The notes under the pieces are model-generated. The model was not told where the DNA came from. It did no database searches and saw only the letters and a program-made list of their open reading frames with translations. Shown here in pieces: positions 1 through 64,000 of a stretch of DNA of 64,000 bases. Positions within the stretch are counted from its first letter, which is position 1. Every line of letters begins with the position of its first letter. This DNA is from Minisyncoccota bacterium (lineage in GTDB: Bacteria > Patescibacteriota > Minisyncoccia > Phycocordibacterales > UBA9973): contig DATDWM010000017.1 of NCBI GenBank assembly GCA_036517375.1, forward strand, positions 3,208 through 67,207, in the 5' to 3' direction. The translations under genes were made by a program, and so were the position numbers.

Positions 1-1
1 T

Positions 2-448
2 TCTGGCTCTTCCATGCTTCCAACCTTTGAAGATAAAAATTATCTTGTGATCGATGAACTCTCCTATAGGCTAAGTGACCCCCAAAGAAACGATGTAATA
101 GTTTTCAAATATCCGCTCGATACCAAGAAGTTTTTCATAAAAAGGATCATCGCCTTACCAAATGAAACTCTAGATGTGAGGGGTAGTACCGTTACAATAA
201 CGAACGAAGAACATAAAGATGGATTTGTTCTGGATCAGCCCTATATTAACAACAAGTCCAACAACGACATACACATTACTTTAAAAGACGATGAATATTA
301 TGTAATGGGTGACAATAGAGACTTTAGCTCTGATTCTAGATCCTGGGGCGCATTACCTAGGGAGCTTATAGTCGGAAGAGTTTATGCGAGACTGTGGCCA
401 CTAAAGTATCTTGATATATTACCAGGCAAATACGTCCAAGAAGAATAA
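2..448 (+). CDS. lepB: Signal peptidase I, C-terminal part (5' end lies outside window)
   Basis: ORF open to window edge; S26 peptidase C-terminal motifs (YVMGDNRDFSSDSRSWG, GRVYARLWP). Confidence 0.8.
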   Translation, partial: SGSSMLPTFEDKNYLVIDELSYRLSDPQRNDVIVFKYPLDTKKFFIKRIIALPNETLDVRGSTVTITNEEHKDGFVLDQPYINNKSNNDIHITLKDDEYYVMGDNRDFSSDSRSWGALPRELIVGRVYARLWPLKYLDILPGKYVQEE

Positions 449-461
449 GTAATAAAATTAT

Positions 462-1772
462 ATGAGTAAAGTAAAAAAGTCCGCAAAGGAAGCAAAGGCA
501 CGGGAAGTAGCAACTCCGAAGGGAATGCGCGACATAATGAGTGAAGAGTATTATAATTTTCAGGGATTCTTTGAAAAAGCCCAAGAAGTAGCTGTTTATT
601 ACGGATATAAGCCTATCGACACTCCTATCATGGAGCACGAAGACGTTTTCACGGGCGCCATCGGTGAAGGTACTGATATTATCGACAAGGAAATGTACAC
701 TCTGAAAACTAAAGGGGGTGACCATTTAGCGCTAAGACCGGAACACACTGCTCCGCTTATGCGAGCATATATTGAACACGGTATGCAGAGCATGCCTCAG
801 CCCGTTATGTTTTACCACTATGGTCCAATATTCAGGCATGACAAGCCTCAGCGCGGACGTTATCGTCAATTCTGGCAGTTTGATGCAGATGTTCTAGGAA
901 GCGAGAAAAGTATTATGGATGCTCTGACAATAAAGACTTGTGTAAGTATCCTAGAAGAAGCTGGTGCATCCGAGCTATCCGTGGATATCAACTCAATTGG
1001 AGATAAAGAGTGCCGCAATGGATACCTTAAAGAATTAACTAGTTATTACAGGAAACACATAAGCGCACTCGCTCCCATAGACAGAGAACGCTTAAAAACA
1101 AATCCTCTGCGTATTTTAGATTCAAAAGAAGAGAAGACAAAGGAAGTAAATGCTGGTGCTCCAGACTCAGTGAGTTTCCTGTGTGCTCCGTGCAAAAAAC
1201 ATTTCAAAGAAGTGCTTGAATACTTAGAGGAACTTGGTATAAATTACAATATAAATAAAAATTTAGTGCGCGGTCTTTCCTATTATACTCGTACAGTTTT
1301 TGAGATTATAGAACAAAAAGGTGGAGACGAAGGTACTCCACTTACACTTGCTGCTGGCGGCCGTTATGACTATTTAGCCAAGCAAGTCGGTGGAAAAAAA
1401 GATGTCCCATCTGTAGGTTTTTCTATCGGCGTAGACAGAATCGTAGCGTCCTCTTGGTACAAGAAGCTCTCCCCACGCATCCTAAAGAAACCAAAAATTT
1501 ATTTCATTCAGCTAGGAGGGGAAGCTAAGCTAAAGAGTCTAAATATAATAGAAGCTCTGCGGAAGGCACACATTCCTTTAGCTCAATCCATTTCCAAAGA
1601 CAGCCTCGGTTCCCAACTCGCCATTGCTGAGAAGCTTGCCATACCGTACGCTCTTATCTTCGGAGTAAAAGAAGCACTCGACAATTCTGTGATTGTACGC
1701 GACATGTCCAACAGGTCTCAAGACACAGTGAAGCTCTCAAAGCTTGTAGAATATTTAAAGGAACTAAAATAA
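462..1772 (+). CDS. hisS: Histidyl-tRNA synthetase
   Basis: Class II aaRS; N-terminal GMRD, RPEHTAP, GGRYDYL motifs typical of HisRS; 436 aa. Confidence 0.9.
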   Translation: MSKVKKSAKEAKAREVATPKGMRDIMSEEYYNFQGFFEKAQEVAVYYGYKPIDTPIMEHEDVFTGAIGEGTDIIDKEMYTLKTKGGDHLALRPEHTAPLMRAYIEHGMQSMPQPVMFYHYGPIFRHDKPQRGRYRQFWQFDADVLGSEKSIMDALTIKTCVSILEEAGASELSVDINSIGDKECRNGYLKELTSYYRKHISALAPIDRERLKTNPLRILDSKEEKTKEVNAGAPDSVSFLCAPCKKHFKEVLEYLEELGINYNINKNLVRGLSYYTRTVFEIIEQKGGDEGTPLTLAAGGRYDYLAKQVGGKKDVPSVGFSIGVDRIVASSWYKKLSPRILKKPKIYFIQLGGEAKLKSLNIIEALRKAHIPLAQSISKDSLGSQLAIAEKLAIPYALIFGVKEALDNSVIVRDMSNRSQDTVKLSKLVEYLKELK

Positions 1773-1778
1773 AATAGG

Positions 1779-2378
1779 ATGAAGAAAATTCTAGGACAAA
1801 AGGAAAAAGTCTTGAGAATGGTGGCAGTGGATGTGCCAATAGCAGAGATAAAAACACCAAAAATAAAGAAGGTGCTGAAGGAAATGTCGGATTCGTTAGC
1901 AAGCCAAGGTGACGGTGTCGCCATCGCTGCGCCCCAGATTGGATACTCGCTTCGAATTTTCGTTGTGTCTGGGAAAATATTTGAGGCGGGGTTTTCTAGG
2001 CGGGGTGTTTCGCAAGCTGAAGATCCGAGAGGTAGCGCTCCATTGGCAAATGAAGACAGCGACCCCGCCGGGGAAATGCCTCCCGTAAAAGATTTGGTTT
2101 TTATTAATCCTAAAATTTCCAAACTCTCCCGTGATAAAGAATGGCTCCAGGAAGGCTGCCTCTCTGTGCGTTGGCTATACGGGAAGACCCACCGATCTAA
2201 GAAAGCGATGATTACAGCCTATGACGAAAATGGTAAAAAATTCATCCGTGGAGGCTCGGGTTTACTGGCTCAAATTTTCCAGCACGAGACGGACCATTTA
2301 AACGGCATACTCTTCATTGACCACGCCAAGGAAATAAGGGAAGAATTACCCGCAAACGAAGAAGGAAAACCAAAATAA
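1779..2378 (+). CDS. def: Peptide deformylase, with ~35-aa GC-rich internal insertion
   Basis: GVAIAAPQIG, EGCLSV, HETDHLNG metal-binding motifs; extra low-complexity segment between motif 1 and 2. Confidence 0.85.
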   Translation: MKKILGQKEKVLRMVAVDVPIAEIKTPKIKKVLKEMSDSLASQGDGVAIAAPQIGYSLRIFVVSGKIFEAGFSRRGVSQAEDPRGSAPLANEDSDPAGEMPPVKDLVFINPKISKLSRDKEWLQEGCLSVRWLYGKTHRSKKAMITAYDENGKKFIRGGSGLLAQIFQHETDHLNGILFIDHAKEIREELPANEEGKPK

Positions 2379-2392
2379 CTATAGTAAAAAAT

Positions 2393-3253
2393 ATGAATTA
2401 TAATTTTGCATACTTTGGTGGTGAACCTTTATCAGTCCCAACACTGGATAAATTACACGAACAAGGATTTATTCCCAGGCTTATTATAAGCAACCCCGAT
2501 AAACCAAAAGGAAGAAATTTAGAAATTACCTCTCCTCCAACAGCCATCTGGGCAAAGGAACACAACATTCCACTTATTCAGCCAGAGAGTAATGCTAAAC
2601 TTCTTTCTACTTTTTCGAGTGAGGAATTCGGCTTGGCCGTACGTAGCGAGAAAAAATTGGAAAAAATGAAATATGATTTCTTCATAGTAGTCTCTTACGG
2701 AAAAATAATTCCTAAAGAAATTCTAGATTTACCTAAATTAGGAACTATCAACATCCATCCGTCACTGCTTCCTAAATATCGAGGTCCTTCCCCCATCGTT
2801 TCACCTGTTTTAAATGGTGACTCTCAAACAGGGGTAACTATTATACAAATAGACGAAGAAATGGATCATGGTCCAATACTGGCGCAAGAGGAAATAAGTC
2901 TTAAGGGGGACGAAAATATTGGAGATTTAGAAAAGTCTTTAGCTCTATTAGGGGGAGAATTATTAATAAAAATTATTCCGGAATTTGTTGCGGGCAAAAT
3001 TAAGCCCATAGAACAAGACCACAGTAAGGCCACCTTTTGCAAAAAGATTAAAAAGGAAGACGGATTAATAGATTTAAATGATGAGGGAGTTAAAAACTAT
3101 AATAAATTTAGAGCCTACGCCACTTGGCCTAGAACTTTCCTATTCCGCGACGGCAAAAGAGTTATAATTACCGACGCAGTCCTAGAAGACGGTAAATTCG
3201 TCATCAAAAAAGTTATTCCCGAAGGTGGAAAAGAAGTGGATTATAAGAATTAG
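2393..3253 (+). CDS. fmt: Methionyl-tRNA formyltransferase
   Basis: Formyl transferase N-domain (INIHPSLLPKYRGPSPI); follows def as in the conserved def-fmt pair. Confidence 0.85.
   Translation: MNYNFAYFGGEPLSVPTLDKLHEQGFIPRLIISNPDKPKGRNLEITSPPTAIWAKEHNIPLIQPESNAKLLSTFSSEEFGLAVRSEKKLEKMKYDFFIVVSYGKIIPKEILDLPKLGTINIHPSLLPKYRGPSPIVSPVLNGDSQTGVTIIQIDEEMDHGPILAQEEISLKGDENIGDLEKSLALLGGELLIKIIPEFVAGKIKPIEQDHSKATFCKKIKKEDGLIDLNDEGVKNYNKFRAYATWPRTFLFRDGKRVIITDAVLEDGKFVIKKVIPEGGKEVDYKN
2611..2658. repeat. 48-bp GC-rich intragenic element, copy A (inside fmt, in frame)
   Basis: tttttcgagtgaggaattcggcttggccgtacgtagcgagaaaaaatt; about 45/48 identical to 37648-37695. Confidence 0.65.
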
Positions 3254-3278
3254 AAGTATAATTACAAATATCTCAAGT

Positions 3279-3677
3279 TTAGTATTTAGAAGTAAAAGGA
3301 TTTCGCTTCGATAAACCTTTCATCATTTTTTTAACGCTGGCAGCGCCTCGCTTAAAGAGAGTCTGCTTGCGGTCTTTGCTCTTATTTATTTCTCGAAAGA
3401 GGCTGTCTTTAACACTATCAATAGCTTGATATAAGTCTTCTTCGTCGGTACCTCCATAGAACTTCTCCCCTTTAATATTGATCAAACAATCCGCATGAAA
3501 GATCTTGCCGGACTTGTGATGGTTGGTATTCTTTGCAACTTCGAAGTTTACGTGCACTTCTCCCCCCTTCTCTTCAATGGCCGAGAGTAATTTGTCGAGG
3601 TTGGTTACCCGCTTCATGACATAATCATGTATCGCAGGCGTCATCTCCATATTGGTGCTTTTTAAATTTATCTGCAT
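3279..3677 (-). CDS. hpf: Ribosome hibernation promoting factor / RaiA family
   Basis: MQINLKSTNMEMTPAIHDYV start and overall ~110-aa HPF-like fold signature. Confidence 0.75.
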   Translation of the reverse strand: MQINLKSTNMEMTPAIHDYVMKRVTNLDKLLSAIEEKGGEVHVNFEVAKNTNHHKSGKIFHADCLINIKGEKFYGGTDEEDLYQAIDSVKDSLFREINKSKDRKQTLFKRGAASVKKMMKGLSKRNPFTSKY

Positions 3678-3721
3678 ACCTACATTATACTCCCTTTTTC
3701 TTAGATTGTAACCAGTCTGTT

Positions 3722-3745
3722 GAAAAAGCAGTCCCCTTAGGGGTC
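3722..3745 (-). terminator. Weak rho-independent terminator candidate downstream of phosphorylase gene
   Basis: cccc-tta-gggg mini-hairpin followed on minus strand by UGCUUUUU. Confidence 0.25.
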
Positions 3746-3765
3746 ACAATCCACCCGCTGTTGGT

Positions 3766-5436
3766 TTACTTATGAGTATGCTTTTGTTTTAGAGTCGGGA
3801 TATACAATTTTTCTATGTATCCCTGCAGTGTCCGCGAAGTAGAAAAGTTATTTTGTATTAAATTCCGCGCGCGCTCCATCCTCCCCGCCCAAATAGAATC
3901 AATCGGGTTTTTTAAATGTTCTAAATAAACTGGAATAATTTCATTCTCAATTATCCTCATTATTTCCTCTCCATTTTGCTCATTTTTCAATACCCAGCCC
4001 ACATCTTCCTCGGCTACTTCATGAATCCATCCATCGTTAGTGGATAAAGCCAAGGCTCCATTGAGAGCTGCTTTCATTCCACTAGTACCGCAAGCTTCCG
4101 TGCCCGCCATAGGGGTGTTAAGCCAAACATCTGCTCCAGCCGTTAAGACTTCAGCAACGTCTAAACTATAATTCGGAATAAAAATGGCGGTGCCCTTCAA
4201 TTTATCTTCAATAATTTTTTTAATTTCTTTCACGAACGGATTTTCCACTTCGCCCGTAGGTCCAGAGAAAATTACTCTAATGGGCACTGATGAATTTTTT
4301 GAAATTTCAACTAGTTTATCGACATTATCGAAAAACAATAACGGTTGTTTATATTCGACTAACCGCCTTGCCCAGACAAATATCAAGTCCGTACTACTCC
4401 ACACATCCCCTGTCTTCTCTTTCACCATGTCTAAAAGTTTTATTTTGTTCTCTAAGTGTTTTTCCCAAATATCCCCTTTCCCCAACCCTCCTAGTTTATC
4501 CCATCTTTTTATAAAAATTCCATTAGTAATGTTTTCCATCTTCTGGTTCGGCCAAATCTCTTTTGCTTTTTGTGTATGGAATTTGCTAACACCATTTGAT
4601 TTTTCTGAAAGTTTGAAAGAAAGAGTAGTCATGGAGAAAGTGCTTGAATCATCCTCGAAGGAACCAAGCTTTACTATGTCGCTACTATTTATGCATATTT
4701 CCTTAGCGCACGGATCTATCAACAAGCCCACTTTTTCATTTGTAAACTGCTCCTGTCCAGCTGGCACTAAAGTATGATTAGTAAAAATTATATGTTTCTG
4801 GGCAAAGTCACATGCGGTTTTAAAATCCACCTTTTGATGTTCCATTTCGTGTCGCACAAGCTCAAGAGCCAAGAAAGCCGAGTGTCCTTCATTAAGATGA
4901 TAAACCGAAGCGTGGTAGCCAAGTCCCGCAAGTAGTCTGAATCCCCCTATGCCGAGTAATATTTCCTGCTTGAGCCGGACGTCTCTATCCTCGTCATAAA
5001 GCTTATTGGTAATGAGCCTGTCCTGTGGATCATTCTCTTCTATGTCTGTATCTAACAAGTAAACTTTTGTACCATTATCTTCCCATTGCCAAGCTTTAGC
5101 TTTTAAAACTCGGTGATCCATTGGTATAAAGACAATCAATTCTTGATTATTTTTATCCTTTACAATTTTTAATTTATTTTCACTATTATTTCCTTCTAAA
5201 GAAAGTATGCTTTGTGCTTTTTTATAAAAAAGTCCTACTGCTACCAATGGAAATTCTTGCATCGCCACTTCCCGCACATAGTCACCAGCTAAGACTCCTA
5301 GGCCTCCAGCATAGGTGGGCATAGCGGAATCTAGCGCATACTCGGCAGAGAAATAAGCCACTGGATTCTTCACAAAGGTCTGATATCCGTCACTTTTTTT
5401 AAAATTTATAAACCAGTCAGAAGGATTTGTTTGCAT
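3766..5436 (-). CDS. Alpha-glucan (glycogen/maltodextrin) phosphorylase, GT35 family
   Basis: EACGTSGMKAALNG PLP-site motif; 556 aa. Confidence 0.8.
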   Translation of the reverse strand: MQTNPSDWFINFKKSDGYQTFVKNPVAYFSAEYALDSAMPTYAGGLGVLAGDYVREVAMQEFPLVAVGLFYKKAQSILSLEGNNSENKLKIVKDKNNQELIVFIPMDHRVLKAKAWQWEDNGTKVYLLDTDIEENDPQDRLITNKLYDEDRDVRLKQEILLGIGGFRLLAGLGYHASVYHLNEGHSAFLALELVRHEMEHQKVDFKTACDFAQKHIIFTNHTLVPAGQEQFTNEKVGLLIDPCAKEICINSSDIVKLGSFEDDSSTFSMTTLSFKLSEKSNGVSKFHTQKAKEIWPNQKMENITNGIFIKRWDKLGGLGKGDIWEKHLENKIKLLDMVKEKTGDVWSSTDLIFVWARRLVEYKQPLLFFDNVDKLVEISKNSSVPIRVIFSGPTGEVENPFVKEIKKIIEDKLKGTAIFIPNYSLDVAEVLTAGADVWLNTPMAGTEACGTSGMKAALNGALALSTNDGWIHEVAEEDVGWVLKNEQNGEEIMRIIENEIIPVYLEHLKNPIDSIWAGRMERARNLIQNNFSTSRTLQGYIEKLYIPTLKQKHTHK

Positions 5437-5439
5437 AAT

Positions 5440-6930
5440 TTATGAACCGCGTTGCTCTGGTTGTCCGCCACGAATTTTGAAATATTTCGCCTTATATTTT
5501 TCTATAATCTCTTCCACTTCTTTGTGAGGAATTTCCACCCGCAAAAGATCTATCGCATTTATAGTATCATAAATATCTAATTTATTCTCCAGTTTATACA
5601 TAGCGTCGCGCCAGAGTATCGCTTTTTCATATTCATGCCTCGCTACCGCCTGATCTTCCAGCCTTTTCATCATATCCATAAAAGCAAAATACACACCCTC
5701 CTCCGCGCCCCCTTTACTTACCGTCCTATCCTTAAAAGGGATACGTAAAATGTTGCCCTGCGACTGCATCATGGTTCTAATTTTCCCAGTACGTTGCCAA
5801 TTAAAAGCAGTACTAATTATTTTTTCATAATAATCCCTTCCTTCTTCCGTTGCTTTCTTGTTTACGTCCGGCACGTGTCTTAAGGTATCGAGTAGGTTAT
5901 ACGCGCCGTCTTCTATCATTTCCAGGCTCCACCACGGCTTAGCCGATGCCCACCAAAAGTGGTCAGATGCAAGAGCCTTGTCCATCTTACTACGCACTAG
6001 CTCGTAACGTGGATGCTTTTTATCTATAGTGTACACTTCGTTCAAAACCAGTTCAGTGAATTCCCACTGATACTTATGAATGATATTTTCCGGATCATTC
6101 CAGGAAAGGAATTGAACACCCGCTTCGATATCCTCCTTACTTGATGCCCAAGTTGCGCGAGCGGGAGCTATTTCTTTTTTTTCTTTATAGTACTTTTCTA
6201 CATCTGTTATTTTTATGAGTTCAAATTCAGGAGTATCAAAAACTTCGAAAAGCATTTTCTCCAGTCCTGGGCGATGATGCCCAAAGGTCTCCGCATCCAT
6301 AGCAGTTACAATATAATTACCGCTTTTTAATTCTTCGTGCATTGCCTCGAGGAGTGTGTCTCGGGAGCGGACGACAGCGCTCATAATCAAGTTCGAAAGT
6401 CGCCGATTACGGAAAAACACTTGGAGATTTGTATTTTCTAATGTGTAAATTTGACCATAATCCACCTGCCCCACCTCTCCTCCGCAAGAAATCTCATCCA
6501 GAATTATCCATTTAAATCCTAGCTTTTTTATAATTCCGCCAATCTTTTCGTTATAAGCCATTTCTGGAGCAAAAAAACCATTAGGCGTATAACCTTTCAA
6601 GAAATGCTTGAGTGTCTCCGTGTTAAGCTTAATTTGTCGCTCAATTTCCTCTACTGACAAAAGTGGTAGGAGCGCGTGGTATTTTGCAGACCCAGTTACT
6701 TCCAAACGTCCCTCGGCTACGAGGGTTTGTATATCTTTAATCAAATCTTGATAGCCGTATCGATGTAAAAGTTCGAATAAAGCGCCGTTGATATTTATTG
6801 CCAACTGCACGTTCTTATTTTTTTTAAGACCTTCAATGATTGGTCTATAGCTTTGCACTACAATAGCTTCCAGAATATCTGGCTGTTGATCAGCTGGTTG
6901 ATAAAAATGTAGAAAGTTTGCCCATTTCAT
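5440..6930 (-). CDS. Glycoside hydrolase family 57 protein (alpha-amylase/branching-enzyme-like)
   Basis: N-terminal LHFYQP motif like GH57 HxHQP; sits between glgA and phosphorylase. Confidence 0.6.
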   Translation of the reverse strand: MKWANFLHFYQPADQQPDILEAIVVQSYRPIIEGLKKNKNVQLAININGALFELLHRYGYQDLIKDIQTLVAEGRLEVTGSAKYHALLPLLSVEEIERQIKLNTETLKHFLKGYTPNGFFAPEMAYNEKIGGIIKKLGFKWIILDEISCGGEVGQVDYGQIYTLENTNLQVFFRNRRLSNLIMSAVVRSRDTLLEAMHEELKSGNYIVTAMDAETFGHHRPGLEKMLFEVFDTPEFELIKITDVEKYYKEKKEIAPARATWASSKEDIEAGVQFLSWNDPENIIHKYQWEFTELVLNEVYTIDKKHPRYELVRSKMDKALASDHFWWASAKPWWSLEMIEDGAYNLLDTLRHVPDVNKKATEEGRDYYEKIISTAFNWQRTGKIRTMMQSQGNILRIPFKDRTVSKGGAEEGVYFAFMDMMKRLEDQAVARHEYEKAILWRDAMYKLENKLDIYDTINAIDLLRVEIPHKEVEEIIEKYKAKYFKIRGGQPEQRGS

Positions 6931-6936
6931 AATGTT

Positions 6937-8439
6937 TTATAGATTAAACTGGTTCAGAGCTCGTAAAAAGAGTTTTTCATATTCCTTGGCAGATTTTTCC
7001 CAAGAAAAATTCTCCTTCATGGCTCGCTTTTGTATGCCTTGCCAAATTTTAGGATATTTATACATTTCATACGCTCGCATAAATGTCCCCAAAAAAGCAT
7101 ATTTATCATAATTTTCAAATACAAAACCCGTTCCAGGATCCTCAGCTGAGGTATGGTCTTTGACACTGTCTGCTAGTCCACCGATCTTTCTCACAATAGG
7201 CACAACTCCGTAACGCATTGACTCCATTTGGGTTAAGCCACAAGGTTCAAACCTTGAAGGTATCAACATTGCATCCGCTCCGGCGTAAATAGCGTGTGGC
7301 AAAATATTGTCAAAAGACAGATGGGTTGCAACATTTTTATGCCTTTTATCTAGTTCGCTGAAAAAAGAAACGTAACGCGAATCCCCCGTTCCAAGCACAA
7401 TAAATTGAAAGTCAAAGCTCGTGAGTAACGGCTCGATTGATTCCACTACTAAGTCCAGACCTTTCTGTTCCGCGAGGCGACCTATGATACATACCACAAA
7501 AGCGTCTTTCTTTTCCGGCAAATTAAATTTTTGCTGGAGTATTTTTTTGTTTTTTATCCGCTCAATCAGGCTATCCTCGTTATATTTGAATTCGACATAG
7601 GGGTTAGTCTCTGGATTATAATTTTCGTAATTTATGCCATTTAAAATTCCAAAAAGTCTGGAGCGTCGTTCTTGTAAAATCTGGTCCATAAACTCTCCAT
7701 ACTCTGGAGTGGTTATTTCCCGCGCATAACTCGGTGATACGGTATTTATTACGTCGGCATAGCGTATGCCCCGGCGCATAAAATTCATTTTCAACAGGCG
7801 CGCATCCGTGATAGAAGGAATCTGGGATTGTCCGTCATCATAGTCTAGCTCGCTTATGTTTCGATGGTCAAACATTCCTTGCCAATAAATATTGTGGATT
7901 ATAAATACTGATGCAATTTTTGAAATTATTGGATCTTTAATATATTCACTCTTCATATAGTTAGGAATAAGTCCACCCTGCCAGTCATTGGCAACGACGA
8001 TGTCCGGCTTCCAATCGTTTTCCTTATGCCTTATAAATTCTAGAGAACCTCGAGCAAGCAGAGCCCATCGAGCCGGGTCATCGTCATAACCGTACACACT
8101 GCCTCTTTTTTCATAATATTCTTGATTTTCCAAGAAATAATTGACCACATTATTCCCATTTTTATATTTTTTAACATTGCAGATTAAATCTTCACTTCCG
8201 GAGTTAGGCACCAAGAGACCCTCCAGAATAGTCGTCATTGGAAATTCTTCTTCATTTATAGAGGCATATTTAGGAGCCATTGTCCTAATGTCGTGCCCCA
8301 ACTCCACCAATGCTTCCGGTAAAGAATGCAAAACTTCACCCAGACCTCCAATCTTCACGAATGGGGCCACTTCCGCTCCTACAAATAAAATTTTTAGCGG
8401 ATGAGTTTTCTTATTTAAATTAGTTGAAAATATTTTCAT
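6937..8439 (-). CDS. glgA: Glycogen synthase (GT5)
   Basis: N-terminal KIGGLGEV motif, 500 aa. Confidence 0.85.
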   Translation of the reverse strand: MKIFSTNLNKKTHPLKILFVGAEVAPFVKIGGLGEVLHSLPEALVELGHDIRTMAPKYASINEEEFPMTTILEGLLVPNSGSEDLICNVKKYKNGNNVVNYFLENQEYYEKRGSVYGYDDDPARWALLARGSLEFIRHKENDWKPDIVVANDWQGGLIPNYMKSEYIKDPIISKIASVFIIHNIYWQGMFDHRNISELDYDDGQSQIPSITDARLLKMNFMRRGIRYADVINTVSPSYAREITTPEYGEFMDQILQERRSRLFGILNGINYENYNPETNPYVEFKYNEDSLIERIKNKKILQQKFNLPEKKDAFVVCIIGRLAEQKGLDLVVESIEPLLTSFDFQFIVLGTGDSRYVSFFSELDKRHKNVATHLSFDNILPHAIYAGADAMLIPSRFEPCGLTQMESMRYGVVPIVRKIGGLADSVKDHTSAEDPGTGFVFENYDKYAFLGTFMRAYEMYKYPKIWQGIQKRAMKENFSWEKSAKEYEKLFLRALNQFNL

Positions 8440-8459
8440 AAATTAAATATTTACTATGG

Positions 8460-9029
8460 TTATTCTATAATTATTTCTGGTGTATTTTTATAATTCTCAT
8501 TTTTAACAAAAAAAGGTTTACCATCTTTCTTCACCACATAGTAAGCAAAGCCGTGCATCTTCTTAACTGGAGCATAGTCAGCATGTTCCGGCCATGCGCT
8601 CTCGCTACTCTTGCCTGAACTCACTGGACTGTCGTCAGAAGTTACGAGCCATGATGCGCCAGTATTTACCATTAAATGCCCAACTCTCGCGGGTATTGGT
8701 ATTTCATCACCAGCCTTTACAAAAATAGCCCGTACAGACTCGACTTCGTCGTCTACTGGTTCACCCCCTGCATTAATCTTGCGTGTCTGTAACATTAAAA
8801 TTCCTTCACCTTCTAAAATTTTATATGTTTCAATAAAGTCATCTACATGATAATGCCCGTATGCTTTAATGTATTCATCTCCCACAAGTCCGCCTTGCCA
8901 AATAGTGATATTCCTACGTTCACTCCCTCCTCTAATCATAAAGTAGTGAATGGTGGGACCACTACATTTAGGGTCCATTAAAACATCAGACATTTCTTTA
9001 TGGGTTCGCTCCGCTAAAGGATTAGCCAT
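8460..9029 (-). CDS. Cupin-type (archaeal-type) glucose-6-phosphate isomerase candidate
   Basis: ~189 aa cupin with GHYH metal motif, similar size/pattern to cPGI; adjacent to glycogen genes. Confidence 0.45.
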   Translation of the reverse strand: MANPLAERTHKEMSDVLMDPKCSGPTIHYFMIRGGSERRNITIWQGGLVGDEYIKAYGHYHVDDFIETYKILEGEGILMLQTRKINAGGEPVDDEVESVRAIFVKAGDEIPIPARVGHLMVNTGASWLVTSDDSPVSSGKSSESAWPEHADYAPVKKMHGFAYYVVKKDGKPFFVKNENYKNTPEIIIE

Positions 9030-9079
9030 GCTTTTAATATAGCATTTTTAAGGATCCTAGACAATTCACCTTGAAATAC

Positions 9080-9481
9080 TTACCCATTTCTAATCCTTTC
9101 TCTTAAACTTGTACTACTGAAATTGTGATCTCGGCTGTTGTAAATAACCTTCATCTCGGGCAATCTGTCCTTAGAATAGTTAGGTCTATTTTTCCAGTCG
9201 GCGCCCATAAAACGAACATCTGGATTCACTTTCTTTAAAAGATCTAGAAGATCAACTTCACTCTCGTATGTAATGATCTCATCAACATACTTACAACCTT
9301 GCAACCGAATCATTCTTTCTTCTAGAGTTTCGATGGGTTTCTTTTTATCAGGCCTATCCACAGATGGATCAATCTCAAGACCAACTATTAAATAATCGCA
9401 CTGTGTCCTACACTCCTTCAACATCAGCACGTGTCCCGCGTGCAGTAAATCAAACGCCCCACATGTAAATCCTTTAATCAT
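9080..9481 (-). CDS. Cytidylyltransferase-like nucleotidyltransferase (TagD/glycerol-3-phosphate cytidylyltransferase-like)
   Basis: GAFDLLHAGH (HxGH) motif, 133 aa. Confidence 0.6.
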   Translation of the reverse strand: MIKGFTCGAFDLLHAGHVLMLKECRTQCDYLIVGLEIDPSVDRPDKKKPIETLEERMIRLQGCKYVDEIITYESEVDLLDLLKKVNPDVRFMGADWKNRPNYSKDRLPEMKVIYNSRDHNFSSTSLRERIRNG

Positions 9482-9488
9482 GTTGTTT

Positions 9489-10292
9489 TTATTTTATTGC
9501 TAAAATTTGACGAATTATATTTTTGGTTTCTTCAGGATTTTTAACTGTCATATAGTCCACTCCAGTTTTAATAACCGGATAATCATTACCACCTGGAAAC
9601 ATTGCGTCACCTATAAAAAGCATTTTGTTTACCGGTACTTTTAAGTATTTTTTAAATTGCCGAATACCAAATGCTTTATCAATTCCCTTTTTCGTTACAT
9701 CAATAGTAGTGAACCCAGCTGCGCGCACTTCTAAGTTAGGAAGTTTCTTCTGAACCTCTCTGGTAATTTTCATTTTTGTTTTTAAATTATTTTTTAACCA
9801 CTCTTCTTTCATTTTGACACCCTTGTCACCCAAAACACGCACTATATCCTGCCCGTATACCGAAAAGGCCATCTGGGAGCCTCCCCTGTTTTCAATGAGT
9901 TCCCCATAAGTTTTCTTTGGATGTTGATACCCTATTTCTTTAAAAACTTCATAGAAGGCTTTCCTGATTTGAGAAATTTCAAAAGGGGTTAAAGATAAAG
10001 AGTAAACTCTCTTCCATCCACGCTCGTATTTATAAAAAGCGGTAGCGGTAGTTGGAAATAGAAAAAGATTTTTCAGAGATTCTTTGGAACATTTAAGTTG
10101 CCGTACGAGTAACTCCTGGAAAACTGAGTACTTTCCACCACCAATTACAACCACTCTTTTAACTAAAAGAAGTCTTGCTACTAATTCGGACATCTCGACA
10201 TCCATGGGTGACTTTGTCCGGACTAGCGTCCCATCTAAATCAAACACAATCAAATCTTTACTTCCAATATTTTTTAAATTTAAAATTTTCAT
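9489..10292 (-). CDS. HAD-superfamily hydrolase (IIB-like phosphatase); start set at internal MKILNLKN
   Basis: FDLDGTL motif I, C-terminal GDAMFPGGNDYP motif; upstream in-frame extension overlaps next gene so later start preferred. Confidence 0.55.
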   Translation of the reverse strand: MKILNLKNIGSKDLIVFDLDGTLVRTKSPMDVEMSELVARLLLVKRVVVIGGGKYSVFQELLVRQLKCSKESLKNLFLFPTTATAFYKYERGWKRVYSLSLTPFEISQIRKAFYEVFKEIGYQHPKKTYGELIENRGGSQMAFSVYGQDIVRVLGDKGVKMKEEWLKNNLKTKMKITREVQKKLPNLEVRAAGFTTIDVTKKGIDKAFGIRQFKKYLKVPVNKMLFIGDAMFPGGNDYPVIKTGVDYMTVKNPEETKNIIRQILAIK

Positions 10293-10293
10293 T

Positions 10294-10794
10294 TTAGCGT
10301 TTCTTTTTATTGTGATTTTCCTTGGAATATTCTTTAAGGAGTAGTGAGGAACTGCGTACCTTACCTCCATGCCCCACATTGAAAGCCATTTTGATACCTA
10401 AATTTTGGCACAATTCATATTCGGGAATATTGTCTGCAAATCTGTCCCCACCGTTAGCAAAGATGTAAGGTTTCACTTTCATTAACTCCTTACAAACACT
10501 TATATCTTTCGTGTCTTTACTATGCCCGGTGATTACTACTTCGTCCACGCAGGCCAGAGCCTCTAGAATTTCCTTACGCTCGGTTGCCGGCATAAAGACA
10601 GACTTACCCTTAACTCGGAACCAATGATCATTGTTTAAAATTATTACCAGCTTGTCACCCAAAGCCTTAGCTGCCTGAAAGAGTCGCACATGCCCGATGT
10701 GCACCGGGTCAAAACCGCCAGACACTGCCACCACCTTACTCCCTTTTACTCTATTGATTCTCTTAGTTCTCTTGATTTTAGTTGTTTTCTTCAT
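10294..10794 (-). CDS. RfaE domain II-like adenylyl/cytidylyltransferase
   Basis: SGGFDPVHIGH motif and similarity of layout to HldE C-terminal domain; 166 aa. Confidence 0.6.
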   Translation of the reverse strand: MKKTTKIKRTKRINRVKGSKVVAVSGGFDPVHIGHVRLFQAAKALGDKLVIILNNDHWFRVKGKSVFMPATERKEILEALACVDEVVITGHSKDTKDISVCKELMKVKPYIFANGGDRFADNIPEYELCQNLGIKMAFNVGHGGKVRSSSLLLKEYSKENHNKKKR

Positions 10795-10849
10795 AAATAA
10801 CCGACTATTTAGTATCCAAATTGTAGCAAATTTATGCTAAAATTGTAAT

Positions 10850-11515
10850 ATGGTGAAAAAGATAATCTACTTTGTACGACACGGGGAAACAGATCGTAAT
10901 GCCGAAGGCATTAGGCAGGGAGCAGAAGGACCCCTGAGCGAAAAAGGTCGTACTCAAGCCTCTCAAACAGCCAAAAAATTTCCAAAATATAAAGGAAGGC
11001 CAGAAGTGATTATCGCGAGTCCTTATGAACGTACCAAGGAAACTGCAGCCATAATCGGCCAGGAATTATCCATGCAGGTGGAATATTCCGACCTTCTAGT
11101 GGAGCGTAAAAATCCTTCAGAGATAGTGGATCATAAAGGAGAAGAGCGAGAAGTCAGAACAATAGTGGACCGCATTGATAAAAGTTTCCATGATGACAAC
11201 CTTAGATATTCCGACGAAGAAAACTTCACTGACCTTAAAGAAAGGGCTCGAAAATTATTGGAATATATTAAATCTCGCCCTGAGGAGCACATAATCATGG
11301 TAACGCACGGCATCTTTTTAAAGATGGTAGTAAGTTATATGAACTACGGGGACAAATTAACTGCCTCTGAATACAACAAACTCAGCTTTTTTAACCCGAT
11401 CAACAACGCTGGAATGACTATAGTAAAATATATGTCTCATTGGTTTACTAAAGATGAATGGAAGCTCATCACCTGGAACGACAACCTGATTTTAGAAGAA
11501 AAACCAAAAAAATAG
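10850..11515 (+). CDS. Histidine phosphatase family protein (phosphoglycerate mutase-like)
   Basis: RHGETDRN catalytic motif near N-terminus. Confidence 0.7.
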   Translation: MVKKIIYFVRHGETDRNAEGIRQGAEGPLSEKGRTQASQTAKKFPKYKGRPEVIIASPYERTKETAAIIGQELSMQVEYSDLLVERKNPSEIVDHKGEEREVRTIVDRIDKSFHDDNLRYSDEENFTDLKERARKLLEYIKSRPEEHIIMVTHGIFLKMVVSYMNYGDKLTASEYNKLSFFNPINNAGMTIVKYMSHWFTKDEWKLITWNDNLILEEKPKK

Positions 11516-11525
11516 TATGTGCGTG

Positions 11526-11969
11526 CTAGCTAGGCGGATGATCCTTCATTCTTTTCTCTAGATGCACCAGCTTGTCTTCAATGCCCACTAAGGCGTCTTT
11601 GATACTAGAGATAGCGCCTACTTCATTCTTTACTTCGCCTTCTGTTTTTTCAGTCAGTCTTTTTTCACCGCGAAGCCCGGAGAGGATAAGCTCATTACCG
11701 ATGAAGCTCGAAATAAAAGCACCAGTAAAATATAAAATAGTACCTCCAACTAAAAGCGAAAAGGGTCCATCCCACCAAGGAGAGTTAAAAGCATCTGTAC
11801 TAAAATAGTCCTGGCCATAAGTTAAATAAGCATGAATCTGATCCGCGCTATGCCATATCCCCCGCCAGAACAACACAACGCCGATACCCACAATAAATGC
11901 GTAAGTCTTGGGTCGGTGGCTTAAAAATATAGTAATCCTCTGCTCCAATCTAGAAGTGATGCTTTTCAT
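11526..11969 (-). CDS. Hypothetical membrane protein
   Basis: Two predicted TM helices, C-terminal coiled-coil-like region; no recognisable family. Confidence 0.45.
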   Translation of the reverse strand: MKSITSRLEQRITIFLSHRPKTYAFIVGIGVVLFWRGIWHSADQIHAYLTYGQDYFSTDAFNSPWWDGPFSLLVGGTILYFTGAFISSFIGNELILSGLRGEKRLTEKTEGEVKNEVGAISSIKDALVGIEDKLVHLEKRMKDHPPS

Positions 11970-11992
11970 ATTACAAATATATCATACTTTTT

Positions 11993-12030
11993 AGAAATTA
12001 CTATAGTATGACTTGGCCGTAGTGGCACAG
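11993..12030. repeat. Left copy of 38-bp imperfect direct repeat flanking GC-rich insertion
   Basis: tagaaattactatagta exact 17-mer plus 16/21 following bases shared with 12996-13033; reverse complement encodes ...TTAKSYYSNF*. Confidence 0.7.
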
Positions 12031-12184
12031 ACCTACCGCTAGGTCTTGCCTAGCGGAGAAAAAATTTTTATCTTCACTTAAAATCAGATAGTTAAACGAA
12101 ACTCCCCGGATAAATCCGAGGAGAAATGAAAAGAGTTACGAACACCACCGAAGCGATAGTTCCGATTCACCAAGTCCTGAGGAC

Positions 12185-12811
12185 TTACTTACGGACACCA
12201 CCGAAGCGATAGCGCCGACGCCGCTGATAGGCGCACTGGTAAACGTACACCTCGCGCAAGTCGCCGTAGCGGTCGAACGAAGCGTAGCTAGCACTGCCGT
12301 TCTCCGAGAGATCCCACTGGCAACTATTAGGTCTCTCGGCCTTGTCGGCTCCGTTGACAGCACACTGCCAGTAAAAGTCCGGCACGAGATTTCGGAGTCC
12401 GTACTCGCGCGCGAGCTCCGTCGGTGTCGGATCGTAGTCGAGGTCGAAGAACCAGCCCTCGACCTCAACCACACCGTGCCCGGTCTTCGGTGCACGCTCG
12501 AGCACCTTGTCGTCAAGGTAACAGACAATCCGACCCATTGCGTCGAGTGCCTGTCGTTCCGTGCGGGTGTAATCCACCCGCGCCCGACGCGATATCATCT
12601 TCGCACGACGTTCCACGCGAGAGCGAAGACAGTTGAACATCTCCTCCACAAGCGCGTCACCTTCCTCTTCGAGCACCACCTGAACATCAGGGTGTGCGAG
12701 GGTTCCTCCGTCCTCACGGCACTTAGTCATGAACCAATCAGCTGCGCTGCTGGCCTGACCCATGTCCATGGGGACGAAGGAGACGGGGGCAACAACTTTT
12801 TTTTTAGTCAT
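12185..12811 (-). CDS. Hypothetical protein encoded in GC-rich foreign segment
   Basis: Sharp GC/codon-usage shift versus surroundings; AGGAG 9 nt upstream of ATG (MTKKKVVAPV); no recognisable domain. Confidence 0.5.
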   Translation of the reverse strand: MTKKKVVAPVSFVPMDMGQASSAADWFMTKCREDGGTLAHPDVQVVLEEEGDALVEEMFNCLRSRVERRAKMISRRARVDYTRTERQALDAMGRIVCYLDDKVLERAPKTGHGVVEVEGWFFDLDYDPTPTELAREYGLRNLVPDFYWQCAVNGADKAERPNSCQWDLSENGSASYASFDRYGDLREVYVYQCAYQRRRRYRFGGVRK

Positions 12812-12994
12812 CGGCGTCATCTCCTGGTTGTACCAATAGGGCTAAGTCCCTTTCGCCACAGCAGAAAAAATCCTTATCTAAAAGATACTCTCTGCTGTAG
12901 CGAATTTCACAAGTATTTAAAAGAGCATATATTTGCGCATTATACACCTTTTATGCTTAAAGGTCAATATTCTAAATACTCTTTATACTAAAGC

Positions 12995-14182
12995 CTAGAA
13001 ATTACTATAGTAGGATTTGGCGGTGGTGGTACAAATATCCTTATCGTTACCGCCCAATATCTTACAATATTCGAGCGCTTCTTTGTCGGAATGATAATAA
13101 GAAATTATTTCTTTAACTGCCCCGATCACGCAGTTGGTGATGTCATTTGGGTCAGTTGCCATCTCACACATTTCTTTTGTTTTTTGCTTCTCATGATGCG
13201 CTTGGTTGGCCACGTCTCGGCCCATGCTCTGGTTGCAGATATCCCGATACGGCTGCTCTACGGTGGCGCATAAGTCAAAGACTTTTTTATAATTAAATCC
13301 GGTAACCTGGAGCGCGTAAGAAGTCTGCCCTAGGTAACATTGACCTTTATATTTAGTATCCACCGCAGTACAAGGATATAGTGGCTCCGCGGGTTTCAAA
13401 TATTTTACTCCGTTTTTATGATCCGCTACATTGGTACTATCAATGATATTCTGCATGTACACCCCGCCATAACAAGACTCTTGCTCCCAGAAGCCAGTCA
13501 AGCTGTCGCACATTTTAAGTGAATCAAAAAGCTCATCTTTTAAAATTGCCATGATGCCGTGCCCTAGCCCATGCACGCAATTGTAATAATTAAAATTATA
13601 AGTATCTTTACCGGGAATATCAGCGCAGATAGTATTTAATTCTTTGGATAAATTTTCAAGCCCAATGTTCGCGATCATGCCTTCCATAATTCCATGATAA
13701 TATCCGCTCCAACAAAAAGAATCCCCGTTCGCAAATGCTTCGGAAATAGTTTTATAATTCCCTACCGCCTGCCTACCAATGACATGCATAAGCGGATGAC
13801 ACTGGGAGAGTATAGAGGAACTTTCCTGGGAACGTTTCTGTATATCAGCACTCGCAGTAGTCACGCCATAGTCTTTTACTAAAGTTTTATAATGATCTAC
13901 GTAACAGCCGTATAAAGCAGGCGAATTTTCACACAAATCAGCATCGTAAACATAGGGCACACCCTTCGCATTGATGGGATTATCCGCGAGGATCGATCTG
14001 CTTCTGGTTAAATTATTGGTCTCACCCATGGCTCGACTTAATACTTGGCTGTCCGGCTGGAAAACCATCGGGCTCGCATTCTCCTCCCCGGGATTTTGGA
14101 AATATTTCGCATATACTATTCCAAACCCTACCGCGAGCACCAGAAGAGCGATCAGTACTTTTACTATAGTTCCAGTTTTCAT
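12995..14182 (-). CDS. Secreted/anchored Cys-rich repeat protein, hypothetical
   Basis: N-terminal TM/signal segment; repeated Cys-Gly-His containing units (CVHGLGHG, CHPLMHVIG, CYGGVYMQ). Confidence 0.55.
   Translation of the reverse strand: MKTGTIVKVLIALLVLAVGFGIVYAKYFQNPGEENASPMVFQPDSQVLSRAMGETNNLTRSRSILADNPINAKGVPYVYDADLCENSPALYGCYVDHYKTLVKDYGVTTASADIQKRSQESSSILSQCHPLMHVIGRQAVGNYKTISEAFANGDSFCWSGYYHGIMEGMIANIGLENLSKELNTICADIPGKDTYNFNYYNCVHGLGHGIMAILKDELFDSLKMCDSLTGFWEQESCYGGVYMQNIIDSTNVADHKNGVKYLKPAEPLYPCTAVDTKYKGQCYLGQTSYALQVTGFNYKKVFDLCATVEQPYRDICNQSMGRDVANQAHHEKQKTKEMCEMATDPNDITNCVIGAVKEIISYYHSDKEALEYCKILGGNDKDICTTTAKSYYSNF
12996..13033. repeat. Right copy of 38-bp direct repeat (forms true 3' end of downstream gene)
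   Basis: Same 17-mer and similar extension; reverse complement encodes ...TTTAKSYYSNF*. Confidence 0.7.
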
Positions 14183-14252
14183 ATTTGTGTTTTAATAATA
14201 GCATTTTAAAAAACAAATTGAAGTCTAGGTTGTTAATTGATATAATCAGGCT

Positions 14253-14945
14253 ATGGCTTCACGAATAATGGATAAAATCATAGCTTTCGTAAATCCAGTC
14301 AGGTTTAAGGAAGAAACAAGCTACCTGGAAAACATATTAAATGAATATAAGAGCAAACGTCCCAATTACGAAGAGTTCCGCGTAGCCGCCCACAAGACGC
14401 TTGAGGCATTGCTCAAGGAATTTGAGTATAAGTACCAGATTGTCTCTCGTACGAAGACCCATGCCCGCCTAGAGGAGAAACTCTTACGTAAAGCGGAAAA
14501 AGGCACGTATTATCATTCCGTAGAGGAAGTAGAGGACTTGGTGGGAATCCGGGTTATTTTCTATACCGAGAGTGACCGAGAAAAATTCGCTAAACAAATC
14601 AAGGATGAGATAGGTGGCTTTATGAAAATAGAAGAGAGGCAGAATGAAAATGGCTACAAGGCAACGCACATAGTAATGTCCTTCGGCCCAAAAAGAGTAA
14701 AGCTTAGTGAATATAAGCACTTCCATGGCCTCAAGAGTGAAGTACAGATTACTTCCATCCTGCATCATGCCTGGGCAGAAGTGGAACACGACCTCATTTA
14801 CAAAGACATCAACAACTTGAAAAGTCGCGACCCAGCAAAATTCGAACTCATGAAAGAAAAGATGAATAAACTACTAGAAAAATACATCAAAAAAGCCGCT
14901 GAAGAGCTAGAGAATATAATGCGTGACAGTATGGATCCGAAATAA
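14253..14945 (+). CDS. RelA/SpoT-domain protein (small alarmone synthetase-like)
   Basis: VSRTKTHARLEEKL..DLVGIRVIFY..GYKATHIVM..EVQITSILHHAWAEVEHDLIYK pattern of (p)ppGpp synthetase domain. Confidence 0.7.
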   Translation: MASRIMDKIIAFVNPVRFKEETSYLENILNEYKSKRPNYEEFRVAAHKTLEALLKEFEYKYQIVSRTKTHARLEEKLLRKAEKGTYYHSVEEVEDLVGIRVIFYTESDREKFAKQIKDEIGGFMKIEERQNENGYKATHIVMSFGPKRVKLSEYKHFHGLKSEVQITSILHHAWAEVEHDLIYKDINNLKSRDPAKFELMKEKMNKLLEKYIKKAAEELENIMRDSMDPK

Positions 14946-14946
14946 A

Positions 14947-15078
14947 TTATTTAGATCTTTTTCCTTTGCGAGCTCTCTTAGCCGCAAGCATAGCGTGCTT
15001 GATAGCTAGGCGCTTCTTGGTTTTGTGTGAACGTCTTGATTTTTTCTTCGGACTTAAAGTTGTGCTTCGTTTTGCCAT
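14947..15078 (-). CDS. 43-aa highly basic protein, possibly ribosomal protein bL34-like (not in ORF track)
   Basis: MAKRSTTLSPKKKSRRSHKTKKRLAIKHAMLAAKRARKGKRSK; length/composition and KRARKGKR tail resemble bL34. Confidence 0.4.
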   Translation of the reverse strand: MAKRSTTLSPKKKSRRSHKTKKRLAIKHAMLAAKRARKGKRSK

Positions 15079-15149
15079 GATATTTTAATTAAATTTATAA
15101 GCTAAGCCAGTATACCTTAATTCAATGATTTATGGAAGGCCCAGAAGAT

Positions 15150-16922
15150 CTAAGACCTTTCTCCTATCTGCTGGCGCCACATAGCGCTATAGAGTCCCCC
15201 TTTATCCAAGAGCTCAGTGTGTGAGCCATGTTCGGTAATGCTACCTTTTTCTAATACATAAATAGTGTCGGCATGCATGATGGTAGAGAGTCTATGTGCG
15301 ATGAGTATGGTAATGTGAGAACTCTTCGTAGATATTTTTTTGGAAAGATCTTTTATGGTTTTACTTATTTCTTCTTCCGTCAGAGAGTCAAGTGAACTCG
15401 TAGCTTCGTCAAAGATTAAAATATTGGGTTTGCGGAGTAAGGCGCGCGCAATGGATAAACGTTGTTTTTCTCCGCCGGAAACCTTGACCCCACCCTCACC
15501 AATGAGCGTGTCGAGCCCTTTACCCGCCCGTTCCAACAAGTTCTGACATTGGGCTTTATTTAAAGCGTCCATACATTCTGCATCTGTAGCAGTAGGCCGA
15601 ACGAAAAGCAAGTTCTCGCGTATCGTGCCGGCAAAGAGCTGCGTATCTTGGGTCACGAATCCGATCTGCACTCTTAGGTCTTCTTTATTCACAAGTTCGA
15701 AAGGTATATCATTATAATATATTCCCCCCTCTGTGGGCAAATAAAGCCCCACCAATAATTTGACTAGCGAGGTCTTCCCTGAGCCAGAGGGACCCACGAA
15801 AGCAATAGTCTGCCCACGAGTAACATTGTAGGAAATATTTTTAAGAGCCTTCTCACTGCTTGAATCATACTTGAAGGACACATCCTTGAAAGATAGATTT
15901 TCTATTGCGCCAATGTGTTTGGGGTCAGTGGCTACCTTTTCCTTGGGCGTGTTCATTAACTTTTCGAAATTCGCGAGGGAAGCTTCTGCTTCACGATACG
16001 TTCCTATTATGGCGCCAAGTTCTTGCAATGGAGTAAAGATATAAAAAGAGTATATGTAGAGGGAAAAGAATTGCCCGAAAGTAATAGTGCGATTAAAAAT
16101 TAAATATAACAAAAAGAATAAAATACTAGTGCGCAAGAAATTGATCACAGTGCCTTGAATAAAAGAAAGTGACCGTAGATAGCGGAGTTTTTTTAATTCT
16201 AAGATTAAGATCTTCTCGGTGGTGCTGTTTAGGCGTTCTACTTCCTGACCTGCTAGGCCTAGGCTCTTCACAAGCTCAATGTTCCGGAGTGACTCAGTAG
16301 TGGAGCCTGCTAAAGCCGTAGTTTCCGCCACTATCAGTGTCTGAATGTCTTTTATTTTCTTTGAAAGAAGTAGACTCATGCCAGAAATAACGGGAATGGT
16401 TGCAAAAAAAGCTACCGCTACCCCCCAATATATACTAGTGGCATAGATAGCTACAAAAATAAAACCGATTAAAGAAATAAATAGTATATTGACCAGTGCT
16501 GCTATTAACTTTTCTGTATCTTGTCTTACTTTTTGTAATTTACCCAGCGTCTCCCCGCTCCGTTCATCTTCAAAGATGCTATAAGGAAGTGACAGTGAGT
16601 GGGATATACCGTCCCGATACAAGTCCGCCCCTACTCTCTGACTGATACCATTTAGGAAATAGTCTTGGAAATTCTTGGCCACTCGGGATACGAAGGCCAC
16701 CCCCACAATAGCTAGTAGTAGTAGCCCAATCCCTTTGAAAAATTCAGGTTTGGTATACATATCCGGCTTTGTAGCATATTCATCGATAACATGCTGGAAG
16801 ATGTAAGGGTCAAGCAAAGAAAAAGTCTGGTTGATGGTGGCCAGCGTCAGGGTTAAAACACAGAGTTTCCAATATTTCTTTAAATAACTATAAAAAATAC
16901 GCATAAGGCTCCATCTTAGCAC
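15150..16922 (-). CDS. ABC transporter, fused permease/ATPase exporter (MsbA-like)
   Basis: 6 TM N-domain; Walker A GPSGSGKTS, signature LSGGEKQRLSIARAL, Walker B ILIFDEATS. Confidence 0.85.
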   Translation of the reverse strand: MLRWSLMRIFYSYLKKYWKLCVLTLTLATINQTFSLLDPYIFQHVIDEYATKPDMYTKPEFFKGIGLLLLAIVGVAFVSRVAKNFQDYFLNGISQRVGADLYRDGISHSLSLPYSIFEDERSGETLGKLQKVRQDTEKLIAALVNILFISLIGFIFVAIYATSIYWGVAVAFFATIPVISGMSLLLSKKIKDIQTLIVAETTALAGSTTESLRNIELVKSLGLAGQEVERLNSTTEKILILELKKLRYLRSLSFIQGTVINFLRTSILFFLLYLIFNRTITFGQFFSLYIYSFYIFTPLQELGAIIGTYREAEASLANFEKLMNTPKEKVATDPKHIGAIENLSFKDVSFKYDSSSEKALKNISYNVTRGQTIAFVGPSGSGKTSLVKLLVGLYLPTEGGIYYNDIPFELVNKEDLRVQIGFVTQDTQLFAGTIRENLLFVRPTATDAECMDALNKAQCQNLLERAGKGLDTLIGEGGVKVSGGEKQRLSIARALLRKPNILIFDEATSSLDSLTEEEISKTIKDLSKKISTKSSHITILIAHRLSTIMHADTIYVLEKGSITEHGSHTELLDKGGLYSAMWRQQIGERS

Positions 16923-16938
16923 AAAATTCGGAAATTAT

Positions 16939-17688
16939 TTAGGGTGCGGGATACCACTCGAGCTGTATAACTTCAACCTCTTTATTCCCTGCATTTACAA
17001 TTTGTTTGAATTTAGCCACGTCACTGAAACCCTCTGGTGTGCGATAGTGATATGGATAAACTGCGCCAGGCTTGAACGCCAAGACTGCATCCGCAGCTTC
17101 CTCAACGCCCATGGTGTACGGTAAATTCATTGCGACAAAGGCTAGATCAATACCTATTAAATTCCTCATCTCCGGGATGCCTGCGGTGTCGCCAGAGATA
17201 TATACTCTCTTGTCACCTCTCTCCACTACGTAACCATTACCACGGCCCTTCAGGTGATAACTCGTAGGAGACTCTGGTAAATTATACATTGGTATTGCTT
17301 CTATTTTAAAACCAGCATGGTCCAGCACCTCACCATTGTTCATTACTAACACTTGAGGTTTGAGCTCTTCTGGTATTTCGTCCGCTACCGCCTGAGGCGC
17401 CACGATTATTGTCTGTGCTTTTGTGACAGTCTTTAAGGCTTCTACGTCTAAATGATCACCGTGAATATCTGTAAGTAAAATCAAGTCCGGAATAGCTAGA
17501 CCTTCGAACACCTTCGCCTCCCCAACTGGATCAGTATATACCGTCATTCCATCCCAGTTTAAAACCATACTGGCATGGGAAATAGGCACAACGCTCACCT
17601 GGCTCACATTTTCCTCAATTTGATTTTTATTCATTTTAACAAAAAAAATTAAACCTAATACAACTATCACTATAAATATTATTTTCAT
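16939..17688 (-). CDS. Metallo-beta-lactamase-fold hydrolase, secreted
   Basis: Signal peptide; TDIHGDHLD (HxHxDH) motif. Confidence 0.7.
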   Translation of the reverse strand: MKIIFIVIVVLGLIFFVKMNKNQIEENVSQVSVVPISHASMVLNWDGMTVYTDPVGEAKVFEGLAIPDLILLTDIHGDHLDVEALKTVTKAQTIIVAPQAVADEIPEELKPQVLVMNNGEVLDHAGFKIEAIPMYNLPESPTSYHLKGRGNGYVVERGDKRVYISGDTAGIPEMRNLIGIDLAFVAMNLPYTMGVEEAADAVLAFKPGAVYPYHYRTPEGFSDVAKFKQIVNAGNKEVEVIQLEWYPAP

Positions 17689-17782
17689 AGTTTAATTGAG
17701 TAATTAATTGTAATATAGCACTGTATAATTTTAGCATAAAATTTAAAAAGCTATGATCCACAGAATTTGATAGAATATCTGA

Positions 17783-18043
17783 ATGGTAACTAAAAAAGAA
17801 ACTACTCTTTGGGGGGTACATAAAATGCCCGCGGATTTAAAAAAGTCCCTAATGTCTAACAGGGCGGCACAAGCCATATGGGAGGACATCACCCCACTCG
17901 CGCGCAATGAGTGGATCTGCTGGGTTATATCTGGGAAGCGGGCCGAAACGCGAAACATCCGTATAAAGAAAACAATCTCAAAGCTTAAAAGCGGGATGCG
18001 CCGACCGTGCTGCTGGACTGGCTGTATTCATCGCACCTTATAA
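17783..18043 (+). CDS. YdeI/OmpD-associated (OmdA) family protein
   Basis: WEDITPLARNEWICWV...KRAETRNIRIKKTISKL pattern of the family. Confidence 0.6.
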   Translation: MVTKKETTLWGVHKMPADLKKSLMSNRAAQAIWEDITPLARNEWICWVISGKRAETRNIRIKKTISKLKSGMRRPCCWTGCIHRTL

Positions 18044-18103
18044 TAACATCAGTAGTAAAAGATCACTGAAAATATTCCTAAAATAAAAAAAACCTGAAGG
18101 GGG

Positions 18104-18640
18104 TTATTTTTTCTTGTTTAAATCTTTCATCATCTCCGTCCCCCTGTGAAGTTGCACGGCATTAGTATTTTGTGATTGTCCATTGATATCAGACATTTCT
18201 TTTAGTGTTAAGTCCTGCTTATAACGCATAAACATTATCTTTTGATACTTTATTGGAAGTCGACGAATTAAAAGAAGTGCCATCTTGCCGTCTAACTTGT
18301 TTACAAGTTTTGGAATATCGTTTACCATTGGCTCAAAACCTTTTTTCATAAGTGAATCTAAAGATACTGGTTTATGCTTTCTGTATTGGTCTATAATCAG
18401 ATTGTTTAGGATGTGATATAGAAAAGCTTTCATTAGATCTATCTTGCCTCCTTTTACGAGATATTTCCATGTTTTAAGGAATGTATCTTGGACTAGATCT
18501 TCCCCTAGCATGTGGTCGCTGACCTTAAAAAAGGCGCGCTTATTAAGCCCAACCTCATAATCCTTATGAGCTTCAGTCAAAATCGCGTCTATTTTATTAG
18601 TCTGTTCCGGAGTCATTACAATAGTAAGCCGTATGGGCAA
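18104..18640 (-). CDS. ECF-type RNA polymerase sigma factor
   Basis: Region 2 (DLVQDTFLKTWK) and region 4 HTH (LTLKEMSDINGQSQNTNAVQLHRG). Confidence 0.8.
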   Translation of the reverse strand: MPIRLTIVMTPEQTNKIDAILTEAHKDYEVGLNKRAFFKVSDHMLGEDLVQDTFLKTWKYLVKGGKIDLMKAFLYHILNNLIIDQYRKHKPVSLDSLMKKGFEPMVNDIPKLVNKLDGKMALLLIRRLPIKYQKIMFMRYKQDLTLKEMSDINGQSQNTNAVQLHRGTEMMKDLNKKK

Positions 18641-18761
18641 GCATTATATTACAATGGAGTAGAAGGAACCTATATCTGATAGGTCTATCGATTAGATTGA
18701 TTATAGCATGTATTAGAATAAAAAGGGGTTGTAATAGTTTCCATCCTTAAACGGCTTAAGT

Positions 18762-19361
18762 TTGCATATGAAAAAAGACAAAACGGGCATGGAGCAAAAT
18801 ATTAAAAATAAGTGGTCTGGAGCTGACTTTATAAACCGGCTGGGTGAAGAAAGTTGGACATATATCAAAACAGTTGTGGACATAGTGCGAGAACCAATTT
18901 TGGTTCTCGATCAAGACCTGCGGATAATGGCTGCCAACGAACCTTTCTATCAAACTTTCCAAGTTGAGCAGAAAGATACAGAAAACAAAGTGGTATATGA
19001 ATTAGGAAATGGTCAATGGAACATCCCAGACTTACGGAAACTTTTAGAAAATATTTTACCGAAAAATACATTCTTTAAAGGTTTTGAGGTTACTCATGAC
19101 TTCCCTATTATTGGACGCAAGATAATGATATTGAACGCTCGTGAGATTCACTGTAAAGAAGACGCTGTCTTGGGTCCGTGTCCACCTATTATTCTTCTCG
19201 CAATAGAAGATGTTACGGAAATGATGGACGTTACTGAAATGCTTACTCGCCATACGAATCAATTTGAGACGACAATGGCAAAACGGACAGAAAAATTAGA
19301 AATACATATCAAAAAATTACAAGAAGAAATAAAACTACTTATTGATAGAGTTAAAATTTAG
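18762..19361 (+). CDS. PAS-domain protein (possible sensor/regulator)
   Basis: PILVLDQDLRIMAANEPFYQTF PAS-like core; divergent from ECF sigma gene. Confidence 0.5.
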   Translation: MHMKKDKTGMEQNIKNKWSGADFINRLGEESWTYIKTVVDIVREPILVLDQDLRIMAANEPFYQTFQVEQKDTENKVVYELGNGQWNIPDLRKLLENILPKNTFFKGFEVTHDFPIIGRKIMILNAREIHCKEDAVLGPCPPIILLAIEDVTEMMDVTEMLTRHTNQFETTMAKRTEKLEIHIKKLQEEIKLLIDRVKI

Positions 19362-19378
19362 TTTTTATTGATATCATC

Positions 19379-19409
19379 TGCTCCGAACTTGGGATGATGT
19401 TTGAATGAT
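19379..19409. repeat. Copy 1 of ~30-bp intergenic motif
   Basis: CTCCGAACTTGGGATGATGTTTGAATGA; shares consensus with copies at 20489 and 21204. Confidence 0.5.
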
Positions 19410-19460
19410 AATTCAACGACAAAATAAATATATCTACATACCTGATTTGAGAGATGCACA

Positions 19461-20039
19461 CTATATATAAAAAAATACGCTTTTAAGAAAACTATAAGCA
19501 TATACTGCGAGATATGCGAGGGAGATGTTAAATACAAAATTGCCCAACCCCAAAGGAATCATTACCCTCCAAAACGAATAGCGTGCTAAGCCCATTGAAA
19601 TAACAATAAAATCGTTTGAGAAAGGAACGAGTGAGCCGTAGATGAAAAAGGCAATCGGCAGTACTCTCGGACGAGCTAGACAAAAAGCGCAAAACTTTTT
19701 GAGGGTTTTTTGTATTCCCTGCGGAATTATAGCTCCGCCGCTATACCCAAGGTAATAAGAAGTTGAGTCGCCCACTATCACGCCGCTTGCAGCAGAAATA
19801 CCAACTAAAAGAGGATTCAGTCCGCCACTTGCCAACATTACAAGAACCACGTGATATGGTACGCCGCTAAAAGTTGACAAACCGCCAAGCAGGGCAAGGA
19901 CGAACATAAGTACATAGGCATTTTCTATCCCGATAATACGAATTATTTCTTCGGGTGAAGAATAATAGAAAAAAACCGTGGCTCCAATAAAAAGTAATAA
20001 CGGAGTTAAGCGTAAAATATACCAAGAGTTTATTTTCAT
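19461..20039 (-). CDS. DedA/TVP38-family membrane protein
   Basis: Multi-TM with VIVGDSTSYYLG motif typical of SNARE-associated/DedA family. Confidence 0.65.
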   Translation of the reverse strand: MKINSWYILRLTPLLLFIGATVFFYYSSPEEIIRIIGIENAYVLMFVLALLGGLSTFSGVPYHVVLVMLASGGLNPLLVGISAASGVIVGDSTSYYLGYSGGAIIPQGIQKTLKKFCAFCLARPRVLPIAFFIYGSLVPFSNDFIVISMGLARYSFWRVMIPLGLGNFVFNISLAYLAVYAYSFLKSVFFYI

Positions 20040-20389
20040 AAAGAGGGTTGAGGATGAGGTGGCACAACAATGCGTATAACCCTCGCCTCAACAAGACCTT
20101 CTTGATTGGTCGGTCCGACCACAATGACGAAATCGCCTACTTTTAATGGTTCCGTCCAGGTTCTTCTGCCCTTTCTTATGTCGGTATCTTGATTGGTCAA
20201 TATAAGCACTTCGGAACCCTCGTTGGTTTTTATCACGAAATTACCTTCCTTAACTTCAACAGCCTCGCCAAAATACTGCACTCGTGTCCAGTGAAAATAA
20301 GCTCGCATACCGCCAAGCGCTACAAAAATAGCAAATATGAATATGCTAATCAATAAATAAATTGTTTTTCGGGAGATTTTACGATTCAT
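20036..20389 (-). CDS. Membrane-anchored hypothetical protein
   Basis: N-terminal TM; 4-bp overlap with DedA gene suggests operon. Confidence 0.5.
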   Translation of the reverse strand: MNRKISRKTIYLLISIFIFAIFVALGGMRAYFHWTRVQYFGEAVEVKEGNFVIKTNEGSEVLILTNQDTDIRKGRRTWTEPLKVGDFVIVVGPTNQEGLVEARVIRIVVPPHPQPSL

Positions 20390-20488
20390 ATTTATATTGT
20401 ACTACTTTCTAACCCACGCCGCTATTTAAAAGTTCTAACCCCACGATAGGTATAAAAAATAACCATTATAAAATATGATTTAAAATTT

Positions 20489-20518
20489 GGCTCCGAACGT
20501 GGGAGGATGTTCGCAAGG
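20489..20518. repeat. Copy 2 of ~30-bp intergenic motif
   Basis: GGCTCCGAACGTGGGAGGATGTTCGCAAGG; contains CGAAC/GTTCG 5-bp inverted repeat. Confidence 0.5.
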
Positions 20519-20566
20519 CTATTATACAGGAAAATTAGGCTTAATTCCGTTATCCTGTATGGATTT

Positions 20567-20893
20567 TCACCCAAATACCAATACTTTATCCGAACTCTCC
20601 ACCATTTTGAGCAAGTCGGACATCGTGGAAACGGGGCAAACTTTGCTTTCTTCCTTTCCACGAACTTTAAGACAACTACCACAAGCATAAATCTCGCCTT
20701 TTAATTCTTTGAATTCCGACACCTTTTTTGAAATATCAAAATCTTTTGTATCGGGAATGATATCCAATTCTGAACCTTCGCTCATTAAAAAGATTTCTAC
20801 TTGATGTCCAGCTTTAAGCGAAGTAATTCCAAGGCGGAATGTATTCCATATATGTTCGGGTTTATTTGATTGTAAAATCATTCCTAGTTTCAT
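20567..20893 (-). CDS. DsrE/DsrF-like family protein
   Basis: ~108 aa, conserved Cys (ACGSC) and fold-typical hydrophobic pattern. Confidence 0.45.
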   Translation of the reverse strand: MKLGMILQSNKPEHIWNTFRLGITSLKAGHQVEIFLMSEGSELDIIPDTKDFDISKKVSEFKELKGEIYACGSCLKVRGKEESKVCPVSTMSDLLKMVESSDKVLVFG

Positions 20894-20899
20894 AGTAGC

Positions 20900-21142
20900 T
20901 TAACTTAAATCTTTCTTCTTTTCTTCAAACTCTTTCTTATCAATTTCGCCTTTAGCATATCTTTCCTTTAAAATATCCAGAGCCTTTTTACTACTGTCCA
21001 TCCCGTTTGCCTTGCTATTACGGACAAGCCAAACAATAAAATAAATAACCGCTACCCAAAATAAAAGCATCATAATTCCACCTCCGAACCAGCCCATCAT
21101 ATTACCCCAACTCCCAAAACCATCATATATTCCATACATCAT
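20900..21142 (-). CDS. SHOCT-domain membrane protein
   Basis: TM helix followed by [31 protein letters not shown]-like tail. Confidence 0.6.
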
Positions 21143-21203
21143 AGTTTTTATAGTTAATATTAATAATTTTTATTTCTATAACATTTTATCATAAGAAGTC
21201 ACT

Positions 21204-21232
21204 GGCTCAAACTTGAAATGATATTCGTAAGG
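21204..21232. repeat. Copy 3 of ~30-bp intergenic motif
   Basis: GGCTCAAACTTGAAATGATATTCGTAAGG. Confidence 0.45.
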
Positions 21233-21252
21233 TAATAATTAATAATCCATAA

Positions 21253-21918
21253 CTATTTTTCGTCAATAACTCCAATTGATTGCTCATACAGTTTTTCTGT
21301 CTGTGAAAACATCCAGTTGATAAATTTTAGTACTTTTGGATGAAACTCGCAAAGGTTGAAATTGAAGTTAGACAGCAATAGAATCAAGTGACTCCCAACC
21401 CAACTCGTAGAACCTCCTTCTAGGCTTAGAAGTACTTCTTTGTGCAAGCTTTCATCCTCTCCACGTGGGTAATCAACAGACCGATGAGATGCCCATTTGT
21501 TAGAAAGGACATTTACCATTCCTTCTTTATCCACAACTGAATCCCATATCTCTTTTAACTCTAAATCTTTTGGAGGATTTAATTTTAAGGATTTAATAAA
21601 AAAACTAGCACGCCTTAATTGACAAAGGTATGCTTGTACCTCGAACTTTATATTTGCTTGTGATTTTTTAATTTCTGCCCATTCTTCATCTGTATGAAAT
21701 CTGTTTACATATAATGATGGAACTCCTTTTTCTTCTAATTTCCTAAAATTGGCAAAATGATATTCTAAAGCCTCAGGTAGAACTCTTTGAAAAGTTAAGA
21801 TTTGAAAGTTTTTTAAGCCTTGCCATTTTTTCTTATCAGCAATATTTTTCTCACGCGATTGTACTGGAACAAAAGTACTTATAAGAATTCTTTTAGAAGA
21901 GTTGTTATTTTTTGACAT
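21253..21918 (-). CDS. Hypothetical protein, 3rd gene of NTPase operon
   Basis: Co-directional, 38-bp gap to upstream gene; no recognisable domain. Confidence 0.5.
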   Translation of the reverse strand: MSKNNNSSKRILISTFVPVQSREKNIADKKKWQGLKNFQILTFQRVLPEALEYHFANFRKLEEKGVPSLYVNRFHTDEEWAEIKKSQANIKFEVQAYLCQLRRASFFIKSLKLNPPKDLELKEIWDSVVDKEGMVNVLSNKWASHRSVDYPRGEDESLHKEVLLSLEGGSTSWVGSHLILLLSNFNFNLCEFHPKVLKFINWMFSQTEKLYEQSIGVIDEK

Positions 21919-21956
21919 ATAGATTTGAGTTTATTTTTTGATTCATAATATTTAGA

Positions 21957-23474
21957 CTATCTGGGGATTTTAGACACTTCAAAAATAAAACGTTTACGTC
22001 TTGTGTCTTCAGGCTTATACTCCCACCCTGTGCCATATCTATCTATTTTACTTTTATCTAGGTCTCCACAGGTTATAAGTCTTAATTTATTTTTTCTTAA
22101 AAATGTTTTAAGATACTTACCTTTAATAACTAAAACACTACCGTGGTCTGCCAAATGATGTTTATCCTCTCCATAGTTACTAACACTTGATACAAAGCCA
22201 TTTTGCCAATTTATAGTTTTAATCACTAATTCATTTTTACTAGTATAGTATTCCAGTGTCCCTTTGCGTTGTTTTAATTTAAGCTGTTCAACTATTTCTG
22301 GTGCAGGAAAGACAGGATTAAAAATATCGCCAAAATTTGTTTCTGAAATTATTCCGTAAGCAGGAAACAACTTACCATTTAGTTCTGTTCTATTGTGGTC
22401 AGAAACAAATAATTTCTTACTTTTATAAGCAAATATTGGAACTTCATCAATTAAACAGTTGTTACAACTATAAGAAGGCGGGAAAACTTCTTTTTTATCA
22501 TTTATTTTATTTAAATTTTCTGTCGTAAAACCGCTAAAAGTCTTACGGGAGAGCAATTTATCTTCAAAACGAATGCGTGTGTCCTCATATAACACAACCC
22601 ACGGCTGGTTTAAACCTGTTAGATTATAGATGTTCTTCCTCTTTAATTTGTCTTTCAACCAAAATTCTGTTTTTACCTTAATATTCTCGAATTTTATAAA
22701 ATCTGGTCTATCGGTAATCAAGTCCTCAACCCACACTGGTTCATAATTATAATTCTCCTGTAAAAACTCCCTCCAGCGAGATTCTTCGACTGGTAAGTTT
22801 TTTATACACCACATTAGAAAAGTTTGTATCCCGTGATAGGCACAATAATGCAATTTAGTTTTATAGGACTCATTTCTGGAGTAACCCCGATTCCACCTAG
22901 TAGGTACATCTTCCCAGTATTTTTTACCCTTTCGATAACCAAGCACCTTCATATTCTGCAACAATTTCTTGTAACCTTTTTTGCCCGCATATTTAAATGT
23001 ATTGCATATGTTATCAAGCTTATATTTGTAGTCACCCCCTCCTAGGGTGTACTCTACGAAATGTTCAGAACTATATCGATACCAATCTTGCTGGGTATCG
23101 GGAGTAAACTGTGTGGGGGTAACTAATTTAAGAGACTCCGCAAATATATTCTTAGCAGAAGATTTAAAATTACTTAGATTTTCCAAGATATTTTTTGATA
23201 AATAAGCAATCTTGAAATGGTTACAGCGTTTTGCAGTTTTTAAGATACTTTCTTTGATGGAAAGTATTCTTTCGGGAGCCTTGTAGCTAAGACGAAATAA
23301 AACTTTTAGAGAGTTCTCGACTATATCTAGGTTCTCAGAAAGTAGATTTTTCCTTAGTTCATTAATGGTTTTTTCATTAATTAGAGCATTTTCATATAGT
23401 GCTTTTTCTGCACTACCTCTCCATTTAAAAGGGGCAACACCGAGATATTTAGATATAAATTGTAAGGATTTCAT
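21957..23474 (-). CDS. Hypothetical protein, 2nd gene of NTPase operon
   Basis: Starts 4 bp after stop of 1578-aa gene; no recognisable domain. Confidence 0.5.
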   Translation of the reverse strand: MKSLQFISKYLGVAPFKWRGSAEKALYENALINEKTINELRKNLLSENLDIVENSLKVLFRLSYKAPERILSIKESILKTAKRCNHFKIAYLSKNILENLSNFKSSAKNIFAESLKLVTPTQFTPDTQQDWYRYSSEHFVEYTLGGGDYKYKLDNICNTFKYAGKKGYKKLLQNMKVLGYRKGKKYWEDVPTRWNRGYSRNESYKTKLHYCAYHGIQTFLMWCIKNLPVEESRWREFLQENYNYEPVWVEDLITDRPDFIKFENIKVKTEFWLKDKLKRKNIYNLTGLNQPWVVLYEDTRIRFEDKLLSRKTFSGFTTENLNKINDKKEVFPPSYSCNNCLIDEVPIFAYKSKKLFVSDHNRTELNGKLFPAYGIISETNFGDIFNPVFPAPEIVEQLKLKQRKGTLEYYTSKNELVIKTINWQNGFVSSVSNYGEDKHHLADHGSVLVIKGKYLKTFLRKNKLRLITCGDLDKSKIDRYGTGWEYKPEDTRRKRFIFEVSKIPR

Positions 23475-23478
23475 AGTA

Positions 23479-26400
23479 TTATGCTTTTGTTAAAGATAAC
23501 CGCATAGATTCTTCGACCGTTTCTTTTAGAGGATGGAAAGCATACTTCTTCAATTCAGGAAAAAAAGAATCTATAACGTCTGAGGTTCTGACTAATAAAT
23601 AATTCAAATAATAACTACTTTCTGATGACTTATAAATAGAGAGACGGATAACTTTTTTTAGAAATTCCTTTTTATTTTCAAATTCCATTTGTGCTAGCTT
23701 ATTAACAAGCTCTGGAAGATTGTATGGATATTCTTGGTTGTTGCAAAAATCCAAAATGTCCCCCTTAATCTCCTTAAGGTAAGCTTTGTCCTTATTTTTT
23801 ACAGACAAATCAAGTAGTGAACATAGAATATTGTAGGTAAGAAATTCAACGTTATTTTCTTTACACCACAGTTTTACCTTGCTAATAATTTTAAGGTCAG
23901 AGTTTGAAACAATCTCTAGTATTAAACCATCAATTTTATATTTTTTATCTTCCTTAATAAAAGAATCTAGTAATCCAGTTATCTTTTTCATAGACCTGTT
24001 CCGTGCAAAAGATTTAGCCTGTTTAATGACTGCTAGCGGTATTAACTCTGAGTTAGGGGTAGTTGGTATCACTGAATATCCGTCAAGTTCTAATTGGGCG
24101 ATATACTTCTTTATATCCCCATACTCTCTTTTTAAATCATTCTTTTGTTTTATAAACGTTACTAATTCATTTAATAGGGTTAATCTTGCCCCAACATATA
24201 CATATCTACGCAAGTAAATACAATATCTACTTAAAAATAATCTGGCGTTAGGAATATCATTATTTTTTAGAGAGTGGTCAATCAAGGCGTAGTAAATAGC
24301 TTTGATATTTGGTTGTTCTCGGTCAGTCTCTTCATCAAATCTTACTAAACCTAGCAATGGCATTAGTTCTGGAGCAATAGTTTGATATTTATACCTATCA
24401 AGACTAGCCAGAATTACTTTTTTTAACCCCTCATTCAAATTAACTTCTCCTTTGTTTGTCAGTTCTATTAGATAATCAAGACCTAATTCATAATTTGAAT
24501 ATGCAACTGATTCTATAAAACCTAATTTATAATACCAGCTACCCTCAACAACACTACTGATTTTATCGATATATTTAAGAATGGTTTCAAAATCATCTTT
24601 TTTATTTTGAGTTCTAAGACAGTCAATTAAATTCAAAATTCTCAAATCCTCTTTTGCCCATAAGCCACGAGAATATTTAAGAGAATGCTTATAGATATTC
24701 TCTGCTGATTCTCTATAACCCTTACTATTTACTGTTCTTGCTAATTCCTTCAGACCATCACTTTTTGCAAAATTATCTTGCTTTTCTTTGGTTTTAAATT
24801 CAAGTATCTTTTTTTGGTATAACACTACCTTTGATACTAAGGCGGGGGTGATTGGCAACAGTTCATCGAAGGTGGTCTCTAATAAACTTTGATTTTTCTC
24901 TAAGATTGTATTTTTGAAAACCGATTCGACGACATCAACAAAAGATTCTAATTTTTTAGGAAAATACTTAGCTACAGTATTCAAACAAATCCCTACGAAT
25001 GAAGTTGCATTTTGATAGTAGACAAAAGCTGTTTTCTCAAAAGGAGATTCTCTTAGTTGTTTATACTCACTAACTTGTGAAATTTCCTTTTTAAATACAC
25101 TAAGACTTTCCATAATAAAATGGTTTAATCTTTTCCAGTCCATTTTTTTATTTTTTACAAAAAGAATATTACGGTAAAGCAATATGTAGGTTGAAACTAT
25201 GTTAGCGAAAGCATCATTCTCATAGTCCTTAAAATGTTCTTTATGATATTTTTTCTGGGCATCAATGAGAAATTCCTTCGGATTAAAATTTTTAGTAACA
25301 ATACTTAACAAAGCGGTTCTTCGGAGGAATAACCCCTTGCCGTTTATTCCCCAGTTAGAATACATATCTCTGTGATAAGGTGGCTCAAAGTCAACTCCAG
25401 AAATTAATTTAGATATGGAAGATTTTGATTCGCTTGTGTTTAACAAATATGAGACTTCGGCTATATCTAGTTTCTGATTTATATATCGGTCGTTGATTAA
25501 ATATTTGAATAACTGATACTGTTTAATAAGAGTTTTGAGTTTCTTTTTGGCAGTAGTATCTTTTTTCTCTATATAAAGATACGCATAGGTTATGAGCTGT
25601 ATTGCCTTGGATTGCCTATTTATAAAATGTAACACTGCCTTTTTTTCTTTTGGGTATTGAACTCTATTCAACTTTATTAACATACTAGCTCGGAATCCCA
25701 CTGTATAAGGTTTAGGCTCTTTAAAACGAATATTTTCAATATATCTTACAGCTCCATCGTATCTACCTAAGTTAATACAAGCTTCTAAATACTCTACGAT
25801 ATTATCCCAGTACATATCCGTATTACCATTTTCCATCATTTTTCTATCCCAAAGAATATCTTTATTAAAAGAAATACGAGCTAATCCATCTTCTAAAAAT
25901 CGAAGGGCTAAATTTTTAGAAGGACTGTCTTCTCTGGTATATAAAAAATTACCCAATCTAATTCGCTTCATTACCCATTCTCTTAAATTGTACAGAGATT
26001 GGTTTTGTAATACATCAAGTTCAGCCTCAACTTCTTTAAGAAGGTTCGGTGTACCGATACTGCTTTTCAGAAAAGTATCGTCATCGGACATCCGAGCAGG
26101 ACTTAAATTACTAATCTTAACTGAATATTTAATAAAATTCTCTAAATCATTTTTTGCATCAAAGTATTTTGTAAAATAATGTAAAGATTCAATTTTTGAA
26201 CCATAATCTAGTTTAGAATCAAAAATTGTTTGAATGAAATTATTTTGAATTAACTTCTTTGTAATTTGCTTAGTAAACGGGTCAGAACTGCCAATTACCC
26301 GCAAATGATTAGTTAAGTATTTTTTCGGATAGGCTAATTTGAGATTACCTTTAGTTGAATAGAATCTTATTATTTTTCGGTTATATTCTTTCTGAACACT

Positions 26401-28215
26401 TGTTAGTTTATTACGAATGAATCTTCTAAAACTATCGTGGTATGGTTCGATATATCCTCCACGCAAGTTCACGAAGGGACTTATTTTTTCGTTAAGGTCA
26501 TTAAAATTCTCTAACTTAATTTTCGCTACCTTATAGAGTGTGTCTCTTTGGATTTCAGCAAAATGAAAACTTAGACAACCAAGACAGTGTTTCTGTCTTG
26601 TGTTCAGGCTGTCCCAGATGGGTTTATACCAATCGAAGACTTCTTTATAATCTTCTTTGCTGTCTATAATGCTGTCATAGTCTTTTCTTGAAATCTTTTT
26701 TAACTTTTGTGTTAAATAAAAAATAGAAATAGCCAACCCTTTCGTTTTTTTAGATATTTTTCTTAATTGGTCAATAGTTAGATTAATTTCCGCATTTTTA
26801 AAATATTCTTTTATTTCATTCTCGCTAAATGACAAACTAATAGAAATCTTTCTAGAAGTTTTGTCTGGAAGGTTTTTTATCTGTTGCGGAAGATATTCTT
26901 TTGTCCAAGTACTTAACAAAAAGACTACGCCAGCATATTGAATTGAAGGTATGGCATTTAGGATAGACTTATCTTTGTAGTTGTCAGTTTCTACTTGGTC
27001 TAAAGCGTCTACAATTATTACAATTTTTTTATCCTTACGTTTTAATGCTGATTCGCTTACTTGATTTAATGTTTTCTCAAACATTTTATTTATAAATTCT
27101 TCATTATCCTTAAGGCTGACAGTTTCTTTTGTAAGTCCCAAGTCAAAAAAGCGTTGAATCAGGTCAACCTTAAACCACATACTACTTAAACGTTCTTTCT
27201 CATAATTTAAATTCGAGTCAATTTTCTCAAAAGGTCTAATACGACAAAGGTAGGGTAAAAAATCAGCGTTGGTTTGTGTAAGCTTTGAGAGTAAGACTGT
27301 TTTCCCCGAACCAGAGGGGGCAAAAAGGAAAACGAAACCACCTTTCTTTTTTTGTTTATTTACAGCTTTAAGTATCTCAACTTCAACCGCTTTTCTTTGA
27401 ATGTAATTTTTAGGAGTATTTATCTCGTGAACTAAACTCGTTTTAATAATTTCAATCAATCCAAGTACATCCGCCTTTCTAATGATAGTTTCTTTTTGAG
27501 TAAATTTTTTAAAGGTTCTACTTATAAAAGCATCAACTCTATCATTATCAGAAATGCCAAGAAGCCCTAATTCTTTTTTGAGTTTGGATTCTATGCCGTC
27601 ATTGTCTGTGGAAATTTGAAATTCAAAAGATTTTATAAAAGCTTCTAGTTCGCCACGCTTTAGACGAGTTTTAGTGAAATTAGATTTAATGTTTAAAAGT
27701 TCCGTTTTATATTTATCACTAAATTTACTCCAAGTTATCTTTTTCTGATTCAACTTTTTTATATCACTAAGAAACTTCTTCAAGTCTGACCCAAGTGGTT
27801 TGTTGCTAGCAAGAATTAACTTAACTTTATTCTTTTGTCCTTTATGAAATCTCCAAGCTTTAAGGAATTTAAAAATTACAGTTCCTTCGTACTTAGAATT
27901 TTTCTTAGCACTTTTTTTCTTGGCAGTTTCCTTGGATTCCCATAGACCACTATAAGTCCAACTACTGCTTACTACATCAGTGTACTTAAGTTGAATGACT
28001 TCAATGGACTTATCTTCAAAAAATCGGGTTATGTCCTCTATACGTCTTTTTGCTCCTCCTTTCCTGTCTGGTTTGATTTCGACATAAGAAAGCTTACTAT
28101 CGGTCTTTATTAATTTTGTAAACTCTAGAGCAGAAAAAACCTTTTCGAAGTACTGAGAAGTATCTTCGTTTCGATTTAGTATATGACTTTTGGATGTCTT
28201 CTTTTTTCCTTTCAT
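23479..28215 (-). CDS. Giant (1578 aa) P-loop NTPase, STAND/AVAST-like candidate defence protein
   Basis: Walker A GGFVFLFAPSGSGKTVLLSK (~aa 297), Walker B KIVIIVDALDQVE (~aa 400), >1100-aa helical C-terminal region, N-terminal region with PD..QLK (PD-(D/E)xK-like) pattern. Confidence 0.6.
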   Translation of the reverse strand: MKGKKKTSKSHILNRNEDTSQYFEKVFSALEFTKLIKTDSKLSYVEIKPDRKGGAKRRIEDITRFFEDKSIEVIQLKYTDVVSSSWTYSGLWESKETAKKKSAKKNSKYEGTVIFKFLKAWRFHKGQKNKVKLILASNKPLGSDLKKFLSDIKKLNQKKITWSKFSDKYKTELLNIKSNFTKTRLKRGELEAFIKSFEFQISTDNDGIESKLKKELGLLGISDNDRVDAFISRTFKKFTQKETIIRKADVLGLIEIIKTSLVHEINTPKNYIQRKAVEVEILKAVNKQKKKGGFVFLFAPSGSGKTVLLSKLTQTNADFLPYLCRIRPFEKIDSNLNYEKERLSSMWFKVDLIQRFFDLGLTKETVSLKDNEEFINKMFEKTLNQVSESALKRKDKKIVIIVDALDQVETDNYKDKSILNAIPSIQYAGVVFLLSTWTKEYLPQQIKNLPDKTSRKISISLSFSENEIKEYFKNAEINLTIDQLRKISKKTKGLAISIFYLTQKLKKISRKDYDSIIDSKEDYKEVFDWYKPIWDSLNTRQKHCLGCLSFHFAEIQRDTLYKVAKIKLENFNDLNEKISPFVNLRGGYIEPYHDSFRRFIRNKLTSVQKEYNRKIIRFYSTKGNLKLAYPKKYLTNHLRVIGSSDPFTKQITKKLIQNNFIQTIFDSKLDYGSKIESLHYFTKYFDAKNDLENFIKYSVKISNLSPARMSDDDTFLKSSIGTPNLLKEVEAELDVLQNQSLYNLREWVMKRIRLGNFLYTREDSPSKNLALRFLEDGLARISFNKDILWDRKMMENGNTDMYWDNIVEYLEACINLGRYDGAVRYIENIRFKEPKPYTVGFRASMLIKLNRVQYPKEKKAVLHFINRQSKAIQLITYAYLYIEKKDTTAKKKLKTLIKQYQLFKYLINDRYINQKLDIAEVSYLLNTSESKSSISKLISGVDFEPPYHRDMYSNWGINGKGLFLRRTALLSIVTKNFNPKEFLIDAQKKYHKEHFKDYENDAFANIVSTYILLYRNILFVKNKKMDWKRLNHFIMESLSVFKKEISQVSEYKQLRESPFEKTAFVYYQNATSFVGICLNTVAKYFPKKLESFVDVVESVFKNTILEKNQSLLETTFDELLPITPALVSKVVLYQKKILEFKTKEKQDNFAKSDGLKELARTVNSKGYRESAENIYKHSLKYSRGLWAKEDLRILNLIDCLRTQNKKDDFETILKYIDKISSVVEGSWYYKLGFIESVAYSNYELGLDYLIELTNKGEVNLNEGLKKVILASLDRYKYQTIAPELMPLLGLVRFDEETDREQPNIKAIYYALIDHSLKNNDIPNARLFLSRYCIYLRRYVYVGARLTLLNELVTFIKQKNDLKREYGDIKKYIAQLELDGYSVIPTTPNSELIPLAVIKQAKSFARNRSMKKITGLLDSFIKEDKKYKIDGLILEIVSNSDLKIISKVKLWCKENNVEFLTYNILCSLLDLSVKNKDKAYLKEIKGDILDFCNNQEYPYNLPELVNKLAQMEFENKKEFLKKVIRLSIYKSSESSYYLNYLLVRTSDVIDSFFPELKKYAFHPLKETVEESMRLSLTKA

Positions 28216-28396
28216 TTATAGGCACATATTAACATTTTGCCCAGAAAAGAACCAAAGATAAACATCTGGGCTTTAGAGTTTCCAACATTCATCCAGAATG
28301 CCTATTTAATGGGGTAAAATGCCCCCTTCCTCTTTGGTATGTGAGGTTTTGAACAATGGTATAATTAGAGTAGCTTTTGAAAAATAAGCTCATTAA

Positions 28397-28831
28397 ATGC
28401 CAGCAGGAAGACCAACAGAATACAGTGAAAACATACTCTCTAAATCAAGAGAGTATGTTGATTCTTGTGTGGATGAGCTAGAAGACCGACCAAAAACAGT
28501 TGGGACAAAATCCACTTCCTACGAGAGGGTTATCAAGGTTAATTTACCTACAATAGAAGGTCTGGCGAGCCATTTAGGGCTTGCTAGAAGCACTTTATAC
28601 GAGTGGAAGGACAAATACACTGAATTTTCGGACATCTTAGAGATACTTTTAGCACATCAGGCAACTGCTCTTATTAATAATGGTTTGTCAGGAGACTATA
28701 ATGCGACCATAGCTAAGCTTCTTCTAATGAAGCACGGCTATAAGGAAGATGCCCGAATATACGAGAGAATCACTGGGAACGAAATTATCTTCAAGGATAT
28801 GTCTGTGGTAGGAGTTAGTGAGTCCGATTAA
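28397..28831 (+). CDS. HTH DNA-binding protein resembling phage terminase small subunit
   Basis: N-terminal GRPTEY and HTH LPTIEGLASHLGLARSTLYEW pattern typical of TerS-like proteins. Confidence 0.45.
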   Translation: MPAGRPTEYSENILSKSREYVDSCVDELEDRPKTVGTKSTSYERVIKVNLPTIEGLASHLGLARSTLYEWKDKYTEFSDILEILLAHQATALINNGLSGDYNATIAKLLLMKHGYKEDARIYERITGNEIIFKDMSVVGVSESD

Positions 28832-28840
28832 AGAAAGTAT

Positions 28841-29305
28841 TTATTCTGTGAAATATTGGCTATGTTTTTCCTTAAAATCACTATCATTAATAGAACCAAT
28901 ATCTGTGCAACCACCATCAACGTCTGAAAAAGCCCCTGCTCCACACTGGAAAATTACTTTGTTTTCATATCCGTCTCTCATCATTGAATAAAAAAATTCA
29001 TCTGTATTTCTACTCAAATTTTTGTTTACAATTCTGTAAACTTCTGTATAAACATAGCATTTATTTTTAACTGAATTGAAATGGTTAGTTGTATATACAG
29101 AATAATTATTATCCAACTTACTTTTTTCCTCCTTGTCTACTTCTATGGCTTTTTGTGAACAATTGTAAGCATATTCTCCATACTTAGTGTCAGAAATTAT
29201 ACCTACCTTACTTTCATTGTTACTTTTTATTACATAGGTAAATATCAGTATCAATAAAACGATAACCCCAATTTTAAACCAGTTTTCTTTTAAGAATTTT
29301 GTCAT
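28841..29305 (-). CDS. Secreted/membrane-anchored hypothetical protein
   Basis: N-terminal TM/signal; several Cys. Confidence 0.5.
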   Translation of the reverse strand: MTKFLKENWFKIGVIVLLILIFTYVIKSNNESKVGIISDTKYGEYAYNCSQKAIEVDKEEKSKLDNNYSVYTTNHFNSVKNKCYVYTEVYRIVNKNLSRNTDEFFYSMMRDGYENKVIFQCGAGAFSDVDGGCTDIGSINDSDFKEKHSQYFTE

Positions 29306-29308
29306 ATG

Positions 29309-30172
29309 TTAGTTGCAATAAACTGTGTTACCGATAAAATTACAAATTGTTGTTGGGTGAGGTGGTGTTGAATAATAAGCATCGGGTTCACACGCTTGAT
29401 AATATTTGTTCATAAGCGGAGTAGATTTTATTGCCAAATCAGCTCCCTTAGAAGCTAGTTCGCTTGACTCTTGTGAACCAGCATCAGCTTCTTCCATACG
29501 AGCCAAGTTGTCGTCTAGTTGTTTTTGTATACTGTCATAAGCTTTCTTGGCACTTACGCATTCTGGGCTATTGTGTATTTTATCTTCGGCTTCTTGTTTA
29601 GCATTGGCTTGGTCTTTAAGCTGTTGATTTAAAATATCATATGCAGAGGGTTGAGAAGATGTTGGACTAGGTTGTCCGCAGGAAGCTTCACCTATGGCTG
29701 GGCAGTAAAAAGGATTCTCAACAGAACAATTGGAAATATTGTAAGATTTTCCATTGCATACTCTTATATTATCCAGTTCACTTTGAGTGTAACAACCAGA
29801 AGCGTTGTCGGGGCTACAGAAAAACTTTTTACCAAGAGATGGACAGGTGTCTTTTATTTGTTGACCATTGCACATCACTATATTTTCTTGGGTGGGTATA
29901 CTCTTTTTAACTGGGGCTGTTACTTTAGGAGCAGGTGTAGTTGTTTTGGGTTGTTGATTTTTTAAATCATCAATTTGTTTTTGTAGTTCTTGAATTTGCA
30001 CTGTCTGGTCTGGTGCTGGTTTAGTATCCGTTACTTGCACTTGTGGTGCAGGAACTTCTTTTTTATGGAATATGCTCCAGCTAAAAGGATTCCACCAAGA
30101 GGCAAAAGTAATTTGTGGAATCAAAATGATTGCGACCAAGATAACAGAAACTATATTTAACTTATTTTTCAT
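29309..30172 (-). CDS. Secreted Cys-rich protein with Pro/Gln-rich linker (start set at MKNKLNIV signal peptide)
   Basis: Signal-peptide-like segment begins at internal Met; upstream 50 codons of ORF-track call overlie a structured GC-rich non-coding-looking element. Confidence 0.55.
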   Translation of the reverse strand: MKNKLNIVSVILVAIILIPQITFASWWNPFSWSIFHKKEVPAPQVQVTDTKPAPDQTVQIQELQKQIDDLKNQQPKTTTPAPKVTAPVKKSIPTQENIVMCNGQQIKDTCPSLGKKFFCSPDNASGCYTQSELDNIRVCNGKSYNISNCSVENPFYCPAIGEASCGQPSPTSSQPSAYDILNQQLKDQANAKQEAEDKIHNSPECVSAKKAYDSIQKQLDDNLARMEEADAGSQESSELASKGADLAIKSTPLMNKYYQACEPDAYYSTPPHPTTICNFIGNTVYCN

Positions 30173-30363
30173 AAAATAAAAAGCTAGCTGATAAGAGCTA
30201 GCGTGGAAAACACAGAACCCCACGCCAGCTAGGTCTTGCGACCCCATATCAGTTTCCCGATATAGCCCTTGGAAGAGTTGCTGAACGCAGGGTTCAGTAT
30301 CTTCCAAGGGTCTTTTGACCATATCCTAAAGGTGTCTTTAGGGGTTAGGTCGCATATTAAGTT
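30173..30363 (-). promoter_or_regulatory. Highly structured GC-rich leader/intergenic RNA element ending in terminator-like hairpin + U-run
   Basis: Nested inverted repeats (CCCTTGGAAG...CTTCCAAGGG 10 bp; CTGAAC/GTTCAG; CCTAAAG/CTTTAGG; CGTGG/CCACG; GCTAGC x2) and on minus strand GCTAGCucuuaucaGCTAGC followed by UUUUUAUUUU right before ATG. Confidence 0.4.
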
Positions 30364-30723
30364 TTACTTATTCATCGTATCATTATATAGCTCTTTTGTT
30401 AATCTAACTCTAGCTAAGATGTGGAGCTTTAATGCAGTAGAAAAGTAATAAAGACGTGGATTTTTTATTACACGCTTAGCTTCAAGTGGTGTTATCTTGA
30501 TAATTACACCATTAGCACGATACCAAAATCTTCTATCTTTTCTAATAACCTCCGCATTGTATTGAAAAAGATTACGACCGTGAATCCTCGCAAGGTTGCC
30601 TTCAATGAGTCTAATGCTCAATTTAACTATTTCCATAAAATCTCGGCTTAAACTAAAAAAATCTTTCCCACACGGAAAAAGATTTACGACTATTATCTCT
30701 CCCTTGTGGGTTGGATTTAGCAC
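30364..30723 (-). CDS. Hypothetical protein
   Basis: 119-aa ORF, no recognisable motif. Confidence 0.4.
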   Translation of the reverse strand: MLNPTHKGEIIVVNLFPCGKDFFSLSRDFMEIVKLSIRLIEGNLARIHGRNLFQYNAEVIRKDRRFWYRANGVIIKITPLEAKRVIKNPRLYYFSTALKLHILARVRLTKELYNDTMNK

Positions 30724-31202
30724 CTTACTTTCGCAGGTCGCTGGGCGGATTAAAATGAGCCAATTCTCTACTCGCCACTCTCGATAGACTTATTTAGTTG
30801 TGAGATAAGTTTATATAAGGCAAAAAATAAAAGCAAGTATACACCCAAATTTCAAGGGATTTTCGGACATCATAAGAGAGTTTTTACACGTTTTTAGAAT
30901 CCTAAAATAACCATATTTTATAGCTTATATTAGCCGTTTAGCCCTATGCTATAATAGTGGTAGAAGTTCCTTAAATAGCTCTGACTACAACTCCTGCCAC
31001 CAAGCAGTCAAAAAACTGGAATAAACTGGTTCAGTCAGATACCGTTTTGGATAATACTGTGAAATTGGTGATGATATGTGAGGAGGTCAACCTCTTAAAA
31101 ATGATTTAAGAAAATGCGTCAGCCAATTGTGCAAGATTAGACCGAGATAACAAAAAATACTTATGGTGTTTTGTTATTTCAGTCTAGTTTTGGAACAAAA
31201 AC

Positions 31203-31230
31203 AAACACCCTATGTTGGTGTTTTTATTTT
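31203..31230 (+). terminator. Terminator-like hairpin + T-run in non-coding stretch
   Basis: AAACACC-ctatgtt-GGTGTTT followed by TTATTTT. Confidence 0.3.
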
Positions 31231-31376
31231 GCCCAAAAGCTTCCTAAAAATATCGTTGCGTTAATTCATTGGTAAATATACACAAAGTCCTTTTATGGCT
31301 TTGCGGGTCGCATTACCAATGAACCTGCACAGCCATAAGTGGATTTTTTTGTTTCTTAGTAGCTAGCTTAAATAAA

Positions 31377-31631
31377 ATGCGAAGCATAGAAAGAAGTTAT
31401 AAGAAAATTCAAACTCGTAATCCTAATCTAGGAACATATCCTTGTTTAGCACAAGCGGTTAGAGAAAGAAGATTTTCGAGAAAATCTTTAGTAAAGGTAT
31501 TTAGTAAATTAATGCCTGAAAATGAATACGCCAAAAGCGAAACAAAAGAACTAATTGATTATCTAGAGAATATCACCAACTCATCCGAGGAGGGCGAATT
31601 TCGCACTAAATTTCATTCGAGAGGCATTTAA
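31377..31631 (+). CDS. Small hypothetical protein upstream of recombinase
   Basis: 84-aa ORF co-directional with recombinase; weak support. Confidence 0.3.
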   Translation: MRSIERSYKKIQTRNPNLGTYPCLAQAVRERRFSRKSLVKVFSKLMPENEYAKSETKELIDYLENITNSSEEGEFRTKFHSRGI

Positions 31632-32196
31632 AAAAACAAAATGGAATTGAGTGCGGAAGCAGTAAAAGATTTGAGGGAAACACTAGAACTGGAAATAGGA
31701 GTGAGGAATACAAACAGGATGAGTGATAACGACTTAGAACATATAGGTTGTTTTTTCCTTGAAACTTTTAAGCAGGGTTTGAAGAGAAGAGTGTCTAAAA
31801 TTTAATATCTAAAACAGCTTTAGGGGTTCGCTGTATAAACCACTCCTATAAACGAAACCAGTAAATCGGACTCAAATGCGAAAGCACGGAAAAACAGTTT
31901 ATCCCTCTGTCCGTGCCATCTGATTTGTGCCTGATTGCTGATTACAGAAAATGGATTTTCAAAGGTAAGTCGCATTTGTTTGTAAAAGATATTGATAAAT
32001 ATAGCTGTAATAATTACCTTTTAGAGAGAATCAGAGGTAAAAGGGAGGGTGTGTCTAAAATGAGAAAAATGTTATAATGAGGAAGCCAGACCGAGTGAAA
32101 ATCTATAAGCCACATTTAGTAATGCTTGTAGGTAAGAATGAGGTAGCAACCACTTGGTCTGGCGATTAAGTAAAGTTGTTACCTCATTTTTATTTT

Positions 32197-33876
32197 ATGA
32201 ATCCAATAGATTTTACAAAGTTAAAGGTAGGAAATTACAATCGTAAGTCGTCAGAGAGTGAAGATAGGCAGGTTCTTTCAATTCAATCACAGATTGATGA
32301 AGCTAAAAGAATAGCGGATTATTATAAACTCTCTCCATATGTAGAGGTATACAAAGAATCAAAATCAGCTAAAACAGAAGGTGTGAGACCAGAGTTTTCG
32401 AGGATGATGAAAAGAATAAGAAATAAAGAGATTGATGCGATAGCGTGTTGGAAAGCTGATAGACTAGCAAGAAATATGGCAGAGGGCGGTGAACTAATTG
32501 ACCTTTTGAGTTCTGGAACTTTAAAGGCAATAATCACTCACGATAAAGTATTCTATCCTTGGGATAATGTTATGGTTTTAGCAATAGAGTTTAGCCAAGG
32601 AAAACAATTCGTAAAAGAACTCTCTATAAATGTTAAGAGGGGTCAAACTAAAAAGGCAACTATGGGTTATCCGCACGGACTAGCCACTCTTGGCTTCACA
32701 AACGACAAAACAGAAGAGAAAGGAAATCGTAAATGGCTAGTGGACGAAGTTCGTCTTCCTGTAGTTAAGCAAATGTTAGAAATGTTTTTATCTGGTAATT
32801 ACTCTGGCACACAAATCTATGATTGGGCTATTAATGTTGCCAAACTAACTACCCCTAATCACAAAAAATGTGGTGGAAATTTTATTGCCTACTCTAGGGT
32901 TTATACAATTCTTAAAGACTCTATCTATGCTGGATTTTTCTACCAGCAAGGACAAAGGTATGAATTGTCTAAAGAACTCCCTCGTCTTATTTCAGAAGAT
33001 GACCATAAGAAGATTTTAAGAATGTTGTCTAGTAGAAAACTTCCAAAGACTCAAACTCACGAAAATCCTTACTCTGGTTTTATAGAATCTCCTTCTGGTG
33101 AATTTGTAGGAGCAGATATGAAGTTTCAAATAATTTGCCAGTGTAAACACAAGTTTGCATATCAAAATAAAACAAACTGTCCTAAATGCGAAATAGCCAT
33201 AAACGATATTAAAAACCCTAAGTATCTTAGTTATGCTTATTACTACAACGTGCCAAAAAGAAAGAAGAGAGAATCCGTAAAATACATCGAGGAGGGCAAA
33301 ATTACCACTTTTTTTCGCTTATATGCAGAGAAAAATCTAACTATGTCAAAATCCCTAGCCCAATGGTGCAAAAGACACATTAAGGAGATAAAAGACAAAG
33401 AGATAGAGACAGGTTTAATTGAATCCTCTGGTAATACTCAACGATTAGAGCAATTAGAGGGACGATTAACTAGATACCGTCAAATGCTTGCAGATGGTCA
33501 AATTGAAACTTCTGAATATGATTCCGATGTAAAATCAATAAAGGATGAAATTTCAGAAATTAAAAATCCTAAAATTAAAAATCGTGATTGGCATCAAGTT
33601 GCAGAAGATATTGTTGATTTAACTACTGAAATAATTGAAACGCTGGAAAATGGTTTGGTAAAAGACCAAAGAGCGATGTTTACAAAGCTTGGTTCGAACC
33701 TAATATGGAATGAGGAAATACTAAATATTATCAACGCAGAACCAATGCAGAAGCTGATTGATGGCTTAAATGAAGCTAAACAAAAGAATCCCAAGTTCGA
33801 ACCTGAAAATATTGTTGATACAACAGAACAGAATGAGGTTTTTGAGGACATTTGTCCTATCTTGCTCCGGGGGTAG
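32197..33876 (+). CDS. Large serine recombinase (resolvase/invertase-type catalytic domain + recombinase/zinc-ribbon/coiled-coil C-terminal region)
   Basis: N-terminal YNRKSSESEDRQVLSIQSQ (catalytic Ser), ...ARL..., Cys pairs (CQCKHKF...CPKC), ~560 aa; ATG at 32197 preferred over upstream TTG. Confidence 0.85.
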   Translation: MNPIDFTKLKVGNYNRKSSESEDRQVLSIQSQIDEAKRIADYYKLSPYVEVYKESKSAKTEGVRPEFSRMMKRIRNKEIDAIACWKADRLARNMAEGGELIDLLSSGTLKAIITHDKVFYPWDNVMVLAIEFSQGKQFVKELSINVKRGQTKKATMGYPHGLATLGFTNDKTEEKGNRKWLVDEVRLPVVKQMLEMFLSGNYSGTQIYDWAINVAKLTTPNHKKCGGNFIAYSRVYTILKDSIYAGFFYQQGQRYELSKELPRLISEDDHKKILRMLSSRKLPKTQTHENPYSGFIESPSGEFVGADMKFQIICQCKHKFAYQNKTNCPKCEIAINDIKNPKYLSYAYYYNVPKRKKRESVKYIEEGKITTFFRLYAEKNLTMSKSLAQWCKRHIKEIKDKEIETGLIESSGNTQRLEQLEGRLTRYRQMLADGQIETSEYDSDVKSIKDEISEIKNPKIKNRDWHQVAEDIVDLTTEIIETLENGLVKDQRAMFTKLGSNLIWNEEILNIINAEPMQKLIDGLNEAKQKNPKFEPENIVDTTEQNEVFEDICPILLRG

Positions 33877-33936
33877 GGATCGAACCTACGACCAATCGCT
33901 TAACAGGCGACCGCTCTACCGCTGAGCTACCCCGGA
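33865..33936 (-). tRNA. tRNA-Asn (anticodon GTT)
   Basis: Cloverleaf folded manually: acceptor TCCGGGG/CCCCGGA, D-arm GCTC-AGCGGTA-GAGC, anticodon stem GTCGC/GCGAT loop CTGTTAA, T-arm GTAGG-TTCGATC-CCTAC; no encoded CCA. Confidence 0.85.
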
Positions 33937-34083
33937 ATTTTATTTTCAAAAGAGGAAAGAAAACCGTACAATACTCTCGACCTACGGTCGCTGGTACTTT
34001 TCCATCTCTTCGCAAATTGGCGAATCGTACGAAAAAGCCTTTCTCATCCTGGCGCAAGCAAAGCAGTTTGCTTGCTTACGATG

Positions 34084-34156
34084 TGGACCGTACAGGACTC
34101 GAACCTGCCACCCCCTCATTGCAAATGAGGTGCTCTACCAGATGAGCTAACGGCCC
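34084..34156 (-). tRNA. tRNA-Ala (anticodon TGC)
   Basis: Acceptor GGGCCGT/ACGGTCC with G3:U70 Ala identity pair, anticodon loop TTTGCAA, T-loop TTCGAGT. Confidence 0.85.
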
Positions 34157-34490
34157 GTCATTAGTTAGAAGTATTCTATCCTATTTTACCCATAATGCAA
34201 ATAAAACACCCATTAAGGTGCCATTTAAGTACAGCCACCCGAACGCTAAGCGCTCGGGGGTCTGTGTGCTTTTAAGAACGACGGGTTTCGCGCTCTGCCT
34301 ACTGCTTCCTCCTCTTTTTGTCGGACCATCCTCCCCACAAGACCAGGAGTGGAACCGAAATTCCGACAAAACATCCGGCAACTGCACCTATCCACAAAAA
34401 GAAGAGGCTTACTTGAACCACGAGTTCATGCATCTCATTCGCCTCCTAAGCTATCATATCACACACAAATAATATTAGAATTAATAAAAC

Positions 34491-34516
34491 AAAAAGCGCC
34501 CCGAAGGGCGCTTTTT
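34491..34516. terminator. Strong bidirectional rho-independent terminator
   Basis: AAAAA-GCGCCC-cgaa-GGGCGC-TTTTT. Confidence 0.7.
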
Positions 34517-34617
34517 GCGGCACATATATTGTTTCGATAAAGAGTGAGAATAACCTCACACTCACACCGTCAGTATAGCATATTGGAATAAAAAAAGCAA
34601 GTGTGTTATGATAAATA

Positions 34618-34972
34618 GGTAGGTGCTGGATAACTACTCTGTATTTATACAGGGAGGAAAGTCCGAACACAGTCCCGATTTATCGGGAAAATAAGTAGTG
34701 GGTAACGCCCACATGTAGTGATACATAGGTGCGAGCAGAGACGCCGATGCCGAAAGGCTAGGACCCCTTTGGGGTAGCCTGATAGGAATATCAGGGTGAA
34801 ACGGCTAAATCCTTACTTCTGTGCAAGATCGCGCCCTTTGAATGCCTCAGGACTAGTTCCGAGCGTAGTCGAGGGGAGAATCGCTTGATCCGCCTGGTAA
34901 CAGGCACGACAGATAAATTGTTATCATTCCAACGCAAGTTGAAAAACAGAATTCGGCTTATAGGCACCTACA
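34618..34972 (+). ncRNA. rnpB: RNase P RNA (bacterial type)
   Basis: GGGAGGAAAGTCCGAACAC (P4 5' strand) and ACAGAATTCGGCTTATAG (P4 3' strand); P1 pairing GGTAGGTGC/GCACCTAC defines ends. Confidence 0.8.
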
Positions 34973-35087
34973 AGAAAATGAGAGTCCCCTACAGAAATGT
35001 GGGGGATTTTCTTTTAAATAATTACCTGAAATCTTTTCAGCATTTTAGCATTTACGTACGACCGTTTCTTATTGCTAAAATAAAATA

Positions 35088-35564
35088 TTACAAACTTAAA
35101 CGTACCCGATCCCCCACTTTAATATTATTTTTATCCGAAAATCCAGACTCTACTTCTAGTACATACTTAGAGTTTTCTCTGGGACCATAAGTTTCCAGTT
35201 GCTTTTCCGACTGTGGCTCGGCACCTTTTTTGATATAAATTATTTCCAAATTCTCATCTATCCAAATTATATCAATGGCAAATTTCATATCCTTCATCCA
35301 GAAATAATGCTCGAACGAATTTTCAAAAACAAATAGCATCCCTCGGGATGCACCAAGCCCCTCTCTCCCTGAGAGGCCGAGTTGTTGTTCCTCTGCCGAG
35401 CGCGCAAGCTCTACTTCCACCTTACTTTCTCCTAGTCTCACGTATTTAATACTCTCTGGGCTCGCGAGATCTACACCGCTCGGCGCATAGTTAAGAAAAG
35501 AAAAAACAACTATTAGGAAAAATATAACGATAGCAAAGCTTTTCATCATTTTAGTGGTCGCCAT
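35088..35564 (-). CDS. DUF192-family protein
   Basis: GMLFVFE..FWMKDM..IDIIWIDENLEII..YVLEV..IKVGDRV pattern; N-terminal TM. Confidence 0.6.
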   Translation of the reverse strand: MATTKMMKSFAIVIFFLIVVFSFLNYAPSGVDLASPESIKYVRLGESKVEVELARSAEEQQLGLSGREGLGASRGMLFVFENSFEHYFWMKDMKFAIDIIWIDENLEIIYIKKGAEPQSEKQLETYGPRENSKYVLEVESGFSDKNNIKVGDRVRLSL

Positions 35565-36954
35565 TTGTCCAGCCGAAGAGCTTGCCTATAGATTCAGCGT
35601 TTTCACGTTTGCGAGCAATTTTTACCGTTCCGTCTTGGACAATTATTTTCATTGGAGCTGAGAGCAAGCAGTGGTGAGAAGAAAGTCCGTCTTGATAAGC
35701 GCCAGTGTCGAGTACTGAAACAAATTGGTCCTTGCCCTCATGAATCTTGGGTAATAGAATATAATTCCCGCCGTCAGTATATTTATCATCGGAATCACAA
35801 GTACTCCCCGCAAGCCAGGTACGCTTGAGCGGCTCCTGCATATTGTTTGCTGGTATGACATGCCACTTCTGGTGTATCGCCCAGGTATCCTTCAAGTCAT
35901 TCATAAAGCTACCATCTATAATGTACCAGGCATTCGCATTCGCCTTGGGAATATTTTTTTCTGAGAGCACTTTATACATTGTTATCTGTGCCGGAGCCAC
36001 CACATACTGCCCCCATTCTACAGCCAGGTTCGGGTGTCTGACGCCTGCCTTATCAGATAAATTCTTAAGCGTCTTGATAATTTTACTAGATACGCCCTTG
36101 GCAGTATAGAATTTCTTTTTCTCGTAAGGTACGCCAAATCCGCCACCGATGTCGAGCGTATCGAGCGATGGATGAGTTTTCTGTAATTGCGCATAAATAC
36201 TAAAAGCATGCTTTACTCCGTCTAGAATACTCTTCTGAGTTTTTATTTGGGAACCCATATGGTAATGCATGATTTTAAGATTTTTAATCTTGCCTAAACC
36301 AAGCACGTCTTTCTCGGAAAGTCCGAAGCGGTCAAACTTTTTATCCCAATGCGTGTCCGCCTTTATGTTGAGGTCCACACGCACACCACTATCACCTTTC
36401 AATTTTGAGATTCTCTCTATCTCTTCATTAGATTCTATTATCGGTACTATATTCATGCCCTTAGCCCGAAGTTCTTCAATCAGGTCCAAGTACTGGTCCG
36501 TCTTTGGGCCGTTACATAATACGCGAATTTTGGCATTAAATTTTTCCCCTTCCCAGAGCTTTTTTACCAACCATAGTTCGTTGGCAGAAGTTACTTCCAA
36601 ATTTGCACCCTCAGATAGAAGTGGGAGTAAGAATTCTTTATTCTGGTTTACTTTCATTGGATAGTGGTAAAAGAACTTACCTTTGTAGCCATAAATTTTC
36701 ATATATGCTTGAAAATATCCGATCAAGTCCTTGAGCCTGTCTTCAATAATGAATGGGAAAATAACTTGGAGAGGTGTGCCATACTTTTGCGCTAAATCAT
36801 TTAGGTTATAAATATGGTGGCCTTCCGTTGCAGTCAAATCACCATCTTTATTTACACCGAAGAACTGAGTGTTGAATTCATCAACACCCAGCTTCCAAAA
36901 TTTTCTCCAATTCTTCTGCTGCTTCTTTGTTTTTTTATTTTTATTTTTATCCAC
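35551..36954 (-). CDS. speA: Arginine decarboxylase-like PLP decarboxylase (short SpeA-type)
   Basis: TPLQVIFPFIIEDRL...YHYPMKVNQNKEF (SpeA N-terminal pattern), YHMGSQ, LDIGGGFGVPY. Confidence 0.65.
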   Translation of the reverse strand: MDKNKNKKTKKQQKNWRKFWKLGVDEFNTQFFGVNKDGDLTATEGHHIYNLNDLAQKYGTPLQVIFPFIIEDRLKDLIGYFQAYMKIYGYKGKFFYHYPMKVNQNKEFLLPLLSEGANLEVTSANELWLVKKLWEGEKFNAKIRVLCNGPKTDQYLDLIEELRAKGMNIVPIIESNEEIERISKLKGDSGVRVDLNIKADTHWDKKFDRFGLSEKDVLGLGKIKNLKIMHYHMGSQIKTQKSILDGVKHAFSIYAQLQKTHPSLDTLDIGGGFGVPYEKKKFYTAKGVSSKIIKTLKNLSDKAGVRHPNLAVEWGQYVVAPAQITMYKVLSEKNIPKANANAWYIIDGSFMNDLKDTWAIHQKWHVIPANNMQEPLKRTWLAGSTCDSDDKYTDGGNYILLPKIHEGKDQFVSVLDTGAYQDGLSSHHCLLSAPMKIIVQDGTVKIARKRENAESIGKLFGWTNGDH

Positions 36955-37069
36955 TTCTTTATTCGAGGGCGAATTGAATTAGTATATCAAGCTGTCAACA
37001 AATGTAAATGCTAAAACACCCTACATCTGTATATTATACACCCATTCTGTCTTTTTGTCAAGCTAATTT

Positions 37070-38359
37070 TTACTTCTTCAAATACCCTTTTAAAAATCGC
37101 TCTTTTAGCTCATAGAAAGTGTCGTCTATGACAGCCTGGCGGATGTCCTTTACTAGGTTCACGATAAAGTAGAGGTTGTGAATGGAGGCCAGAGTGCCAG
37201 CCAGCATTTCCTTAGCATGAAAGAGGTGCGCGATGTAGGCCCGAGTGTAGTTAGTACAGCTATAACAGCCACAACCCTTTTCGATCGGAGTGAAATCACT
37301 TCTAAAAACCTTGTTCATAATTATGATCTTCCCCTCTTTAGTATAAATGGTGCCATTACGGCCCAGACGCGTCGGCGCCACACAGTCGAAGAGATCTACG
37401 CCATTCTCCACACCTTCAAATAAATCCTCGGGCTCGCCTATGCCAAGCAGATGCCGCGGCTTCCCCTCGGGCAGAATTTCATTTACCCATTTCACAGCAC
37501 TCGACATATCCTCCTTAGCAAAGGATCCGCCGATGCCATATCCATCAAAGTCTAAAGTTTTTAAAAACTCTGCGGATTTTTTCCTCAAATTTTCATCCCG
37601 CCCGCCTTGCACAATGCCGAAGAGGGCGGGAACGAAGCTTCCTCCGGTTTTTCTGAGTGAGGAATTCGGCTCGGCCGTACGTAGCGAGGAAAAATCGGAG
37701 GAAGCGGAAAGACGCTGGTGCTCAGCTAAGCTCCTCTCCGCCCAAGCGTGCGTACGATTGAGCGCCTCTTCCTGATATTTTAAATCTTCTGCTGGTGACG
37801 TACATTCGTCAAAAGCAAAAATTATATCCGCTCCCAGGTTGTGCTGAATTTGAATAGACTTCTCAGGAGTGATGTAATGAATAGAGCCGTCGAGATGCGA
37901 TTTGAAGGACACACCGTCCTGCCCTATTTTAGCCAAGCGTGGCGCAGCGCTATCATCAAAGCGTTCAGGTACCAAGAGCGATGGATCGATAATTTTTAAA
38001 ATTTTTGAAATATCTTTGCCGTAAGCTGCGCCTAAAGAGAAAACTTGGAACCCTCCAGAGTCCGTCATAGTGGGGCCAATATTTCCGTCCCCGCCACACC
38101 AGTTCATAAATTTACCAACGCCTCCAGCCTCTCTCACTAGTTCATCCCCAGGCTGTAAATATAAATGATAGGTATTGCCCAAAACGACTTCCGCGCCTAA
38201 GTCTCGAACCATGTCTGGAGTAAGAGATTTTACCGAAGACTTAGTTCCCACTGGAACAAAAGCCGGTGTATGAATAACTCCGTGTGGCGTCCGCAGAACC
38301 CCCGCACGGCCAAGACTACCTTTTAACTTTTTTTCTATTTCAAAAGAAAAATTTTCCAT
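37070..38359 (-). CDS. tgt: Queuine tRNA-ribosyltransferase with ~20-aa in-frame insertion
   Basis: FVPVGTKSSVKSL..LGNTYHL, zinc site CGCYSCTNYTRAYIAHL; extra segment relative to canonical Tgt between RS and ALFG. Confidence 0.85.
   Translation of the reverse strand: MENFSFEIEKKLKGSLGRAGVLRTPHGVIHTPAFVPVGTKSSVKSLTPDMVRDLGAEVVLGNTYHLYLQPGDELVREAGGVGKFMNWCGGDGNIGPTMTDSGGFQVFSLGAAYGKDISKILKIIDPSLLVPERFDDSAAPRLAKIGQDGVSFKSHLDGSIHYITPEKSIQIQHNLGADIIFAFDECTSPAEDLKYQEEALNRTHAWAERSLAEHQRLSASSDFSSLRTAEPNSSLRKTGGSFVPALFGIVQGGRDENLRKKSAEFLKTLDFDGYGIGGSFAKEDMSSAVKWVNEILPEGKPRHLLGIGEPEDLFEGVENGVDLFDCVAPTRLGRNGTIYTKEGKIIIMNKVFRSDFTPIEKGCGCYSCTNYTRAYIAHLFHAKEMLAGTLASIHNLYFIVNLVKDIRQAVIDDTFYELKERFLKGYLKK
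37648..37695. repeat. 48-bp GC-rich intragenic element, copy B (inside tgt, antisense to the gene, in frame)
   Basis: tttttctgagtgaggaattcggctcggccgtacgtagcgaggaaaaat flanked by 9-bp inverted repeat CTTCCTCCG/CGGAGGAAG. Confidence 0.65.
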
Positions 38360-39162
38360 TAAATTTCCACTTCCACAAATTTTAACTCCTGAATATTTAC
38401 TGGACTCGCAAGCAATGCTTTTGTAAAGGAGTCTCTAGGGTCAGAGAGAATAGTTTCCACCACTCCCAGCACATACGGCGTGATCCCCGGCAGAACAACT
38501 GTGTCCCCCTTCGAAATTATAAAATCTCTAGGCACAATCATTTCGAAATTCCCTCCCCCTCGCCCAACCACTGAAATGAAAGCACCATCACTTGCTATTA
38601 CTACTTCTGTTTTCTCGCCCGGATTCGTAAATAAAATTACCTTAGATGAAAATGGATTCACCTCGCCTACCCGCCCGATCGGCACGTTACCTAATGCAAA
38701 AACCAAATTCCCCACAGCAATATTTTTATTCTGATTATTGCTACTGCCCACATCGATGATTAGAGTGTCGTAGGGGCTCCGGTTCGGCTTGGCTAGGATA
38801 GCCGAGAGGAGCAAGTTCTGATTTTCGGTTTTTCGGCCCAATGCTTCCTTAAAAGAAATATTTTCCGCTACTGTGGCATGATAGTTCGACATTTCCGCAT
38901 CTCTTTGAGCTAATTCGGATTTTAAATTTTCATTTTCCTCTGACAGGGATTTCTTTGACGAAAAGTAAGAGAAAAACCCACCAAGCTTCCCCCCGACACT
39001 ATTACCGGCTACAAAGACAGGTCTTAGTGTAGTACTACTTACATAGGAAAGCGCAGAGAAAATACTAGACCTAAAATAAATCAAAATAAGAAAAAACAAA
39101 ACACCGAAAACGATGCTATAGGTTTTCTTCTTTCGTGTTTTTTTATCTTGGAGGTAGCTCAT
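38359..39162 (-). CDS. mreC: Rod shape-determining protein MreC
   Basis: N-terminal TM, coiled coil, beta-rich C-domain; immediately downstream of mreB with overlap. Confidence 0.7.
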   Translation of the reverse strand: MSYLQDKKTRKKKTYSIVFGVLFFLILIYFRSSIFSALSYVSSTTLRPVFVAGNSVGGKLGGFFSYFSSKKSLSEENENLKSELAQRDAEMSNYHATVAENISFKEALGRKTENQNLLLSAILAKPNRSPYDTLIIDVGSSNNQNKNIAVGNLVFALGNVPIGRVGEVNPFSSKVILFTNPGEKTEVVIASDGAFISVVGRGGGNFEMIVPRDFIISKGDTVVLPGITPYVLGVVETILSDPRDSFTKALLASPVNIQELKFVEVEI

Positions 39163-40189
39163 CTTGATTCTTGATCAAAACATCCCGATAGGACTCTAGG
39201 TCGTCTAATATTACTCCTGTTCCGCGCGCCACAGCCGAGAGCGGGTCATCCACCACGTAGACAGGAATCTTGAGCACACTCCCGAGCAGCTGGTCGAGCC
39301 CCGGTAGAAGAGCGCCACCTCCCGAGAGAGTGATACCGCGATGCATAATGTCGGAGAGAATTTCAGGTGGAGTTGTTTCTAGCGTGTCTTTGACCCCGTT
39401 TACCAGCTCCCGAACAGAAGTTGAGATTGCCTCCCTCACATCTGAGTCCGTCACCACCACTTCCCGTGGAAGCCCTGTTAGTAAATCCCGGCCGTGGACT
39501 TCCGTCTCCATATACTCTCCCGGAATTACCGAACCGATAGCTATTTTAATATTTTCCGCAGTTCGCTCGCCGATAAGTATTTTAAATTCATCTCGCATGT
39601 AACTCATGATGTCATTGTTTAGTCGGTCTCCCGCTATTTTTAAATTCTTTGATTTCACAATGCCGCCTAAAGATATAACCGCAATGTCCGTGGTTCCTCC
39701 ACCGATGTCTATAATCATAGAACCTACTGGGTCCTGTATCGGCATCCGTACGCCGATTGCTGCGGCCATGGGTTCCTCCACTAGATAAACCGCGCGAGCA
39801 CCGGCCGAGCGAGCCGCATCATATACTGCGCGAGTCTCTACGTTGGTGGTGCCAGAAGGCACTCCCACCACTACTCTGGGCTTGCCTAACTTCTTGGATA
39901 TTTTATCCGCCTTGCCGATAAGGTAAGAGAGCATTTCTTCCGTTACTTCGAAATCTGAAATAACTCCGTCCACCAGAGGGCGTATCGCCCGGATGTGCCC
40001 CGGTGTCCGCCCCAGCATTTCTTTAGCCTTCATGCCGACAGCTAGAACTTGATTTGTCTTAATGTTAACTGCCACCACGGAAGGCTCGTTAATAACGATG
40101 CCGTGACCTTTCAAGTAGACTAAGGTATTAGAAGTACCCAAGTCTATACCTATATCGTTTGAAATTAATTTATAAAATTTTTTAAACAT
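39143..40189 (-). CDS. mreB: Rod shape-determining protein MreB (actin-like)
   Basis: IGIDLGTSNTLVY phosphate-1 motif, 348 aa. Confidence 0.9.
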   Translation of the reverse strand: MFKKFYKLISNDIGIDLGTSNTLVYLKGHGIVINEPSVVAVNIKTNQVLAVGMKAKEMLGRTPGHIRAIRPLVDGVISDFEVTEEMLSYLIGKADKISKKLGKPRVVVGVPSGTTNVETRAVYDAARSAGARAVYLVEEPMAAAIGVRMPIQDPVGSMIIDIGGGTTDIAVISLGGIVKSKNLKIAGDRLNNDIMSYMRDEFKILIGERTAENIKIAIGSVIPGEYMETEVHGRDLLTGLPREVVVTDSDVREAISTSVRELVNGVKDTLETTPPEILSDIMHRGITLSGGGALLPGLDQLLGSVLKIPVYVVDDPLSAVARGTGVILDDLESYRDVLIKNQDELPPR

Positions 40190-40209
40190 TTTAAATTAGG
40201 TGCTAGGTG

Positions 40210-41499
40210 CTAGCTTCTAGGTTTTAGTAAACTCAGCAATTCAGCCAAAGACACTATTTTCCCTTTTTCTTCCACACGTTTTTTTATTTCGATTCCGCCC
40301 CCCGCCCCAGCGGATAAATCCTTAATACTCCTCGCGGATACTACCGCCCGAAGCGGTATGCCTAACAAGTCCGAATCAGCAAACTTCTCCCCCGGCATTA
40401 CTCCCGTGCGGTCGTCAAATAGTACTTCAATATTATTTTTTACTAAATTATTGTAAATATTTTCCGCTTCTTTTGAGACCTCTCCGTCTTCACCTAAGAC
40501 CAGTAGATGCACCGCAAACGGCGCAATAGCTTCCGGCCAGATAATACCCTTATCATCAGAGAGAACCTCAACCACCGTGCCCATGAGCCGTCCTAGGCCT
40601 ATACCGTAGCAACCCATTAAAACTTCGTGCTTTTCCCCCTTGGGGTCCGTAAAAGACAAGTCAAAAGGCTTGGAATATTTAGTCTTAAGATCAAAGATAT
40701 TCCCTACTTCTATCGCTTTATGCTCCACTAACTTTTCTTTATTTAAGGACAGCAACCCGAGAACTTCGTCGTTATAGACTTCCTTGTTCACTGCCACGGA
40801 ACTTGCCTCATCAACATAAATGGTGTCCTCACCCGCCGGAGTGATAGTCTGAAATTCGTGAGAATATTTTGCGAAAGTTCCACCAGAAGCAAAAGTAAGA
40901 TAGGTCAAGTGTCCGATGCCCACGCGAGTAAAAATATTTTTATATACTTCTTTCATTTTTTCGTAGAATTTTTCAAAATCTTCCTGCGAAGCATGGAAAG
41001 AATACATATCTTTCATAAAAAATTCCCGTCCTCGCAAAATACCAGACTTGGCCCGAAGTTCGTTTCGGAATTTGGTCTGAAATTGATAAACCGACAGTGG
41101 CAGATCCTTGTATGAAGAAATAAAACCGGTAAGTAAATTTACTAAGGGTTCTTCGTGTGAAAAACCTAGCCCTAGTTCCGCATCATTTTTTAATTTTGTT
41201 TTAAACCAGTTGTCTACCACATCATCACTCCAGCGATCCGTCTTTTTAAAGAGTTCTGGATTTTGAAGCGCAGTCAGTGACACCTCCTGCCCTCCCGCCT
41301 TATTCATTTCTTCACGGACAATGCCTTCAATTTTATTGAGCACCCGAAGCCCTAAGGGTAGATAGTCATAAACCCCTGCCATTTCCTTGTTAATAAAGCC
41401 TCCCCGGATTAGAAGTTCGGCGTTTTTGGACACCTCATCGCTAGGGGCTTCTTTTTTGGTTTTAGTGAAAAGGCGGGATTGTTTCATAACGTCCATCAT
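40210..41499 (-). CDS. proS: Prolyl-tRNA synthetase (short form lacking editing domain)
   Basis: N-terminal region collinear with ProRS (…GGFINKEMAGVYDYLPLGLRVLNKIEGIVREEM…); class II motifs; 429 aa. Confidence 0.8.
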   Translation of the reverse strand: MMDVMKQSRLFTKTKKEAPSDEVSKNAELLIRGGFINKEMAGVYDYLPLGLRVLNKIEGIVREEMNKAGGQEVSLTALQNPELFKKTDRWSDDVVDNWFKTKLKNDAELGLGFSHEEPLVNLLTGFISSYKDLPLSVYQFQTKFRNELRAKSGILRGREFFMKDMYSFHASQEDFEKFYEKMKEVYKNIFTRVGIGHLTYLTFASGGTFAKYSHEFQTITPAGEDTIYVDEASSVAVNKEVYNDEVLGLLSLNKEKLVEHKAIEVGNIFDLKTKYSKPFDLSFTDPKGEKHEVLMGCYGIGLGRLMGTVVEVLSDDKGIIWPEAIAPFAVHLLVLGEDGEVSKEAENIYNNLVKNNIEVLFDDRTGVMPGEKFADSDLLGIPLRAVVSARSIKDLSAGAGGGIEIKKRVEEKGKIVSLAELLSLLKPRS

Positions 41500-41567
41500 A
41501 CCCCTAAAAAGTTATTTGGTCAAAAAACTCAAAAGAAAAGAGTCTAAAGACACCACCTCCAAACAAG

Positions 41568-42356
41568 TTGCAAAAGGCAGAACTTTCTGTTAATATGATA
41601 CCTATGCAGAAAATCAAAACCACAGCAAAAACAGCCGACGCTCAAATTGAAGAGATGTTTGGCGCGGGGGTACATTATGGCTATTCGAAGACTCGAAGGC
41701 ACCCTTCTGTGTCTACTTATATATATGCAACCAAAAATAAAGGCGACATCATAAACCTAGAGATGACTGGAGAGATGCTCGCCCGCGCAGTAGAGTTCGT
41801 AAAGGACTTGGGCGCTCGAAACAAGGTACTGCTTTTCGTAGGTACCAAGCCTGAAGCCAAGAACGCGGTAAGGAATGGCGCGGAATCCTTAAATATGCCC
41901 TACGTAGTAGAGCGCTGGATTGGGGGCACTATTTCTAACTTCTCTGAAATAAAAAAGAGAATCAACGAACTTGAGAACTACCGCAAGGATAGCTCTCTCG
42001 GAAACTTGGATAAATATACCAAGAAGGAACGTGTAGTCATGGCTAAAAAAATGGAAAAGCTCGCAAAGTACTACGGCGGACTTATCGGACTCAAGAAGAC
42101 ACCAGATGCAATGTTCATAGTAGATGGAAGGAATGAACACATTGCTCTTACTGAAGCCCAGAAGGGTGATGCAACTGTTATTTCCCTAGTGAACTCTGAT
42201 TCTAATATCAAAGGCATAGACTACCCGATACTAGGCAATGATGCTTCTGTCCCTTCTATCAACCTCTTCACCGCAGCTATTGTGAACGCCTACAAAGAAG
42301 GTCAGATGTCTGTACCTGCTAAGAAAGAAGAGGTTAAAGAAACTAAGAAAGCTTAA
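41568..42356 (+). CDS. rpsB: 30S ribosomal protein S2
   Basis: MFGAGVHYGYSKTRRHPS... S2 signature; followed by tsf. Confidence 0.9.
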   Translation: MQKAELSVNMIPMQKIKTTAKTADAQIEEMFGAGVHYGYSKTRRHPSVSTYIYATKNKGDIINLEMTGEMLARAVEFVKDLGARNKVLLFVGTKPEAKNAVRNGAESLNMPYVVERWIGGTISNFSEIKKRINELENYRKDSSLGNLDKYTKKERVVMAKKMEKLAKYYGGLIGLKKTPDAMFIVDGRNEHIALTEAQKGDATVISLVNSDSNIKGIDYPILGNDASVPSINLFTAAIVNAYKEGQMSVPAKKEEVKETKKA

Positions 42357-42362
42357 TAAAAT

Positions 42363-43142
42363 ATGTCTCTCCCTATAACAACTGAGTTAATAAAGGAACT
42401 TAGAGATGCAACTGGCATTTCAGTTATGCAATGCAAGCGCGCCTTAGAAGAAGCGGAGGGCGACATGAATAAGGCTTTAGCCATATTGAAGAAGACAAGT
42501 TCTGACATCGCGCTTAAGAAAGCTGGCCGCGAAGCTAATGATGGTGCCGTGATGATAAAAGGCAATGCCAACAAGTCCGTACTTGTATCACTCCATTGTG
42601 AAACTGATTTCGTTTCCCGAAACGAGGACTTTACGAACCTTCTCTCTACCCTCTCCGACAAAGCTCTAGATAGTGGGATAGAAAATATGCAGAACGCTTC
42701 CAAAGAAATGATTGATCCTATAATCCAGAAGACAGGTGAAAACATTCAGTTGGGAGACGTATATGAAGTGGAAGGCAATGTGCTTGGAAACTACGTCCAC
42801 AACAACAAGATGGCGGTCATAGTATCTCTCGAAGGCGGCACTCCAGAGCTCGCGCGTGATATAGCTATGCATATCACTGCAATGAAACCAGAATACATAA
42901 ACGCAGATGAAATAAACGAAGAATCCAGGAAAACGATTACTGAAGTTTTCGAAAAGGAGGTAGCCAGCATAAATAAACCAGAAGAGATAAAGAAGAAGAT
43001 GCTAGAAGGTAAAATAAATACTTATTTCAAAGAAAAGACTCTGCTCGAACAGCCATTCATAAAAAACGGAGATGAAACGATAGCTAAGCTTCTAGAGAAA
43101 AACAAAGCCAAGATAATTCTGGTAAAACGATATTCTATTTAA
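42363..43142 (+). CDS. tsf: Elongation factor Ts
   Basis: LIKELRDATGISVMQCKRALEEAEGDMNKALAILKK UBA-like N-terminus of EF-Ts. Confidence 0.9.
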   Translation: MSLPITTELIKELRDATGISVMQCKRALEEAEGDMNKALAILKKTSSDIALKKAGREANDGAVMIKGNANKSVLVSLHCETDFVSRNEDFTNLLSTLSDKALDSGIENMQNASKEMIDPIIQKTGENIQLGDVYEVEGNVLGNYVHNNKMAVIVSLEGGTPELARDIAMHITAMKPEYINADEINEESRKTITEVFEKEVASINKPEEIKKKMLEGKINTYFKEKTLLEQPFIKNGDETIAKLLEKNKAKIILVKRYSI

Positions 43143-43174
43143 TCTGGACGGTAACTGTGTTTTAAATAAATGAT

Positions 43175-43582
43175 ATGTATATAATATTAATTTTATTTTT
43201 TGTTTCTCTGGCCTCTATCATCTTCATGATTGGACGGAAGTTGGTATTGGTTAAGGGTGGACATGTGGCAGAAACAGAACACTCACACATCTTCGTACCG
43301 GATATTGAAAAAATTAAACAAGTCACCACTGTTCATGCTAAAAAATATGGATACGCGGCCCTAGTCACTACCCTCAGGCTTTATATCAAGTCTTCGAACA
43401 TTCTGAAAGACAAATATAATAAATTAAGAACGAAAATCAAAGAAAGGAGAAATAGAAATAAAGGCGATGCGGAAATAATCCTAGAAGAGCAAAAAGCCAA
43501 CAAGTTTCTAAAAATGATTTCAGACTACAAGCACAAGATCCGGGAGATAAAGCACAAGATCAAGAGAGAAGAAGATAAGTAG
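43175..43582 (+). CDS. Hypothetical small membrane protein with basic tail
   Basis: N-terminal TM, Lys/Arg-rich C-terminus. Confidence 0.4.
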   Translation: MYIILILFFVSLASIIFMIGRKLVLVKGGHVAETEHSHIFVPDIEKIKQVTTVHAKKYGYAALVTTLRLYIKSSNILKDKYNKLRTKIKERRNRNKGDAEIILEEQKANKFLKMISDYKHKIREIKHKIKREEDK

Positions 43583-43629
43583 AACAAATTTGGAAAGTGT
43601 GTTAGTGTCTTTAAGTAATAAAAAATATC

Positions 43630-43702
43630 GCCGGAATAGCTCAGTTGGTAGAGCAACGCTTTTGTAAAGCGAAGGTCGTGGGTTCGAATCCCTCTTCCGG
43701 CT
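43630..43702 (+). tRNA. tRNA-Thr (anticodon TGT)
   Basis: Acceptor GCCGGAA/TTCCGGC, D-arm GCTC-AGTTGGTA-GAGC, anticodon loop TTTGTAA, T-loop TTCGAAT. Confidence 0.8.
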
Positions 43703-43708
43703 CCGCAA

Positions 43709-44353
43709 TTAAAGTGAGATTTTGATGCACATTTCTCCGAGTGAGGTTGTCTGGTAACTTGGCAGGATAGACGGCCAACCACCTTCGTTTCCTCTGGCAT
43801 TGCCTGTTGAAAGGTCACCATCATCCAAAATGGCGTCAATCTGCTCTAAAGCGCTTACTGGTACCTGTCCACCGTTGTCCGAGGCAGAAGTACCCGGACG
43901 GTCGTCGTTCAAAAAAATACAATAGTCATAAGTACCATCCCCGTCCCAATCCAACGGATTAGTACTGTCACCATTCTCAAATCCAATTTGACCTTTCCAT
44001 GGATGAGAAAGATTGTAAAGGCCCAGATAGGGTCCGTTCCACCCAGGCACTCCTAAACTTCTTAAGAATGGATCATCAGCATCTGTTGAACACGAATATC
44101 CTGCCAAGCAGGTAGGAGGATATTCTCCGGTATCTAAAAGATAAAGATATATGCTTTTCTGCACCTCGCGAACCTGCGATACCACCGCTGCCACTTTCCC
44201 CTTCTCCCGGGACGGACTTAAAGCTATCACGACGACGCTTGCCAGTATGCCAATGATTGCAACTACCACTAAAAGCTCAATGAGCGTGAACCCGAATGCT
44301 GTCGTTTTCTCGGCAGTTTTTGTTTTCTTGTTCAGGCACACTATTTCACTCAT
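43709..44353 (-). CDS. Type IV pilin / pseudopilin-like protein
   Basis: Class III signal peptide: charged leader then G-FTLIELLVVVAIIGILA methylation motif. Confidence 0.7.
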   Translation of the reverse strand: MSEIVCLNKKTKTAEKTTAFGFTLIELLVVVAIIGILASVVVIALSPSREKGKVAAVVSQVREVQKSIYLYLLDTGEYPPTCLAGYSCSTDADDPFLRSLGVPGWNGPYLGLYNLSHPWKGQIGFENGDSTNPLDWDGDGTYDYCIFLNDDRPGTSASDNGGQVPVSALEQIDAILDDGDLSTGNARGNEGGWPSILPSYQTTSLGEMCIKISL

Positions 44354-44459
44354 AACTTTAAGTTACACTATTAAGAAATTATTGTCTAGTGATAAAACAA
44401 GACGCTCCTTAATTAAAATCTATTGAAAAGTGTTAAGAAGTGTACGTGGAAATCTAGAC

Positions 44460-45179
44460 CTAAAAATTCTTTTTGTTTGTCTCTGTTGCAGGTAATGTTT
44501 CTTCGGGTAATGTCTCTTGAAGTTTGAAGGACTCTTTTATCTGAGATTCAAGTTCATCTATTCCATGAAAACCGGTCAATACATCGCCATCTACCACCAG
44601 GGCCGGCAGGACTGTGTCTTTTATTTTGTATATTTGTAGCATAGCTTTAACCGCAGAGAGGTCCGTGCTGTAGTCAAAGGAGTACACTCGAAGCTCCGGA
44701 TACTTATTTCGAAGAGCGGAAAGAACTATCCCCTGTTGCTGGCACTCACTGCAATTCTCGGCCGTAGTATAAAAATAAAGTATAAAAGCAGACTTGACCT
44801 TACAGCGTTCACTTATTCTTTTCATTAGAAGATAATCCTTAATTTGTAGAAGTGAATAATACTTTCGAAGATAGGACACTTCCTCGGTGGCGCCAAGGTT
44901 GCTCTCACCCCATTCGAGCTTGCCGCCTAACTCCCTTAACTCCGGAGAGAGAGCGCCATCAGAAATATTCTTACAAGAGAGCTCCGAGAGCAGAGAGAAC
45001 TGCGTTTCAGAAGAGAGTATGTCGATAGCTATTTTATCTTGAATGGCTTTCAACTGATCAATCTTTTTATCACCGAAATAATTGCTGACATAGCTCGCAG
45101 ATAGAAAAAGCCCCAAAGTAATAGCGAACACAATTAAATATTTCTTCCAATCAATATTATTATTCATATTTATCTCCAA
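44460..45179 (-). CDS. Membrane-anchored hypothetical protein with CxxC motif (thioredoxin-like?)
   Basis: N-terminal TM; ENCSEC motif. Confidence 0.4.
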   Translation of the reverse strand: MEINMNNNIDWKKYLIVFAITLGLFLSASYVSNYFGDKKIDQLKAIQDKIAIDILSSETQFSLLSELSCKNISDGALSPELRELGGKLEWGESNLGATEEVSYLRKYYSLLQIKDYLLMKRISERCKVKSAFILYFYTTAENCSECQQQGIVLSALRNKYPELRVYSFDYSTDLSAVKAMLQIYKIKDTVLPALVVDGDVLTGFHGIDELESQIKESFKLQETLPEETLPATETNKKNF

Positions 45180-46423
45180 GCAGGAGTTCTGGATATTAAT
45201 GTATTATAGACTGCATTCATTATCCAAAATGGAGCAATGAAACTAAAAACTACAAAATAATAAATTACTTGATACGGGAAGCCCCACTTTTCCTTAGTCC
45301 CTCGAGTCATCTGCTTTCCGAAAATTATCGCAAAAATAACCATACTATAAGCTCCAATAGTAACAATGAAGGATGTCTGTGTATTTATGAAAAAGAAATC
45401 GAAGTTACCAGGCCAGCCACTAAAATGGAAACCGATAATCTGATACTCCAATATTTTTGAATATATAAACTGTCCGATATTGTAAAGACCGCTAAAGAAA
45501 ACATAGACAACTGCGAGAACTGTAAGCGAACCAGTCGGCAGAGTAAAGAGGGAAAAGTTTCCATACTTTCTGTCTAAAACTATTGCCCGATAGTCTAGGG
45601 TGTTGTTAATAAAACCGTAGATCCAGCGCAACCTTTGTTTAAAAAGTTTATTCAAAGCCACTGGTGTGTTGGTGTATACATAGGCGTCATTACAATGTTC
45701 TATCTTGTAATGATTCTTCTGCATTCTGTACGCTATCTCCATGTCTTCAGTGTTGTGCGCATGTTTGTAAGGACCTAAATCGTCGAAGACCTTTTTCCGG
45801 AAAATAGTAAAGGGTCCAGGGGTCACGTTGATTGCCCCCAAGAAGCCAAGCATTTTCTTAAAATAAATACCCATGTTGTACTCCACCCTCTGAGCATTCT
45901 GGAGTATTCCCTTGGGCTCATTCACGACAACTGCCGGAGCCACTGCCATAATGCTCGCGTCTTTTTCAAAATAGGTAAAGATGCGGCGCAAGGCTTCCTT
46001 GTCGACTATGGAATCTGCGTCCAAACAACCCACAAATTCGGTTTCCGTATTTTCAAGTCCGAAGTTTAAGGCAGTATATTTGCCTCCGTTTTCTTTGTGG
46101 AATATTTTAATATTTGCATACTTTTCGAATTTTTCGATGATATGCCAAGTACCGTCTGTCGAACCATCGTCAATCAAGAAAAATGTAATTTTGTCTTTTG
46201 GGTAATTAAGATTTAAAAGAGAACGAATGGTTTTATAAATTGTTGTCTCTTCATTCCAGCAAGGCACTATAATAGTCACGCGCGGGTACCGGGACAGCAC
46301 TACTTCTCGATCTCGAATAAATATTTTCTTCCTATTTTGGAGGAAAGTAACGAGGAAGAAAACCTGCACGTAGACAGAGGTAAAAATTACTATATAAAAT
46401 ATTGCGCTGGTAATAAAAGTCAT
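45170..46423 (-). CDS. Family 2 glycosyltransferase, processive membrane synthase type
   Basis: VTIIVPCWNEE, IDDGSTDGT, QRLRWIYG (QxxRW) motifs; multiple TM; start trimmed to avoid overlap with DUF378 gene. Confidence 0.75.
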   Translation of the reverse strand: MTFITSAIFYIVIFTSVYVQVFFLVTFLQNRKKIFIRDREVVLSRYPRVTIIVPCWNEETTIYKTIRSLLNLNYPKDKITFFLIDDGSTDGTWHIIEKFEKYANIKIFHKENGGKYTALNFGLENTETEFVGCLDADSIVDKEALRRIFTYFEKDASIMAVAPAVVVNEPKGILQNAQRVEYNMGIYFKKMLGFLGAINVTPGPFTIFRKKVFDDLGPYKHAHNTEDMEIAYRMQKNHYKIEHCNDAYVYTNTPVALNKLFKQRLRWIYGFINNTLDYRAIVLDRKYGNFSLFTLPTGSLTVLAVVYVFFSGLYNIGQFIYSKILEYQIIGFHFSGWPGNFDFFFINTQTSFIVTIGAYSMVIFAIIFGKQMTRGTKEKWGFPYQVIYYFVVFSFIAPFWIMNAVYNTLISRTPAWR

Positions 46424-46523
46424 AATATATAGCTTAAATATATCATTTTTAGCCCAAAAAGCAAACCCCTCAGGCGGACTGAAGGGGCGCTTTAAGGCTC
46501 TAATAGAACTTACCGTAACCTTA

Positions 46524-46790
46524 TTACATATTACTAGCTGTGTTGCTGGCGCCACTCGATGGAGCTATGCAGTTGGTGCAGACTCCAACCTTACACTTCT
46601 TGCATGGGCAACCAAATATCTTAAACACGGCCGCCACTCCCACAAGAATGTATACTACTGCCTCAACTGTAGGCATAGAACCCAAAAGTAGATATACAAC
46701 GTTCCAGTCAGAGTTCATGAGCATTCCAACCCCCACCAAACCCCAATTTAATCCTCCGATGACTAACAAGATTTTACCAATCTTAGACAT
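46524..46790 (-). CDS. DUF378-family small membrane protein with Cys-rich tail
   Basis: IGGLNWGLVG motif; C-terminal GCPCKKCKVGVCTNC. Confidence 0.55.
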   Translation of the reverse strand: MSKIGKILLVIGGLNWGLVGVGMLMNSDWNVVYLLLGSMPTVEAVVYILVGVAAVFKIFGCPCKKCKVGVCTNCIAPSSGASNTASNM

Positions 46791-46917
46791 TAGACATCGC
46801 TCTTTGTGACAACAACTTTCGTTCATCATAAATTTTTTAATTAATTGTTAATAACAGAATTATAGCATAACTATAAAAAATGCTATAATACAGGAATTAG
46901 TAAATAAATATAAAAAT

Positions 46918-47685
46918 ATGGAAGAAACTACACAAGAAAACAAGCCCGAGGATAAAATGAATACAATAAATACAAGCCCGCAAAGCGCACCTAGGACCTC
47001 CTTTACCAACCAGTCCCAGATAACCGGGGCCATAATATTAGCTGCGCTCATAATCGGAGGCGCAATACTCCTTCGTGGCTCTACTCCACTATCCGATACT
47101 GCCCAAAATAATCAGAACAATACTGCCAATCTACCAAGCGCCAATATGCGTGCTGTGTCAGCTGACGAACACATAACCGGAAATGTAAATGCAAGAGTTG
47201 TAATCGTAGAATATTCCGACCTTGAGTGTCCTTACTGTAAAGTATTCCACTATACAATGCGGAAAGTTCTAGAAAACAATCAAAACGTAGCGTGGGTCTT
47301 CCGGCACTACCCTATCCCACAACTCCACGCCAAAGCGACCCGTGAAGCTGAAGCAACCGAGTGCGCCTGGGAACAGGGTGGCAATACTGCCTTCTGGAAA
47401 TATGTAGACCGCGTCTTTGAAGTTACTACTTCAAACGATGGGCTACCGGACGCCGAGCTTCCTAAGATTGCTGCCTACATTGGGCTCAACGAAACATCTT
47501 TTAGTTCTTGTCTGTCCAGCGGTAAATACGCGTCCAAAGTGGAAGCTGACGTGTCCGACGGAAGAAACATGGGGGTAAATGGAACTCCGTCATCCTTTAT
47601 CTTATTAAATGGGAAAATAGTAGACACCATCCCGGGCGCCCAGCCATATGAGGTGGTCATGAAAGCTCTCAGCGAAATAAAATAA
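46918..47685 (+). CDS. DsbA-like thiol:disulfide oxidoreductase, membrane-anchored
   Basis: Thioredoxin-fold active site ECPYCKVFH. Confidence 0.7.
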   Translation: MEETTQENKPEDKMNTINTSPQSAPRTSFTNQSQITGAIILAALIIGGAILLRGSTPLSDTAQNNQNNTANLPSANMRAVSADEHITGNVNARVVIVEYSDLECPYCKVFHYTMRKVLENNQNVAWVFRHYPIPQLHAKATREAEATECAWEQGGNTAFWKYVDRVFEVTTSNDGLPDAELPKIAAYIGLNETSFSSCLSSGKYASKVEADVSDGRNMGVNGTPSSFILLNGKIVDTIPGAQPYEVVMKALSEIK

Positions 47686-47765
47686 TTTTTTAATCGAAAT
47701 ATAACTAGGTACAATATTTCGATGTCGCTCGGACATTACGCAAATAAATTTGCGCATGCTTCTCG

Positions 47766-48989
47766 CTAATCGAAATAATTCTTTAACCTTGAGATTTTGT
47801 CATGACTGCGAAGCTTTTCGTGCACTTTGGCTTCAATCTGACGAATACGTTCACGAGTGACGCCGAACTCTTCCCCTACACGCTCTAGGGTGTGCTGAAT
47901 GCCGTCGAGTAATCCATAGCGCATCTCTAGAATCTTGCGCTCTTTGGGATTAAGCTCATCTAAGACTTCCCTGATTTGATCCGACAGAATGCGACGAGAA
48001 GACTCCTGGTCCGGACGCAGGATTTTATCATCCGGAATAAAGTTCTCGAGAGTAGACTTGTCGTCATCGTCCCCCACCGGCTGTTCTAAGGAAACTGTTT
48101 CTTGGGAAATATTTTCAATGATGTGAATTTTCTCCACCGGTATACCCATCTCAGTGGCTATCTCTTCCGCTAATGGCTCACGTCCCAAATCCTGAGAGAG
48201 TTTACGGTGAGTTTGTTTATACTTTGAAATAGTCTCTACCATGTGCACCGGTATACGGATTGTTCGAGACTGGTCGGCTAGCGCGCGAGTAATAGACTGA
48301 CGGATCCACCAGGTCGCATAGGTAGAGAATTTAAATCCCCGATTCCAGTCGAACTTTTCCACCGCCTTGAATAACCCTAGGTTACCTTCTTGAATTAAGT
48401 CGAGAAGGGTCAAGTTGGCACTGCGGCCCACGTATTTCTTGGCAATAGAAACAACCAAGCGCAAGTTTGCCCGAGCGAGCAAATTCTTCGCTTCTAAATC
48501 CCCTTGTTCGATGCGCTTAGCCAAATCCTTTTCGTCACTCGCATGGATAAGAGGATATTGTCCTATCTCCTTCAAATACATTTGAATGGAGTCATACATG
48601 CCAGACTTATTTAAGTCTTTATCGGTGCCCTCCACATCAAGGTCAAGCAAGTTTCCACCTTCGAGCACGTCAATGCCTGCAACTGCCAACTTTTCATAGA
48701 GCTCGTCGAGAAAGAAAATATTATTTTCAATATCCGGGAAAGTTTTTAAAATCTCGTCATAAGTAACGAATCGACGCTTACGCCCCTTTTCAATCAGCAA
48801 GTTGGATAAACGGTCTAAGGTTTCCTTTTTCTTTTCGGCCACTGTTAGCTTCTTTGCCACAGGAGCAGTCTTCTTCGGAGACTTACTCTTTATAACTTTA
48901 GATTTTTTGACCTTCTTTTTCACCACTCCATGCGGCTTGGATACTTTTGCTTTTTTATGTAATTTTTTGTTTTTTGTTTTTTTCTTCAT
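47766..48989 (-). CDS. rpoD: RNA polymerase sigma-70 factor
   Basis: Region 2.x [35 protein letters not shown]; region 4 HTH. Confidence 0.9.
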
Positions 48990-49008
48990 TTTTCTTAATT
49001 TTATTTTG

Positions 49009-50754
49009 TTACTTTAGACGACTATTTTTAATATTTTGTATCAAATCATTTATTTCTTTTATCTCTTTTAAAATCTGGGGTGATTTATTAAATTCTTTCT
49101 TCTCTTCAGCCGTATAAAGCTCCTTCATCTTACACCCTAGGGCTTCTTTCAGATATTCTTCTCGGAGGTTATCTAGCATCTCCTGTACATCCTTCTCTAG
49201 ATTCCCATCCGCTCCATAGAAAACTTCCGCCTCATAAATCAAATCCTCCTTGGCGGTATCGGTCTTCTTGAGCACTTCTTCCTCGCTAGTATCAAGAATT
49301 AGAGCTATATCTTTTAAAATTTGAGCCGAATTAATCTTTTGTTCCTTGAGAGTCTTCTGCCATAAAATAATTCCCAGGAGCTTGCGGATAATATAATCTT
49401 TTCGAAATACTTGCCCCGAGGCTAAGGCCTTAGCACTTACTTCAGTCTTTTCATATTTTAATTCTTGTTCAACTTTTTTCAAATCATCCCCCAAGGCGGA
49501 CTCCGGTATCCCCGAACGGTCACTAATCTTTTTTATAAAATGCATCTTCTCGATAGAGCTCTCGAGAGCCGAGATGAAGGGAAGAATTTTATCTTTTATT
49601 TCTCTTCCCACCTTGCGCGAATCCTCAGTTGATCTCAGAACTTTTTCTAAAAGAAACTCTATGATGTGTTTCGACTTCTTCACTGCTTCCTTCCAAGCAG
49701 GTACCCCTTCTTTAGAAATTAAATCCGCCGGATCCACCCCCTCCGGCATGTCAGCCACCTTTACATCCATACCCAAAGAAAGCGCGATTCTACCGGCTCT
49801 TAGGCTCGCATTGAGCCCCGCCTTATCCCCATCAAAGGCAAGCACTAGATTGTCAGATAAGCGCCGTATGAGCCCCAGATTGCTCACAGTGCTGTCCTTG
49901 GTCTCCGTAGAGTCTGCTAAGGCTGTACCTGAGGTAGCCACCGTGTTGCGGTAGCCCGCCTGATGAGAGAGAATTAGGTCCATCTGTCCTTCTACTAGAA
50001 TAGAAAAGTTATTCTTACGGATAGAATCTTTCGCACGGTCGAGACCATAGAGCACGGAGGACTTACTAAAAATGGGTGTCTCGGGACTGTTTAAGTATTT
50101 CGCAGACTTTCCGTCGTCTACGAAAATTCTTCCAGAGAAAGCAATAATCCGGCCACTCGAGTCCGCAATTGGAAACATTACTCGGCCGCGAAATCTATCG
50201 TAAAAACCTTTTTCACTTTTCTTAACTAATCCTGCTTTTTCTAACTCTATATCTGTAAACCCGCCCTTCTTCAGATAATCATAGAGCTTGCGCCAGTCAT
50301 TGTGAGCAAAGCCTATTCGAAAGTCTGAGATGGTGTTAGCCTCAAGTCCGCGAGCCTTCAGGTACTCTTGTACTTCCCTGTTTCCTTCTAAGTTCTTAGA
50401 AAAATATAACGCCGACTCTTCCATCGCTCTGTATAATTTCTCCTTTTCATTTTCTTCCTCTTTGTTCTGGTACTCCAGGGTAACTCCAGCACGGCTTGCT
50501 AAAAGTTTAAGCGCTCCCTTGAAATCCAAGCCCTCGAATTCTTCCACGAAAGTAAAAATGTCTCCTGAAGCGGAACAACCGAAACAATAATAACTCTCCC
50601 GCCCGGGCGAAACGAAGAACGAAGGCGTCTTTTCGTTGTGAAATGGACACCTAGCGCGAAAGTTGGCGCCGGATCGTTCTAGCTTTATGTAAGAAGAGAC
50701 AACATCTTCGATTGAAAGTCTCTCCTTTATTTTTAGAACGGGAGAGTTGTTCAT
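49009..50754 (-). CDS. dnaG: DNA primase
   Basis: CHC2 zinc finger [17 protein letters not shown]; TOPRIM VEGQMD. Confidence 0.9.
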
Positions 50755-50762
50755 AAATATAT

Positions 50763-53700
50763 TTATTCTTCTGAACCCTTTTCGCCCGAGACGAATCCGC
50801 CCTTGGAGGAAAATCCGGTTCCTGCCGGAATGAGTCGTCCGATAATAACGTTTTCCTTGAGTCCGCGGAGAGAGTCCACTCCGCCCTTGATTGCATTCTC
50901 GATTAAGATACGGTTCGTGTTCTGAAATGAAGCAGCGGAAAGCCAGGACTTGGTTCGGAGGGACACTTCCGTAATACCGAGCACGACTGTCTCCGCCTTA
51001 GCTTCTTTACCTCCAGATTTTACCACTCGAACGTTTTCTTCAATGAACGCAGTGTTTTCCACAATATCTCCGATCGAGAAGTTCGTTTCACCGGCATCTT
51101 TTACTTTACGCCTAGAGAACATCTGGCGAACAATTATTTCTATGTGCTTTCTAGAAATCGAAGCACTTTGCAATTCGTAAACTTTGTTGATTTCCGCAAT
51201 GATATACTCTTCCACTAATTCCTTACCGCCGAATTTAAAGATCGAAGCGATGTCTGCGGATCCGTCCGTTAGGAGCTGTCCTCTGTGAACGCGGTCTCCG
51301 GACTTCACGAATGGCACACGACGAAACGGAACAATGTATGCAACTTCATTTGCCTTGCCGTCGAGCTTGGTGTCGGAAAGCACTTTAATTATTTTTTCTT
51401 TTCCATCTTTGTCAGTCACGGAGATGACTTCACCATCTGTTTCAGATATTATTGCCGGGTTCTTAGGAATTCTTCTTTCAAATATTTCTTCAACACGAGG
51501 TAGACCCGTAGTAATGTCAGTACCTGCCACCCCTCCGGCGTGAAAAGTACGAAGTGTAAGCTGAGTACCCGGCTCACCTATAGCTTGCGCCGCGATGATA
51601 CCTACCGCCTCACCTTCTTTTACTAAATGATTTCTACCCAAGTCTAGTCCGTAACAACTTACACAAATTCCATGAACAGTGTGGCAAGTAAGTGGTGAAC
51701 GAACAAATACTTCCGTGAATCCGGCCGCCTCAATAGCATAAGCTTCTTCCTTGGTAACCAGGAATCCTTTCTTGTAGGCAACTTTCCCGTCTTTGTCTTT
51801 CAAGTCTCCAGCTAATATCCGACCCCGGATATTCTTAGAAAGTGGAATTTCTATACCAGAAATATTTTCCTTAGTTACTACCTTGCCTTCCTTGGTTCCA
51901 CAATCCTCTTCAGTCACCACCACGTCCTGAGCCACGTCAACGAGTCTCCGAGTTAGGTATCCGGCCTTAGCAGTGTTAAGCGCCGTATCAGACGCACCCT
52001 TACGCGCACCGTGAGTAGTCACGAAGTACTCAATTGGGGAAAGTCCTTCTTGATATGAAGGAATAATCGGGAATTCTAAAGTTCTACCTTGGTTGTTTTG
52101 GATAAGTCCTTTCATCCCACTCATCTGAGTAAGCTGACCCATTGATCCACGGGCTCCAGAAGTAAATATGTCATAAGCAGAACCATTTTTATCTAACGCA
52201 CCTGGTAAAACTTTCTCCAAATCTTTTTTAGCATGAGTCCAGATTTCAATAATTTTCTGATATCGTTCTTCTTGTGAGAGTAATCCGTCTTTCCATTCAG
52301 AAATTACTTGCTCCTCAAGTTTCCTGCCCATAGCTATAATTTTTGGTTTTTCTATCGGTACTTTTACGTTATCTAATCCCCAGGTTGTACCGGATACTGT
52401 CGAATACTTAAATCCGAATTCTTTTATCTTGTCTAGAATTGGAGGCGTACTGTCGATACCATAAGACATAATAAGCTCGTCCACTAATGAAGACATTCTT
52501 TTTTGCGTCATTTCATCGTTCACGTAAGAGAAATCGTTCGGCAAGATACTGTTGAATAGAAGTTTCCCCACTGAAGTTTCGAAAATATTACCATCGAACT
52601 TTTTGTATTTTGGAGTATCAGTTGCTAGAACTTTTATTTTAGCGCGGAGAGAAACAACCCCGTATTCATATGCAGTAATCGCAGTGTTTGGATTAGGGAA
52701 ATGTTTTCCCTCTCCAATTTCTTCATCTGATGATTTAGTCATCCAAAAAGACCCTAGCACTATGTCCTTACTTGGATTTACTATAGGATCACCATTTTGT
52801 GGCTTGAGCAAGTTCTTGTTGGAAGCCATGAGCTCTCGAGCTTCAGCTTGTGCTTCATCTAGAAGAGGTACGTATACGGCCATCTGGTCTCCATCGAAGT
52901 CCGCGTTGAAAGCAGTACAAACAAGTGGATGCACCTGAATAGCGTTTCCTTCGATAAGAATAGGGTTGAAAGCTTGAATACCGAGACGGTGAAGGGTTGG
53001 CGCACGGTTTAGAAGCACGTACTTACCTTGGATCACCTCTTCGAGCATGGCCCAGACTTCGGGGGTACGCTCTTCGATAAGTTTATTTGCGCCACGGATG
53101 TTGAACGCGAGTTCCGCTTGCAGAATTTTAGAAATAACGAACGGTCGGAAAAGTTCCAAGGCCATATGCTTTGGGAGTCCACATTGGTTAAGCTTGAGCT
53201 GAGGACCAACGACGATAACCGAACGTCCGGAATAGTCCACACGCTTACCGAGCAAGTTCTGACGGAATAGTCCTTGCTTGGATTTCAAATTATCTGATAG
53301 AGATTTAAGCGGACGCTTCTGAGACTGACTCATAGCGGCAGAATCATTCTGCTTAGCGATAGAGTTATCTATAAGCGCATCCACAGCTTCCTGAATAATT
53401 CTTTTTTCATTTCTCAATATTACGTCTGGAGCATTTATTTCTTTAAGCTTTCTTAGACGATTGTTTCTATTTATCACTCGACGATACAGGTCGTTTAGAT
53501 CACTGGTTGCATGACGTCCACCATCTAGCGCCACCATCGGACGAAGTACTGGAGGAATAACCGGAATCACGGTTAAGAACATCCATTCTGGACGAATAGA
53601 TGCGTAGTTCATAGCACGAATGAGAGATAGCCTCTTTTGCAACTTCTCTTTCTCGACAGCACTCGCCTTTACAAGCATAGCTTCCGTGAGAGTTTTTAAT

Positions 53701-54386
53701 TTATTTAGGTCAAGATTTTTGAAAATAGAATAGATGGCTTCGGCTCCGATGTTAGCTTCGAAACAAGTGCCGTACTTGAGGGAATAATGATGGAAGGATA
53801 TTTCATTCAAAACTTTTCCCTCGTAAATCTCACCTATTTCTTTCTTGGTGATGGATAGCAAGTTTTTAAGTCTCTCTCGAGTTTCTTCATCTGGAACATT
53901 TTTAAGCTTAGCTTTATACTCTTTGTCTAAATTTTCTATCACGCTTGCCTTTTCCTCCTCGTGAACCCTAGTAATGATGTACCCGGCAAAGTAGATAACC
54001 TTCTCCAAGTCGGAAACTGAAATATTGAGCAAGATACTCATACGAGAAGGTACTCCACGGAGGAACCAAATATGGGAAACAGGAGTAGAGAGTTCGATGT
54101 GGCCCATGCGCTCTCGCCGCACAATAGAGCGAGTTACTTCCACTCCACACTTTTCACAGATTATATCTTTGTAACGAATCCTTCGGTATTTACCGCAGTA
54201 GCACTCATAATCCTTTTCTGGTCCGAATATTTTCTCGTCAAAGAGTCCTCCACGCTCGGACCTGCCGGTGCGGTAGTTTATAGTTTCGGGCTTGGTAACT
54301 TCTCCGTAAGACCATTCCTTTATTTGCTCAGGAGAAGCCAGACGTAGGGTGATGTGATCAAATTCAGTTATATTTAATGTTTTCAT
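50763..54386 (-). CDS. rpoC: DNA-directed RNA polymerase subunit beta'
   Basis: [11 protein letters not shown] catalytic motif; 1207 aa. Confidence 0.95.
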
Positions 54387-54425
54387 ATGTTTTGCTTATT
54401 ATTTCTTAATTATTTTCTTGTATTT

Positions 54426-57400
54426 TTAATTTTCTTCTATTTCTTTAGATGTATATTTTTTTAAATTTACATCTAAGGCTAGACCTCTTAAATAGTTAAG
54501 CAAGACATTGAATGATGCGGGAGAGTTAGGTGATCGAATTTTCTCGCTTTTGATAATAGAATCAAATGTGGCTGAACGCCCTAGGATGTCGTCGGACTTG
54601 ATAGTAAGCATTTCGCGTAGGGTGTAAGCCGCACCGTACCCTTCGAGTGCCCACACTTCCATCTCTCCGAATCTCTGTCCTCCACCTTGAGCTTTACCGC
54701 CCAATGGCTGTTGAGTAATGAGGGAGTAGGGACCAATAGAACGCATGTGTATCTTATCTTCCACCATGTGATGCAGTTTCAAGATATACATATAGCCCAC
54801 AGCGATGTCCTGTTCGAAGCTCTCCCCAGTGCGTCCGTCAAAGAGCTTCATCTTACCACTCTCTGGAAGCCCGGCTTTTTTTAACTCTTCTTTTATCTCT
54901 TCGTGCTTAGCTCCTAAGAACGGAGGCACGATAGCTTGGTAGCCCAGAGTATTAGCCGCCATACCGAGATGGATTTCAAAAATTTGTCCCAAGTTCATAC
55001 GCGATGGAACTCCGAGCGGTGAAAGGATAAGGTCTATCGGTGTACCGTCAGCCATGTATGGCATATCTTCTTCTGGTAGCACAGTAGAAATAACTCCCTT
55101 GTTTCCATGACGTCCAGAGAGCTTGTCTCCGACTGAAATATTTCGGATCTGCGCAACTTCAATAACTATTTTCTTGATTATGCCGGCTTCGAGAGAATGC
55201 CCGAGGTCACGAGAAAATATCTTAACTCCCACAATGCGGCCACGCTTGCCGTGCTCCATACGTAGAGATGTGTCCTTCACATCACGCGCCTTCTCGGCAA
55301 AGATGGAACGAAGGAGTCTTTCTTCTGGAGTAAGTTCTGTCTCACCCTTAGGAGTGATTTTACCAACCAGAATATCGTTTTCTCTTACTTCCGCTCCGAT
55401 ACGCACGATACCGTCTTCATCTAGGTCTTTCAATTTAAGTTCCCCCACATTCGGAATGTCACGAGTAGTTATTTCGGGTCCAAGCTTGGTGTCGCGGACA
55501 GTACAAATAAATTCCTCCACATACACAGATGTAAATTTACTATTTTTTACTAATCTTTCAGAAATAATTATCGCATCCTCGTAAGTAGAACCAGACCAGG
55601 ACAAGAAGGCAACTAAAATATTCTGCCCGATGGAAATCTGCCCGCCTACAGTACTTGAAGTATCTGCTAAAACATCACCCTTCTTTACCTTGTCACCCAC
55701 ATTCACCGCTCCACGCTGATGGAATACGGAAAAGTTGTTGTTGCGGAGGAAGTTTACTAACGGATAAGTTTTTTCTTTATCTGATTTACCTTTGACTATT
55801 ACTTTCTTGCCGTCTACATAAGTAACTACTCCTTCTTCTTCGTTTAGCACCAAGCGGCCAGAATCCCGAGAAGCTAACTCTTCTATGCCTGTGGCAACTA
55901 GCGGCACTTCCGGCAACACGCAAGGCACTGCTTGCTTCTGCATGTTCGAGCCCATGAGTGCTCGGTTAGCATCATTGTGTTCTAGAAAAGGAATCATGGA
56001 AGTCGCCAAGGAGAAAGCTTGGTTCGCAGCTACGTCAATAAAGTCTACTTCCTCGCGTGGTATGGTGCCTGGCTCAGTCTTCACTCGAGCTTCTACTCGC
56101 TCTTCAGTTATTTTTCCATTCTCATCATAAGGAATGCCCGCGTGCGCAATGTTATACTTTTCTTCCTCAAGCGCGTTCAAGTAGACCATCTCTCCAGTGA
56201 TCTTTCCATTTTTAACTTTAATGTAGGGAGTTTCGATGATACCAAACTCGTTTAATTTGGAATAGGTTGCTAGGTGCACGATAAGCCCAATGTTCGGACC
56301 TTCTGGAGTATGGATCGGACAAACTCGGCCGTAGTGGGATGGATGCACGTCACGTACTTCAAGCCCCGCCCTCTCACGTGTAAGCCCTCCTGGTCCTAGG
56401 GCGGACAACAATCGAATATGCTCCATTTCCGCCAAGATATTTTCTTGGTTCATGAATTGGGAAAGCTGGTTGGTAGTGAAAAATTCTTTAATGCGAGCTT
56501 GTAGTGGGCGCTGATTTATTATCTGTATCGGCATCGCGGTCTGTACATCAATGATGGACATTCGGTCCTGAATATTTCTTTTGATCTGCATCATACCGGT
56601 GCGGATCTTTTGCTGTAAAATTTCTCCCACAAAGCGAACTCGGCGCTGACCTAAGTGGTCAATATCGTCTCCCTTGGCTCCTGGAGTACTGTTAAGGACA
56701 ATGATATTTGTAATCACAGTCATCAAGTCTTCTTTGGAAATAGTTCGGCGAGCAAGCTCTGCTTCGTCCATCGGCTTTTCGAATCTTTGATTAAATCGGA
56801 AACGTCCTACAGGAGATAGGTCATAACGCTCAGCGGTAAAAAGAGAGTTAATAAACTCTTTCGCATTCTCGGCAGTAGCCATGTCTCCATCCCTTAGCCT
56901 CTTGTATATTTCAATATATGTATCATTTAAACTCTTAACTCCATCCTTAGCGAGGCATGCCTTTATCACCTCTTCACACATAGGATTCTTGGAAAAAGCC
57001 TTTAGAATCTGCTCATTCGTCTCATAGCCCATCGCTCGAAGGAGGGCGGTAGCTGGAAATTTTCTCTTTTTGTCTATTCTTATATAAATTGCTCCATCTG
57101 CCTCAGACTCTATTTCAATCCAGACTCCGCGAGCTGGAATCATCTTCGCACCGAAATATCTTTTACCTTTGCTTTCAGATTCAGTAAAGAAAACTCCGAA
57201 GCTGCGAGCTAGCTGTGGTACGATGACGCGCTCCACGCCGTTTATGATGAAGGTTCCGTGCGGAGTCATTAGCGGCAAGTCGGACATAAATATTTCCTGT
57301 TCCTTAACTGTACCTAAAATTTTATTGGTTAACTTCACGCGTACCTTGAGCGCTCCCTGATATGAGAGTTTGTTTACCTTAGCATCGTTCTCATCTGTCT

Positions 57401-57638
57401 TAGACTCTCCCAAAGTAAAAGATGAAAACTCAAGTTGAAACTTTTTTCCTGAATAATCCGAAATTGGAGAAAATTCCTTAAAGACTTCCTTAATACCCTG
57501 CTCCACGAGCCAGTTGAAGGACTTGTTTTGAGCCTCTATTAAATTAGGAAAATCCACAAGAGGCTTCTTGTATCTTCCAAAATACTTCTTCGGACGCTTT
57601 TGTTCTGTTTGCATAGTTATTGCACTCAAATAAAGCAA
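54426..57638 (-). CDS. rpoB: DNA-directed RNA polymerase subunit beta
   Basis: Conserved beta-subunit blocks throughout; 1070 aa. Confidence 0.95.
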   Translation of the reverse strand: MLYLSAITMQTEQKRPKKYFGRYKKPLVDFPNLIEAQNKSFNWLVEQGIKEVFKEFSPISDYSGKKFQLEFSSFTLGESKTDENDAKVNKLSYQGALKVRVKLTNKILGTVKEQEIFMSDLPLMTPHGTFIINGVERVIVPQLARSFGVFFTESESKGKRYFGAKMIPARGVWIEIESEADGAIYIRIDKKRKFPATALLRAMGYETNEQILKAFSKNPMCEEVIKACLAKDGVKSLNDTYIEIYKRLRDGDMATAENAKEFINSLFTAERYDLSPVGRFRFNQRFEKPMDEAELARRTISKEDLMTVITNIIVLNSTPGAKGDDIDHLGQRRVRFVGEILQQKIRTGMMQIKRNIQDRMSIIDVQTAMPIQIINQRPLQARIKEFFTTNQLSQFMNQENILAEMEHIRLLSALGPGGLTRERAGLEVRDVHPSHYGRVCPIHTPEGPNIGLIVHLATYSKLNEFGIIETPYIKVKNGKITGEMVYLNALEEEKYNIAHAGIPYDENGKITEERVEARVKTEPGTIPREEVDFIDVAANQAFSLATSMIPFLEHNDANRALMGSNMQKQAVPCVLPEVPLVATGIEELASRDSGRLVLNEEEGVVTYVDGKKVIVKGKSDKEKTYPLVNFLRNNNFSVFHQRGAVNVGDKVKKGDVLADTSSTVGGQISIGQNILVAFLSWSGSTYEDAIIISERLVKNSKFTSVYVEEFICTVRDTKLGPEITTRDIPNVGELKLKDLDEDGIVRIGAEVRENDILVGKITPKGETELTPEERLLRSIFAEKARDVKDTSLRMEHGKRGRIVGVKIFSRDLGHSLEAGIIKKIVIEVAQIRNISVGDKLSGRHGNKGVISTVLPEEDMPYMADGTPIDLILSPLGVPSRMNLGQIFEIHLGMAANTLGYQAIVPPFLGAKHEEIKEELKKAGLPESGKMKLFDGRTGESFEQDIAVGYMYILKLHHMVEDKIHMRSIGPYSLITQQPLGGKAQGGGQRFGEMEVWALEGYGAAYTLREMLTIKSDDILGRSATFDSIIKSEKIRSPNSPASFNVLLNYLRGLALDVNLKKYTSKEIEEN

Positions 57639-57781
57639 TAAAAAAACGAAAGAAAAACACAGGAAAAGATGCTTTTCTTTAGCTTCTTATAGGTTTATTT
57701 AGAATTATGATTAAGCTAACCCTAGTAATAAAACACTTTACACCGAGGATTGCATCCGATACTCAATCAATGAATCTAACG

Positions 57782-57809
57782 TAGTATACTCATATCTAAA
57801 CTTTTGTCA
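57782..57809 (-). promoter_or_regulatory. Sigma-70-like promoter candidate for rpoB operon
   Basis: Minus strand TTGACA - 16 nt - TATACT. Confidence 0.35.
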
Positions 57810-57821
57810 AATCTTGAGCTG

Positions 57822-58499
57822 TTAACTACTTCTCTGCTTCCACTCTTCAATCTTTTTATGATTGCCGGAAAGTAGAACTTTCGGCACTTTGTAATTTTTT
57901 GTTTTCTTGCCCCGTCCTCCTGGCGGGGTATATTTTAAAACTTCTGGACGCGTATAAAATTCACTACTTGATACCCTTTCTTCTTCTAAAGACTCATATT
58001 TACCCAGAACGCCTTTGATCTGGCGGGAAATGGAGTCAATAAGGACCATGGCTGGCAGTTCCCCTCCGGTAAGAACATAATCCCCGATCGAAATATCCTC
58101 TGCCTTTAAAATCTTTTTAACCCTAGCATCAATTCCTTCATACCGGCCGGAAATTAAAATGATATCAGTATATTTTTTGACTGATTCTTTAGCATAAGCA
58201 GTAGTAAATTTCTTGCCAGTGGGAGAAAAATTTATGATCTTGATTTTTTTGCCTTTTATTTTTTTTATAGCGGCTTCAACTGCCTTAAGGATGGGCTCGG
58301 CTCGCATAACCATGCCAGGTCCCCCGCCATAAGGCTTGTCATCCACCGGCTTGTAGTTACTTTTATTACCTTTGACGAAATCCCTAGGATTATAAAATTT
58401 TATTGCTATATGTTTATTCTTGATCGCTCGTCCAATAATAGACTCGTTTAAATATGAATCAAAGATGTCTGGAAAAATTGTAATAATATGAAAGCGCAC
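57822..58499 (-). CDS. trmD: tRNA (guanine37-N1)-methyltransferase
   Basis: SPOUT-fold TrmD pattern (MRFHIITIFPDIF..., GGELPAMVLID). Confidence 0.9.
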   Translation of the reverse strand: MRFHIITIFPDIFDSYLNESIIGRAIKNKHIAIKFYNPRDFVKGNKSNYKPVDDKPYGGGPGMVMRAEPILKAVEAAIKKIKGKKIKIINFSPTGKKFTTAYAKESVKKYTDIILISGRYEGIDARVKKILKAEDISIGDYVLTGGELPAMVLIDSISRQIKGVLGKYESLEEERVSSSEFYTRPEVLKYTPPGGRGKKTKNYKVPKVLLSGNHKKIEEWKQRSS

Positions 58500-58505
58500 T
58501 TATCC

Positions 58506-58883
58506 TTATATTCCCTTCAAGTCCTCCATTGCTTCGTCTACTGTTTTAAGTGAGCTTGGGGCAGCGCCAGGAGAGCGCTCTCCAGCTGGCCTTGGGGGCA
58601 CCTGATTCATGTCATGCACTTCCTGCCTCATGCCTCCTTCCGGCTCGTTTATTTTTAAGTTAACTCGCGCGTTATTCTTCATACCGATGATGCGTAGGAG
58701 GGTTCGAATAGCCTTGGCAGTGTTACCCATGCGTCCGATAATTTTACCCATGTCTGCTGGATTTACAGTAAGTGTTATAAGCACACCCATTTCATCTACT
58801 GTTCTATCGATCTTCACATCATTCGGATTGTCCACCAGAGCCTTTACCACATATTCTAGAAATACTTTATCGTTGTCTTGCAT
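58506..58883 (-). CDS. KH-domain RNA-binding protein (YlqC/UPF0109-like)
   Basis: GKIIGRMGNTAKAIRTLL KH motif; positioned between rpsP and trmD as usual. Confidence 0.7.
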   Translation of the reverse strand: MQDNDKVFLEYVVKALVDNPNDVKIDRTVDEMGVLITLTVNPADMGKIIGRMGNTAKAIRTLLRIIGMKNNARVNLKINEPEGGMRQEVHDMNQVPPRPAGERSPGAAPSSLKTVDEAMEDLKGI

Positions 58884-58994
58884 ATTATAAATATTTGTAA
58901 TCTTTTAATGTTCAGTCGTGCAGTATCGACATAACTGCTAAGTATATTGTACAGCACCTACCAGAGACAGGCAAGCTTGCCCGCCTCTGGCGGG

Positions 58995-59315
58995 TTATTT
59001 CTTAGCCTTTAGTTCCTTTCTTTTTTGGGTTGGCTTTTTCTTAGGAAGCACATTTACTTTCTTACCAGTTATTGCTTTTTCATGCACTAGAAAATTGTGC
59101 ATAGTGTCAGAAAGCTTAGCGCCCTTACTAATCCAGTACTTCATTCTCTCAGTCTCAAATTTAGTCTCTTTGTTTTTATCTTTTGCTTTTGGGTTGTAAG
59201 TACCTAGAATTTCCAAGAACCTGCCGCTCTTGGTGCTGTTTTTGGAATCGGTCAAAACTGCCCGAAACGCTGGGTCATTCTTCCTGCCTATTCTCTGCAA
59301 TCTGATTTTTAACAT
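58995..59315 (-). CDS. rpsP: 30S ribosomal protein S16
   Basis: MLKIRLQRIGRKNDPAFRAV... S16 signature. Confidence 0.9.
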   Translation of the reverse strand: MLKIRLQRIGRKNDPAFRAVLTDSKNSTKSGRFLEILGTYNPKAKDKNKETKFETERMKYWISKGAKLSDTMHNFLVHEKAITGKKVNVLPKKKPTQKRKELKAKK

Positions 59316-59374
59316 AGAAGCAGTCTAACACAAAGATTTTTAAAAGCAATACGCCGTAATGTATATTAAGCTTT

Positions 59375-61366
59375 TTGTGTTATATTAAAAGAGTGAAAAA
59401 ACTACAAAATAAGCAAGTTCGGCATGAAGGCGTAATTTCCGTCTCCGCTAAAGGCACGGGTTATGTGAAATTAGTAGACTTTAAAGAAGACCCAGAAATA
59501 GACTTCAAGCATCTAAATACTGCCCTACACGGGGATACGGTAGAAATTTTACTCCATCCTAAAGGCCCCAGCCGGCAAACAGCAGAGGTAACCAAAGTGG
59601 TGAATCGAGTAAAGATGAGCTTTGCCGGAGTCTTGGAATTAGAAAATAGCATTTTTTTCCTGAAGCCCGATGATACTAAAATGTATACCGATATCGTAGT
59701 CCCCAATCAAGCTCTAAATGGCGCCAAGGCGAATGATAAAGTTTTTGTAAAAATTGTATCTTGGAAAGACCCTCGTAAAGCCCCGGAAGGAGTGGTGGAG
59801 AAAGTTTTAGGCAAGCCAGGCGACAACAACGTCGAGATGGAGTCCATCGCGCTCGAGAAAGGATTCGCAGCTAAGCTCCCAACGAATGTAGAACAAGAAG
59901 CGGAAAATATAAAAAAACTTGGAATCAGGGATGGAGACTATCGGGATAGGCGCGACTTCCGAAAGACTCTTACCTTCACCATTGATCCGTCGGACGCCAA
60001 GGACTTCGACGACGCCATATCTTTCCAGATCCTCCCCTCATTAAATAAGGAGGGGGCAGGGGGTGGTCAGGAAATTTATGAAATAGGTATTCATATTGCG
60101 GATGTATCACACTATGTCAGTGTTGGTTCCGCGCTCGACACAGAAGCGCGTGAACGCGGCACTTCCGTATACCTTGTCGACCGTACTATCCCCATGCTTC
60201 CGGAAGTGCTATCGAATGACCTATGCTCTTTGGTTCCAAATAAAGACCGTCTAACAATGAGTGCCGTATTTGTGGTAGATAAAAATGCGCAAGTTTTAAG
60301 CGGGTGGTACGGACGGACAGTGATACATTCGGGGAAGCGCTTCACCTATGAAGAAGCCGAAGAATCAATTAAAAAAGCTCACGCACCCCTCCATAAAGAA
60401 CTCACGATTTTAAATAATTTAGCGAAAAAGTTAACCAAAGAGAGGTTCAATAGTGGAGCTATCTCCCTAGACCAAGAAGAGGTAAAATTCGTCCTTGATG
60501 AGAAAGGTACGCCCATCAAAGTTATTAAAAAAGAGCGCGGCGACTCTAATAGGCTGATTGAGGAATTCATGCTACTGGCGAATAAAAAAGTGGCAGAGGT
60601 TATTTCACCCAAAAATAAAAAAGGTAAAAAGGGAGAGGGAGCGGACGACACGGTCTCTATCTACAGGATCCACGATCTGCCAAGTAAAGAAAAAATGACA
60701 GACTTAGCGTTCTTCCTGCGGAGCCTGGGACACAAGATAACTCTCCATGACGGACTAATCCCAACGCATGAAATAAATAAATTACTGGCGAGCCTAGCGG
60801 GTAAGGATGAAAAAGATGCGGTGCATCGCGCCGTTATCCGCTCCATGGCTAAAGCCATATATTCTACGAAAAATATCGGACACTATGGTCTCTCTTTTGT
60901 TTATTACACTCACTTCACCTCCCCTATTAGGCGCTATCCAGACATTATGGTGCACCGGCTACTGATGGAACATCTGAAAGGAAAGCCCGTCAGTCGGAGT
61001 AAACTCCAAATATATGAAAACATGGCTCGCACAGCCTCCGACCAAGAAAAACGCGCTTCGGACGCCGAGCGCGCATCCATAAAATATAAACAAGTAGAAT
61101 ACATGAGTGCGCGTCTGGGGAAAGTTTTCTCCGGTGTTATAAGCGGAATAACCGAATGGGGGCTCTATGTGGAAGAGCTAGAAACAAAATGTGAAGGGCT
61201 GGTGCGAGTACGGGACCTCAATGATGATTTCTATGTCTTTAATGAAAAGAAGCTTGAGCTGGTGGGTCAAAAGAAGAAAAAGAGGTATCGCCTGGGTGAC
61301 CGTGTTAAAATAAAAGTTAAGGTGGTGGATTTGGAACGCAAAACAATTGACTATGTTTTAGTATGA
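59375..61366 (+). CDS. rnr: Ribonuclease R / RNase II family exoribonuclease
   Basis: RNB catalytic region (RRDFRKTLTFTIDPSDAKDFDDAISF), C-terminal S1 domain; non-ATG start (TTG 59375 or GTG 59393). Confidence 0.85.
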   Translation: MCYIKRVKKLQNKQVRHEGVISVSAKGTGYVKLVDFKEDPEIDFKHLNTALHGDTVEILLHPKGPSRQTAEVTKVVNRVKMSFAGVLELENSIFFLKPDDTKMYTDIVVPNQALNGAKANDKVFVKIVSWKDPRKAPEGVVEKVLGKPGDNNVEMESIALEKGFAAKLPTNVEQEAENIKKLGIRDGDYRDRRDFRKTLTFTIDPSDAKDFDDAISFQILPSLNKEGAGGGQEIYEIGIHIADVSHYVSVGSALDTEARERGTSVYLVDRTIPMLPEVLSNDLCSLVPNKDRLTMSAVFVVDKNAQVLSGWYGRTVIHSGKRFTYEEAEESIKKAHAPLHKELTILNNLAKKLTKERFNSGAISLDQEEVKFVLDEKGTPIKVIKKERGDSNRLIEEFMLLANKKVAEVISPKNKKGKKGEGADDTVSIYRIHDLPSKEKMTDLAFFLRSLGHKITLHDGLIPTHEINKLLASLAGKDEKDAVHRAVIRSMAKAIYSTKNIGHYGLSFVYYTHFTSPIRRYPDIMVHRLLMEHLKGKPVSRSKLQIYENMARTASDQEKRASDAERASIKYKQVEYMSARLGKVFSGVISGITEWGLYVEELETKCEGLVRVRDLNDDFYVFNEKKLELVGQKKKKRYRLGDRVKIKVKVVDLERKTIDYVLV

Positions 61367-63270
61367 GACTTTTAAATACAAAAGTAGGGTGGATTTTTCT
61401 AGCGGTTTTTTCTACAGCCGCTTTGACTTTTACCGTGTCCTTAGGATCCTCTGTTTTAAGAAATATCAGTTTCGGAGAAGTACCTCAAGCAGCTAATGCG
61501 AGCAACACTCAAGAGGTAGCGGAAGACACTACGCCAAAATACTTTTATTTCAACAAGGGCGGTGCCGTAGCTCCTAAAATAAGCGCAGATGCCTACCTAG
61601 TGGGTGATTTGGACACAGGTGAAATCATCATGGCTAAAAATCAGGACCAAGTATTCCCCATCGCTTCCGTTACTAAGCTCATGACAGCGCTTGTATCTCG
61701 CGAAATACATCCCTCGGATAATCTGGCCAAGGTAAGTAAAAGTGCACTCGCTACCTATGGGGGCAATGGGGGATTCCGTCTGGGAGAGCAAATAAAAACC
61801 AGCAGCCTCTTGTACCCTCTTCTCTTAGAATCGAGCAACGATGCCGCGGAAATACTGGCGGAATTTTCCGACAGAGATATTTTTATACAAAAGATGAACC
61901 AGCAAGCCCAAATTCTGGAGATGAACAATACTCGATACGAAGACCCGAGTGGACTCTCTCCTAATAACAAGTCTACTCCTTCCGACCTCTTTAAACTTGC
62001 AGGTTATTTAAAAAAAGTGAAGCAGGACATCCTCTTCATTACGACCAAGAGGAGTTTTACCTACAAAGAGCACAACTGGTCTAGCAGTAATCAATTCTTA
62101 AAAGAAGAGGGATACCTGGGTGGCAAAAGCGGCTACACGGATCCTGCCGGCCAAACAGTGATCTCTATGTTCTCTGTCCCCTTATCAGAGTCCGGAACTC
62201 GACCAGTAGGAATTGTGCTCCTCCGCAGTGAAGACCGTTACAAAGACGTAAAAAATATTCTGAAATTTCTAAAGAAAAATATTTATTACGGTGGAGTAGC
62301 GGATGCAAACACAGCTTGGGTCAAACAGAAGGACGGAATTCCAGAAATTAGAGATCCGGACTTCGTCACCCTTGCCCTTCTTGGAGACATTATGCTCGAC
62401 CGGGGTGTGAAAAATTCCGTGATAAAAAATCATGCAGGAGACTACGCCGCTCTCTTTGAAAAGCCTAAAGAAATGTCTGAAATACTTAAAAAGTCCGACA
62501 TCGTCTTTGCTAACTTAGAAGGCCCAGCCTCCGACAAGGGCAAGGACCTTGGAAATCTGTATTCCTTCCGGATGGATCCTTCGGTCCTACCAGCGCTCAA
62601 GGGTGCCGGTATAAGTGTGCTATCAGTGGCCAATAATCATGTGGGTGACTATGGATCAGAGGCATTCGTGGACACCCTGGCTCGCCTAAAGGAAAATGAA
62701 TTACTCTACACCGGCGGTGGCCTAAACAAAGCGGAGGCGGAAGAGCCGGTGGTAATTGAAAAATACGGCATGAAAATAGGCTTCCTGGCATTTTCCGACA
62801 AAGGACCCGAGTATCTACGCACTACCGCAGATAGCGCTGGAATATTATTAGCCAACAATCCCCGCTTTGACGAAATAATCCAAAATGCAAAAAGTGAGGT
62901 TGATTACCTGGTAGTCTCCTTCCATTTTGGTGAAGAATATAAAACTAAGCACGACGCTAGGCAGGAATACCTCGCCCATAAAGCCATCGACGCTGGAGCG
63001 AAAGTTGTAATAGGGGCGCATCCGCATGTCATTCAAGACACGGAAGTTTACAAGGACGGATTTATTGCATATTCTTTAGGCAACTTCATCTTCGACCAGC
63101 AATTTAGTAAAGACACCATGCAGGGTATGCTACTTGAGCTCAAATTAAATCGTGACGGTAGTATGTCCACAACTCAAAATATCATTAAACTAAATAAATC
63201 TTTCCAGCCGGAGACAATAGTGAAAGGTAAGGAAGAGAAAGTTAAATTTGGAGAGTTAAAAACTCAATAA
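61363..63270 (+). CDS. Fusion protein: D-Ala-D-Ala carboxypeptidase (S11) domain + CapA-like metallophosphoesterase domain
   Basis: SVTKLM (SxxK), ESSNDAAE (SxN), GKSGYT (KTG) then ANNHVGDYG, GAHPHV CapA-like motifs. Confidence 0.7.
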   Translation: MRLLNTKVGWIFLAVFSTAALTFTVSLGSSVLRNISFGEVPQAANASNTQEVAEDTTPKYFYFNKGGAVAPKISADAYLVGDLDTGEIIMAKNQDQVFPIASVTKLMTALVSREIHPSDNLAKVSKSALATYGGNGGFRLGEQIKTSSLLYPLLLESSNDAAEILAEFSDRDIFIQKMNQQAQILEMNNTRYEDPSGLSPNNKSTPSDLFKLAGYLKKVKQDILFITTKRSFTYKEHNWSSSNQFLKEEGYLGGKSGYTDPAGQTVISMFSVPLSESGTRPVGIVLLRSEDRYKDVKNILKFLKKNIYYGGVADANTAWVKQKDGIPEIRDPDFVTLALLGDIMLDRGVKNSVIKNHAGDYAALFEKPKEMSEILKKSDIVFANLEGPASDKGKDLGNLYSFRMDPSVLPALKGAGISVLSVANNHVGDYGSEAFVDTLARLKENELLYTGGGLNKAEAEEPVVIEKYGMKIGFLAFSDKGPEYLRTTADSAGILLANNPRFDEIIQNAKSEVDYLVVSFHFGEEYKTKHDARQEYLAHKAIDAGAKVVIGAHPHVIQDTEVYKDGFIAYSLGNFIFDQQFSKDTMQGMLLELKLNRDGSMSTTQNIIKLNKSFQPETIVKGKEEKVKFGELKTQ

Positions 63271-63284
63271 CTCTTTTTAGCAAT

Positions 63285-64000
63285 CTATTTTGCAATCTGG
63301 ACTGCTTCGTCGAACTTTACGGATAGAAGCTTGGACGCGCTGTCCGGGCCGATCGTTACACCATAGAGCATACCTGCGCGAGACATAGTCTCGCGATTGT
63401 GAGTGACCACTATGAGCTGTGAGTGTTTAGATAATTTTTCGAGCATATCACCGTATTTCCTGGAATTAGATTCATCAAGCGCCGCGTCCGTCTCGTCTAA
63501 AACTAGAAAAGGTGGAGGATTTACCTGAGACATAGCAAAGAGGAGCGCGATAGAAGTAAGCGAGCGCTCACCTCCGGAAAGAGCTTGAAGTTCTTTTACT
63601 TTTTTATGCGGCAGTGAAATATCTATCTCTATACCCTGCTCTCTAACACCTTCTTCTTCCTCTATAGGTATTTCTACACCGTTTTCGTCCTCCATTATTT
63701 CTTTCTTCTTCTTTTTATTTTCCACTACTACAGAAAGTGAAGCTGATCCTCCTCCGAACATAAGTGTGAAAAATTCTTTAAATTCAACATTTATTTTCTT
63801 GATCCCCTCTTTGAATTCAACATCAATCTTATCTTTTAGGTCTAGCATTATCTTCTCCAAGGACTTCATACTCTCTGCCAGGTCCAAAACTTCCTTGGCT
63901 AGGAATTGGTCCCGCTCAGAAACTTCTTGGAATTCTTTCATTATTTCCGCCCCGCTTCCGAGCCCGGCGTCCTCGAGCTTTATCTTAATGCGTTCTATCT
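63285..64000 (-). CDS. smc: Chromosome segregation protein SMC, C-terminal part (5' end outside window)
   Basis: LSGGERSLTSIALLFA signature, PFLVLDETDAALD Walker B/D-loop, VVTHNRETM. Confidence 0.8.
   Translation of the reverse strand, partial: IERIKIKLEDAGLGSGAEIMKEFQEVSERDQFLAKEVLDLAESMKSLEKIMLDLKDKIDVEFKEGIKKINVEFKEFFTLMFGGGSASLSVVVENKKKKKEIMEDENGVEIPIEEEEGVREQGIEIDISLPHKKVKELQALSGGERSLTSIALLFAMSQVNPPPFLVLDETDAALDESNSRKYGDMLEKLSKHSQLIVVTHNRETMSRAGMLYGVTIGPDSASKLLSVKFDEAVQIAK

Follow-up and report, generated by a model that had tools for sequence, protein, structure and literature searches.

Element A, a DNA hairpin of about 79 nt (range about 75-81 bp) that lies in frame within both fmt and tgt of the window (the whole stretch of 64,000 nucleotides analyzed here), is probably a short, non-autonomous mobile or selfish element which resembles the Rickettsia palindromic elements (RPEs) and MITEs, tolerates translation and propagates as the hairpin of one strand. 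The best reading of the related hairpins described below is that element A is one family of a superfamily across Paceibacterota (CPR) genomes. A search of the open-access literature found no description of such elements in CPR, Patescibacteria or Parcubacteria, and the kind is apparently undescribed in this phylum.

The initial annotation had reported a near-identical element of 48 bp in fmt and tgt. The repeat is real, but the similarity spans about 65 nt without gaps and about 65-79 nt overall. It is centered on a core of 34 nt, GAGTGAGGAATTCGGCT[T/C]GGCCGTACGTAGCGAG, which lies on the forward strand both times. Reading of the two genes bore out the in-frame position, sense in fmt and antisense in tgt, and the palindromes GAATTC and CGTACG are both found in the element. 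The inverted repeat reported around the tgt copy is present as well, though it is a perfect repeat of 18 bp (GCTTCCTCCGGTTTTTCT / AGGAAAAATCGGAGGAAGC) enclosing the core and not one of 9 bp. With two clear copies in the 64-kb window, which have one private base in common, the match might be put down to chance, to a single gene-conversion event between the two genes, or to an artefact of assembly or of a vector. However, zero core matches are expected by chance (none in 100 shuffles), and assemblies made independently, by several projects and from several sites, carry the element in frame within conserved genes, which makes such an explanation practically negligible. The features are listed in Table 1.

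Table 1. Positions of element A, related hairpins, host genes and empty sites in the window and in other loci.
Feature	Sequence	Position	Strand	Evidence or description
fmt (methionyl-tRNA formyltransferase)	window	2393..3253	+	Pfam Formyl_trans_N/C
Element A copy in fmt	window	2594..2672	+	covariance-model 82.7 bits, E 1e-19
fmt copy, core	window	2617-2650	+
fmt copy, loop	window	2617-2649
fmt copy, inner stem	window	2610-2616 / 2650-2656
fmt copy, outer arms	window	2599-2609 / 2657-2667		decayed
tgt (tRNA-guanine transglycosylase)	window	37070..38359	-	PDB alignment to 4hsh
Element A copy in tgt	window	37632..37710	+	covariance-model 93.8 bits
tgt copy, core	window	37655-37688	+
tgt copy, 5' arm	window	37637-37654
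tgt copy, loop	window	37655-37687
tgt copy, 3' arm	window	37688-37705
tgt copy, feet	window			ACGAA / GGAAA
tgt site 2, empty	window	37250..37255	-	codons TN between CYSC and YTRAY
DUF192 gene	window	35088-35564
DUF192 N-terminal site, empty	window	35532..35540	-	AGC TTT GCT = SFA
Element B (second hairpin family)	window	about 1983..2085	.	in frame in def, read as RRGVSQAEDPRGSAPLANEDSDPAGEMP
A'	L002	4527-4614		feet and TTTTTC/GAAAAA inner stem as in A, other loop
A-like member	L016	900-977		feet and TTTTTC/GAAAAA inner stem as in A, other loop
Element A in fmt	window, L001, L004, L009, L014, L019			sense to gene
Element A in tgt, site 1	window, L002, L008, L028			antisense
Element A in tgt, site 2	L018			antisense
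Element A in PheT	L003			antisense
Element A in LeuS	L013			antisense
Element A in UvrC, RNase-H-like domain junction	L012			antisense
Element A in UvrC, after GIY-YIG	P0003			antisense
Element A in class-V aminotransferase/desulfurase (Aminotran_5)	L006/L015/L017			sense
Element A in class-V aminotransferase/desulfurase, same site	L007/L010			antisense
Element A in T2SS-F/PilC-like N-terminus	L011			sense, second frame
Element A in DUF192 N-terminus	P0002/L023			antisense
Element A, intergenic, just past gene 3' ends	L005, L016, L020			three sites

The host of the window belongs to Candidatus Paceibacterota (CPR), as which the window Tgt is annotated by NCBI; its close relatives are Nomurabacteria/Parcubacteria. 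The window sequence matches an 89-kb scaffold from a Rifle aquifer groundwater data set, and other loci likewise stem from groundwater metagenomes, Hainich among them. A scan of 185,579 species-representative genomes with a 25-nt core pattern matched two loci, L001 with element A in fmt and L002 with element A in tgt, each at the position occupied in the window, and a slightly looser core pattern yielded 18 loci in metagenomes. By these exact-core scans, element A is found beyond the window in 20 further loci, at no fewer than 10 distinct coding sites and at intergenic sites, and is thus not limited to the two copies seen at first. Its density in the DNA examined is about 1 per 20-30 kb. The viral contigs scanned for the core gave no match and therefore no sign of a phage vector. 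Short-peptide searching proved unfit for a census of hosts: a five-frame concatenated peptide query against a database of 5.8 billion proteins gave one marginal match, and a flank-padded peptide profile search gave two matches only, both of them new hosts of element A. (Note that L001 and L002 carry the ENA label 'Saccharibacteria', which is a poor fit to their Tgt/Fmt similarity.)

When the copies are oriented by the core, they can all be aligned gap-free. Element A begins with the foot [A/G]CG[G/A]A[G/A]C, followed by an outer stem of 9-11 bp which varies by locus and by TTTTTTC; the loop of 33 nt, GAG[C/A/T]GAGGAATTCGGCT[T/C]GGCCGTACGTAG[C/T/G]GAG, holds a CGGC/GCCG mini-hairpin, and the 3' end consists of GAAAAAA, the complement of the outer stem and the foot GCG[A/G]AG. 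In an alignment of 20 sequences the stem was paired in 92.4% of the cells, as compared with 45-58% in controls with slid partners; both sides had changed in 14 of 19 pairs, and the observed values were reached by none of 500 shuffles. Identity between sites, determined with one representative for each of 12 independent sites, was 95% in the loop, 87-92% in the inner stem, about 54% in the feet, 44% in the variable stem and about 30% in the flanks. A covariance model recovered all copies with 83-100 bits and, with filters off, found the two copies only in the 64-kb window. Regarding the presumed ability of the element to fold, the tgt copy forms a strong hairpin (-38.1 kcal/mol and z -4.75 as RNA of the forward strand, as against -27.5 for the gene strand), and its fold as DNA is significant too (z -3.5), whereas the arms of the fmt copy in the window are present but decayed, with an intact loop and a fold no better than shuffles (z -0.28). 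The orthologous fmt copy in L001 has an intact stem.

The host genes of element A, whose identities were confirmed by Pfam where needed, read it in four frames and in both orientations, which gives unrelated peptides. In the window, the fmt copy is read as FSSEEFGLAVRSEKK (within ...LLSTFSSEEFGLAVRSEKKLEKM...) and the tgt copy, on the gene strand, as SSLRTAEPNSSLRK (within ...SASSDFSSLRTAEPNSSLRKTGGS...). The host frame is kept at all of the approximately 10 coding sites, where the copies are multiples of 3 nt and free of stops in the frame of the host; multiples of three throughout would occur by luck, at about 10 independent sites, with a probability of about (1/3)^10. Five of the six frames are open in the A master and in type D (P about 0.004 each) and four of six in an intergenic variant (P 0.011), compared with averages of 1.3-2.3 stop-free frames out of six in shuffles. 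Since the frame is kept in every coding copy, removal at the RNA level is excluded as a general rule; an intron, an intein or translational bypass was rejected for this reason and because the families are rich in open frames.

The extra residues which had been attributed to the two proteins, about 13 in Fmt and about 20 in Tgt, were recovered in alignments to PDB structures. The Fmt insert (+13 aa by alignment to 4iqf) falls in the connection which leads into FFIVVSYG, a beta-strand of the Rossmann fold, and the segment that bears it has 55 aa in the window and 40-43 aa in relatives (150 representatives). The insert at Tgt site 1 (+20 aa by alignment to 4hsh, the TGT of Z. mobilis) lies between the helix ...WAERSLAEH and the barrel strand ALFGIVQGG. 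In an AlphaFold model based on a 40-sequence alignment, Tgt residues 223-239 are coil with a pLDDT below 50, between the confident segments H193-219 and E245-250, so that the element peptide is predicted to be a disordered loop; the topology of a TIM barrel would place it on the face opposite the active site, at the N-terminal end of the strand. The inserts could also be regarded as protein modules under selection, e.g., tRNA-binding extensions of Fmt and Tgt, with the DNA similarity as a by-product of domain shuffling. Fmt, Tgt, PheT and LeuS all handle tRNA, and six genomes encode the same Fmt peptide. Such modules are nevertheless very improbable given the unrelated peptides encoded by one DNA, the copies in intergenic DNA, UvrC, the PilC-like protein, DUF192 and the desulfurase, the conservation of synonymous sites (see below) and the predicted disorder.

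Element A is accompanied by further hairpins. Element B lies in def, whose product exceeds the Pfam profile by about 33 residues; it is also found, in both orientations, at site 1 of Tgt in many orthologues as well as in L018 and L032, and the insert type ALPLGSSACETPR at this site is element B read from the opposite strand. A' (Table 1) keeps the loop edges CGAGG...CGTAGNGAG of element A, with the apical mini-hairpin CGGC/GCCG swapped for CCCAG/CTGGG, and in L016 two unlike members stand back to back between convergent genes. All six element types examined fold as long-stem hairpins with loops of 30-60 nt, five of them clearly better than shuffles, and the types other than A have lengths of 78-111 nt. 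A generic hairpin scan of the window showed a modest excess (13 versus about 7.5), and a peptide scan found none of the other types of the Tgt hotspot elsewhere in the window.

Filled and empty alleles are known for Tgt site 1, Tgt site 2 and DUF192. Tgt site 2 has two codons in the window and in L002 versus 27 in L018, and the net gain of 75 nt corresponds to the whole hairpin, with no duplication seen flanking the insert in L018. In relatives of the window DUF192 gene, element A (P0002/L023) or A' (L002) is found just upstream of the SFA codons; the gene starts with MATTKMMKSFAIV in the window versus MIGFTSFNFFSLRTAKPNSSLEKIKRSFALT in P0002. At one site of the desulfurase, element A is present in opposite orientations. 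Tgt site 1 was surveyed in 120 orthologues with 73-82% identity to the window protein: 19 of 118 were empty, with the ancestral-type linker LEEHQKLNKENKIS whose length is that of E. coli and Z. mobilis, and about 99 were filled with at least eight insert types, some of them in tandem. Tgt proteins that are 95-97% identical outside the insert nevertheless differ in its type, its orientation or its presence (A' in P0007 versus B in P0016; D in P0035 versus empty in P0101; B in opposite orientations in P0034 and P0052), and nearest neighbors had the same insert type in 19 of 91 cases versus 9.3 by chance. The expectation that the insertion is specific to lineages and not ancient conserved sequence is supported by these near-identical proteins, by the alternative alleles and by the lack of the insert in most Fmt relatives.

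Two such tgt pairs compared as DNA were about 92% identical over the gene, with the site replaced outright (in one pair, a linker of 18 nt versus a hairpin of 90 nt), and the 20-40 nt beside the insert were more diverged than the gene average. Since filled alleles replace the linker and adjoin diverged sequence, the hotspot pattern could in part be due to homologous recombination between alleles, and the observations there leave room for such recombination and for turnover in place. Target-site duplication was suggested at DUF192, uvrC and the tgt of L028; the DUF192 copy of L002 is flanked by direct repeats AGCTTCGCT, and the empty allele has a similar motif, AGCTTTGCT, at the matching position. 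A test for duplications specific to the copy was, however, negative, the feet matching at 3.58 of 7 positions within copies versus 3.70 between copies. The GCGAAGC-like direct-repeat feet could be the ends of the element or a preferred target.

The same sites bear on an origin in place without transposition, by which template switching at A-rich linkers would create the hairpins and recombination and gene conversion would shuffle the cassettes. This origin would account for the replaced linker and the divergence reaching 20-40 nt beyond the element, for host linkers such as GAAAATAAAATTAGT which resemble the 3' arm GAAAAAATTAGT, for the DUF192 arm beside SFA, which looks homologous to host sequence of the empty allele, and for the private variant common to the two window copies. 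On the other hand, the hairpin at Tgt site 2 is new sequence with both of its arms, at a site without an A-run, and the A-rich resemblances may be mere low-complexity matches. Moreover, outer stems (GCTTCTTTCGG) are identical in tgt, in leuS and at an intergenic site, and identical stems in unrelated genes imply that the arms travel with the element. General derivation of the stem from a duplicated host flank was rejected in view of Tgt site 2 and of the identical outer stems, and origin in place as a whole is considered improbable, although less so than the protein modules discussed above.

Conservation of the loop was examined at the level of codons for residues conserved in three genomes, whose Fmt proteins were 57% and Tgt proteins 70% identical. 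Identical codons were used at 12 of 15 such residues inside the element versus 33 of 127 outside in fmt (p 7e-5), and at 8 of 11 inside versus 68 of 283 outside in tgt (p 0.001). Such an excess indicates a constraint on the nucleotides, or recent insertion or gene conversion which keeps the copies alike. Slight hints of gene conversion between copies are a T (GAGTGAG) private to the two window copies, the base being C or A in other genomes, and loop haplotypes which cluster by sample (L003 with L018, L005 with L007); such conversion may homogenize the loops within a genome. Passive junk would not be expected to keep the loop in vertically inherited copies (fmt, six genomes), for which gene conversion or a function is needed.

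The mismatches in the stem are strongly asymmetric between strands. With one representative per independent site, nine columns contained 14 G·T and no A·C mismatches on the core strand (p 1e-4); counted on the strand of the host mRNA, the tally is 12 A·C as against 1 G·U. In the loci, which lie on short contigs, the relation of element orientation to strand composition or gene direction is confounded by coding-strand bias. By the mismatches, the folded strand is not the host mRNA, and the hairpin is optimized on the element's own strand, which argues against selection on the structure of the host mRNA. A strand-specific single-stranded intermediate is favored, which is more likely to be single-stranded DNA than an independent transcript; an alternative reading of the asymmetry is a strand-biased mutation process tied to the orientation of the element.

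The same pattern could be shown by a motif which functions as single-stranded nucleic acid, whether a small RNA or a hairpin of single-stranded DNA for priming, regulation or protein binding, and which the host has recruited, with the loop as the recognition surface, a stem that need only pair and dispersal as recruitment. The loop conservation of 95% with a covarying stem, the constrained synonymous sites, the strict strand asymmetry of mismatches and the A' type, in which the loop edges are retained and the apical mini-hairpin is exchanged, are in line with such a motif. No match at the gathering threshold was found in Rfam 15, however (the best sub-threshold match, whalefall-1, reached 18 bits versus a cut-off of 37 and overlapped the element in part), and most copies are antisense to the host gene and would need a promoter of their own. 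Families with unrelated loops are interchangeable at the sites and many close relatives are empty, so that no individual copy can be needed; the window fmt copy was furthermore retained despite its lost stem. Recruitment by the host is thus regarded as a rather unlikely origin of the copies.

Under the preferred reading of element A as a selfish hairpin, copies would land in coding and intergenic DNA, within and between related genomes, and those surviving in genes would be multiples of 3 nt located in permissive surface loops and read in one of many stop-free frames. Such survivors would be expressed along with the host gene, through both transcription and translation, and form a disordered loop of its protein. 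What is recognized or propagated would be the single-stranded hairpin of one particular strand, and this would keep the sequence of the loop and the pairing of the stem and leave the stem sequence free. Mobility would probably proceed via a single-stranded DNA intermediate, by an HUH/Y1-type enzyme or by template switching. No mobilizing enzyme was found in the window, whose recombinase content is a large serine recombinase only, in an apparent integrated element, and no parent IS with matching ends was seen in about 210 kb of examined sequence. A Y1_Tnp (IS200/RAYT-type) transposase gene is present in L027, a related Nomurabacteria genome in which the Tgt site is empty; its locus contains neither element A nor flanking element-like hairpins. 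This transposase is unsupported as a partner of element A, being found in L027 only, with no homologue in the window or in the other loci. A more far-reaching proposal, a new class of actively moving single-stranded-DNA hairpins in Paceibacterota whose conserved loop is recognized by a putative enzyme and which preferentially re-target sites with a hairpin or a GCGAAGC-like motif already in place, with cassette-like hypervariable loops inside essential enzymes (e.g., the Tgt hotspot) as the result, is tentative and unlikely.

Rickettsia palindromic elements were reportedly described by Ogata et al. in 2000 and 2002 as RPE-1 to RPE-10. RPEs measure 100-150 bp, and their copies lie in intergenic as well as coding DNA, where housekeeping genes such as PheT carry them in frame (PMC1779305, PMC10969869). 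The likeness to Rickettsia proposed at the outset holds with regard to palindromic structure, in-frame position and copies in coding as well as intergenic DNA. Both systems consist of palindromic hairpins in a bacterium with a small genome, are translated, occupy tolerated surface positions and comprise several families with no known transposase, and PheT is a host in both. They differ in length (100-150 bp versus about 75-110 here, with about 79 for family A) and in phylum (Patescibacteria/CPR here), and no sequence relationship is evident. The near-invariant loop and variable stem set the architecture of element A apart from RPEs. RPE-1 insertions code for a single conserved peptide, in contrast to the four frames and two orientations in which element A is read. 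RPEs show a largely vertical pattern, and the inserts of the Tgt loop, which differ even where the proteins are nearly identical, turn over much faster. Because the host belongs to Paceibacterota, common descent with RPEs is very unlikely. RPEs are the closest known phenomenon, but element A, in view of its different phylum, its smaller size and the lack of a known sequence relationship, is not regarded as a member of an RPE family.

Regarding the MITEs (ERIC, BOX, Correia, QMITE1 of Coxiella and those of Anabaena), element A is likewise small, non-autonomous and dispersed, with inverted repeats (PMC10969869). Bacterial MITEs may form RNA or DNA hairpins and occasional in-frame fusions, and their definition calls for target-site duplications and for terminal inverted repeats that are conserved and match those of a parent IS (PMC10969869). 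The arms of element A are variable, in contrast, and as terminal repeats its copies have only the 7-nt feet and the inner TTTTTTC/GAAAAAA stem in common; it therefore does not fit the definition of a MITE as regards conserved terminal repeats. REP sequences are extragenic, with short loops, conserved arms and a conserved GTAG at the 5' foot of the hairpin. A recognized hairpin, strand-specific folding, covarying stems and, apparently, the lack of target duplication are common to element A and the REP/REPIN-RAYT and IS200/IS605 systems, whose HUH Y1 transposases act on hairpins of single-stranded DNA. Element A is mostly intragenic, however, with GTAG inside the loop (CGTAGCGAG) and not at the foot and with variable arms, and no physical or co-occurrence link of a Y1 transposase to the elements was found; by its location and by the part that is conserved it falls outside the definition of REPs. 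The coding palindromes of Nematomorpha (PMC6649704) and the hairpin elements of sponges (PMC2800124) are also translated within essential genes, and in these mitochondrial hairpins, too, secondary structure and reading frame are kept together. Those systems are organellar, whereas the present one is bacterial, and in Nematomorpha both arms encode conserved protein regions with no shared mobile core, whereas here a shared loop moves between genes.

The genomes of CPR/Patescibacteria are tiny and strongly reduced, and yet they harbor several families of probably selfish hairpins inside core genes of translation and repair. In practice, gene calling, alignment and structure prediction of CPR proteins can all be led astray by the inserts. 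If the preferred reading holds, protein-coding palindromes reach beyond Rickettsiales and organelles, some of the puzzling insertions confined to particular lineages of CPR proteins would be explained, and the elements could serve as markers when uncultured bacteria are studied by population genetics at strain level and would point to a new mechanism of mobilization which acts on one strand of a hairpin. Should the actively moving class prove true, it would constitute a natural system which repeatedly writes short translatable hairpins into coding sequence.

Besides element A, the in-frame hairpin present in both fmt and tgt, the window contains further hairpins, RNA genes and a putative mobile region; these are listed below together with a transposase from one of the compared genomes.

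Features of the window and of locus L027
Feature	Position	Strand	Remarks
Element B	1983-2085		GC-rich hairpin, in frame in def (1779-2378); RRGVSQAEDPRGSAPLANEDSDPAGEMP
38-nt direct repeats	11992-13033		87% identity, spacing 1004 nt
Long-stem hairpin	12852-12904		16-bp stem, 21-nt loop; TTCGC...GCGAA feet resembling element A
Phage gp3-like packaging protein	28397-28831		within low-GC stretch
LOOT RNA (RF03000)	30231-30351	-	81 bits, far over gathering score
Weak covariance-model match	31594-31663	+	22 bits; hairpin at end of a small ORF
Large serine recombinase	32176-33876		within low-GC stretch; end inside or beside first tRNA gene
tRNA gene	33865-33936	-	shortly upstream of RNase P RNA
tRNA gene	34084-34156		shortly upstream of RNase P RNA
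Long-stem hairpin	34308-34407		16-bp stem CCTCCTCTTTTTGTCG, GC-rich 68-nt loop
RNase P RNA, bacterial class A	34618-34976	+	score 100.2 (threshold 100)
Solitary Y1_Tnp (IS200/RAYT-type HUH transposase)	L027:6139-6798	-	motifs LMPNHFHIL, YIHLNP

At Tgt site 1 (the hotspot loop that holds element A in the window), L018, L032 and roughly 27 orthologues of Tgt carry inserts akin to element B, the second hairpin family, and both orientations were found. The two long-stem hairpins are possibly further members of the hairpin superfamily; the second lies between a tRNA gene and the RNase P RNA. The hairpin detected by the weak covariance-model match has the feet GCGAA.../...GCGGAAGC and a short, unrelated loop. 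The direct repeats enclose a stretch (12181-12798) unusually rich in GC (up to 70% per 40-nt window), the ORFs of which gave no Pfam match.

The packaging protein and the recombinase lie in a low-GC stretch (31-36% across positions 18000-34000) that probably represents an integrated phage or mobile element. The LOOT RNA lies within it and overlaps the start of an ORF (29309-30322). The at-threshold score of the RNase P RNA suggests a reduced or divergent CPR version. The transposase of L027, a Nomurabacteria genome in which Tgt site 1 is empty, has housekeeping genes on either side.

Tgt and Fmt carry additional segments. Residues 101-146 of the window Tgt (approximately nt 37922-38059) include a clade-wide insertion of about 30 residues relative to the TGT of Z. 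mobilis, and the confidence of the structure prediction is very low there (pLDDT 28-38); in contrast to site 1, the sequence of this insertion is conserved across Paceibacterota orthologues. Lineage-specific extra segments, both in frame, were seen in the Fmt of L001 (region L001:3083-3283; QTPSASCASPEASARRAGHSPFAGGEKQDE) and in the Tgt of L002, directly upstream of element A (KKQKQSQANGDVVKQDIPEHDFVSASQG). These two segments suggest that more element families or tandem insertions exist.

Follow-up and report, generated by a model that had tools for sequence, protein, structure and literature searches.

The GC-rich insert that follows the gene for a 395-aa Cys-rich protein belongs to a known kind of element, in decayed form. 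We consider it probable, at about three chances in four, that it is a decayed module of a diversity-generating retroelement (DGR) of the Patescibacteria type, inserted at the end of the 395-aa gene and between two genes that are adjacent in relatives. Its cargo is a DGR target gene, the cassette around this gene is truncated, the relatives with the same gene order lack the insert, and high GC content is found throughout the family of the target gene. In a DGR, RNA of the template repeat (TR) gives rise to cDNA in which adenines are copied with errors, and this cDNA overwrites the variable region (VR); in intact cassettes, the accessory gene avd and the reverse transcriptase (RT) follow the TR. 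The whole stretch of DNA that was analysed, 64 kb in length, is called the window below, and Table 1 lists the features in and around the insert.

Table 1. Features of the insert and its flanking genes, in window coordinates.
Feature	Position	Strand	Description
147-aa host gene	11526..11969	-	From ORF list; in L014 and on the P0008 contig, the orthologues come directly after the 395-aa homologue
Left repeat copy	11991..12029	-	12 codons (CATTAKSYYSNF) and TAA, preceded by in-frame stops; ancestral position
Unassigned downstream edge, 55 nt	12030..12084	-	BLAST against all loci gave chance-level matches only
Conserved post-TR element	12085..12135	-	Linker CTCTTTTCATTTCT, then hairpin 12102-12123, then T-run
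TR stub	12136..12165	-	Last ~26-30 nt of TR; 27/30 match with the VR end
Post-VR remnant	12166..12184	-	Fused to TR stub at microhomology AAT(A/C)GGAAC
Variable-protein (DGR target) gene	12185..12811	-	208 codons; GC 0.59, GC3 0.68; VR at about 12189-12289
5' UTR	12812..12938	-	RBS and hairpin (arms 12852-12875 and 12881-12904); nucleotide homology with L015 starts at 12932
Cassette promoter, sigma-70-type	12939..12967	-	TTGACC-17-TATAAT, 11/12 match
Unassigned spacer, 27 nt, between 395-aa stop and cassette promoter	12968..12994	-	No significant match elsewhere
Right repeat copy	12995..13033	-	CTTTAKSYYSNF and TAG; 3' end now used by the 395-aa gene
395-aa Cys-rich host gene	12995..14182	-	From ORF list; no Pfam domain

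The original prediction of a GC-rich segment bracketed by direct repeats, both encoding the same gene 3' end, holds in both parts. The GC content in 200-nt sliding windows is 0.56-0.63 over positions 12100-12800 compared with 0.40 for the whole window; the insert core has about 59% GC, and no 500-nt bin of the window outside the insert reaches 0.50. The imperfect direct repeat of 38 nt lies at 11992-12029 (the left coordinate being corrected here to 11992) and at 12996-13033, with 33 of 38 positions identical, a start-to-start spacing of 1,004 nt, and an insert of 1,004 bp between the copies. The exact 17-mer within it, TAGAAATTACTATAGTA, occurs at two sites in the 64-kb window, both in the repeat copies, where the chance expectation is 0.01 matches, and two copies were reached in none of 100 shuffles. 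On the minus strand the peptides of both copies share the ending TTAKSYYSNF followed by a stop. When the stop codon is included, six differences separate the copies, five of which fall at third codon positions. The 21-nt part of the repeat has the variant TGTGCCACTACGGCCAAGTCA in the left copy, the other variant being TGTACCACCACCGCCAAATCC. Longer repeats were considered and rejected: downstream of the stop, the score of a suggestive alignment was reached by 977 of 2000 shuffles, and upstream of the TGT codon the protein level offered only an 'LG' match, together with in-frame stops.

The 395-aa ORF has its true end in the right copy; the left copy had been taken for a displaced duplicate of this gene's 3' end. 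From the left copy to the ATG of the 147-aa gene there are 21 nt, the same spacing as in relatives. In two syntenic relatives (L014 and the contig of P0008, both at 67-68% protein identity), only 20-21 nt separate the stop codon of the 395-aa homologue from the 147-aa homologue, and the GC-rich gene is absent between them. Therefore the left copy marks the gene end at its ancestral position while the 395-aa gene uses the other copy, and the insertion is real. The uninterrupted gene that was expected in relatives is found in both, and the suggestion that relatives might carry the GC-rich gene at this site as ancestral sequence does not hold for these two. The left copy also includes a weak promoter-like site, GTGCCA-17-TATAGT (9/12 match). 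As for the host gene itself, the 395-aa protein has 1,226 homologues, which make up a large Patescibacteria family; NCBI labels it as hypothetical and assigns it to a Candidatus Paceibacterota MAG, whose proteins include HEY4503178.1 and HEY4503179.1 (locus tags VJC14_01970 and VJC14_01975), and a Pfam search with it gave no match. When the genome contigs were scanned with this protein, only two distant loci were obtained, where the downstream synteny is not conserved.

An abrupt change of GC bounded by repeats has the classic look of a mis-join, as would result from a chimeric assembly in which a GC-rich fragment of another organism was joined at a short shared repeat. We regard this as extremely improbable. 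The contigs compared, among them L001-L003 and L030-L036, stem from assemblies of several samples in Logan, ENA and JGI, and the source samples include SRR2090153 and SRR3989344; all examined contigs are 100% identical to the window in the insert region, and this identity, obtained with different assemblers and samples, extends over both junctions. A near-identical strain (L004) has the same structure, with 99.98% identity over 10 kb. Since several assemblies and samples give contigs that match at 100%, the insert is no assembly chimera as far as the assemblies show, and the artefact that had been named as a possible refutation falls away. It also argues against a chimera that the AT-rich promoter, UTR and terminator, all within the repeats, belong to the cassette, and that homologues at about 20 independent loci have the same GC contrast.

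The sole gene in the insert is the DGR target; it had been described as a 208-aa ORF with a good RBS and no recognisable family. The ORF (12185-12820, minus strand) gives 211 aa from its first ATG and 208 aa from the second (12811), and the RBS-plus-start motif conserved in homologues favours the second. No Pfam match was obtained for the variable protein or for 71 relatives, and a sequence profile search of PDB also gave no match. The length of 208 aa and the lack of a Pfam family therefore stand, but the gene is recognisable as that of a DGR variable protein accompanied by a truncated TR. The protein is 40-64% identical to P0002-P0006, and a profile search of its family gave 1,168 clusters. 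It is homologous to proteins with a demonstrated C-terminal VR of about 100 nt, which the homologues carry at the 3' end of the gene, and the VR in the window corresponds to the last ~33 codons of the 208-codon gene. In a structure model built from 72 sequences, the protein is predicted to have an N-terminal helical hairpin followed by a C-terminal C-type-lectin-like domain.

The homologues show what a complete cassette of this family looks like. Full VR/TR pairs with adenine-specific mismatches were found at 10 homologous loci. For example, 19 of 20 mismatches in L009, all 13 in L006 and 12 of 13 in L011 are at TR adenines, and the adenine pattern is also present in L015, L020, L022 and L025-L028, with avd and RT in most. 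An RT adjoins the homologues at L006, L009, L020 and L025-L028; according to Pfam, bAvd and RVT_1 adjoin P0005, and RVT_1 adjoins P0003. In intact relatives, the VR is followed by about 320-450 nt, the TR, avd on the opposite strand, and then the RT. A full TR in the genome of the window would be expected to end in ...CGCTTCGGTGGTGT(C/T)CGTAA.

The window can be compared with one of these cassettes, L015, nucleotide by nucleotide. Window positions 12932..12158 align to the 5' UTR, the gene and 27 nt of post-VR sequence of L015, and 12166..12085 align to the TR 3' end and the post-TR region with 83.5% identity; at the microhomology joint, about 455 nt of the L015 cassette are absent from the window. 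The 5' UTR motifs are common to the closest cassettes (L005/L015 and L008), and other cassettes have a similar promoter at the same place. The TR stub has three mismatches with the VR, two of them at stub adenines (AAC in the stub and CGC in the VR). In an alignment of 11 loci, the post-TR element has its counterpart behind the TR of 10 DGR loci. Its hairpin is well conserved: 95.9% of the cells pair, compensatory changes occur at 5 of 9 pairs, the score was matched by none of 500 shuffles, and the slid controls reached at most 64%. This element, which was predicted as a terminator-like site, likely serves as the terminator of the variable-protein gene. The stretch 12030-12056 contains, as judged by eye, two overlapping small hairpins, GACCTA-CCGC-TAGGTC and CCGCTAGG-CAAGA-CCTAGCGG. 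An Rfam scan of 11500-13500 at E<=1 gave a chance-level sRNA match only.

We account for this layout by one deletion at the 8-9-nt microhomology, which would have brought the final ~30 nt of the TR next to the post-VR region; avd, RT and everything past the post-TR hairpin are missing as well. The remnant is a self-contained transcription unit with its own promoter, a structured 5' UTR and the 208-codon gene. A tblastn search with the RTs of L009 and L006 found no RT in the 64-kb window, and neither Avd nor a full TR had a match there. Since the TR body, avd and RT are gone, the VR can no longer be rewritten from its own locus and is frozen. A second DGR elsewhere in the genome could rewrite the VR in trans, the visible DNA being 64 kb only. 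If a complete DGR acted in this way, the VR would be a live remote target and the local TR stub would be irrelevant, which agrees with the intact 3' boundary of the VR and with other family members (L018/L019, L021 and L024) that likewise have no TR or RT within several kb. We find this very unlikely, given that the VR is identical in every examined contig from several samples, that most of the post-VR region is deleted, and that neither RT nor TR is present in the 64-kb window.

DGRs of bacteria of the candidate phyla radiation (CPR, Patescibacteria) have been described as the 'CPR set' by Wu et al. 2018 (PMC5758913) and as DGR clade 2 by Roux et al. 2021 (PMC8144416). The present family shares with them homologous target proteins, a VR at the 3' end, mismatches specific to TR adenines, avd and RT; the cassettes are likewise cell-encoded and non-viral, and the C-terminal variable domain is predicted to be C-type-lectin-like. 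One close relative lies directly after rplJ-rplL, which echoes the ribosomal-gene association of these DGRs (PMC5758913). The window copy differs in that RT and avd are absent and the TR is reduced to a stub of 26-30 nt, which makes it a relic and not a working DGR. The target-protein family also differs in having no Pfam model, and the target gene exceeds both its own RT and the host by about 20 GC points, while whole-cassette GC comparisons (PMC5758913) leave target versus RT aside.

The high GC content is a trait of the target gene in this family. The homologues have GC of 0.57-0.67 in hosts of GC 0.35-0.49 and lie beside AT-rich RT genes, and about 20 loci agree in this contrast of a target gene with the RT of the cassette to which it belongs. 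Since all examined homologues are GC-rich in an AT-rich context, a high GC content does not point to a GC-rich donor. The contrast between target and RT may merit a dedicated survey. It is also conceivable, but in our view quite unlikely, that in this Patescibacteria DGR clade a process linked to retrohoming, and not ancestry, keeps the target gene GC-rich and adenine-poor throughout, candidate processes being selection against mutable adenines outside the VR and biased repair of cDNA tracts, and that promoter-to-terminator modules spread without an integrase, guided by a conserved piece of a host-gene end.

For the route of entry, we favour homology-guided recombination with no dedicated integrase. 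The module would have come in by recombination within the final 12 codons of the 395-aa gene. The incoming DNA would have borne its own copy of these codons, and so the 395-aa gene would have stayed intact, while the resident end would have been left 1 kb downstream beside the 147-aa gene. A circular fragment may have entered by one crossover, or homologous recombination at the gene end may have been combined with illegitimate joining at the far end. Against this route, the donor or element must have possessed a 395-family gene end beforehand, no empty site was found at high identity, and neither a circular nor a donor form was seen. No 395- or 147-aa homologue was found near any of 20 other family loci. 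The viral contigs contained no member of the variable-protein family and no left-copy 38-mer, and no mobile-element copy was found. There was also no empty site in the same population, where every examined contig with the 147-aa gene carries the insert; strains closer than 68% protein identity all have the insertion already.

[quoted passage not shown] These loci resemble the window in having a homologous anchor in a conserved gene, new cargo, and a resident 3' end pushed downstream as a fragment, with no dedicated recombinase needed. They differ in that a variable toxin tip is displaced there and the process is repeated into arrays, whereas in the window a conserved end of 12 codons was displaced in a single event by cargo unrelated to the host gene.

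The original prediction had read the repeats as the footprint of site-specific integration at a gene 3' end, with no integrase left inside. The insertion stands, and so does the lack of any integrase or recombinase gene in the insert, but several routes agree with the data and an integrase is just one of them; nine other cassettes have no flanking repeats. In the integrase route, an integrative element with a tyrosine-type integrase would have found its attB in the conserved 3' end of the 395-aa gene, with a replacement end in its attP; the integrase and most of the element would have been deleted later, leaving attL and attR around the DGR remnant. We take this as possible though doubtful. 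The flanking repeats do reconstitute the gene and relatives do have an empty site, if only at 67-68% protein identity; the perfect 17-nt block contains a 10-bp palindrome (TACTATAGTA) and adjoins the diverged block, much like a recombinase core; and internal deletions in the cassette are evident. Prophage e14 in icd of E. coli, which has an integrase gene of its own and a duplication of 163 bp, reconstitutes the gene end in the same manner, and similar elements also carry a replacement 3' end (PMC6379469). There too the insertion is inside the 3' end of a protein gene, the alternative end has mostly silent differences, and a short pseudo-copy of the original end remains on the far side; the window differs in its duplication of 38 bp, its insert of 1 kb, and the lack of an integrase, excisionase or other mobility gene.

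Against an integrase, flanking repeats at the nine other family cassettes (six complete and three orphan), which lie at unrelated sites, are at chance level, and the family is absent from viral contigs. A crude regular expression for the tyrosine-recombinase box, a weak test, had no match among the window ORFs. The only recombinase seen, a large serine recombinase, is encoded at 32176-33876 in another island, some 19 kb from the insert. Large serine recombinases exchange at a 2-bp core and not at 17 bp of identity. Any likeness of the repeat to an Xer/dif site is, as we take it, a loose resemblance only, and an integron attC core-site match was absent on inspection by eye.

Duplication in place is the other alternative to homology-guided entry, either as a long target duplication that later diverged or as a tandem 395-aa paralogue that was replaced by the cassette except for its last 12 codons. 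The predominance of third-position differences (five of six) is what synonymous drift of a functional copy, or two coding paralogues, would leave, and, with only 67-68% identity to the nearest insert-free relatives, an old insertion is conceivable. We nevertheless judge it unlikely: tandem 395-family genes were found in none of the four relatives inspected, and no second 395-aa paralogue was found in the 64-kb window. A transposase target duplication was rejected, a 38-nt imperfect repeat being too long; to our knowledge, a staggered-cut duplication of 38 nt is far longer than the target duplications of transposases.

An apparent GC-rich alien gene of no known family thus becomes interpretable as a frozen DGR variable protein with a decayed retroelement, in which the breakpoints can still be read: a deletion at a microhomology, the stub of the TR, and a terminator hairpin that was kept. 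The duplicated gene end is a clear natural example of cargo that was inserted with the host gene left intact. In the AT-rich genomes of Patescibacteria, a GC jump can mark a DGR target gene and not a recent transfer from a GC-rich donor, which is useful to know when these genomes are scanned for islands. Closer relatives could show how DGR modules move in this uncultivated phylum.

The insert, the 1,004-bp segment between the two repeat copies, is the relic of a decayed module of a diversity-generating retroelement (DGR). Its GC-rich part coincides with a single minus-strand ORF, for which the original prediction gave 208 aa and no recognisable family. The ORF is 211 aa long, or 208 aa when counted from the start conserved in homologues (12811), and the way it differs from its closest homologue (51, 46 and 90 substitutions at codon positions 1, 2 and 3) indicates that it is coding. 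No Pfam match was obtained for the 211-aa protein, but the context of its homologues identifies a DGR target. A word-indexed search with this protein returned only five close homologues, and a profile search returned 1,168 clusters, with proteins about 205 aa long. Genes for bAvd and RVT_1 adjoin the gene of homologue P0005, and one for RVT_1 adjoins that of P0003. At the three compared loci L009, L006 and L011, the final ~100 nt of the target gene are repeated 420-450 nt downstream with 80-87% identity, and the mismatches fall at adenines of the downstream copy (19/20, 13/13 and 12/13, respectively). Adenine-specific mismatches are the hallmark of DGRs, in which the variable region (VR) receives a copy of the template repeat (TR) with such errors. 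A metagenome scan gave seven more loci with an adenine-biased VR/TR pair and the arrangement target gene, TR, accessory gene (avd, opposite strand) and reverse transcriptase (RT); avd and RT are both present at five of them, while the remaining two contigs stop inside avd. The window gene is placed by homology with the DGR target proteins.

Some features of the family can be added. In this DGR clade (L020, L025-L028, L009, L015, L022), avd is located between TR and RT but runs antiparallel to them and to the target gene, with its 3' end directly against the hairpin that follows the TR. Three orphan target genes (L018/L019, L021, L024) lack TR, avd and RT over the next 2-3.4 kb downstream, and each closes with its own strong terminator, so that RT-less copies are common in the family.

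The decay can be traced against L015, the closest intact cassette, which lies directly after rplJ-rplL and matches the window in two nucleotide blocks. The first (window 12932..12158) covers the L015 5'UTR, the gene and the first 27 nt past its stop; the second (12166..12085, 83.5% identity) covers the last ~30 nt of the TR and downstream sequence. The window lacks the ~455 nt that separate the blocks in L015, which comprise the spacer, the TR's first ~70 nt and the rest of the post-VR sequence, and the deletion joint sits at the microhomology AAT(A/C)GGAAC. Because this deletion fused the TR stub behind the gene, there is a second repeat which the original prediction did not mention (27/30 matches; downstream AAC vs VR CGC). 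The linker and hairpin after the stub are conserved post-TR in ten other DGRs. In this hairpin 95.9% of the cells pair, with compensatory changes in 5 of 9 pairs; none of 500 shuffles reached the observed pairing and slid controls gave at most 64%. Together with its T-run, the hairpin also scores as a terminator. Neither avd nor RT was found beyond 12085 or in the whole 64 kb, and the VR is identical across all contigs examined. The window locus, which lacks both RT and avd and retains just a stub of the TR, is not a functional DGR. It keeps the promoter, the conserved 5'UTR, the RBS, the gene and the terminator; judged from these elements, the gene should still be expressible, and the means of rewriting its VR in cis are lost.

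The 5'UTR motifs of the window cassette are shared with its two closest relatives, L005 (~3230-3290) and L008 (~300-380): GTTCTTTTAAATA..., followed by CGCCATAGC ... GCTGTGGCGAA, which form a hairpin with variable loops. The UTR hairpin of more distant cassettes is different. This hairpin could act as a regulatory RNA element. In L005 and L015, which come from the same organism, a complete DGR of the family immediately follows rplJ-rplL, a position in agreement with the several CPR DGRs interleaved with ribosomal protein genes (PMC5758913).

The GC-rich core was confirmed, at 0.56-0.63 across 12100-12800 compared with 0.40 for the window. Its reading as a sign of foreign origin fails, since the homologues examined are likewise GC-rich (0.57-0.67 in flanks of 0.35-0.49), the sole exception being L029 (0.45 vs 0.32), a contig of 1 kb whose match is weak and partial. 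GC3 is 0.63-0.82 for target genes, compared with 0.31-0.33 for the L009 and L006 RT genes and 0.32-0.49 for the window's neighbouring host genes. Outside the VR, third-position A and T average 0.11 and 0.17 in 13 target genes; the corresponding values for six RT genes are 0.26 and 0.30. GC climbs from 0.55 to 0.69 along the target gene toward the VR. The target genes (window 12185-12811; L005-L011, L015-L028) exceed their hosts and their own cassettes' RT genes by about 20 GC points. As the target proteins are mutually only 40-65% identical, there was ample time for drift to host composition; high GC is therefore a maintained property of the target-gene family and not a donor signature.

The predicted insertion and displaced gene end are borne out by two syntenic relatives, whose 395-aa proteins are 67-68% identical to the window's. 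Both conserve the order RelA/SpoT, 395-aa homologue, 145/147-aa gene, His_Phos_1, CTP_transf_like and PMM, and in both the 395-aa homologue's stop is followed after 20-21 nt by the 145/147-aa gene start, with nothing intervening. In the window, the left-copy stop (11991-11993) and the start codon of the 147-aa gene (ATG, 11969) are 21 nt apart; with this same spacing, the left copy occupies the ancestral gene-end position. As far as assemblies can show, a chimera is excluded: all contigs examined (several samples; Logan, ENA and JGI assemblies) are 100% identical to the window here and span one or both junctions, and a strain 99.98% identical over 10 kb has the identical insert structure. No empty-site variant was seen among the contigs examined. 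At NCBI the proteins are hypothetical proteins of a Candidatus Paceibacterota MAG.

The flanking direct repeat is real (33/38 identical, spacing 1,004 nt), although its left coordinate had been given one base off. It consists of a 17-nt perfect block and an adjoining 21-nt block with five differences; a sixth lies in the stop codon, and third codon positions account for 5 of the 6. The exact 17-mer TAGAAATTACTATAGTA occurs in the 64 kb only in the two copies (0.01 matches expected), and no significant extension of the repeat was found on the downstream or upstream side. Both copies encode the same gene 3' end on the minus strand, as predicted: the right copy, CTTTAKSYYSNF and TAG, is the actual 3' end of the 395-aa ORF, and the left copy reads CATTAKSYYSNF and TAA, with in-frame stops preceding the coding remnant. 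Inside the 17-nt block, the 10-bp perfect palindrome TACTATAGTA codes Tyr-Tyr-Ser-Asn. Twelve nt of this block, TCATACTATAGT, also occur at the gene end in L012, a family member of 57% identity, which makes the 395-family gene end unusually conserved at the DNA level. The motif AGAAAAAAT(T/C)(T/C)TTATCT recurs just inside both insert edges and directly after the right copy (15/17 and 12/13 matches); in AT-rich sequence such a recurrence may be chance. A weak promoter-like site lies within the displaced gene end, some 30 nt ahead of the 147-aa gene. The 395-aa and 147-aa genes would now be separated transcriptionally by the cassette terminator, and the retained left fragment may preserve transcription of the 147-aa gene.

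Features of the insert, its flanks and the separate island, in window positions
Feature	Position	Strand	Remark
147-aa host gene	11526-11969	-	
Repeat copies	11992-12029; 12996-13033		
Palindrome	11997-12006; 13001-13010		
Weak promoter-like site	12000-12028	-	GTGCCA-17-TATAGT, 9/12
Recurring motif	12057-12073; 12863-12879; 13033-13045		
Second repeat	12136-12165; 12189-12218		
Target ORF	12185-12820	-	
Shared 5'UTR motifs	12852-12904		
Cassette promoter	12967-12939	-	TTGACC-17-TATAAT, 11/12 match
395-aa Cys-rich gene	12995-14182	-	
1,578-aa P-loop/NPHP3_N-like protein	23479-28215	-	
gp3-like small terminase/HTH protein	28397-28831	+	
566-aa large serine recombinase	32176-33876	+	gene end overlaps tRNA-Asn
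tRNA-Asn	33864-33936	-	tRNA-Ala next

How the module arrived is less certain. The original prediction proposed integrase-type integration; the insertion, the displaced end and the lack of a recombinase in the insert stand, while the mechanism, the nature of the cargo and the meaning of the GC content were not established in the form it proposed. Three routes fit the footprint: circular crossover, homology-facilitated illegitimate recombination, and in-place duplication or paralogy. Under the first, a single crossover, by integrase or host recombination, would join the chromosome and a circular DNA with a copy of the gene end. The integrase-catalysed insertion of e14 at icd is a precedent (PMC6379469) and its gene-end replacement resembles the window footprint, but the window insert has no integrase, and the integrase version appears unlikely. 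The second would pair an illegitimate joint at codon -12 with homologous recombination at the other end, within the 395-aa gene, the donor being a related lineage whose own 395-aa gene is closely followed by the module. Such recombination has been proposed for orphaned 3' ends in T6SS/Rhs loci (PMC5361080, PMC3240628), and the window locus likewise leaves an orphaned end, as in these C-terminal displacement loci. The third is an old in-place duplication or tandem paralogue that later diverged. The third-position bias does not separate the three: two coding lineages would produce it, and so would synonymous drift of the functional copy. The 395-aa gene remains intact after insertion. The insert edges (55 nt and 27 nt) gave no match allowing assignment; there are no flanking repeats at six complete and three orphan cassettes of the family, no 395- or 147-aa homologues near its other cassettes, and no cassette was found on viral contigs. 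We favour, with modest confidence, a homology-guided event without a dedicated integrase.

A separate AT-rich island lies at 20400-34200 (GC 0.29-0.33 at 21.5-28 kb) and has the appearance of an integrated element; its edges share a 17/18 match, which is at the margin of chance (1/100 shuffles).

DGRs are abundant in CPR bacteria, where they form a clade that is mostly cell-encoded and confined to Patescibacteria (PMC8144416), and their target proteins in CPR are mostly unannotated (PMC5758913). For this decayed module, the GC contrast within the cassette and the duplication of the gene end are the parts worth following.

Follow-up and report, generated by a model that had tools for sequence, protein, structure and literature searches.

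A candidate two-gene Avs-type defence system with a probably split sensor on a serine-recombinase island of Patescibacteria

Organization of the locus

The stretch of DNA analysed here, hereafter the window, comprises 64,000 nucleotides of a contig of a Minisyncoccota bacterium (GenBank DATDWM010000017.1). Three co-directional genes, designated A, B and C, follow one another with gaps of 4 nt (A–B) and 38 nt (B–C), and the ORF coordinates bear out the compact arrangement described in the initial annotation (Table 1). The AT-rich block reported there is likewise apparent, with a GC content of 0.31–0.33 over 21–28 kb of the window (31% GC within the block) against approximately 0.40–0.46 in the flanks. 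The large serine recombinase said to abut a tRNA indeed does so, its gene overlapping that of tRNA-Asn(GTT) by 13 nt. The island additionally carries a small-terminase-like gene, as found in phage satellites. A direct-repeat search for the att sites of the island gave nothing convincing, and the scan for promoters and terminators returned counts at or below shuffle expectation and is hence uninformative.

Table 1. Features of the locus; positions are counted from the first nucleotide of the window.
Feature	Position	Strand	Description
Gene A	23479..28215	minus	1578-aa ORF: Cap4-like nuclease, STAND NTPase and helical sensor (Avs-like)
Gene A, aa ~18–265	27421..28164	minus	Cap4-type PD-(D/E)xK nuclease effector domain; invariant E24, D50, D61, Q75-x-K77
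Gene A, aa ~270–620	26356..27408	minus	STAND NTPase module (NBD-HD1-WHD); motifs, weak Pfam matches, fold searches
Gene A, aa ~621–1578	23482..26355	minus	Helical-repeat sensor region; AF2 all-alpha part, colinearity with unsplit family
Gene B	21957..23474	minus	505-aa ORF
Gene C	21253..21918	minus	221-aa ORF
Large serine recombinase/integrase	32176..33876	plus	Pfam Resolvase and Recombinase; PHROG integrase 2.5e-42
tRNA-Asn(GTT)	33864–33936	minus	ARAGORN and Rfam

Domain architecture of the large protein

The product of gene A joins an effector, a STAND NTPase and a large C-terminal repeat sensor, which is the tripartite architecture of Avs proteins. The separate N-terminal module proposed earlier is confirmed, with a length of ~265 aa. 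PADLOC endonuclease models match this nuclease domain; in the Cap4-model match with a stated range only the nuclease part is aligned (positions 16–122 of 489). The Walker A motif APSGSGKT (aa 299–306, core GSGKT 302–306) precedes the Walker B motif IVIIVDALDQ (aa 398–407, acidic residues D403/D406) by approximately 100 aa, as was first noticed, and both are invariant across 29 homologues, among which the His-containing WHD motif PYHDSFRRF (aa 591–599) is invariant or nearly so.

The AF2 model of aa 1–1200 (pLDDT 81) finds its best structural matches in SeAvs3, MalT, Cap4, Apaf-1 and CED-4, and NRC2 superposes on it as well. Within this model aa 594–1200 are all-alpha at high pLDDT, so that the helical character ascribed to the C-terminal region holds for the modelled portion, whereas its length past the WHD is ~960 aa rather than the suggested excess over 1100. 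Within the complete sensor, aa ~621–1578 would probably make up the N-terminal two thirds. Conservation in the A family amounts to 0.54–0.58 in the sensor region and 0.76 in the NBD.

The sequence models recognise this protein only faintly. Thresholds of Pfam, PADLOC v2 and NCBIfam all miss the A/B family, and none of the curated Avs, PADLOC or Pfam models reaches threshold with A; the protein of the window scores 22.6 bits against a gathering score of 24.8 for NPHP3_N and 17.2 against 26.7 for NACHT. The STAND matches, though sub-threshold or marginal, are consistent across 29 members (NPHP3_N in 29, nSTAND5 in 26, NACHT in 12). The Avs-like reading of the initial annotation stands on the Cap4–STAND–sensor architecture and the fold match to SeAvs3, but not on any curated Avs model. 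Could A instead be a housekeeping NTPase of the KAP/AAA+ type, and its neighbours no defence genes at all? Weak matches to KAP_NTPase (12 of 29 members, best 2.4e-5) and AAA (16 of 29) point that way, and the P-loop by itself resembles that of ABC ATPases, the only P-loops that the A-family profile found among PDB sequences. The fit to these families is, however, no better than that to STAND models, and STAND structures outrank AAA+ proteins in both fold searches with the A model. The WHD with its conserved His motif, the fused Cap4 nuclease and a very patchy spread over several phyla, always in variable regions, likewise make a housekeeping role scarcely credible.

Distribution of the gene pair and its islands

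Genes A and B occur together, at 35–87% identity, in 13 loci with unrelated flanks, in several CPR phyla and in Ignavibacteria. The full-length A family is rare (28 clusters, mostly CPR/Patescibacteria). The pair invariably lies in variable regions, and its distribution is extremely patchy. Its neighbours include R-M, SIR2, HEPN, NERD and RT genes. In 9 of the 13 loci the pair has a homologous large serine recombinase in its vicinity, and tRNA-Asn also adjoins the A/B islands in loci L001, L005, L015 and L017. The tRNA-Asn(GTT) gene is the insertion site of the island and a recurrent hotspot, and the serine recombinase belongs to the context of the island, outside the defence mechanism.

This association with mobile elements raises the question of whom the genes serve. 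They might act mainly for the element itself, for instance in addiction or in exclusion of competitors, rather than in anti-phage immunity of the host, a distinction that partly dissolves, given the overlap of the two roles. The recurrent recombinase and tRNA-Asn insertion and the satellite-like small-terminase gene agree with such a role. We nonetheless hold it to be quite unlikely: in loci L005, L008 and L009 the pair lies beside R-M and other defence genes with no recombinase nearby, A-family relatives were absent from the phage genomes and IMG/VR viral contigs searched, and the characterised proteins with the architecture of A are anti-phage (PMC12803255).

Gene C as a passenger

The initial annotation proposed a three-gene system, and within the window this impression is understandable, as C is co-directional, begins just 38 nt past B and is separated from it by no terminator-like site on the operon strand in the scan, whose counts were at or below shuffle expectation. 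None of the 12 other A/B loci contains gene C, however, not even one that is 85% identical, and C belongs to a family of its own with 19 members, which occurs without A/B in islands L011 and L013. This leaves a system of two genes: A and B are conserved as a unit (13/13 loci), C accompanies them in 1/13, and a functional contribution of C is highly improbable. C is a separate passenger gene, unrelated to A/B. It matches nothing in Pfam, PADLOC or NCBIfam, and its membership in some other conserved gene set was rejected, C alone being shared among its loci. Of the multi-component variant envisaged initially, there remain two genes kept together; C is no component, and B is probably the C-terminus of the sensor.

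Gene B as an obligate partner

Gene B accompanies A obligately and is translationally coupled to it. In every one of the 13 loci it is the gene immediately following A, the two genes share an ATGA overlap in 9 of these, and the identity of B across loci tracks that of A. A profile search among 1.84 billion (1.84e9) representatives retrieved only seven clusters, all of them the B family itself, and B was found nowhere apart from A.

The protein displays an ARM/HEAT-like segment (aa 22–119) followed by a domain without a recognised fold. Its conservation equals that of the sensor region of A, no catalytic domain is recognisable in it, and neither Pfam nor PADLOC yields a match. Searched against PDB sequences, the B profile yielded no more than a marginal ARM repeat at E about 1, and SeAvs3 was not found. 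The structure predicted from five sequences has a pLDDT of 40. The NCBIfam Avs3a model is matched weakly and colinearly at its end (positions 1969–2066, 11.4 bits with a cut-off of 2800), and two of ten B members touch this model. Nor does B duplicate any part of A.

Unsplit relatives and the origin of gene B

What could be the nature of gene B? A probable answer is offered by an unsplit Cap4–STAND family of single ORFs of ~2000–2064 aa, listed as ‘ATP-binding proteins’ and carried by the plasmids pEC-14-2-9-2 of E. coli (WP_072643907.1) and pNHAL01 of Nitrosococcus, by plasmids of Agrobacterium, Rhizobium and Rhodococcus, and by metagenomes (L036–L039). Residues 15–1573 of A are colinear with columns 17–1519 of this family (hhalign 99.3–99.7%, E 6e-21 to 8e-27), the sensor region corresponding to columns ~600–1519. 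The top match for pieces of B is the remainder, columns 1540–2025, with weak scores (hhalign <7%, P 0.008–0.08). Placement was tested with three pieces, two of them non-overlapping, and all choose the colinear position, so that A and B, whose lengths fit, jointly span the unsplit profile from one end to the other. As A fills columns 17–1519 and the pieces of B take 1540–2025, B probably represents, as a gene of its own, what in the unsplit relatives are the C-terminal ~500 aa of the sensor, as judged from sequence comparison. Should B indeed match the last ~500 residues of the relatives, the sensor would be split into two reassembling polypeptides.

In a control with 12-column block shuffling of B from residue 125 to its end, 79% of top matches still fell in the CTD. 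The shuffled sequence lands there because one short motif block is preserved, and this control is therefore no independent test of position. The best-scoring part of the match between B and the CTD is helical repeat, of a type that can match without homology. No A–B fusion was found within the CPR family.

An alternative is that B is a true accessory subunit unrelated to the CTD of the unsplit proteins, acting as a regulator or inhibitor that holds A inactive, a specificity adaptor or a second effector, in which case A/B would be a genuinely two-component Avs. The statistical weakness of the similarity between B and the CTD leaves room for it, as do the restriction of detectable B relatives to A/B and the lack of PDB, Pfam and PADLOC matches. 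Other Avs with accessory genes exist (Avs2-trypsin-MBL), and in the Gammaproteobacterial cousins a 1580-aa protein is accompanied by an unrelated partner of ~290 aa. Yet the three pieces of B and the independently curated Avs3a model all pick the colinear position, the tiling matches in length, and B shares the conservation of the A sensor and bears no recognisable catalytic domain. We consider an accessory subunit somewhat unlikely and prefer the detached sensor terminus.

Proposed function

Taken together, A and B fairly probably constitute a two-gene Avs-type defence system with a split sensor, residing on a tRNA-Asn-integrated serine-recombinase island. We infer an antiviral function by analogy, and the mechanism outlined here is a model borrowed from the characterised SeAvs3 and SeAvs7 (PMC12803255, PMC13601566). 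The sensor formed by A and B would bind a conserved phage protein, for which the large terminase, a trigger of Avs1–3, provides the precedent (PMC12803255, PMC13601566). Binding would relieve autoinhibition, the ATP-bound NTPase would then oligomerise into a tetramer, and the Cap4 domains thereby brought together would degrade dsDNA indiscriminately, aborting the infection.

A bolder interpretation is that the fission was not neutral but gave rise to an immune receptor built of two modular chains. Gene B would then supply an interchangeable subunit for specificity or regulation, which attaches to the solenoid of A by way of its ARM/HEAT-like N-terminus. We think this unlikely. If true, the receptor would recall plant NLRs with their sensor/helper pairs, would have persisted for a long time in the very small genomes of CPR episymbionts, and could employ B to gate activation or to recognise targets beyond the terminase, portal and capsid triggers known for Avs.

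CPR/Patescibacteria have genomes of ~1 Mb, and few defences are known in them. The locus described here would mean that an Avs-type system of 6.3 kb resides in them on small islands with a serine recombinase at tRNA-Asn, and it would add to the Avs and bacterial NLR-like receptors a member whose split is ancient and stable. A naturally split sensor would be a handy tool for studying the role of the C-terminal lobe of Avs sensors in target binding and autoinhibition. It also urges caution, since a ‘multi-gene STAND system’ can be one receptor broken into two ORFs. The pair reveals no new defence principle.

Comparison with known systems

A characterised protein close in fold is SeAvs3 (AVAST type 3; PDB 8DGC), a Cap4 nuclease–STAND–TPR sensor of the phage large terminase. 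The A model matches it in fold, whereas significant sequence similarity is absent throughout, sensor included, and SeAvs3 is a single polypeptide where A/B has two ORFs. The profiles of A, B and the unsplit family (the last finding only EcfA P-loops) all miss 8dgc among PDB sequences, so that nothing connects them with SeAvs3 at the sequence level. Nor does A match the NCBIfam Avs3a model NF041816 (cut-off 2800 bits) at E<=1. By sequence, the NTPase of the A family is closest to the NCBIfam Avs1b model NF041810, which is matched by family member P0007 (1.4e-5, 22.4 bits) and in relatives by cousin L026 (2e-8) and a Vibrio plasmid protein (4.8e-39), at 32–133 bits; all these scores, 22–133 bits against an equivalog cut-off of 1500, concern the NTPase region only. 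NCBIfam describes Avs1b as protease-bearing, whereas A carries a Cap4 nuclease. Avs1 reportedly resembles Avs3 in structure (PMC13601566).

The unsplit ~2050-aa family has the nuclease, Walker and WHD motifs in common with A, and its neighbours include defence genes, among them Dsr1 and AbiE. It differs in its identity to A of only ~14%, in its occurrence in Proteobacteria and Actinobacteria rather than CPR, and in the covalent attachment of the C-terminal ~510 aa, which in A/B are probably encoded by the separate gene B. Two overlapping ORFs of the same superfamily are seen on the Vibrio cholerae IncC plasmid pW6G (1250 + 800 aa) and in Pseudomonadales/Psychrobacter pairs (1580 + ~290 aa), with split points different from that of A/B. 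The second ORF of pW6G clearly represents the C-terminal part, as tblastn relates it to the CTD of the E. coli protein at 2e-5, but this split could stem from a recent frameshift. The ~290-aa Gammaproteobacterial partners resemble neither B nor the CTD significantly, and their relationship to B was rejected.

The nuclease fold of the A N-terminus is that of the CBASS effector Cap4 (PDB 7YIB, 6VM6). In CBASS, however, Cap4 has a SAVED sensor and a CD-NTase gene, whereas A has its nuclease joined to a STAND NTPase, and no CD-NTase gene was found in the neighbourhood within the window or among recurrent A/B neighbours. Activation would therefore proceed by STAND oligomerisation rather than by a cyclic nucleotide.

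Searches of the literature by accession and of supplements found no earlier listing of the A/B family, and the name ‘Avs3B’ returned nothing. A ‘split-TPR variant of Avs1’ with a split sensor is reported by Evans et al. 2026 (PMC13601566). What is new here is probably the two-ORF split of an Avs-like Cap4–STAND protein, the underlying Avs1/Avs3-like kind being already known.

Conservation and setting of the gene pair

The layout described in the initial annotation, three co-directional minus-strand ORFs with gaps of 4 nt (A–B) and 38 nt (B–C), is confirmed by the ORF coordinates; its reading as a three-gene system is not. When the window was compared with 12 further distinct loci (13 A/B loci), a B homologue of ~495–507 aa was found to begin directly at the end of A in all 13, while C was missing from all 12 others, the 85%-identical locus included, so that synteny holds for A–B and fails for C. 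The A stop and B start overlap as ATGA in 9 of the 13 loci and lie 1–6 nt apart in the remainder, a spacing that indicates translational coupling. The identity of B across loci (87/54/42/38...%) parallels that of A (85/59/40/38...%), and an all-against-all neighbour comparison returned three recurrent families and no more: A and B, each in 13/13 loci, and a large serine recombinase in 9/13. Homologues of C form 19 clusters, with some proteins assigned by NCBI to Paceibacterota and Simkania. They occur without A/B in other mobile or defence islands, at whose ends they lie: one adjoins T5orf172 and a putative R-M-like pair of type III (N6_N4 methylase + ResIII), another has HEPN_AbiV and tyrosine integrases nearby; no co-conserved partner of C was seen in its own loci (L011, L013). 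Because C is missing from the 12 other loci and found elsewhere without A/B, the unit is two genes, A and B, with C an unrelated passenger.

The AT-rich block noted earlier is evident (GC 0.31–0.33 at 21–28 kb vs ~0.40–0.46 elsewhere), as is its right edge, a serine recombinase whose 3′ end shares 13 nt with tRNA-Asn(GTT), an overlap repeated in the island of the closest relative (L001). This tRNA is a recurrent insertion hotspot for A/B islands across different CPR lineages; no att repeats were identified at these islands. The surroundings of A/B loci are otherwise unrelated to each other, with MutH + DNA methylase, NERD, SIR2_2, HEPN, DUF4238, an RT-trypsin fusion and serine recombinases among the neighbours. 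In a Saccharibacteria locus (L007) the fusion is flanked on both sides by serine recombinases, immediately upstream of A/B, and in L010 B shares its end with an overlapping HEPN gene. A-family relatives were not found in phage genomes or IMG/VR viral contigs.

Inside the ~12.7-kb island of the window, a small-terminase-like gene adjoins A divergently. An integrase is present, with no other recognisable phage structural genes, and the content is reminiscent of phage satellites (PICI-like) with defence cargo. LOOT RNA (gathering score 46.4) overlaps the 5′ end of a 337-aa ORF in the window and lies ~320 nt upstream of A in L001. It was not found in five more distant A/B loci and seems to belong to the serine-recombinase element of the window/L001 lineage. 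Directly beyond tRNA-Ala and tRNA-Asn lies an RNase P RNA that barely reaches its gathering score (100) and may be divergent, and a lone GC-rich kilobase (0.518 vs ~0.40 in its neighbours) coincides with mutually overlapping ORFs.

Features of the window and of retrieved relatives' loci (L handles)
Locus	Feature	Position	Strand	Remarks
Window	A	23479..28215	-	ORF, 1578 aa
Window	B	21957..23474	-	ORF, 505 aa
Window	C	21253..21918	-	ORF, 221 aa; no family match
Window	Small-terminase-like gene	28397-28831	+	Pfam GP3_package 1.4e-20; PHROG terminase small subunit
Window	337-aa ORF	29309..30322		
Window	LOOT RNA	30231-30351	-	RF03000, 81 bits
Window	Large serine recombinase	32176..33876	+	Pfam Resolvase + Recombinase; PHROG integrase 2.5e-42
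Window	tRNA-Asn(GTT)	33864-33936	-	
Window	RNase P RNA, bacterial class A	34618-34976	+	Rfam, 100.2
Window	GC-rich kilobase	12001-13000		
Window	Overlapping ORFs	12136..12991		no Pfam match
L001	tRNA-Asn(GTT)	6193-6265		
L001	LOOT RNA	9550-9680	+	83.9 bits
L005	tRNA-Asn(GTT)	6261-6335		
L015	tRNA-Asn(GTT)	27-101		
L017	tRNA-Asn(GTT)	1206-1280		
L007	RT-trypsin fusion	3784-5400		RVT_1 + Trypsin
L010	HEPN gene	16203-16646		
L011	C homologue	8001-8651		
L013	C homologue	8001-8657		
L025	Overlapping two-ORF superfamily member	9890-15488		
L026	Overlapping two-ORF superfamily member	9788-15392		
L027	Overlapping two-ORF superfamily member			
L029	Overlapping two-ORF superfamily member	6001-12148		
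L030	Neighbour of unsplit plasmid relative	2558-5620		
L033	Neighbour of unsplit plasmid relative	1558-4620		
L031	Neighbour of unsplit plasmid relative	7306-9329		
L035	Neighbour of unsplit plasmid relative	3331-4846		

Architecture of protein A

Profile searches, proposed at the outset for all three proteins, gave only sub-threshold signals for A (NPHP3_N, NACHT, nSTAND5 and AAA_16 in Pfam, a P-loop match in PADLOC, ABC-type P-loops in NCBIfam) and no match for B or C. Among 5.8 billion protein clusters just 28 relatives of A were retrieved, all full length (1540–1586 aa, 36–85% identity); their hosts among one-genome-per-species contigs are CPR (Saccharibacteria, Nomurabacteria, Nealsonbacteria, Parcubacteria, Falkowbacteria, Levyibacteriota) and two Ignavibacteria. 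The arginine decarboxylase of the window shares 67% identity with one encoded on a contig where another protein is placed by NCBI in Candidatus Paceibacterota, which makes a CPR/Paceibacterota-like genome the probable source of the window. The Walker A (APSGSGKT, aa 299–306) and Walker B (IVIIVDALDQ, aa 398–407) motifs recognised initially are invariant across the family. The N-terminal module, correctly set apart, is a Cap4-type nuclease: in a PADLOC scan of every member, 14/29 matched the CBASS Cap4-type 'Effector Endonuclease' model (best 1.9e-8) and 7/29 SAVED_PDDEXK, and the structure model has an alpha-beta-beta-beta-alpha-beta core with invariant E24 (helix 1), D61 (strand 2) and Q75-x-K77 (strand 3). 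The NTPase resembles the Avs1b NTPase region of AVAST (1.4e-5 for the family member P0007; 2e-8 and 4.8e-39 for relatives), and the predicted structure bears out the helical repeat-like region, with repeats throughout residues 594–1200. Because of these nuclease matches, core and residues, the Avs1b link and the repeats, A is a Cap4 nuclease–STAND NTPase–helical sensor protein. This is the architecture of SeAvs3 and SeAvs7 (PMC12803255), and the supposed likeness to antiviral Avs proteins stands. Assignment to KAP or housekeeping AAA+ proteins was rejected in favour of this architecture.

B as a probable detached part of the sensor

What could be the nature of B? It matches nothing in Pfam, PADLOC or PHROG, and both downstream proteins are, as first described, without a recognisable family. 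Searched exhaustively with a HMMER profile, 1.84 billion representatives yielded only 7 clusters, all of the B family itself. The AF2 model (5 input sequences, pLDDT 40) is confident at aa 22–119 only, predicted as an ARM/HEAT-like helical repeat. Conservation of B (0.54–0.61) equals that of the sensor region of A (0.54–0.58).

Gammaproteobacterial relatives of A are pairs of 1580 + ~290 aa. A further distant relative, a Vibrio IncC plasmid protein, served as bait and retrieved unsplit single ORFs of 2021–2064 aa on plasmids of E. coli, Nitrosococcus, Agrobacterium, Rhizobium and Rhodococcus, and a split pair on V. cholerae pW6G; four more unsplit members are metagenomic (1998–2043 aa). Split points vary (1580 + ~290 aa in Pseudomonadales/Psychrobacter, 1250 + 800 aa in pW6G), both differing from A/B, and neither B nor the C-terminus of the unsplit proteins is detectably similar to the ~290-aa partners. 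The unsplit plasmid relatives, labelled only 'ATP-binding protein' by PGAP, adjoin a ~1020-aa DEAD/DEAH helicase-family gene in E. coli and Klebsiella, Dsr1 in Nitrosococcus and AbiEi/AbiEii in Rhizobium.

Profile-profile comparison joined the A family to the unsplit family (99.7% probability, E 7.7e-27), A 15–1573 covering columns 17–1519 of 2029, with ~510 C-terminal columns left unmatched; the leftover residues (505–515 aa) equal B in length (493–507 aa). Against this region B scored 30.4 (P 0.008), compared with 13.7–15.0 for reversed profiles and averages of 15.8–22.3 for column/block shuffles; 0/60, 2/60 and 0/60 shuffles reached 30.4. Non-overlapping pieces of B were also run one at a time against all 2029 columns, and the best match of each was the colinear site. 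The top match of B 3–102 was columns 1542–1642 (P 0.048; score reached by 0/28 shuffles, whose top matches spread across the entire profile), and that of B 226–446 was columns 1773–1980 (P 0.017; 1/28 shuffles); B 387–448 maps to columns 1921–1980, and a relaxed alignment places B 1–494 on columns 1540–2025. B 389–492 also weakly matches positions 1969–2066 of the 2083-position NCBIfam Avs3a model (E 0.03); A and B together measure 1578 + 505 = 2083 aa, and the match is therefore colinear with the end of full-length Avs3. These scores are each weak, the signal is partly helical repeat, and one of the block-shuffle controls says nothing independent about position. B is nonetheless probably the detached C-terminal part of the A sensor, given that the offset is consistent, the lengths agree, the Avs3a match is independent and other split relatives exist.

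Comparison with known Avs systems

If A and B act as SeAvs3 and SeAvs7 do (PMC12803255, PMC13601566), they would form a single receptor, whose sensor would bind a conserved phage protein, relieving autoinhibition. Tetramer formation by the ATP-bound NTPase of A would follow, placing the Cap4 domains side by side to degrade dsDNA and abort infection. The precedent trigger for Avs1–3 is the large terminase; the A/B sensor has no detectable sequence similarity to Avs1–3 sensors.

In mode of action A may be likened to Avs3/Avs7. Its modelled structure is nearest SeAvs3, and by sequence its NTPase is nearest Avs1b. Since A falls below the curated equivalog thresholds of both Avs3a and Avs1b, it is classed neither with Avs3 nor with Avs1 in the strict sense. 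The Cap4-STAND superfamily to which it belongs is unnamed, and most of the other members are single proteins of ~2050 aa. In the searchable literature no family accession turned up, although the 589-clade STAND survey (PMC12803255) may include the family. The undescribed multi-component variant suspected initially survives as a split two-gene form with B, C not being a component. What is new is this split, CPR-borne form; the Cap4-STAND (Avs-type) design itself is already known.

Follow-up and report, generated by a model that had tools for sequence, protein, structure and literature searches.

Results

Gene content of the locus

The window analyzed here, a stretch of 64,000 nucleotides from a Minisyncoccota bacterium, carries on its reverse strand a giant ORF of 1578 aa followed by a conserved gene of 505 aa, both within a low-GC island. 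The two proteins correspond to HEY4503193.1 and HEY4503192.1, and the former is deposited as a "hypothetical protein" of a Candidatus Paceibacterota MAG. The interval singled out in an earlier note on this DNA (27350-28215) represents aa 1-289 of the 1578-aa ORF. The main features are as follows:

23479..28215, reverse strand: giant ORF, 1578 aa, predicted Avs-like STAND NTPase with an N-terminal nuclease (HEY4503193.1)
27436..28164, reverse strand: predicted Cap4/DUF4297-type PD-(D/E)xK nuclease domain, aa ~18-260 (AF2 model, Foldseek PDB, weak PF14130 and PADLOC matches)
26356..27369, reverse strand: STAND NTPase module, aa ~283-620 (motifs, sub-threshold Pfam matches, Avs1b matches in homologues)
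23482..26355, reverse strand: C-terminal ~960 aa, no domain match
21957..23474, reverse strand: conserved partner, 505 aa, beginning 4 nt past the NTPase stop (HEY4503192.1, hypothetical)
32176..33876, forward strand: large serine recombinase of the low-GC island (Pfam Resolvase and Recombinase), whose end overlaps the tRNA-Asn by 13 nt
33864..33936, reverse strand: tRNA-Asn (GTT) at the island edge, with the same tRNA/recombinase junction in a related locus (L005)

None of the curated HMMs in Pfam, NCBIfam and PADLOC matched any part of the 1578-aa protein at cut-off, including the curated Avs1-5 models of PADLOC and NCBIfam. A word-indexed search for homologues returned only a 99%-identical fragment, and its profile version gained little. 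An exhaustive HMMER search recovered the family, which comprises about 20 loci in CPR and Ignavibacteria MAGs and yielded a set of 18 homologues (full-length proteins 36-87% identical, plus fragments).

The STAND NTPase module and the C-terminal region

The central part of the protein contains the motif series of a STAND NTPase, all on the reverse strand:

nt 27298-27321, reverse strand: Walker A, APSGSGKT, aa 299-306
nt 26995-27024, reverse strand: Walker B, IVIIVDALDQ, aa 398-407
aa 432-437, reverse strand: FLLSTW, within the NTPase module
nt 26725-26742, reverse strand: GxP-like KGLAIS, aa 492-497
nt 26419-26445, reverse strand: MHD-like PYHDSFRRF, aa 591-599

All family members keep the Walker A, Walker B, GxP-like and MHD-like motifs unchanged; following the usual pattern of STAND motifs, we take KGLAIS to be the GxP-type motif and PYHDSFRRF the MHD-type one. 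Pfam NPHP3_N, NACHT, AAA_16 and nSTAND5 match the module under threshold. The NCBIfam model Avs1b matches two homologues (P0004 and P0005) over aa 369-625 with E values of 1.1e-6 and 1.4e-5. The scores, 26 and 22 bits, stay under the cut-off of 1500, and the window protein itself is not matched. When the NTPases of five full-length members were searched, the sole PADLOC match was that of the P-loop to mad8, and NCBIfam Avs3a (NF041816) gave no match to any of the five. The C-terminal ~960 aa, presumably a helical-repeat sensor, are conserved over their full length in the homologues, and their sole signal is a weak match to a TPR protein (BBS4; profile positions 803-910, E 0.11).

Fold and structural neighbors of the N-terminal domain

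The earlier note had proposed that the N-terminal module is a nuclease effector with a PD-(D/E)xK-like motif on a Mrr/restriction-endonuclease fold. An AF2 model of aa 1-290, built on a shallow alignment of 9 sequences (pLDDT 79.8, pTM 0.73), shows the alpha-beta-beta-beta-alpha-beta core of such a fold, with a helix at 19-36, strands at 42-49 (beta1), 59-66 (beta2) and 70-77 (beta3), a helix at 113-125, a strand at 130-137 and then a helical subdomain. The Mrr-like part of the claim is not borne out, since the best PDB matches are all of the Cap4/DUF4297 type. Foldseek against the PDB gave 12 matches at E≤1e-3, and all 12 are Cap4-type nuclease domains. The top match is SeAvs3 (8dgc_A, E 1.7e-8), which agrees with the suggestion that this nuclease is placed as in Avs proteins, and the second is HamA (8zue_A, E 1.2e-6); LmuA (9nxx/9hr5) and Cap4 (6vm5/6wan/6wam/7yib) are also found below this threshold, followed by HerA-DUF4297 (9c1m, E 2.3e-3) and DUF4297 (8zgi, E 0.11). 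RMSD is high against large targets with several domains (16.7 Å for 8dgc_A), and query-normalized TM scores range from 0.40 to 0.57. The Mrr-like MspJI appears at rank 29 (E 0.046), after about 24 Cap4-type chains, and Mrr_cat matches none of 9 family members at E≤10. Against the viral BFVD models, Foldseek returned nothing under E 1e-3.

Sequence searches point to the same class at much lower scores. Cap4_nuclease (PF14130) is the sole Pfam family matched by more than one member, with P0004 (aa 61-159, profile 45-129) and P0005 (aa 52-88, profile 38-74) scoring 13.7-13.9 bits (E 0.06-0.07) under a gathering threshold of 26.2 bits; the Pfam scan of the window protein itself gave no PF14130 match. 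Single-sequence searches of aa 1-290 against Pfam, PHROG, NCBIfam and the PDB found no match, and PADLOC alone gave a weak one, in which PDLC00741 ("Effector", "Endonuclease", 489 positions) aligns with aa 104-223 (E 0.0023). Profile searches of PDB sequences with two alignments (A1 and A2) produced only P-loop or spurious matches and no Avs or Cap4 chain, missing 8DGC as well. Additionally, proteins related in the NTPase and C-terminal parts showed no swapping of the N-terminal effector, so the usual modularity argument for an effector domain is absent in this family.

Conserved motif and proposed active site

The strings YVEIKPD (nt 28066-28086) and EVIQLKY (with IQLKY at nt 27982-27996), on which the earlier note relied, are present in the translation, but the spacing from D50 to E72 is 21 residues and not 22. 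In order, this part of the ORF (23479..28215, reverse strand) reads SYVEIKPD (S43, Y44, E46, K48, P49 and D50), RKGGAKRR (ending in R57 and R58), IEDIT (I59, E60, D61 and T63), RFFEDKSI and EVIQLKY (E72, Q75, K77 and Y78). A bare PD...QxK pattern is unremarkable alone, and it rises above chance here because of its conservation and structural setting. Its segments lie on the predicted strands beta1, beta2 and beta3, and its residues are invariant among the 18 homologues and recur in 9 further metagenomic loci. The invariant positions are E24, K48, P49, D50, R51, G54, R57, R58, I59, D61, T63, Q75 and K77, together with E110, G111, K116 and N138. The elements that bear on the active site are the following:

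28144..28146, reverse strand: E24, invariant Glu of the YFE motif on helix alpha1, opposite Q18 in the GFLFQ helix of HamA
28042..28074, reverse strand: basic beta1-beta2 loop K48-R58 (KPDRKGGAKRR), which contains the PD; invariant (conservation and hhalign)
27985..28041, reverse strand: beta2-turn-beta3 hairpin, aa 59-77, with the proposed triad (D61/Q75/K77 invariant in 18)
nt 28033-28035, 27991-27993 and 27985-27987, reverse strand: codons of D61, Q75 and K77

The QxK half of the proposed catalytic motif holds, but the PD half probably does not. Rather than opening beta2, the PD closes beta1 and leads into the beta1-beta2 loop, and the conserved beta2 Asp is D61 of RRIED (strand 59-66), which accompanies Q75 and K77 on strand 70-77 in 18 of 18 sequences. 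In E. coli AbpA/HamA the active site D45/Q58/K60 has been validated by mutation (PMC11914072), and HerA-DUF4297 uses the triad D41/E59/K61 (10.1101/2024.10.24.620088). Both hhalign to HamA/AbpA and two independent PF14130 alignments place the RRIED Asp and QxK opposite D45/Q58/K60, which makes D61, and not D50, the most likely catalytic Asp. In the hhalign alignment to AbpA (PDB 8zue_A), Q75/K77 pair with Q58/K60 and E60-D61 with D44-D45; with an E value of about 0.01 the match is statistically weak, and the Asp register is off by one unless the hairpin turn holds a one-residue indel. In both PF14130 alignments (P0004 and P0005) the RRIED Asp occupies roughly column 40 of the profile and the QxK columns 54-56. 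Simple pairwise alignment to AbpA produced a spurious register and was set aside in favor of hhalign. The proposed active site thus consists of D61 on beta2, with E60 beside it, and Q75-x-K77 on beta3, and E24 on helix alpha1 is probably an accessory residue.

Residues P49-R58 appear in the hhalign alignment as a 10-residue insertion relative to HamA/AbpA, and model confidence is lower in this loop (block 51-60, pLDDT 67). In SeAvs3, a loop at 41-60 occludes DNA (PMC12803255), and it is presumably the counterpart of the loop here. For the KPDRxxGxxRR loop, a role in DNA contact or in gating of the active site is more probable than that of providing the canonical Asp.

The partner gene

A gene of about 500 aa lies directly downstream of the NTPase in every complete homologous locus found, and its identity across loci (34-87%) tracks that of the NTPase, which indicates coevolution. 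Its N-terminal ~25-115 aa are ARM/HEAT-like, with weak matches to APC ARM repeats. The AF2 model of the partner is poor (pLDDT 42), and Foldseek of this model returned weak ARM repeats only; neither profile nor Foldseek searches revealed a known catalytic domain in the partner. Residues 389-492 weakly match positions 1969-2066 of the Avs3a profile (11 bits), that is, the last ~100 positions of the model.

Genomic context

Homologous large serine recombinases are found near the gene pair in most loci, usually within a few kilobases, and the recombinase, the NTPase and the partner are the only genes common to the window island and related loci. Other defense-type genes occur nearby in the related loci. 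A gp3-like small-terminase/HTH gene adjoins the pair in the window and is not kept in the other loci. No relatives were found among the 2.9 million viral contigs of IMG/VR, and tblastn against phage genomes gave no match. A second copy of part of the tRNA-Asn, which would mark an att repeat, was sought by exact k-mer matching; none of at least 14 nt turned up, as expected for serine recombinases. The promoter/terminator scan gave counts at or under the shuffled expectation.

Discussion

The domain at aa ~18-260 is, in our assessment, very likely a Cap4/DUF4297-type PD-(D/E)xK endonuclease that acts as the predicted effector of an Avs-like (antiviral STAND) NTPase, with the proposed active site and the basic loop described here. 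The role of the N-terminal domain as an effector, suggested earlier, gains support from the predicted fold, the conservation and the SeAvs3 match, although its catalytic Asp had probably been misassigned. Of the two outcomes that the earlier note named as speaking against its idea, a predicted fold without the restriction-endonuclease core and motif residues that vary among homologues, neither was observed. The protein is accordingly best described as a divergent, unannotated Avs-like gene product of a known type, with a putative function in defense. By analogy with SeAvs3 and SeAvs7, a phage protein would be recognized by the long C-terminal region, perhaps with the help of the 505-aa partner. 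The ATP-bound NTPase modules would then oligomerize and let the nuclease domains meet as active dimers or tetramers, which would abort the infection by cutting dsDNA indiscriminately.

SeAvs3 and SeAvs7 (PDB 8DGC) share with the window protein the order of a Cap4-type nuclease, a STAND NTPase and a long C-terminal region, and the regulatory loop of SeAvs3 lies in the same beta1-beta2 region where the family carries its invariant insertion (PMC12803255), a presumed equivalence. In contrast, sequence similarity is undetectable, and the Avs3a and PADLOC Avs models miss the window NTPase; the window protein is shorter (1578 versus about 2030 aa), has an obligatory partner gene, and belongs to a family hosted by CPR and Ignavibacteria rather than Enterobacteria. 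The Cap4 domain of E. coli HamA/AbpA (Hachiman type I-B, 8ZUE) resembles it in the alpha1 helix, in D45/Q58/K60 against D61/Q75/K77 and in a W..SD(L/I) segment that aligns after beta3, but it is without the 10-residue KPDRxxGxxRR loop and is fused to DUF1837 under the control of a helicase (HamB) instead of a STAND NTPase. CBASS Cap4, Lamassu LmuA and HerA-DUF4297 (PF14130) have the same fold (E 8.5e-5 to 2.3e-3) and are all activated by oligomerization. Their activators differ from STAND modules, being a SAVED domain with a cyclic oligonucleotide for Cap4, the SMC-like LmuBC complex for LmuA and the HerA hexamer for DUF4297. Mrr and the Mrr-like nucleases of the Avs4 type share the PD-(D/E)xK superfamily and the QxK motif variant, but differ in the lack of Mrr_cat matches in the 9 members and the marginal rank of MspJI.

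That P49-D50 is the canonical PD, pairing with Q75-x-K77 in a Mrr-like domain as in Avs4, seems improbable to us. QxK variants do occur in Mrr-type enzymes too, both residues are invariant, and D50, at the end of beta1, lies at the same sheet end as K77 and, judging from the strand registers, could approach the active site. Nevertheless, D50 stands 9 residues ahead of the start of beta2 in the model, where a canonical Asp opens this strand as D61 does, and the insertion that holds it is absent from HamA. The PF14130 alignments start at or after RRIED and leave the PD out, the distance from D50 to Q75 is 25 residues versus 13 in HamA and 18 in DUF4297, and neither Mrr_cat nor MspJI (rank 29) speaks for an Mrr-like domain. 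A catalytically dead fold, which would serve in DNA binding or oligomerization while toxicity comes from elsewhere, e.g., from the 505-aa partner, is highly improbable. The whole family keeps the complete D/QxK triad and the alpha1 Glu unchanged, and this triad matches residue for residue the one that is essential in HamA (PMC11914072); furthermore, the partner holds no detected known catalytic domain. These points stand against the highly basic invariant loop, which would suit DNA binding, the obligatory partner and the precedent of inactive PD-(D/E)xK domains that recruit other effectors, e.g., HamA DUF1837 (PMC11914072).

There is also a slim chance that the gene pair serves the serine-recombinase island itself as a selfish module, acting in addiction, exclusion of rival elements or processing of element DNA rather than in antiviral immunity. 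The proximity to large serine recombinases, the small set of genes shared between the window island and related loci and the adjoining gp3-like gene are compatible with this explanation. On the contrary, known defense proteins have this architecture of effector, STAND module and long C terminus, and one of them, SeAvs3, is the structural match; such islands commonly carry defense genes, no relative appears among the 2.9 million viral contigs, and the gp3-like gene is not conserved. A selfish role overlaps with a Cap4-type effector of an Avs-like NTPase more than it excludes it.

The consistent pairing of the two genes allows a more specific, if unlikely, proposal of an obligate two-protein Avs-like receptor, spread on serine-recombinase islands in ultra-small CPR bacteria and equipped with an invariant basic gating loop specific to the family. 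The partner would be a detached sensor or adaptor, perhaps the counterpart of the C-terminal end of Avs3a, and its remainder an uncharacterized, beta-rich C-terminal domain. This proposal arises because the partner matches the end of Avs3a with an offset colinear with a split, and because 1578 and 505 aa add up to the 2083-position model length. If true, the STAND receptor would be a split one in which two polypeptides jointly form the recognition surface.

These results provide a predicted function and a proposed active site (D61/Q75/K77, with Walker A K305) for two genes deposited as "hypothetical protein," and delimit a small family, highly divergent and known from about 20 loci, that escapes the present defense-finder models of PADLOC, NCBIfam and Pfam. 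The partner gene and the invariant KPDRxxGxxRR loop offer handles on how Cap4-type nucleases may be gated in STAND receptors. CPR bacteria have tiny genomes with few recognized defense systems per genome (PMC12259885), and therefore the presence of an Avs-like module of 6.3 kb on the serine-recombinase islands of several CPR lineages extends what is known of immunity in these organisms.

The N-terminal motif and its conservation

The domain under study opens a long ORF that is followed directly by a second one:

23479..28215, minus strand: NTPase ORF, 1578 codons (translation of the window)
21957..23474, minus strand: partner ORF, 505 aa, starting 4 nt past the NTPase stop

The translated N-terminus of the NTPase reads S-Y44-V-E-I-K48-P49-D50-R-K-G-G-A-K-R57-R58-I59-E60-D61-I-T63-R-F-F-E-D-K-S-I-E72-V-I-Q75-L-K77-Y78. 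The strings YVEIKPD and IQLKY (within EVIQLKY) quoted in the earlier note map to nt 28066-28086 and 27982-27996, and 21 residues separate D50 from E72, where the note gave 22. An exhaustive HMMER search of 1.84 billion cluster representatives recovered nine homologous proteins (four full length, at 1540-1573 aa), and about 17 further homologous loci came from scanning genome and metagenome contigs; the sole match of a word-indexed protein search was a fragment of the window NTPase itself. Because E24, K48, P49, D50, R51, G54, R57, R58, I59, D61, T63, Q75, K77, E110, G111, K116 and N138 are invariant in the 9- and 18-sequence alignments, despite an overall identity of only 36-87% among full-length homologues, and because the pattern KPDR..G..RRI[ED]D.T...Q.K recurs in nine of nine additional metagenomic loci, the motif is, judged from sequence, under strong constraint, and a chance PD/QxK coincidence is ruled out.

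Predicted fold and structural neighbors

The AlphaFold2 (AF2) model built from the nine-sequence alignment of the domain was usable (pLDDT 79.8, pTM 0.73). Its elements follow the alpha-beta-beta-beta-alpha-beta order of the restriction-endonuclease core, which the earlier note had set as its test: helix 19-36, strands 42-49, 59-66 and 70-77, helix 113-125 and strand 130-137, with a helical subdomain to ~260. Foldseek searches of the PDB gave 12 matches at E<=1e-3, every one a Cap4/DUF4297-type nuclease domain of a defence protein.

Foldseek matches of the N-terminal model in the PDB
SeAvs3 bound to terminase: 8dgc_A, E 1.7e-8; 8dgc_B, E 2.3e-6
E. coli Hachiman HamA: 8zue_A, E 1.2e-6, rank 2
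Lamassu LmuA: 9nxx, 9hr5
CBASS Cap4: 6vm5, 6wan, 6wam, 7yib, 6vm6
After the 12 best: HerA-DUF4297 9c1m, E 2.3e-3; DUF4297 8zgi, E 0.11

The subtype is Cap4 and not Mrr, to which the earlier note had likened the motif: the first Mrr-related entry, MspJI, appears only at rank 29 (E 0.046), and Mrr_cat matched no family member in the Pfam search. Among the viral structures of BFVD, nothing fell below 1e-3. PF14130 (Cap4_nuclease) was the only Pfam family matched by more than one member (E 0.064 and 0.073; 13.7-13.9 bits, where the cut-off is 26.2 bits), and aa 104-223 of the window domain match PADLOC PDLC00741 ('Effector', 'Endonuclease', 489 positions) at E 0.0023. This sequence-level support for a Cap4 type is weak, if coherent. 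Since the PF14130 scores lie under the cut-off while the structural neighbors are Cap4 domains, the domain is Cap4-like by predicted structure; it falls below the PF14130 membership threshold, and indeed below every curated family threshold.

Probable catalytic residues

The two PF14130 alignments (homolog P0005 aa 52-88 with profile 38-74; homolog P0004 aa 61-159 with profile 45-129) begin at or after RRIED, leaving P49-D50 upstream of both; they set QxK on columns 54-56, which by extrapolation puts the RRIED Asp at about column 40. The residue-level reference was E. coli K-12 abpA (yfjL, b2628), which encodes HamA, with the sequence of PDB 8zue_A. The hhalign alignment of the family profile with AbpA was weak (E about 0.01) and the same under two settings. 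It pairs YFEK (helix alpha1) with FLFQ, I59-E60-D61 with V42-T43-D44, Q75 with Q58, K77 with K60 and SWTYSGLW with RWNISDIV, and opens a 10-residue gap in AbpA opposite P49-R58. Once a one-residue indel is put in the hairpin turn, E60-D61 correspond to AbpA D44-D45. The AbpA active site is D45/Q58/K60, where mutations abolish nuclease activity and defence (PMC11914072), and the Bacillus HerA-DUF4297 triad is D41/E59/K61 (10.1101/2024.10.24.620088). A turn of three residues joins strands 59-66 and 70-77 of the AF2 model into a hairpin, and the strand registers would put D61 straight opposite Q75, facing the same side as K77. Because of these registers and the AbpA and PF14130 alignments, D61/Q75/K77 is most likely the catalytic triad.

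The earlier note had taken D50 of the PD as the catalytic Asp. Its invariance would suit that assignment; however, it is D61, on beta2, that aligns with the AbpA active-site Asp, and a literal PD50 or Mrr reading is improbable. P49-D50 opens an invariant, basic loop of lower confidence (residues 51-60, AF2 pLDDT 67). AbpA/HamA is without the P49-R58 stretch, and the KPDRxxGxxRR loop is a family-specific insertion that, by analogy with a DNA-occluding loop in SeAvs3 (residues 41-60; PMC12803255), may gate the active site or contact DNA. An auxiliary role for D50 is possible.

NTPase module and partner

Motifs invariant in the family
aa 299-306: Walker A, APSGSGKT
aa 398-407: Walker B, IVIIVDALDQ
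aa 432-437: FLLSTW
aa 492-497: GxP-like, KGLAIS
aa 591-599: MHD-like, PYHDSFRRF

These motifs identify the middle part of the ORF as a STAND NTPase, KGLAIS and PYHDSFRRF being assigned to GxP and MHD by their resemblance to STAND/NB-ARC motifs. Pfam matches (NPHP3_N, NACHT, AAA_16, nSTAND5) were all sub-threshold, two homologs match NCBIfam Avs1b over aa 369-625 far under its cut-off (E 1.1e-6 and 1.4e-5), and PADLOC gave only a P-loop match to mad8. The C-terminal ~960 residues had no domain match beyond a marginal one to a TPR protein.

In all complete loci examined, a partner homolog of 471-510 aa comes immediately after the NTPase, its start codon often overlapping the stop by 4 nt, and partner identity (34-87%) tracks NTPase identity (36-85%) across loci.

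Partner coordinates in homologous loci
L001: 14699-16219
L002: 9712-11223
L003: 12791-14206
L004: 9060-10583
L005: 10001-11518
L008: 10001-11518

The partner had no Pfam, PADLOC or PHROG match. Its profile weakly matches the ARM repeats of APC (aa 28-107), and the AF2 model is poor (pLDDT 42), being confident only for a helical-repeat N-terminus; we regard this part as probably ARM/HEAT-like, with no confident fold beyond it. Residues 389-492 match positions 1969-2066 of the 2083-position NCBIfam Avs3a profile (E 0.031; two of five homologs match), and 1578 + 505 aa equals 2083. A division of Avs3a after ~position 1578 would make the offset colinear; this is only a lead and could be coincidence.

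The island and its hosts

The genes lie in a low-GC island at roughly 20-34 kb of the window (GC 0.31-0.36; flanks 0.40-0.46):

28397-28831, plus strand: gp3-like small-terminase/HTH gene, divergent beside the NTPase (PF16677, E 1.4e-20; PHROG terminase small subunit)
32176..33876, plus strand: serine recombinase, overlapping tRNA-Asn by 13 nt
33864-33936, minus strand: tRNA-Asn, bounding the island on one side
34083-34156, minus strand: tRNA-Ala, also flanking
35551-40189: flanking host genes (Orn/DAP/Arg decarboxylase, tRNA-guanine transglycosylase, MreC, MreB)

MreC and MreB are rod-shape genes in this Paceibacterota (CPR) genome, unrelated to the nuclease finding. The gp3-like gene is not conserved in related loci; it might encode a factor resembling an excisionase, or a TerS of the satellite type. 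The genes that this island shares with the other loci are limited to the NTPase, the partner and a large serine recombinase. The tRNA-Asn/recombinase junction is also present in L005, and no att direct repeat was found at the island.

Small HTH_17 (excisionase/MerR-like) genes directly upstream of the NTPase (L001, 9793-9966; L003, 7794-7979) may regulate the operon or island excision. Other loci carry further genes of defence type:

L001 (Saccharibacteria), 3784-5400, plus strand: 538-aa reverse-transcriptase/trypsin fusion (RVT_1 + Trypsin), between two serine recombinases beside the pair; a candidate RT-based defence gene
L002, 11271-11789 and 13976-17278: SocA_Panacea domain protein; S8 peptidase + AAA ATPase pair
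L003, 14203-14646 and 2622-5579: HEPN protein directly after the partner; HxsD/radical-SAM cluster
L004, 16217-17060: DNA methyltransferase

In the database, both window proteins belong to a Candidatus Paceibacterota MAG and are annotated as hypothetical. Relatives with a named host occur in MAGs of Saccharibacteria, Nomurabacteria, Nealsonbacteria, Falkowbacteria, Parcubacteria, Levyibacteriota and Minisyncoccia, as well as in two Ignavibacteria MAGs; searches of phage genomes and viral contigs found none. One family member has near-identical copies, alike in their N-terminal and partner sequences, in MAGs assigned to Nomurabacteria, Saccharibacteria and Nealsonbacteria (L010, L011, L012, L021, L022, L026), which suggests either that the island spread horizontally not long ago or that binning or taxonomy is inconsistent.

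Proposed function

What we observed is anatomy only, from which we infer an Avs-like receptor as the best-supported reading. Its C-terminal region would sense a phage-derived ligand, perhaps with the partner; the STAND modules would then oligomerise in an ATP-dependent manner, bringing the Cap4-type nuclease domains together and activating them, and non-specific dsDNA degradation would abort infection. Such degradation has been shown for SeAvs3 and SeAvs7, and, under other activators, for Cap4, LmuA, HamA and DUF4297. The earlier proposal that an N-terminal nuclease is the effector of an Avs-like protein is supported by the core fold, by SeAvs3 as best match and by the STAND motifs.

The constant partner would also suit a reading in which the nuclease fold is inactive and the partner acts as the effector; set beside the invariance of D61, Q75 and K77, this is the least probable one we weighed. 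A selfish function of the island would fit the shared recombinase and the gp3-like gene beside the NTPase; given beside it the defence proteins among the structural neighbors, we hold it to be unlikely. Under the preferred Avs-like reading, the domain is a highly divergent Cap4-type member that fits the known fold, triad and architecture, and the points of interest are the partner that always accompanies it, the invariance of the inserted loop and its range of CPR hosts.
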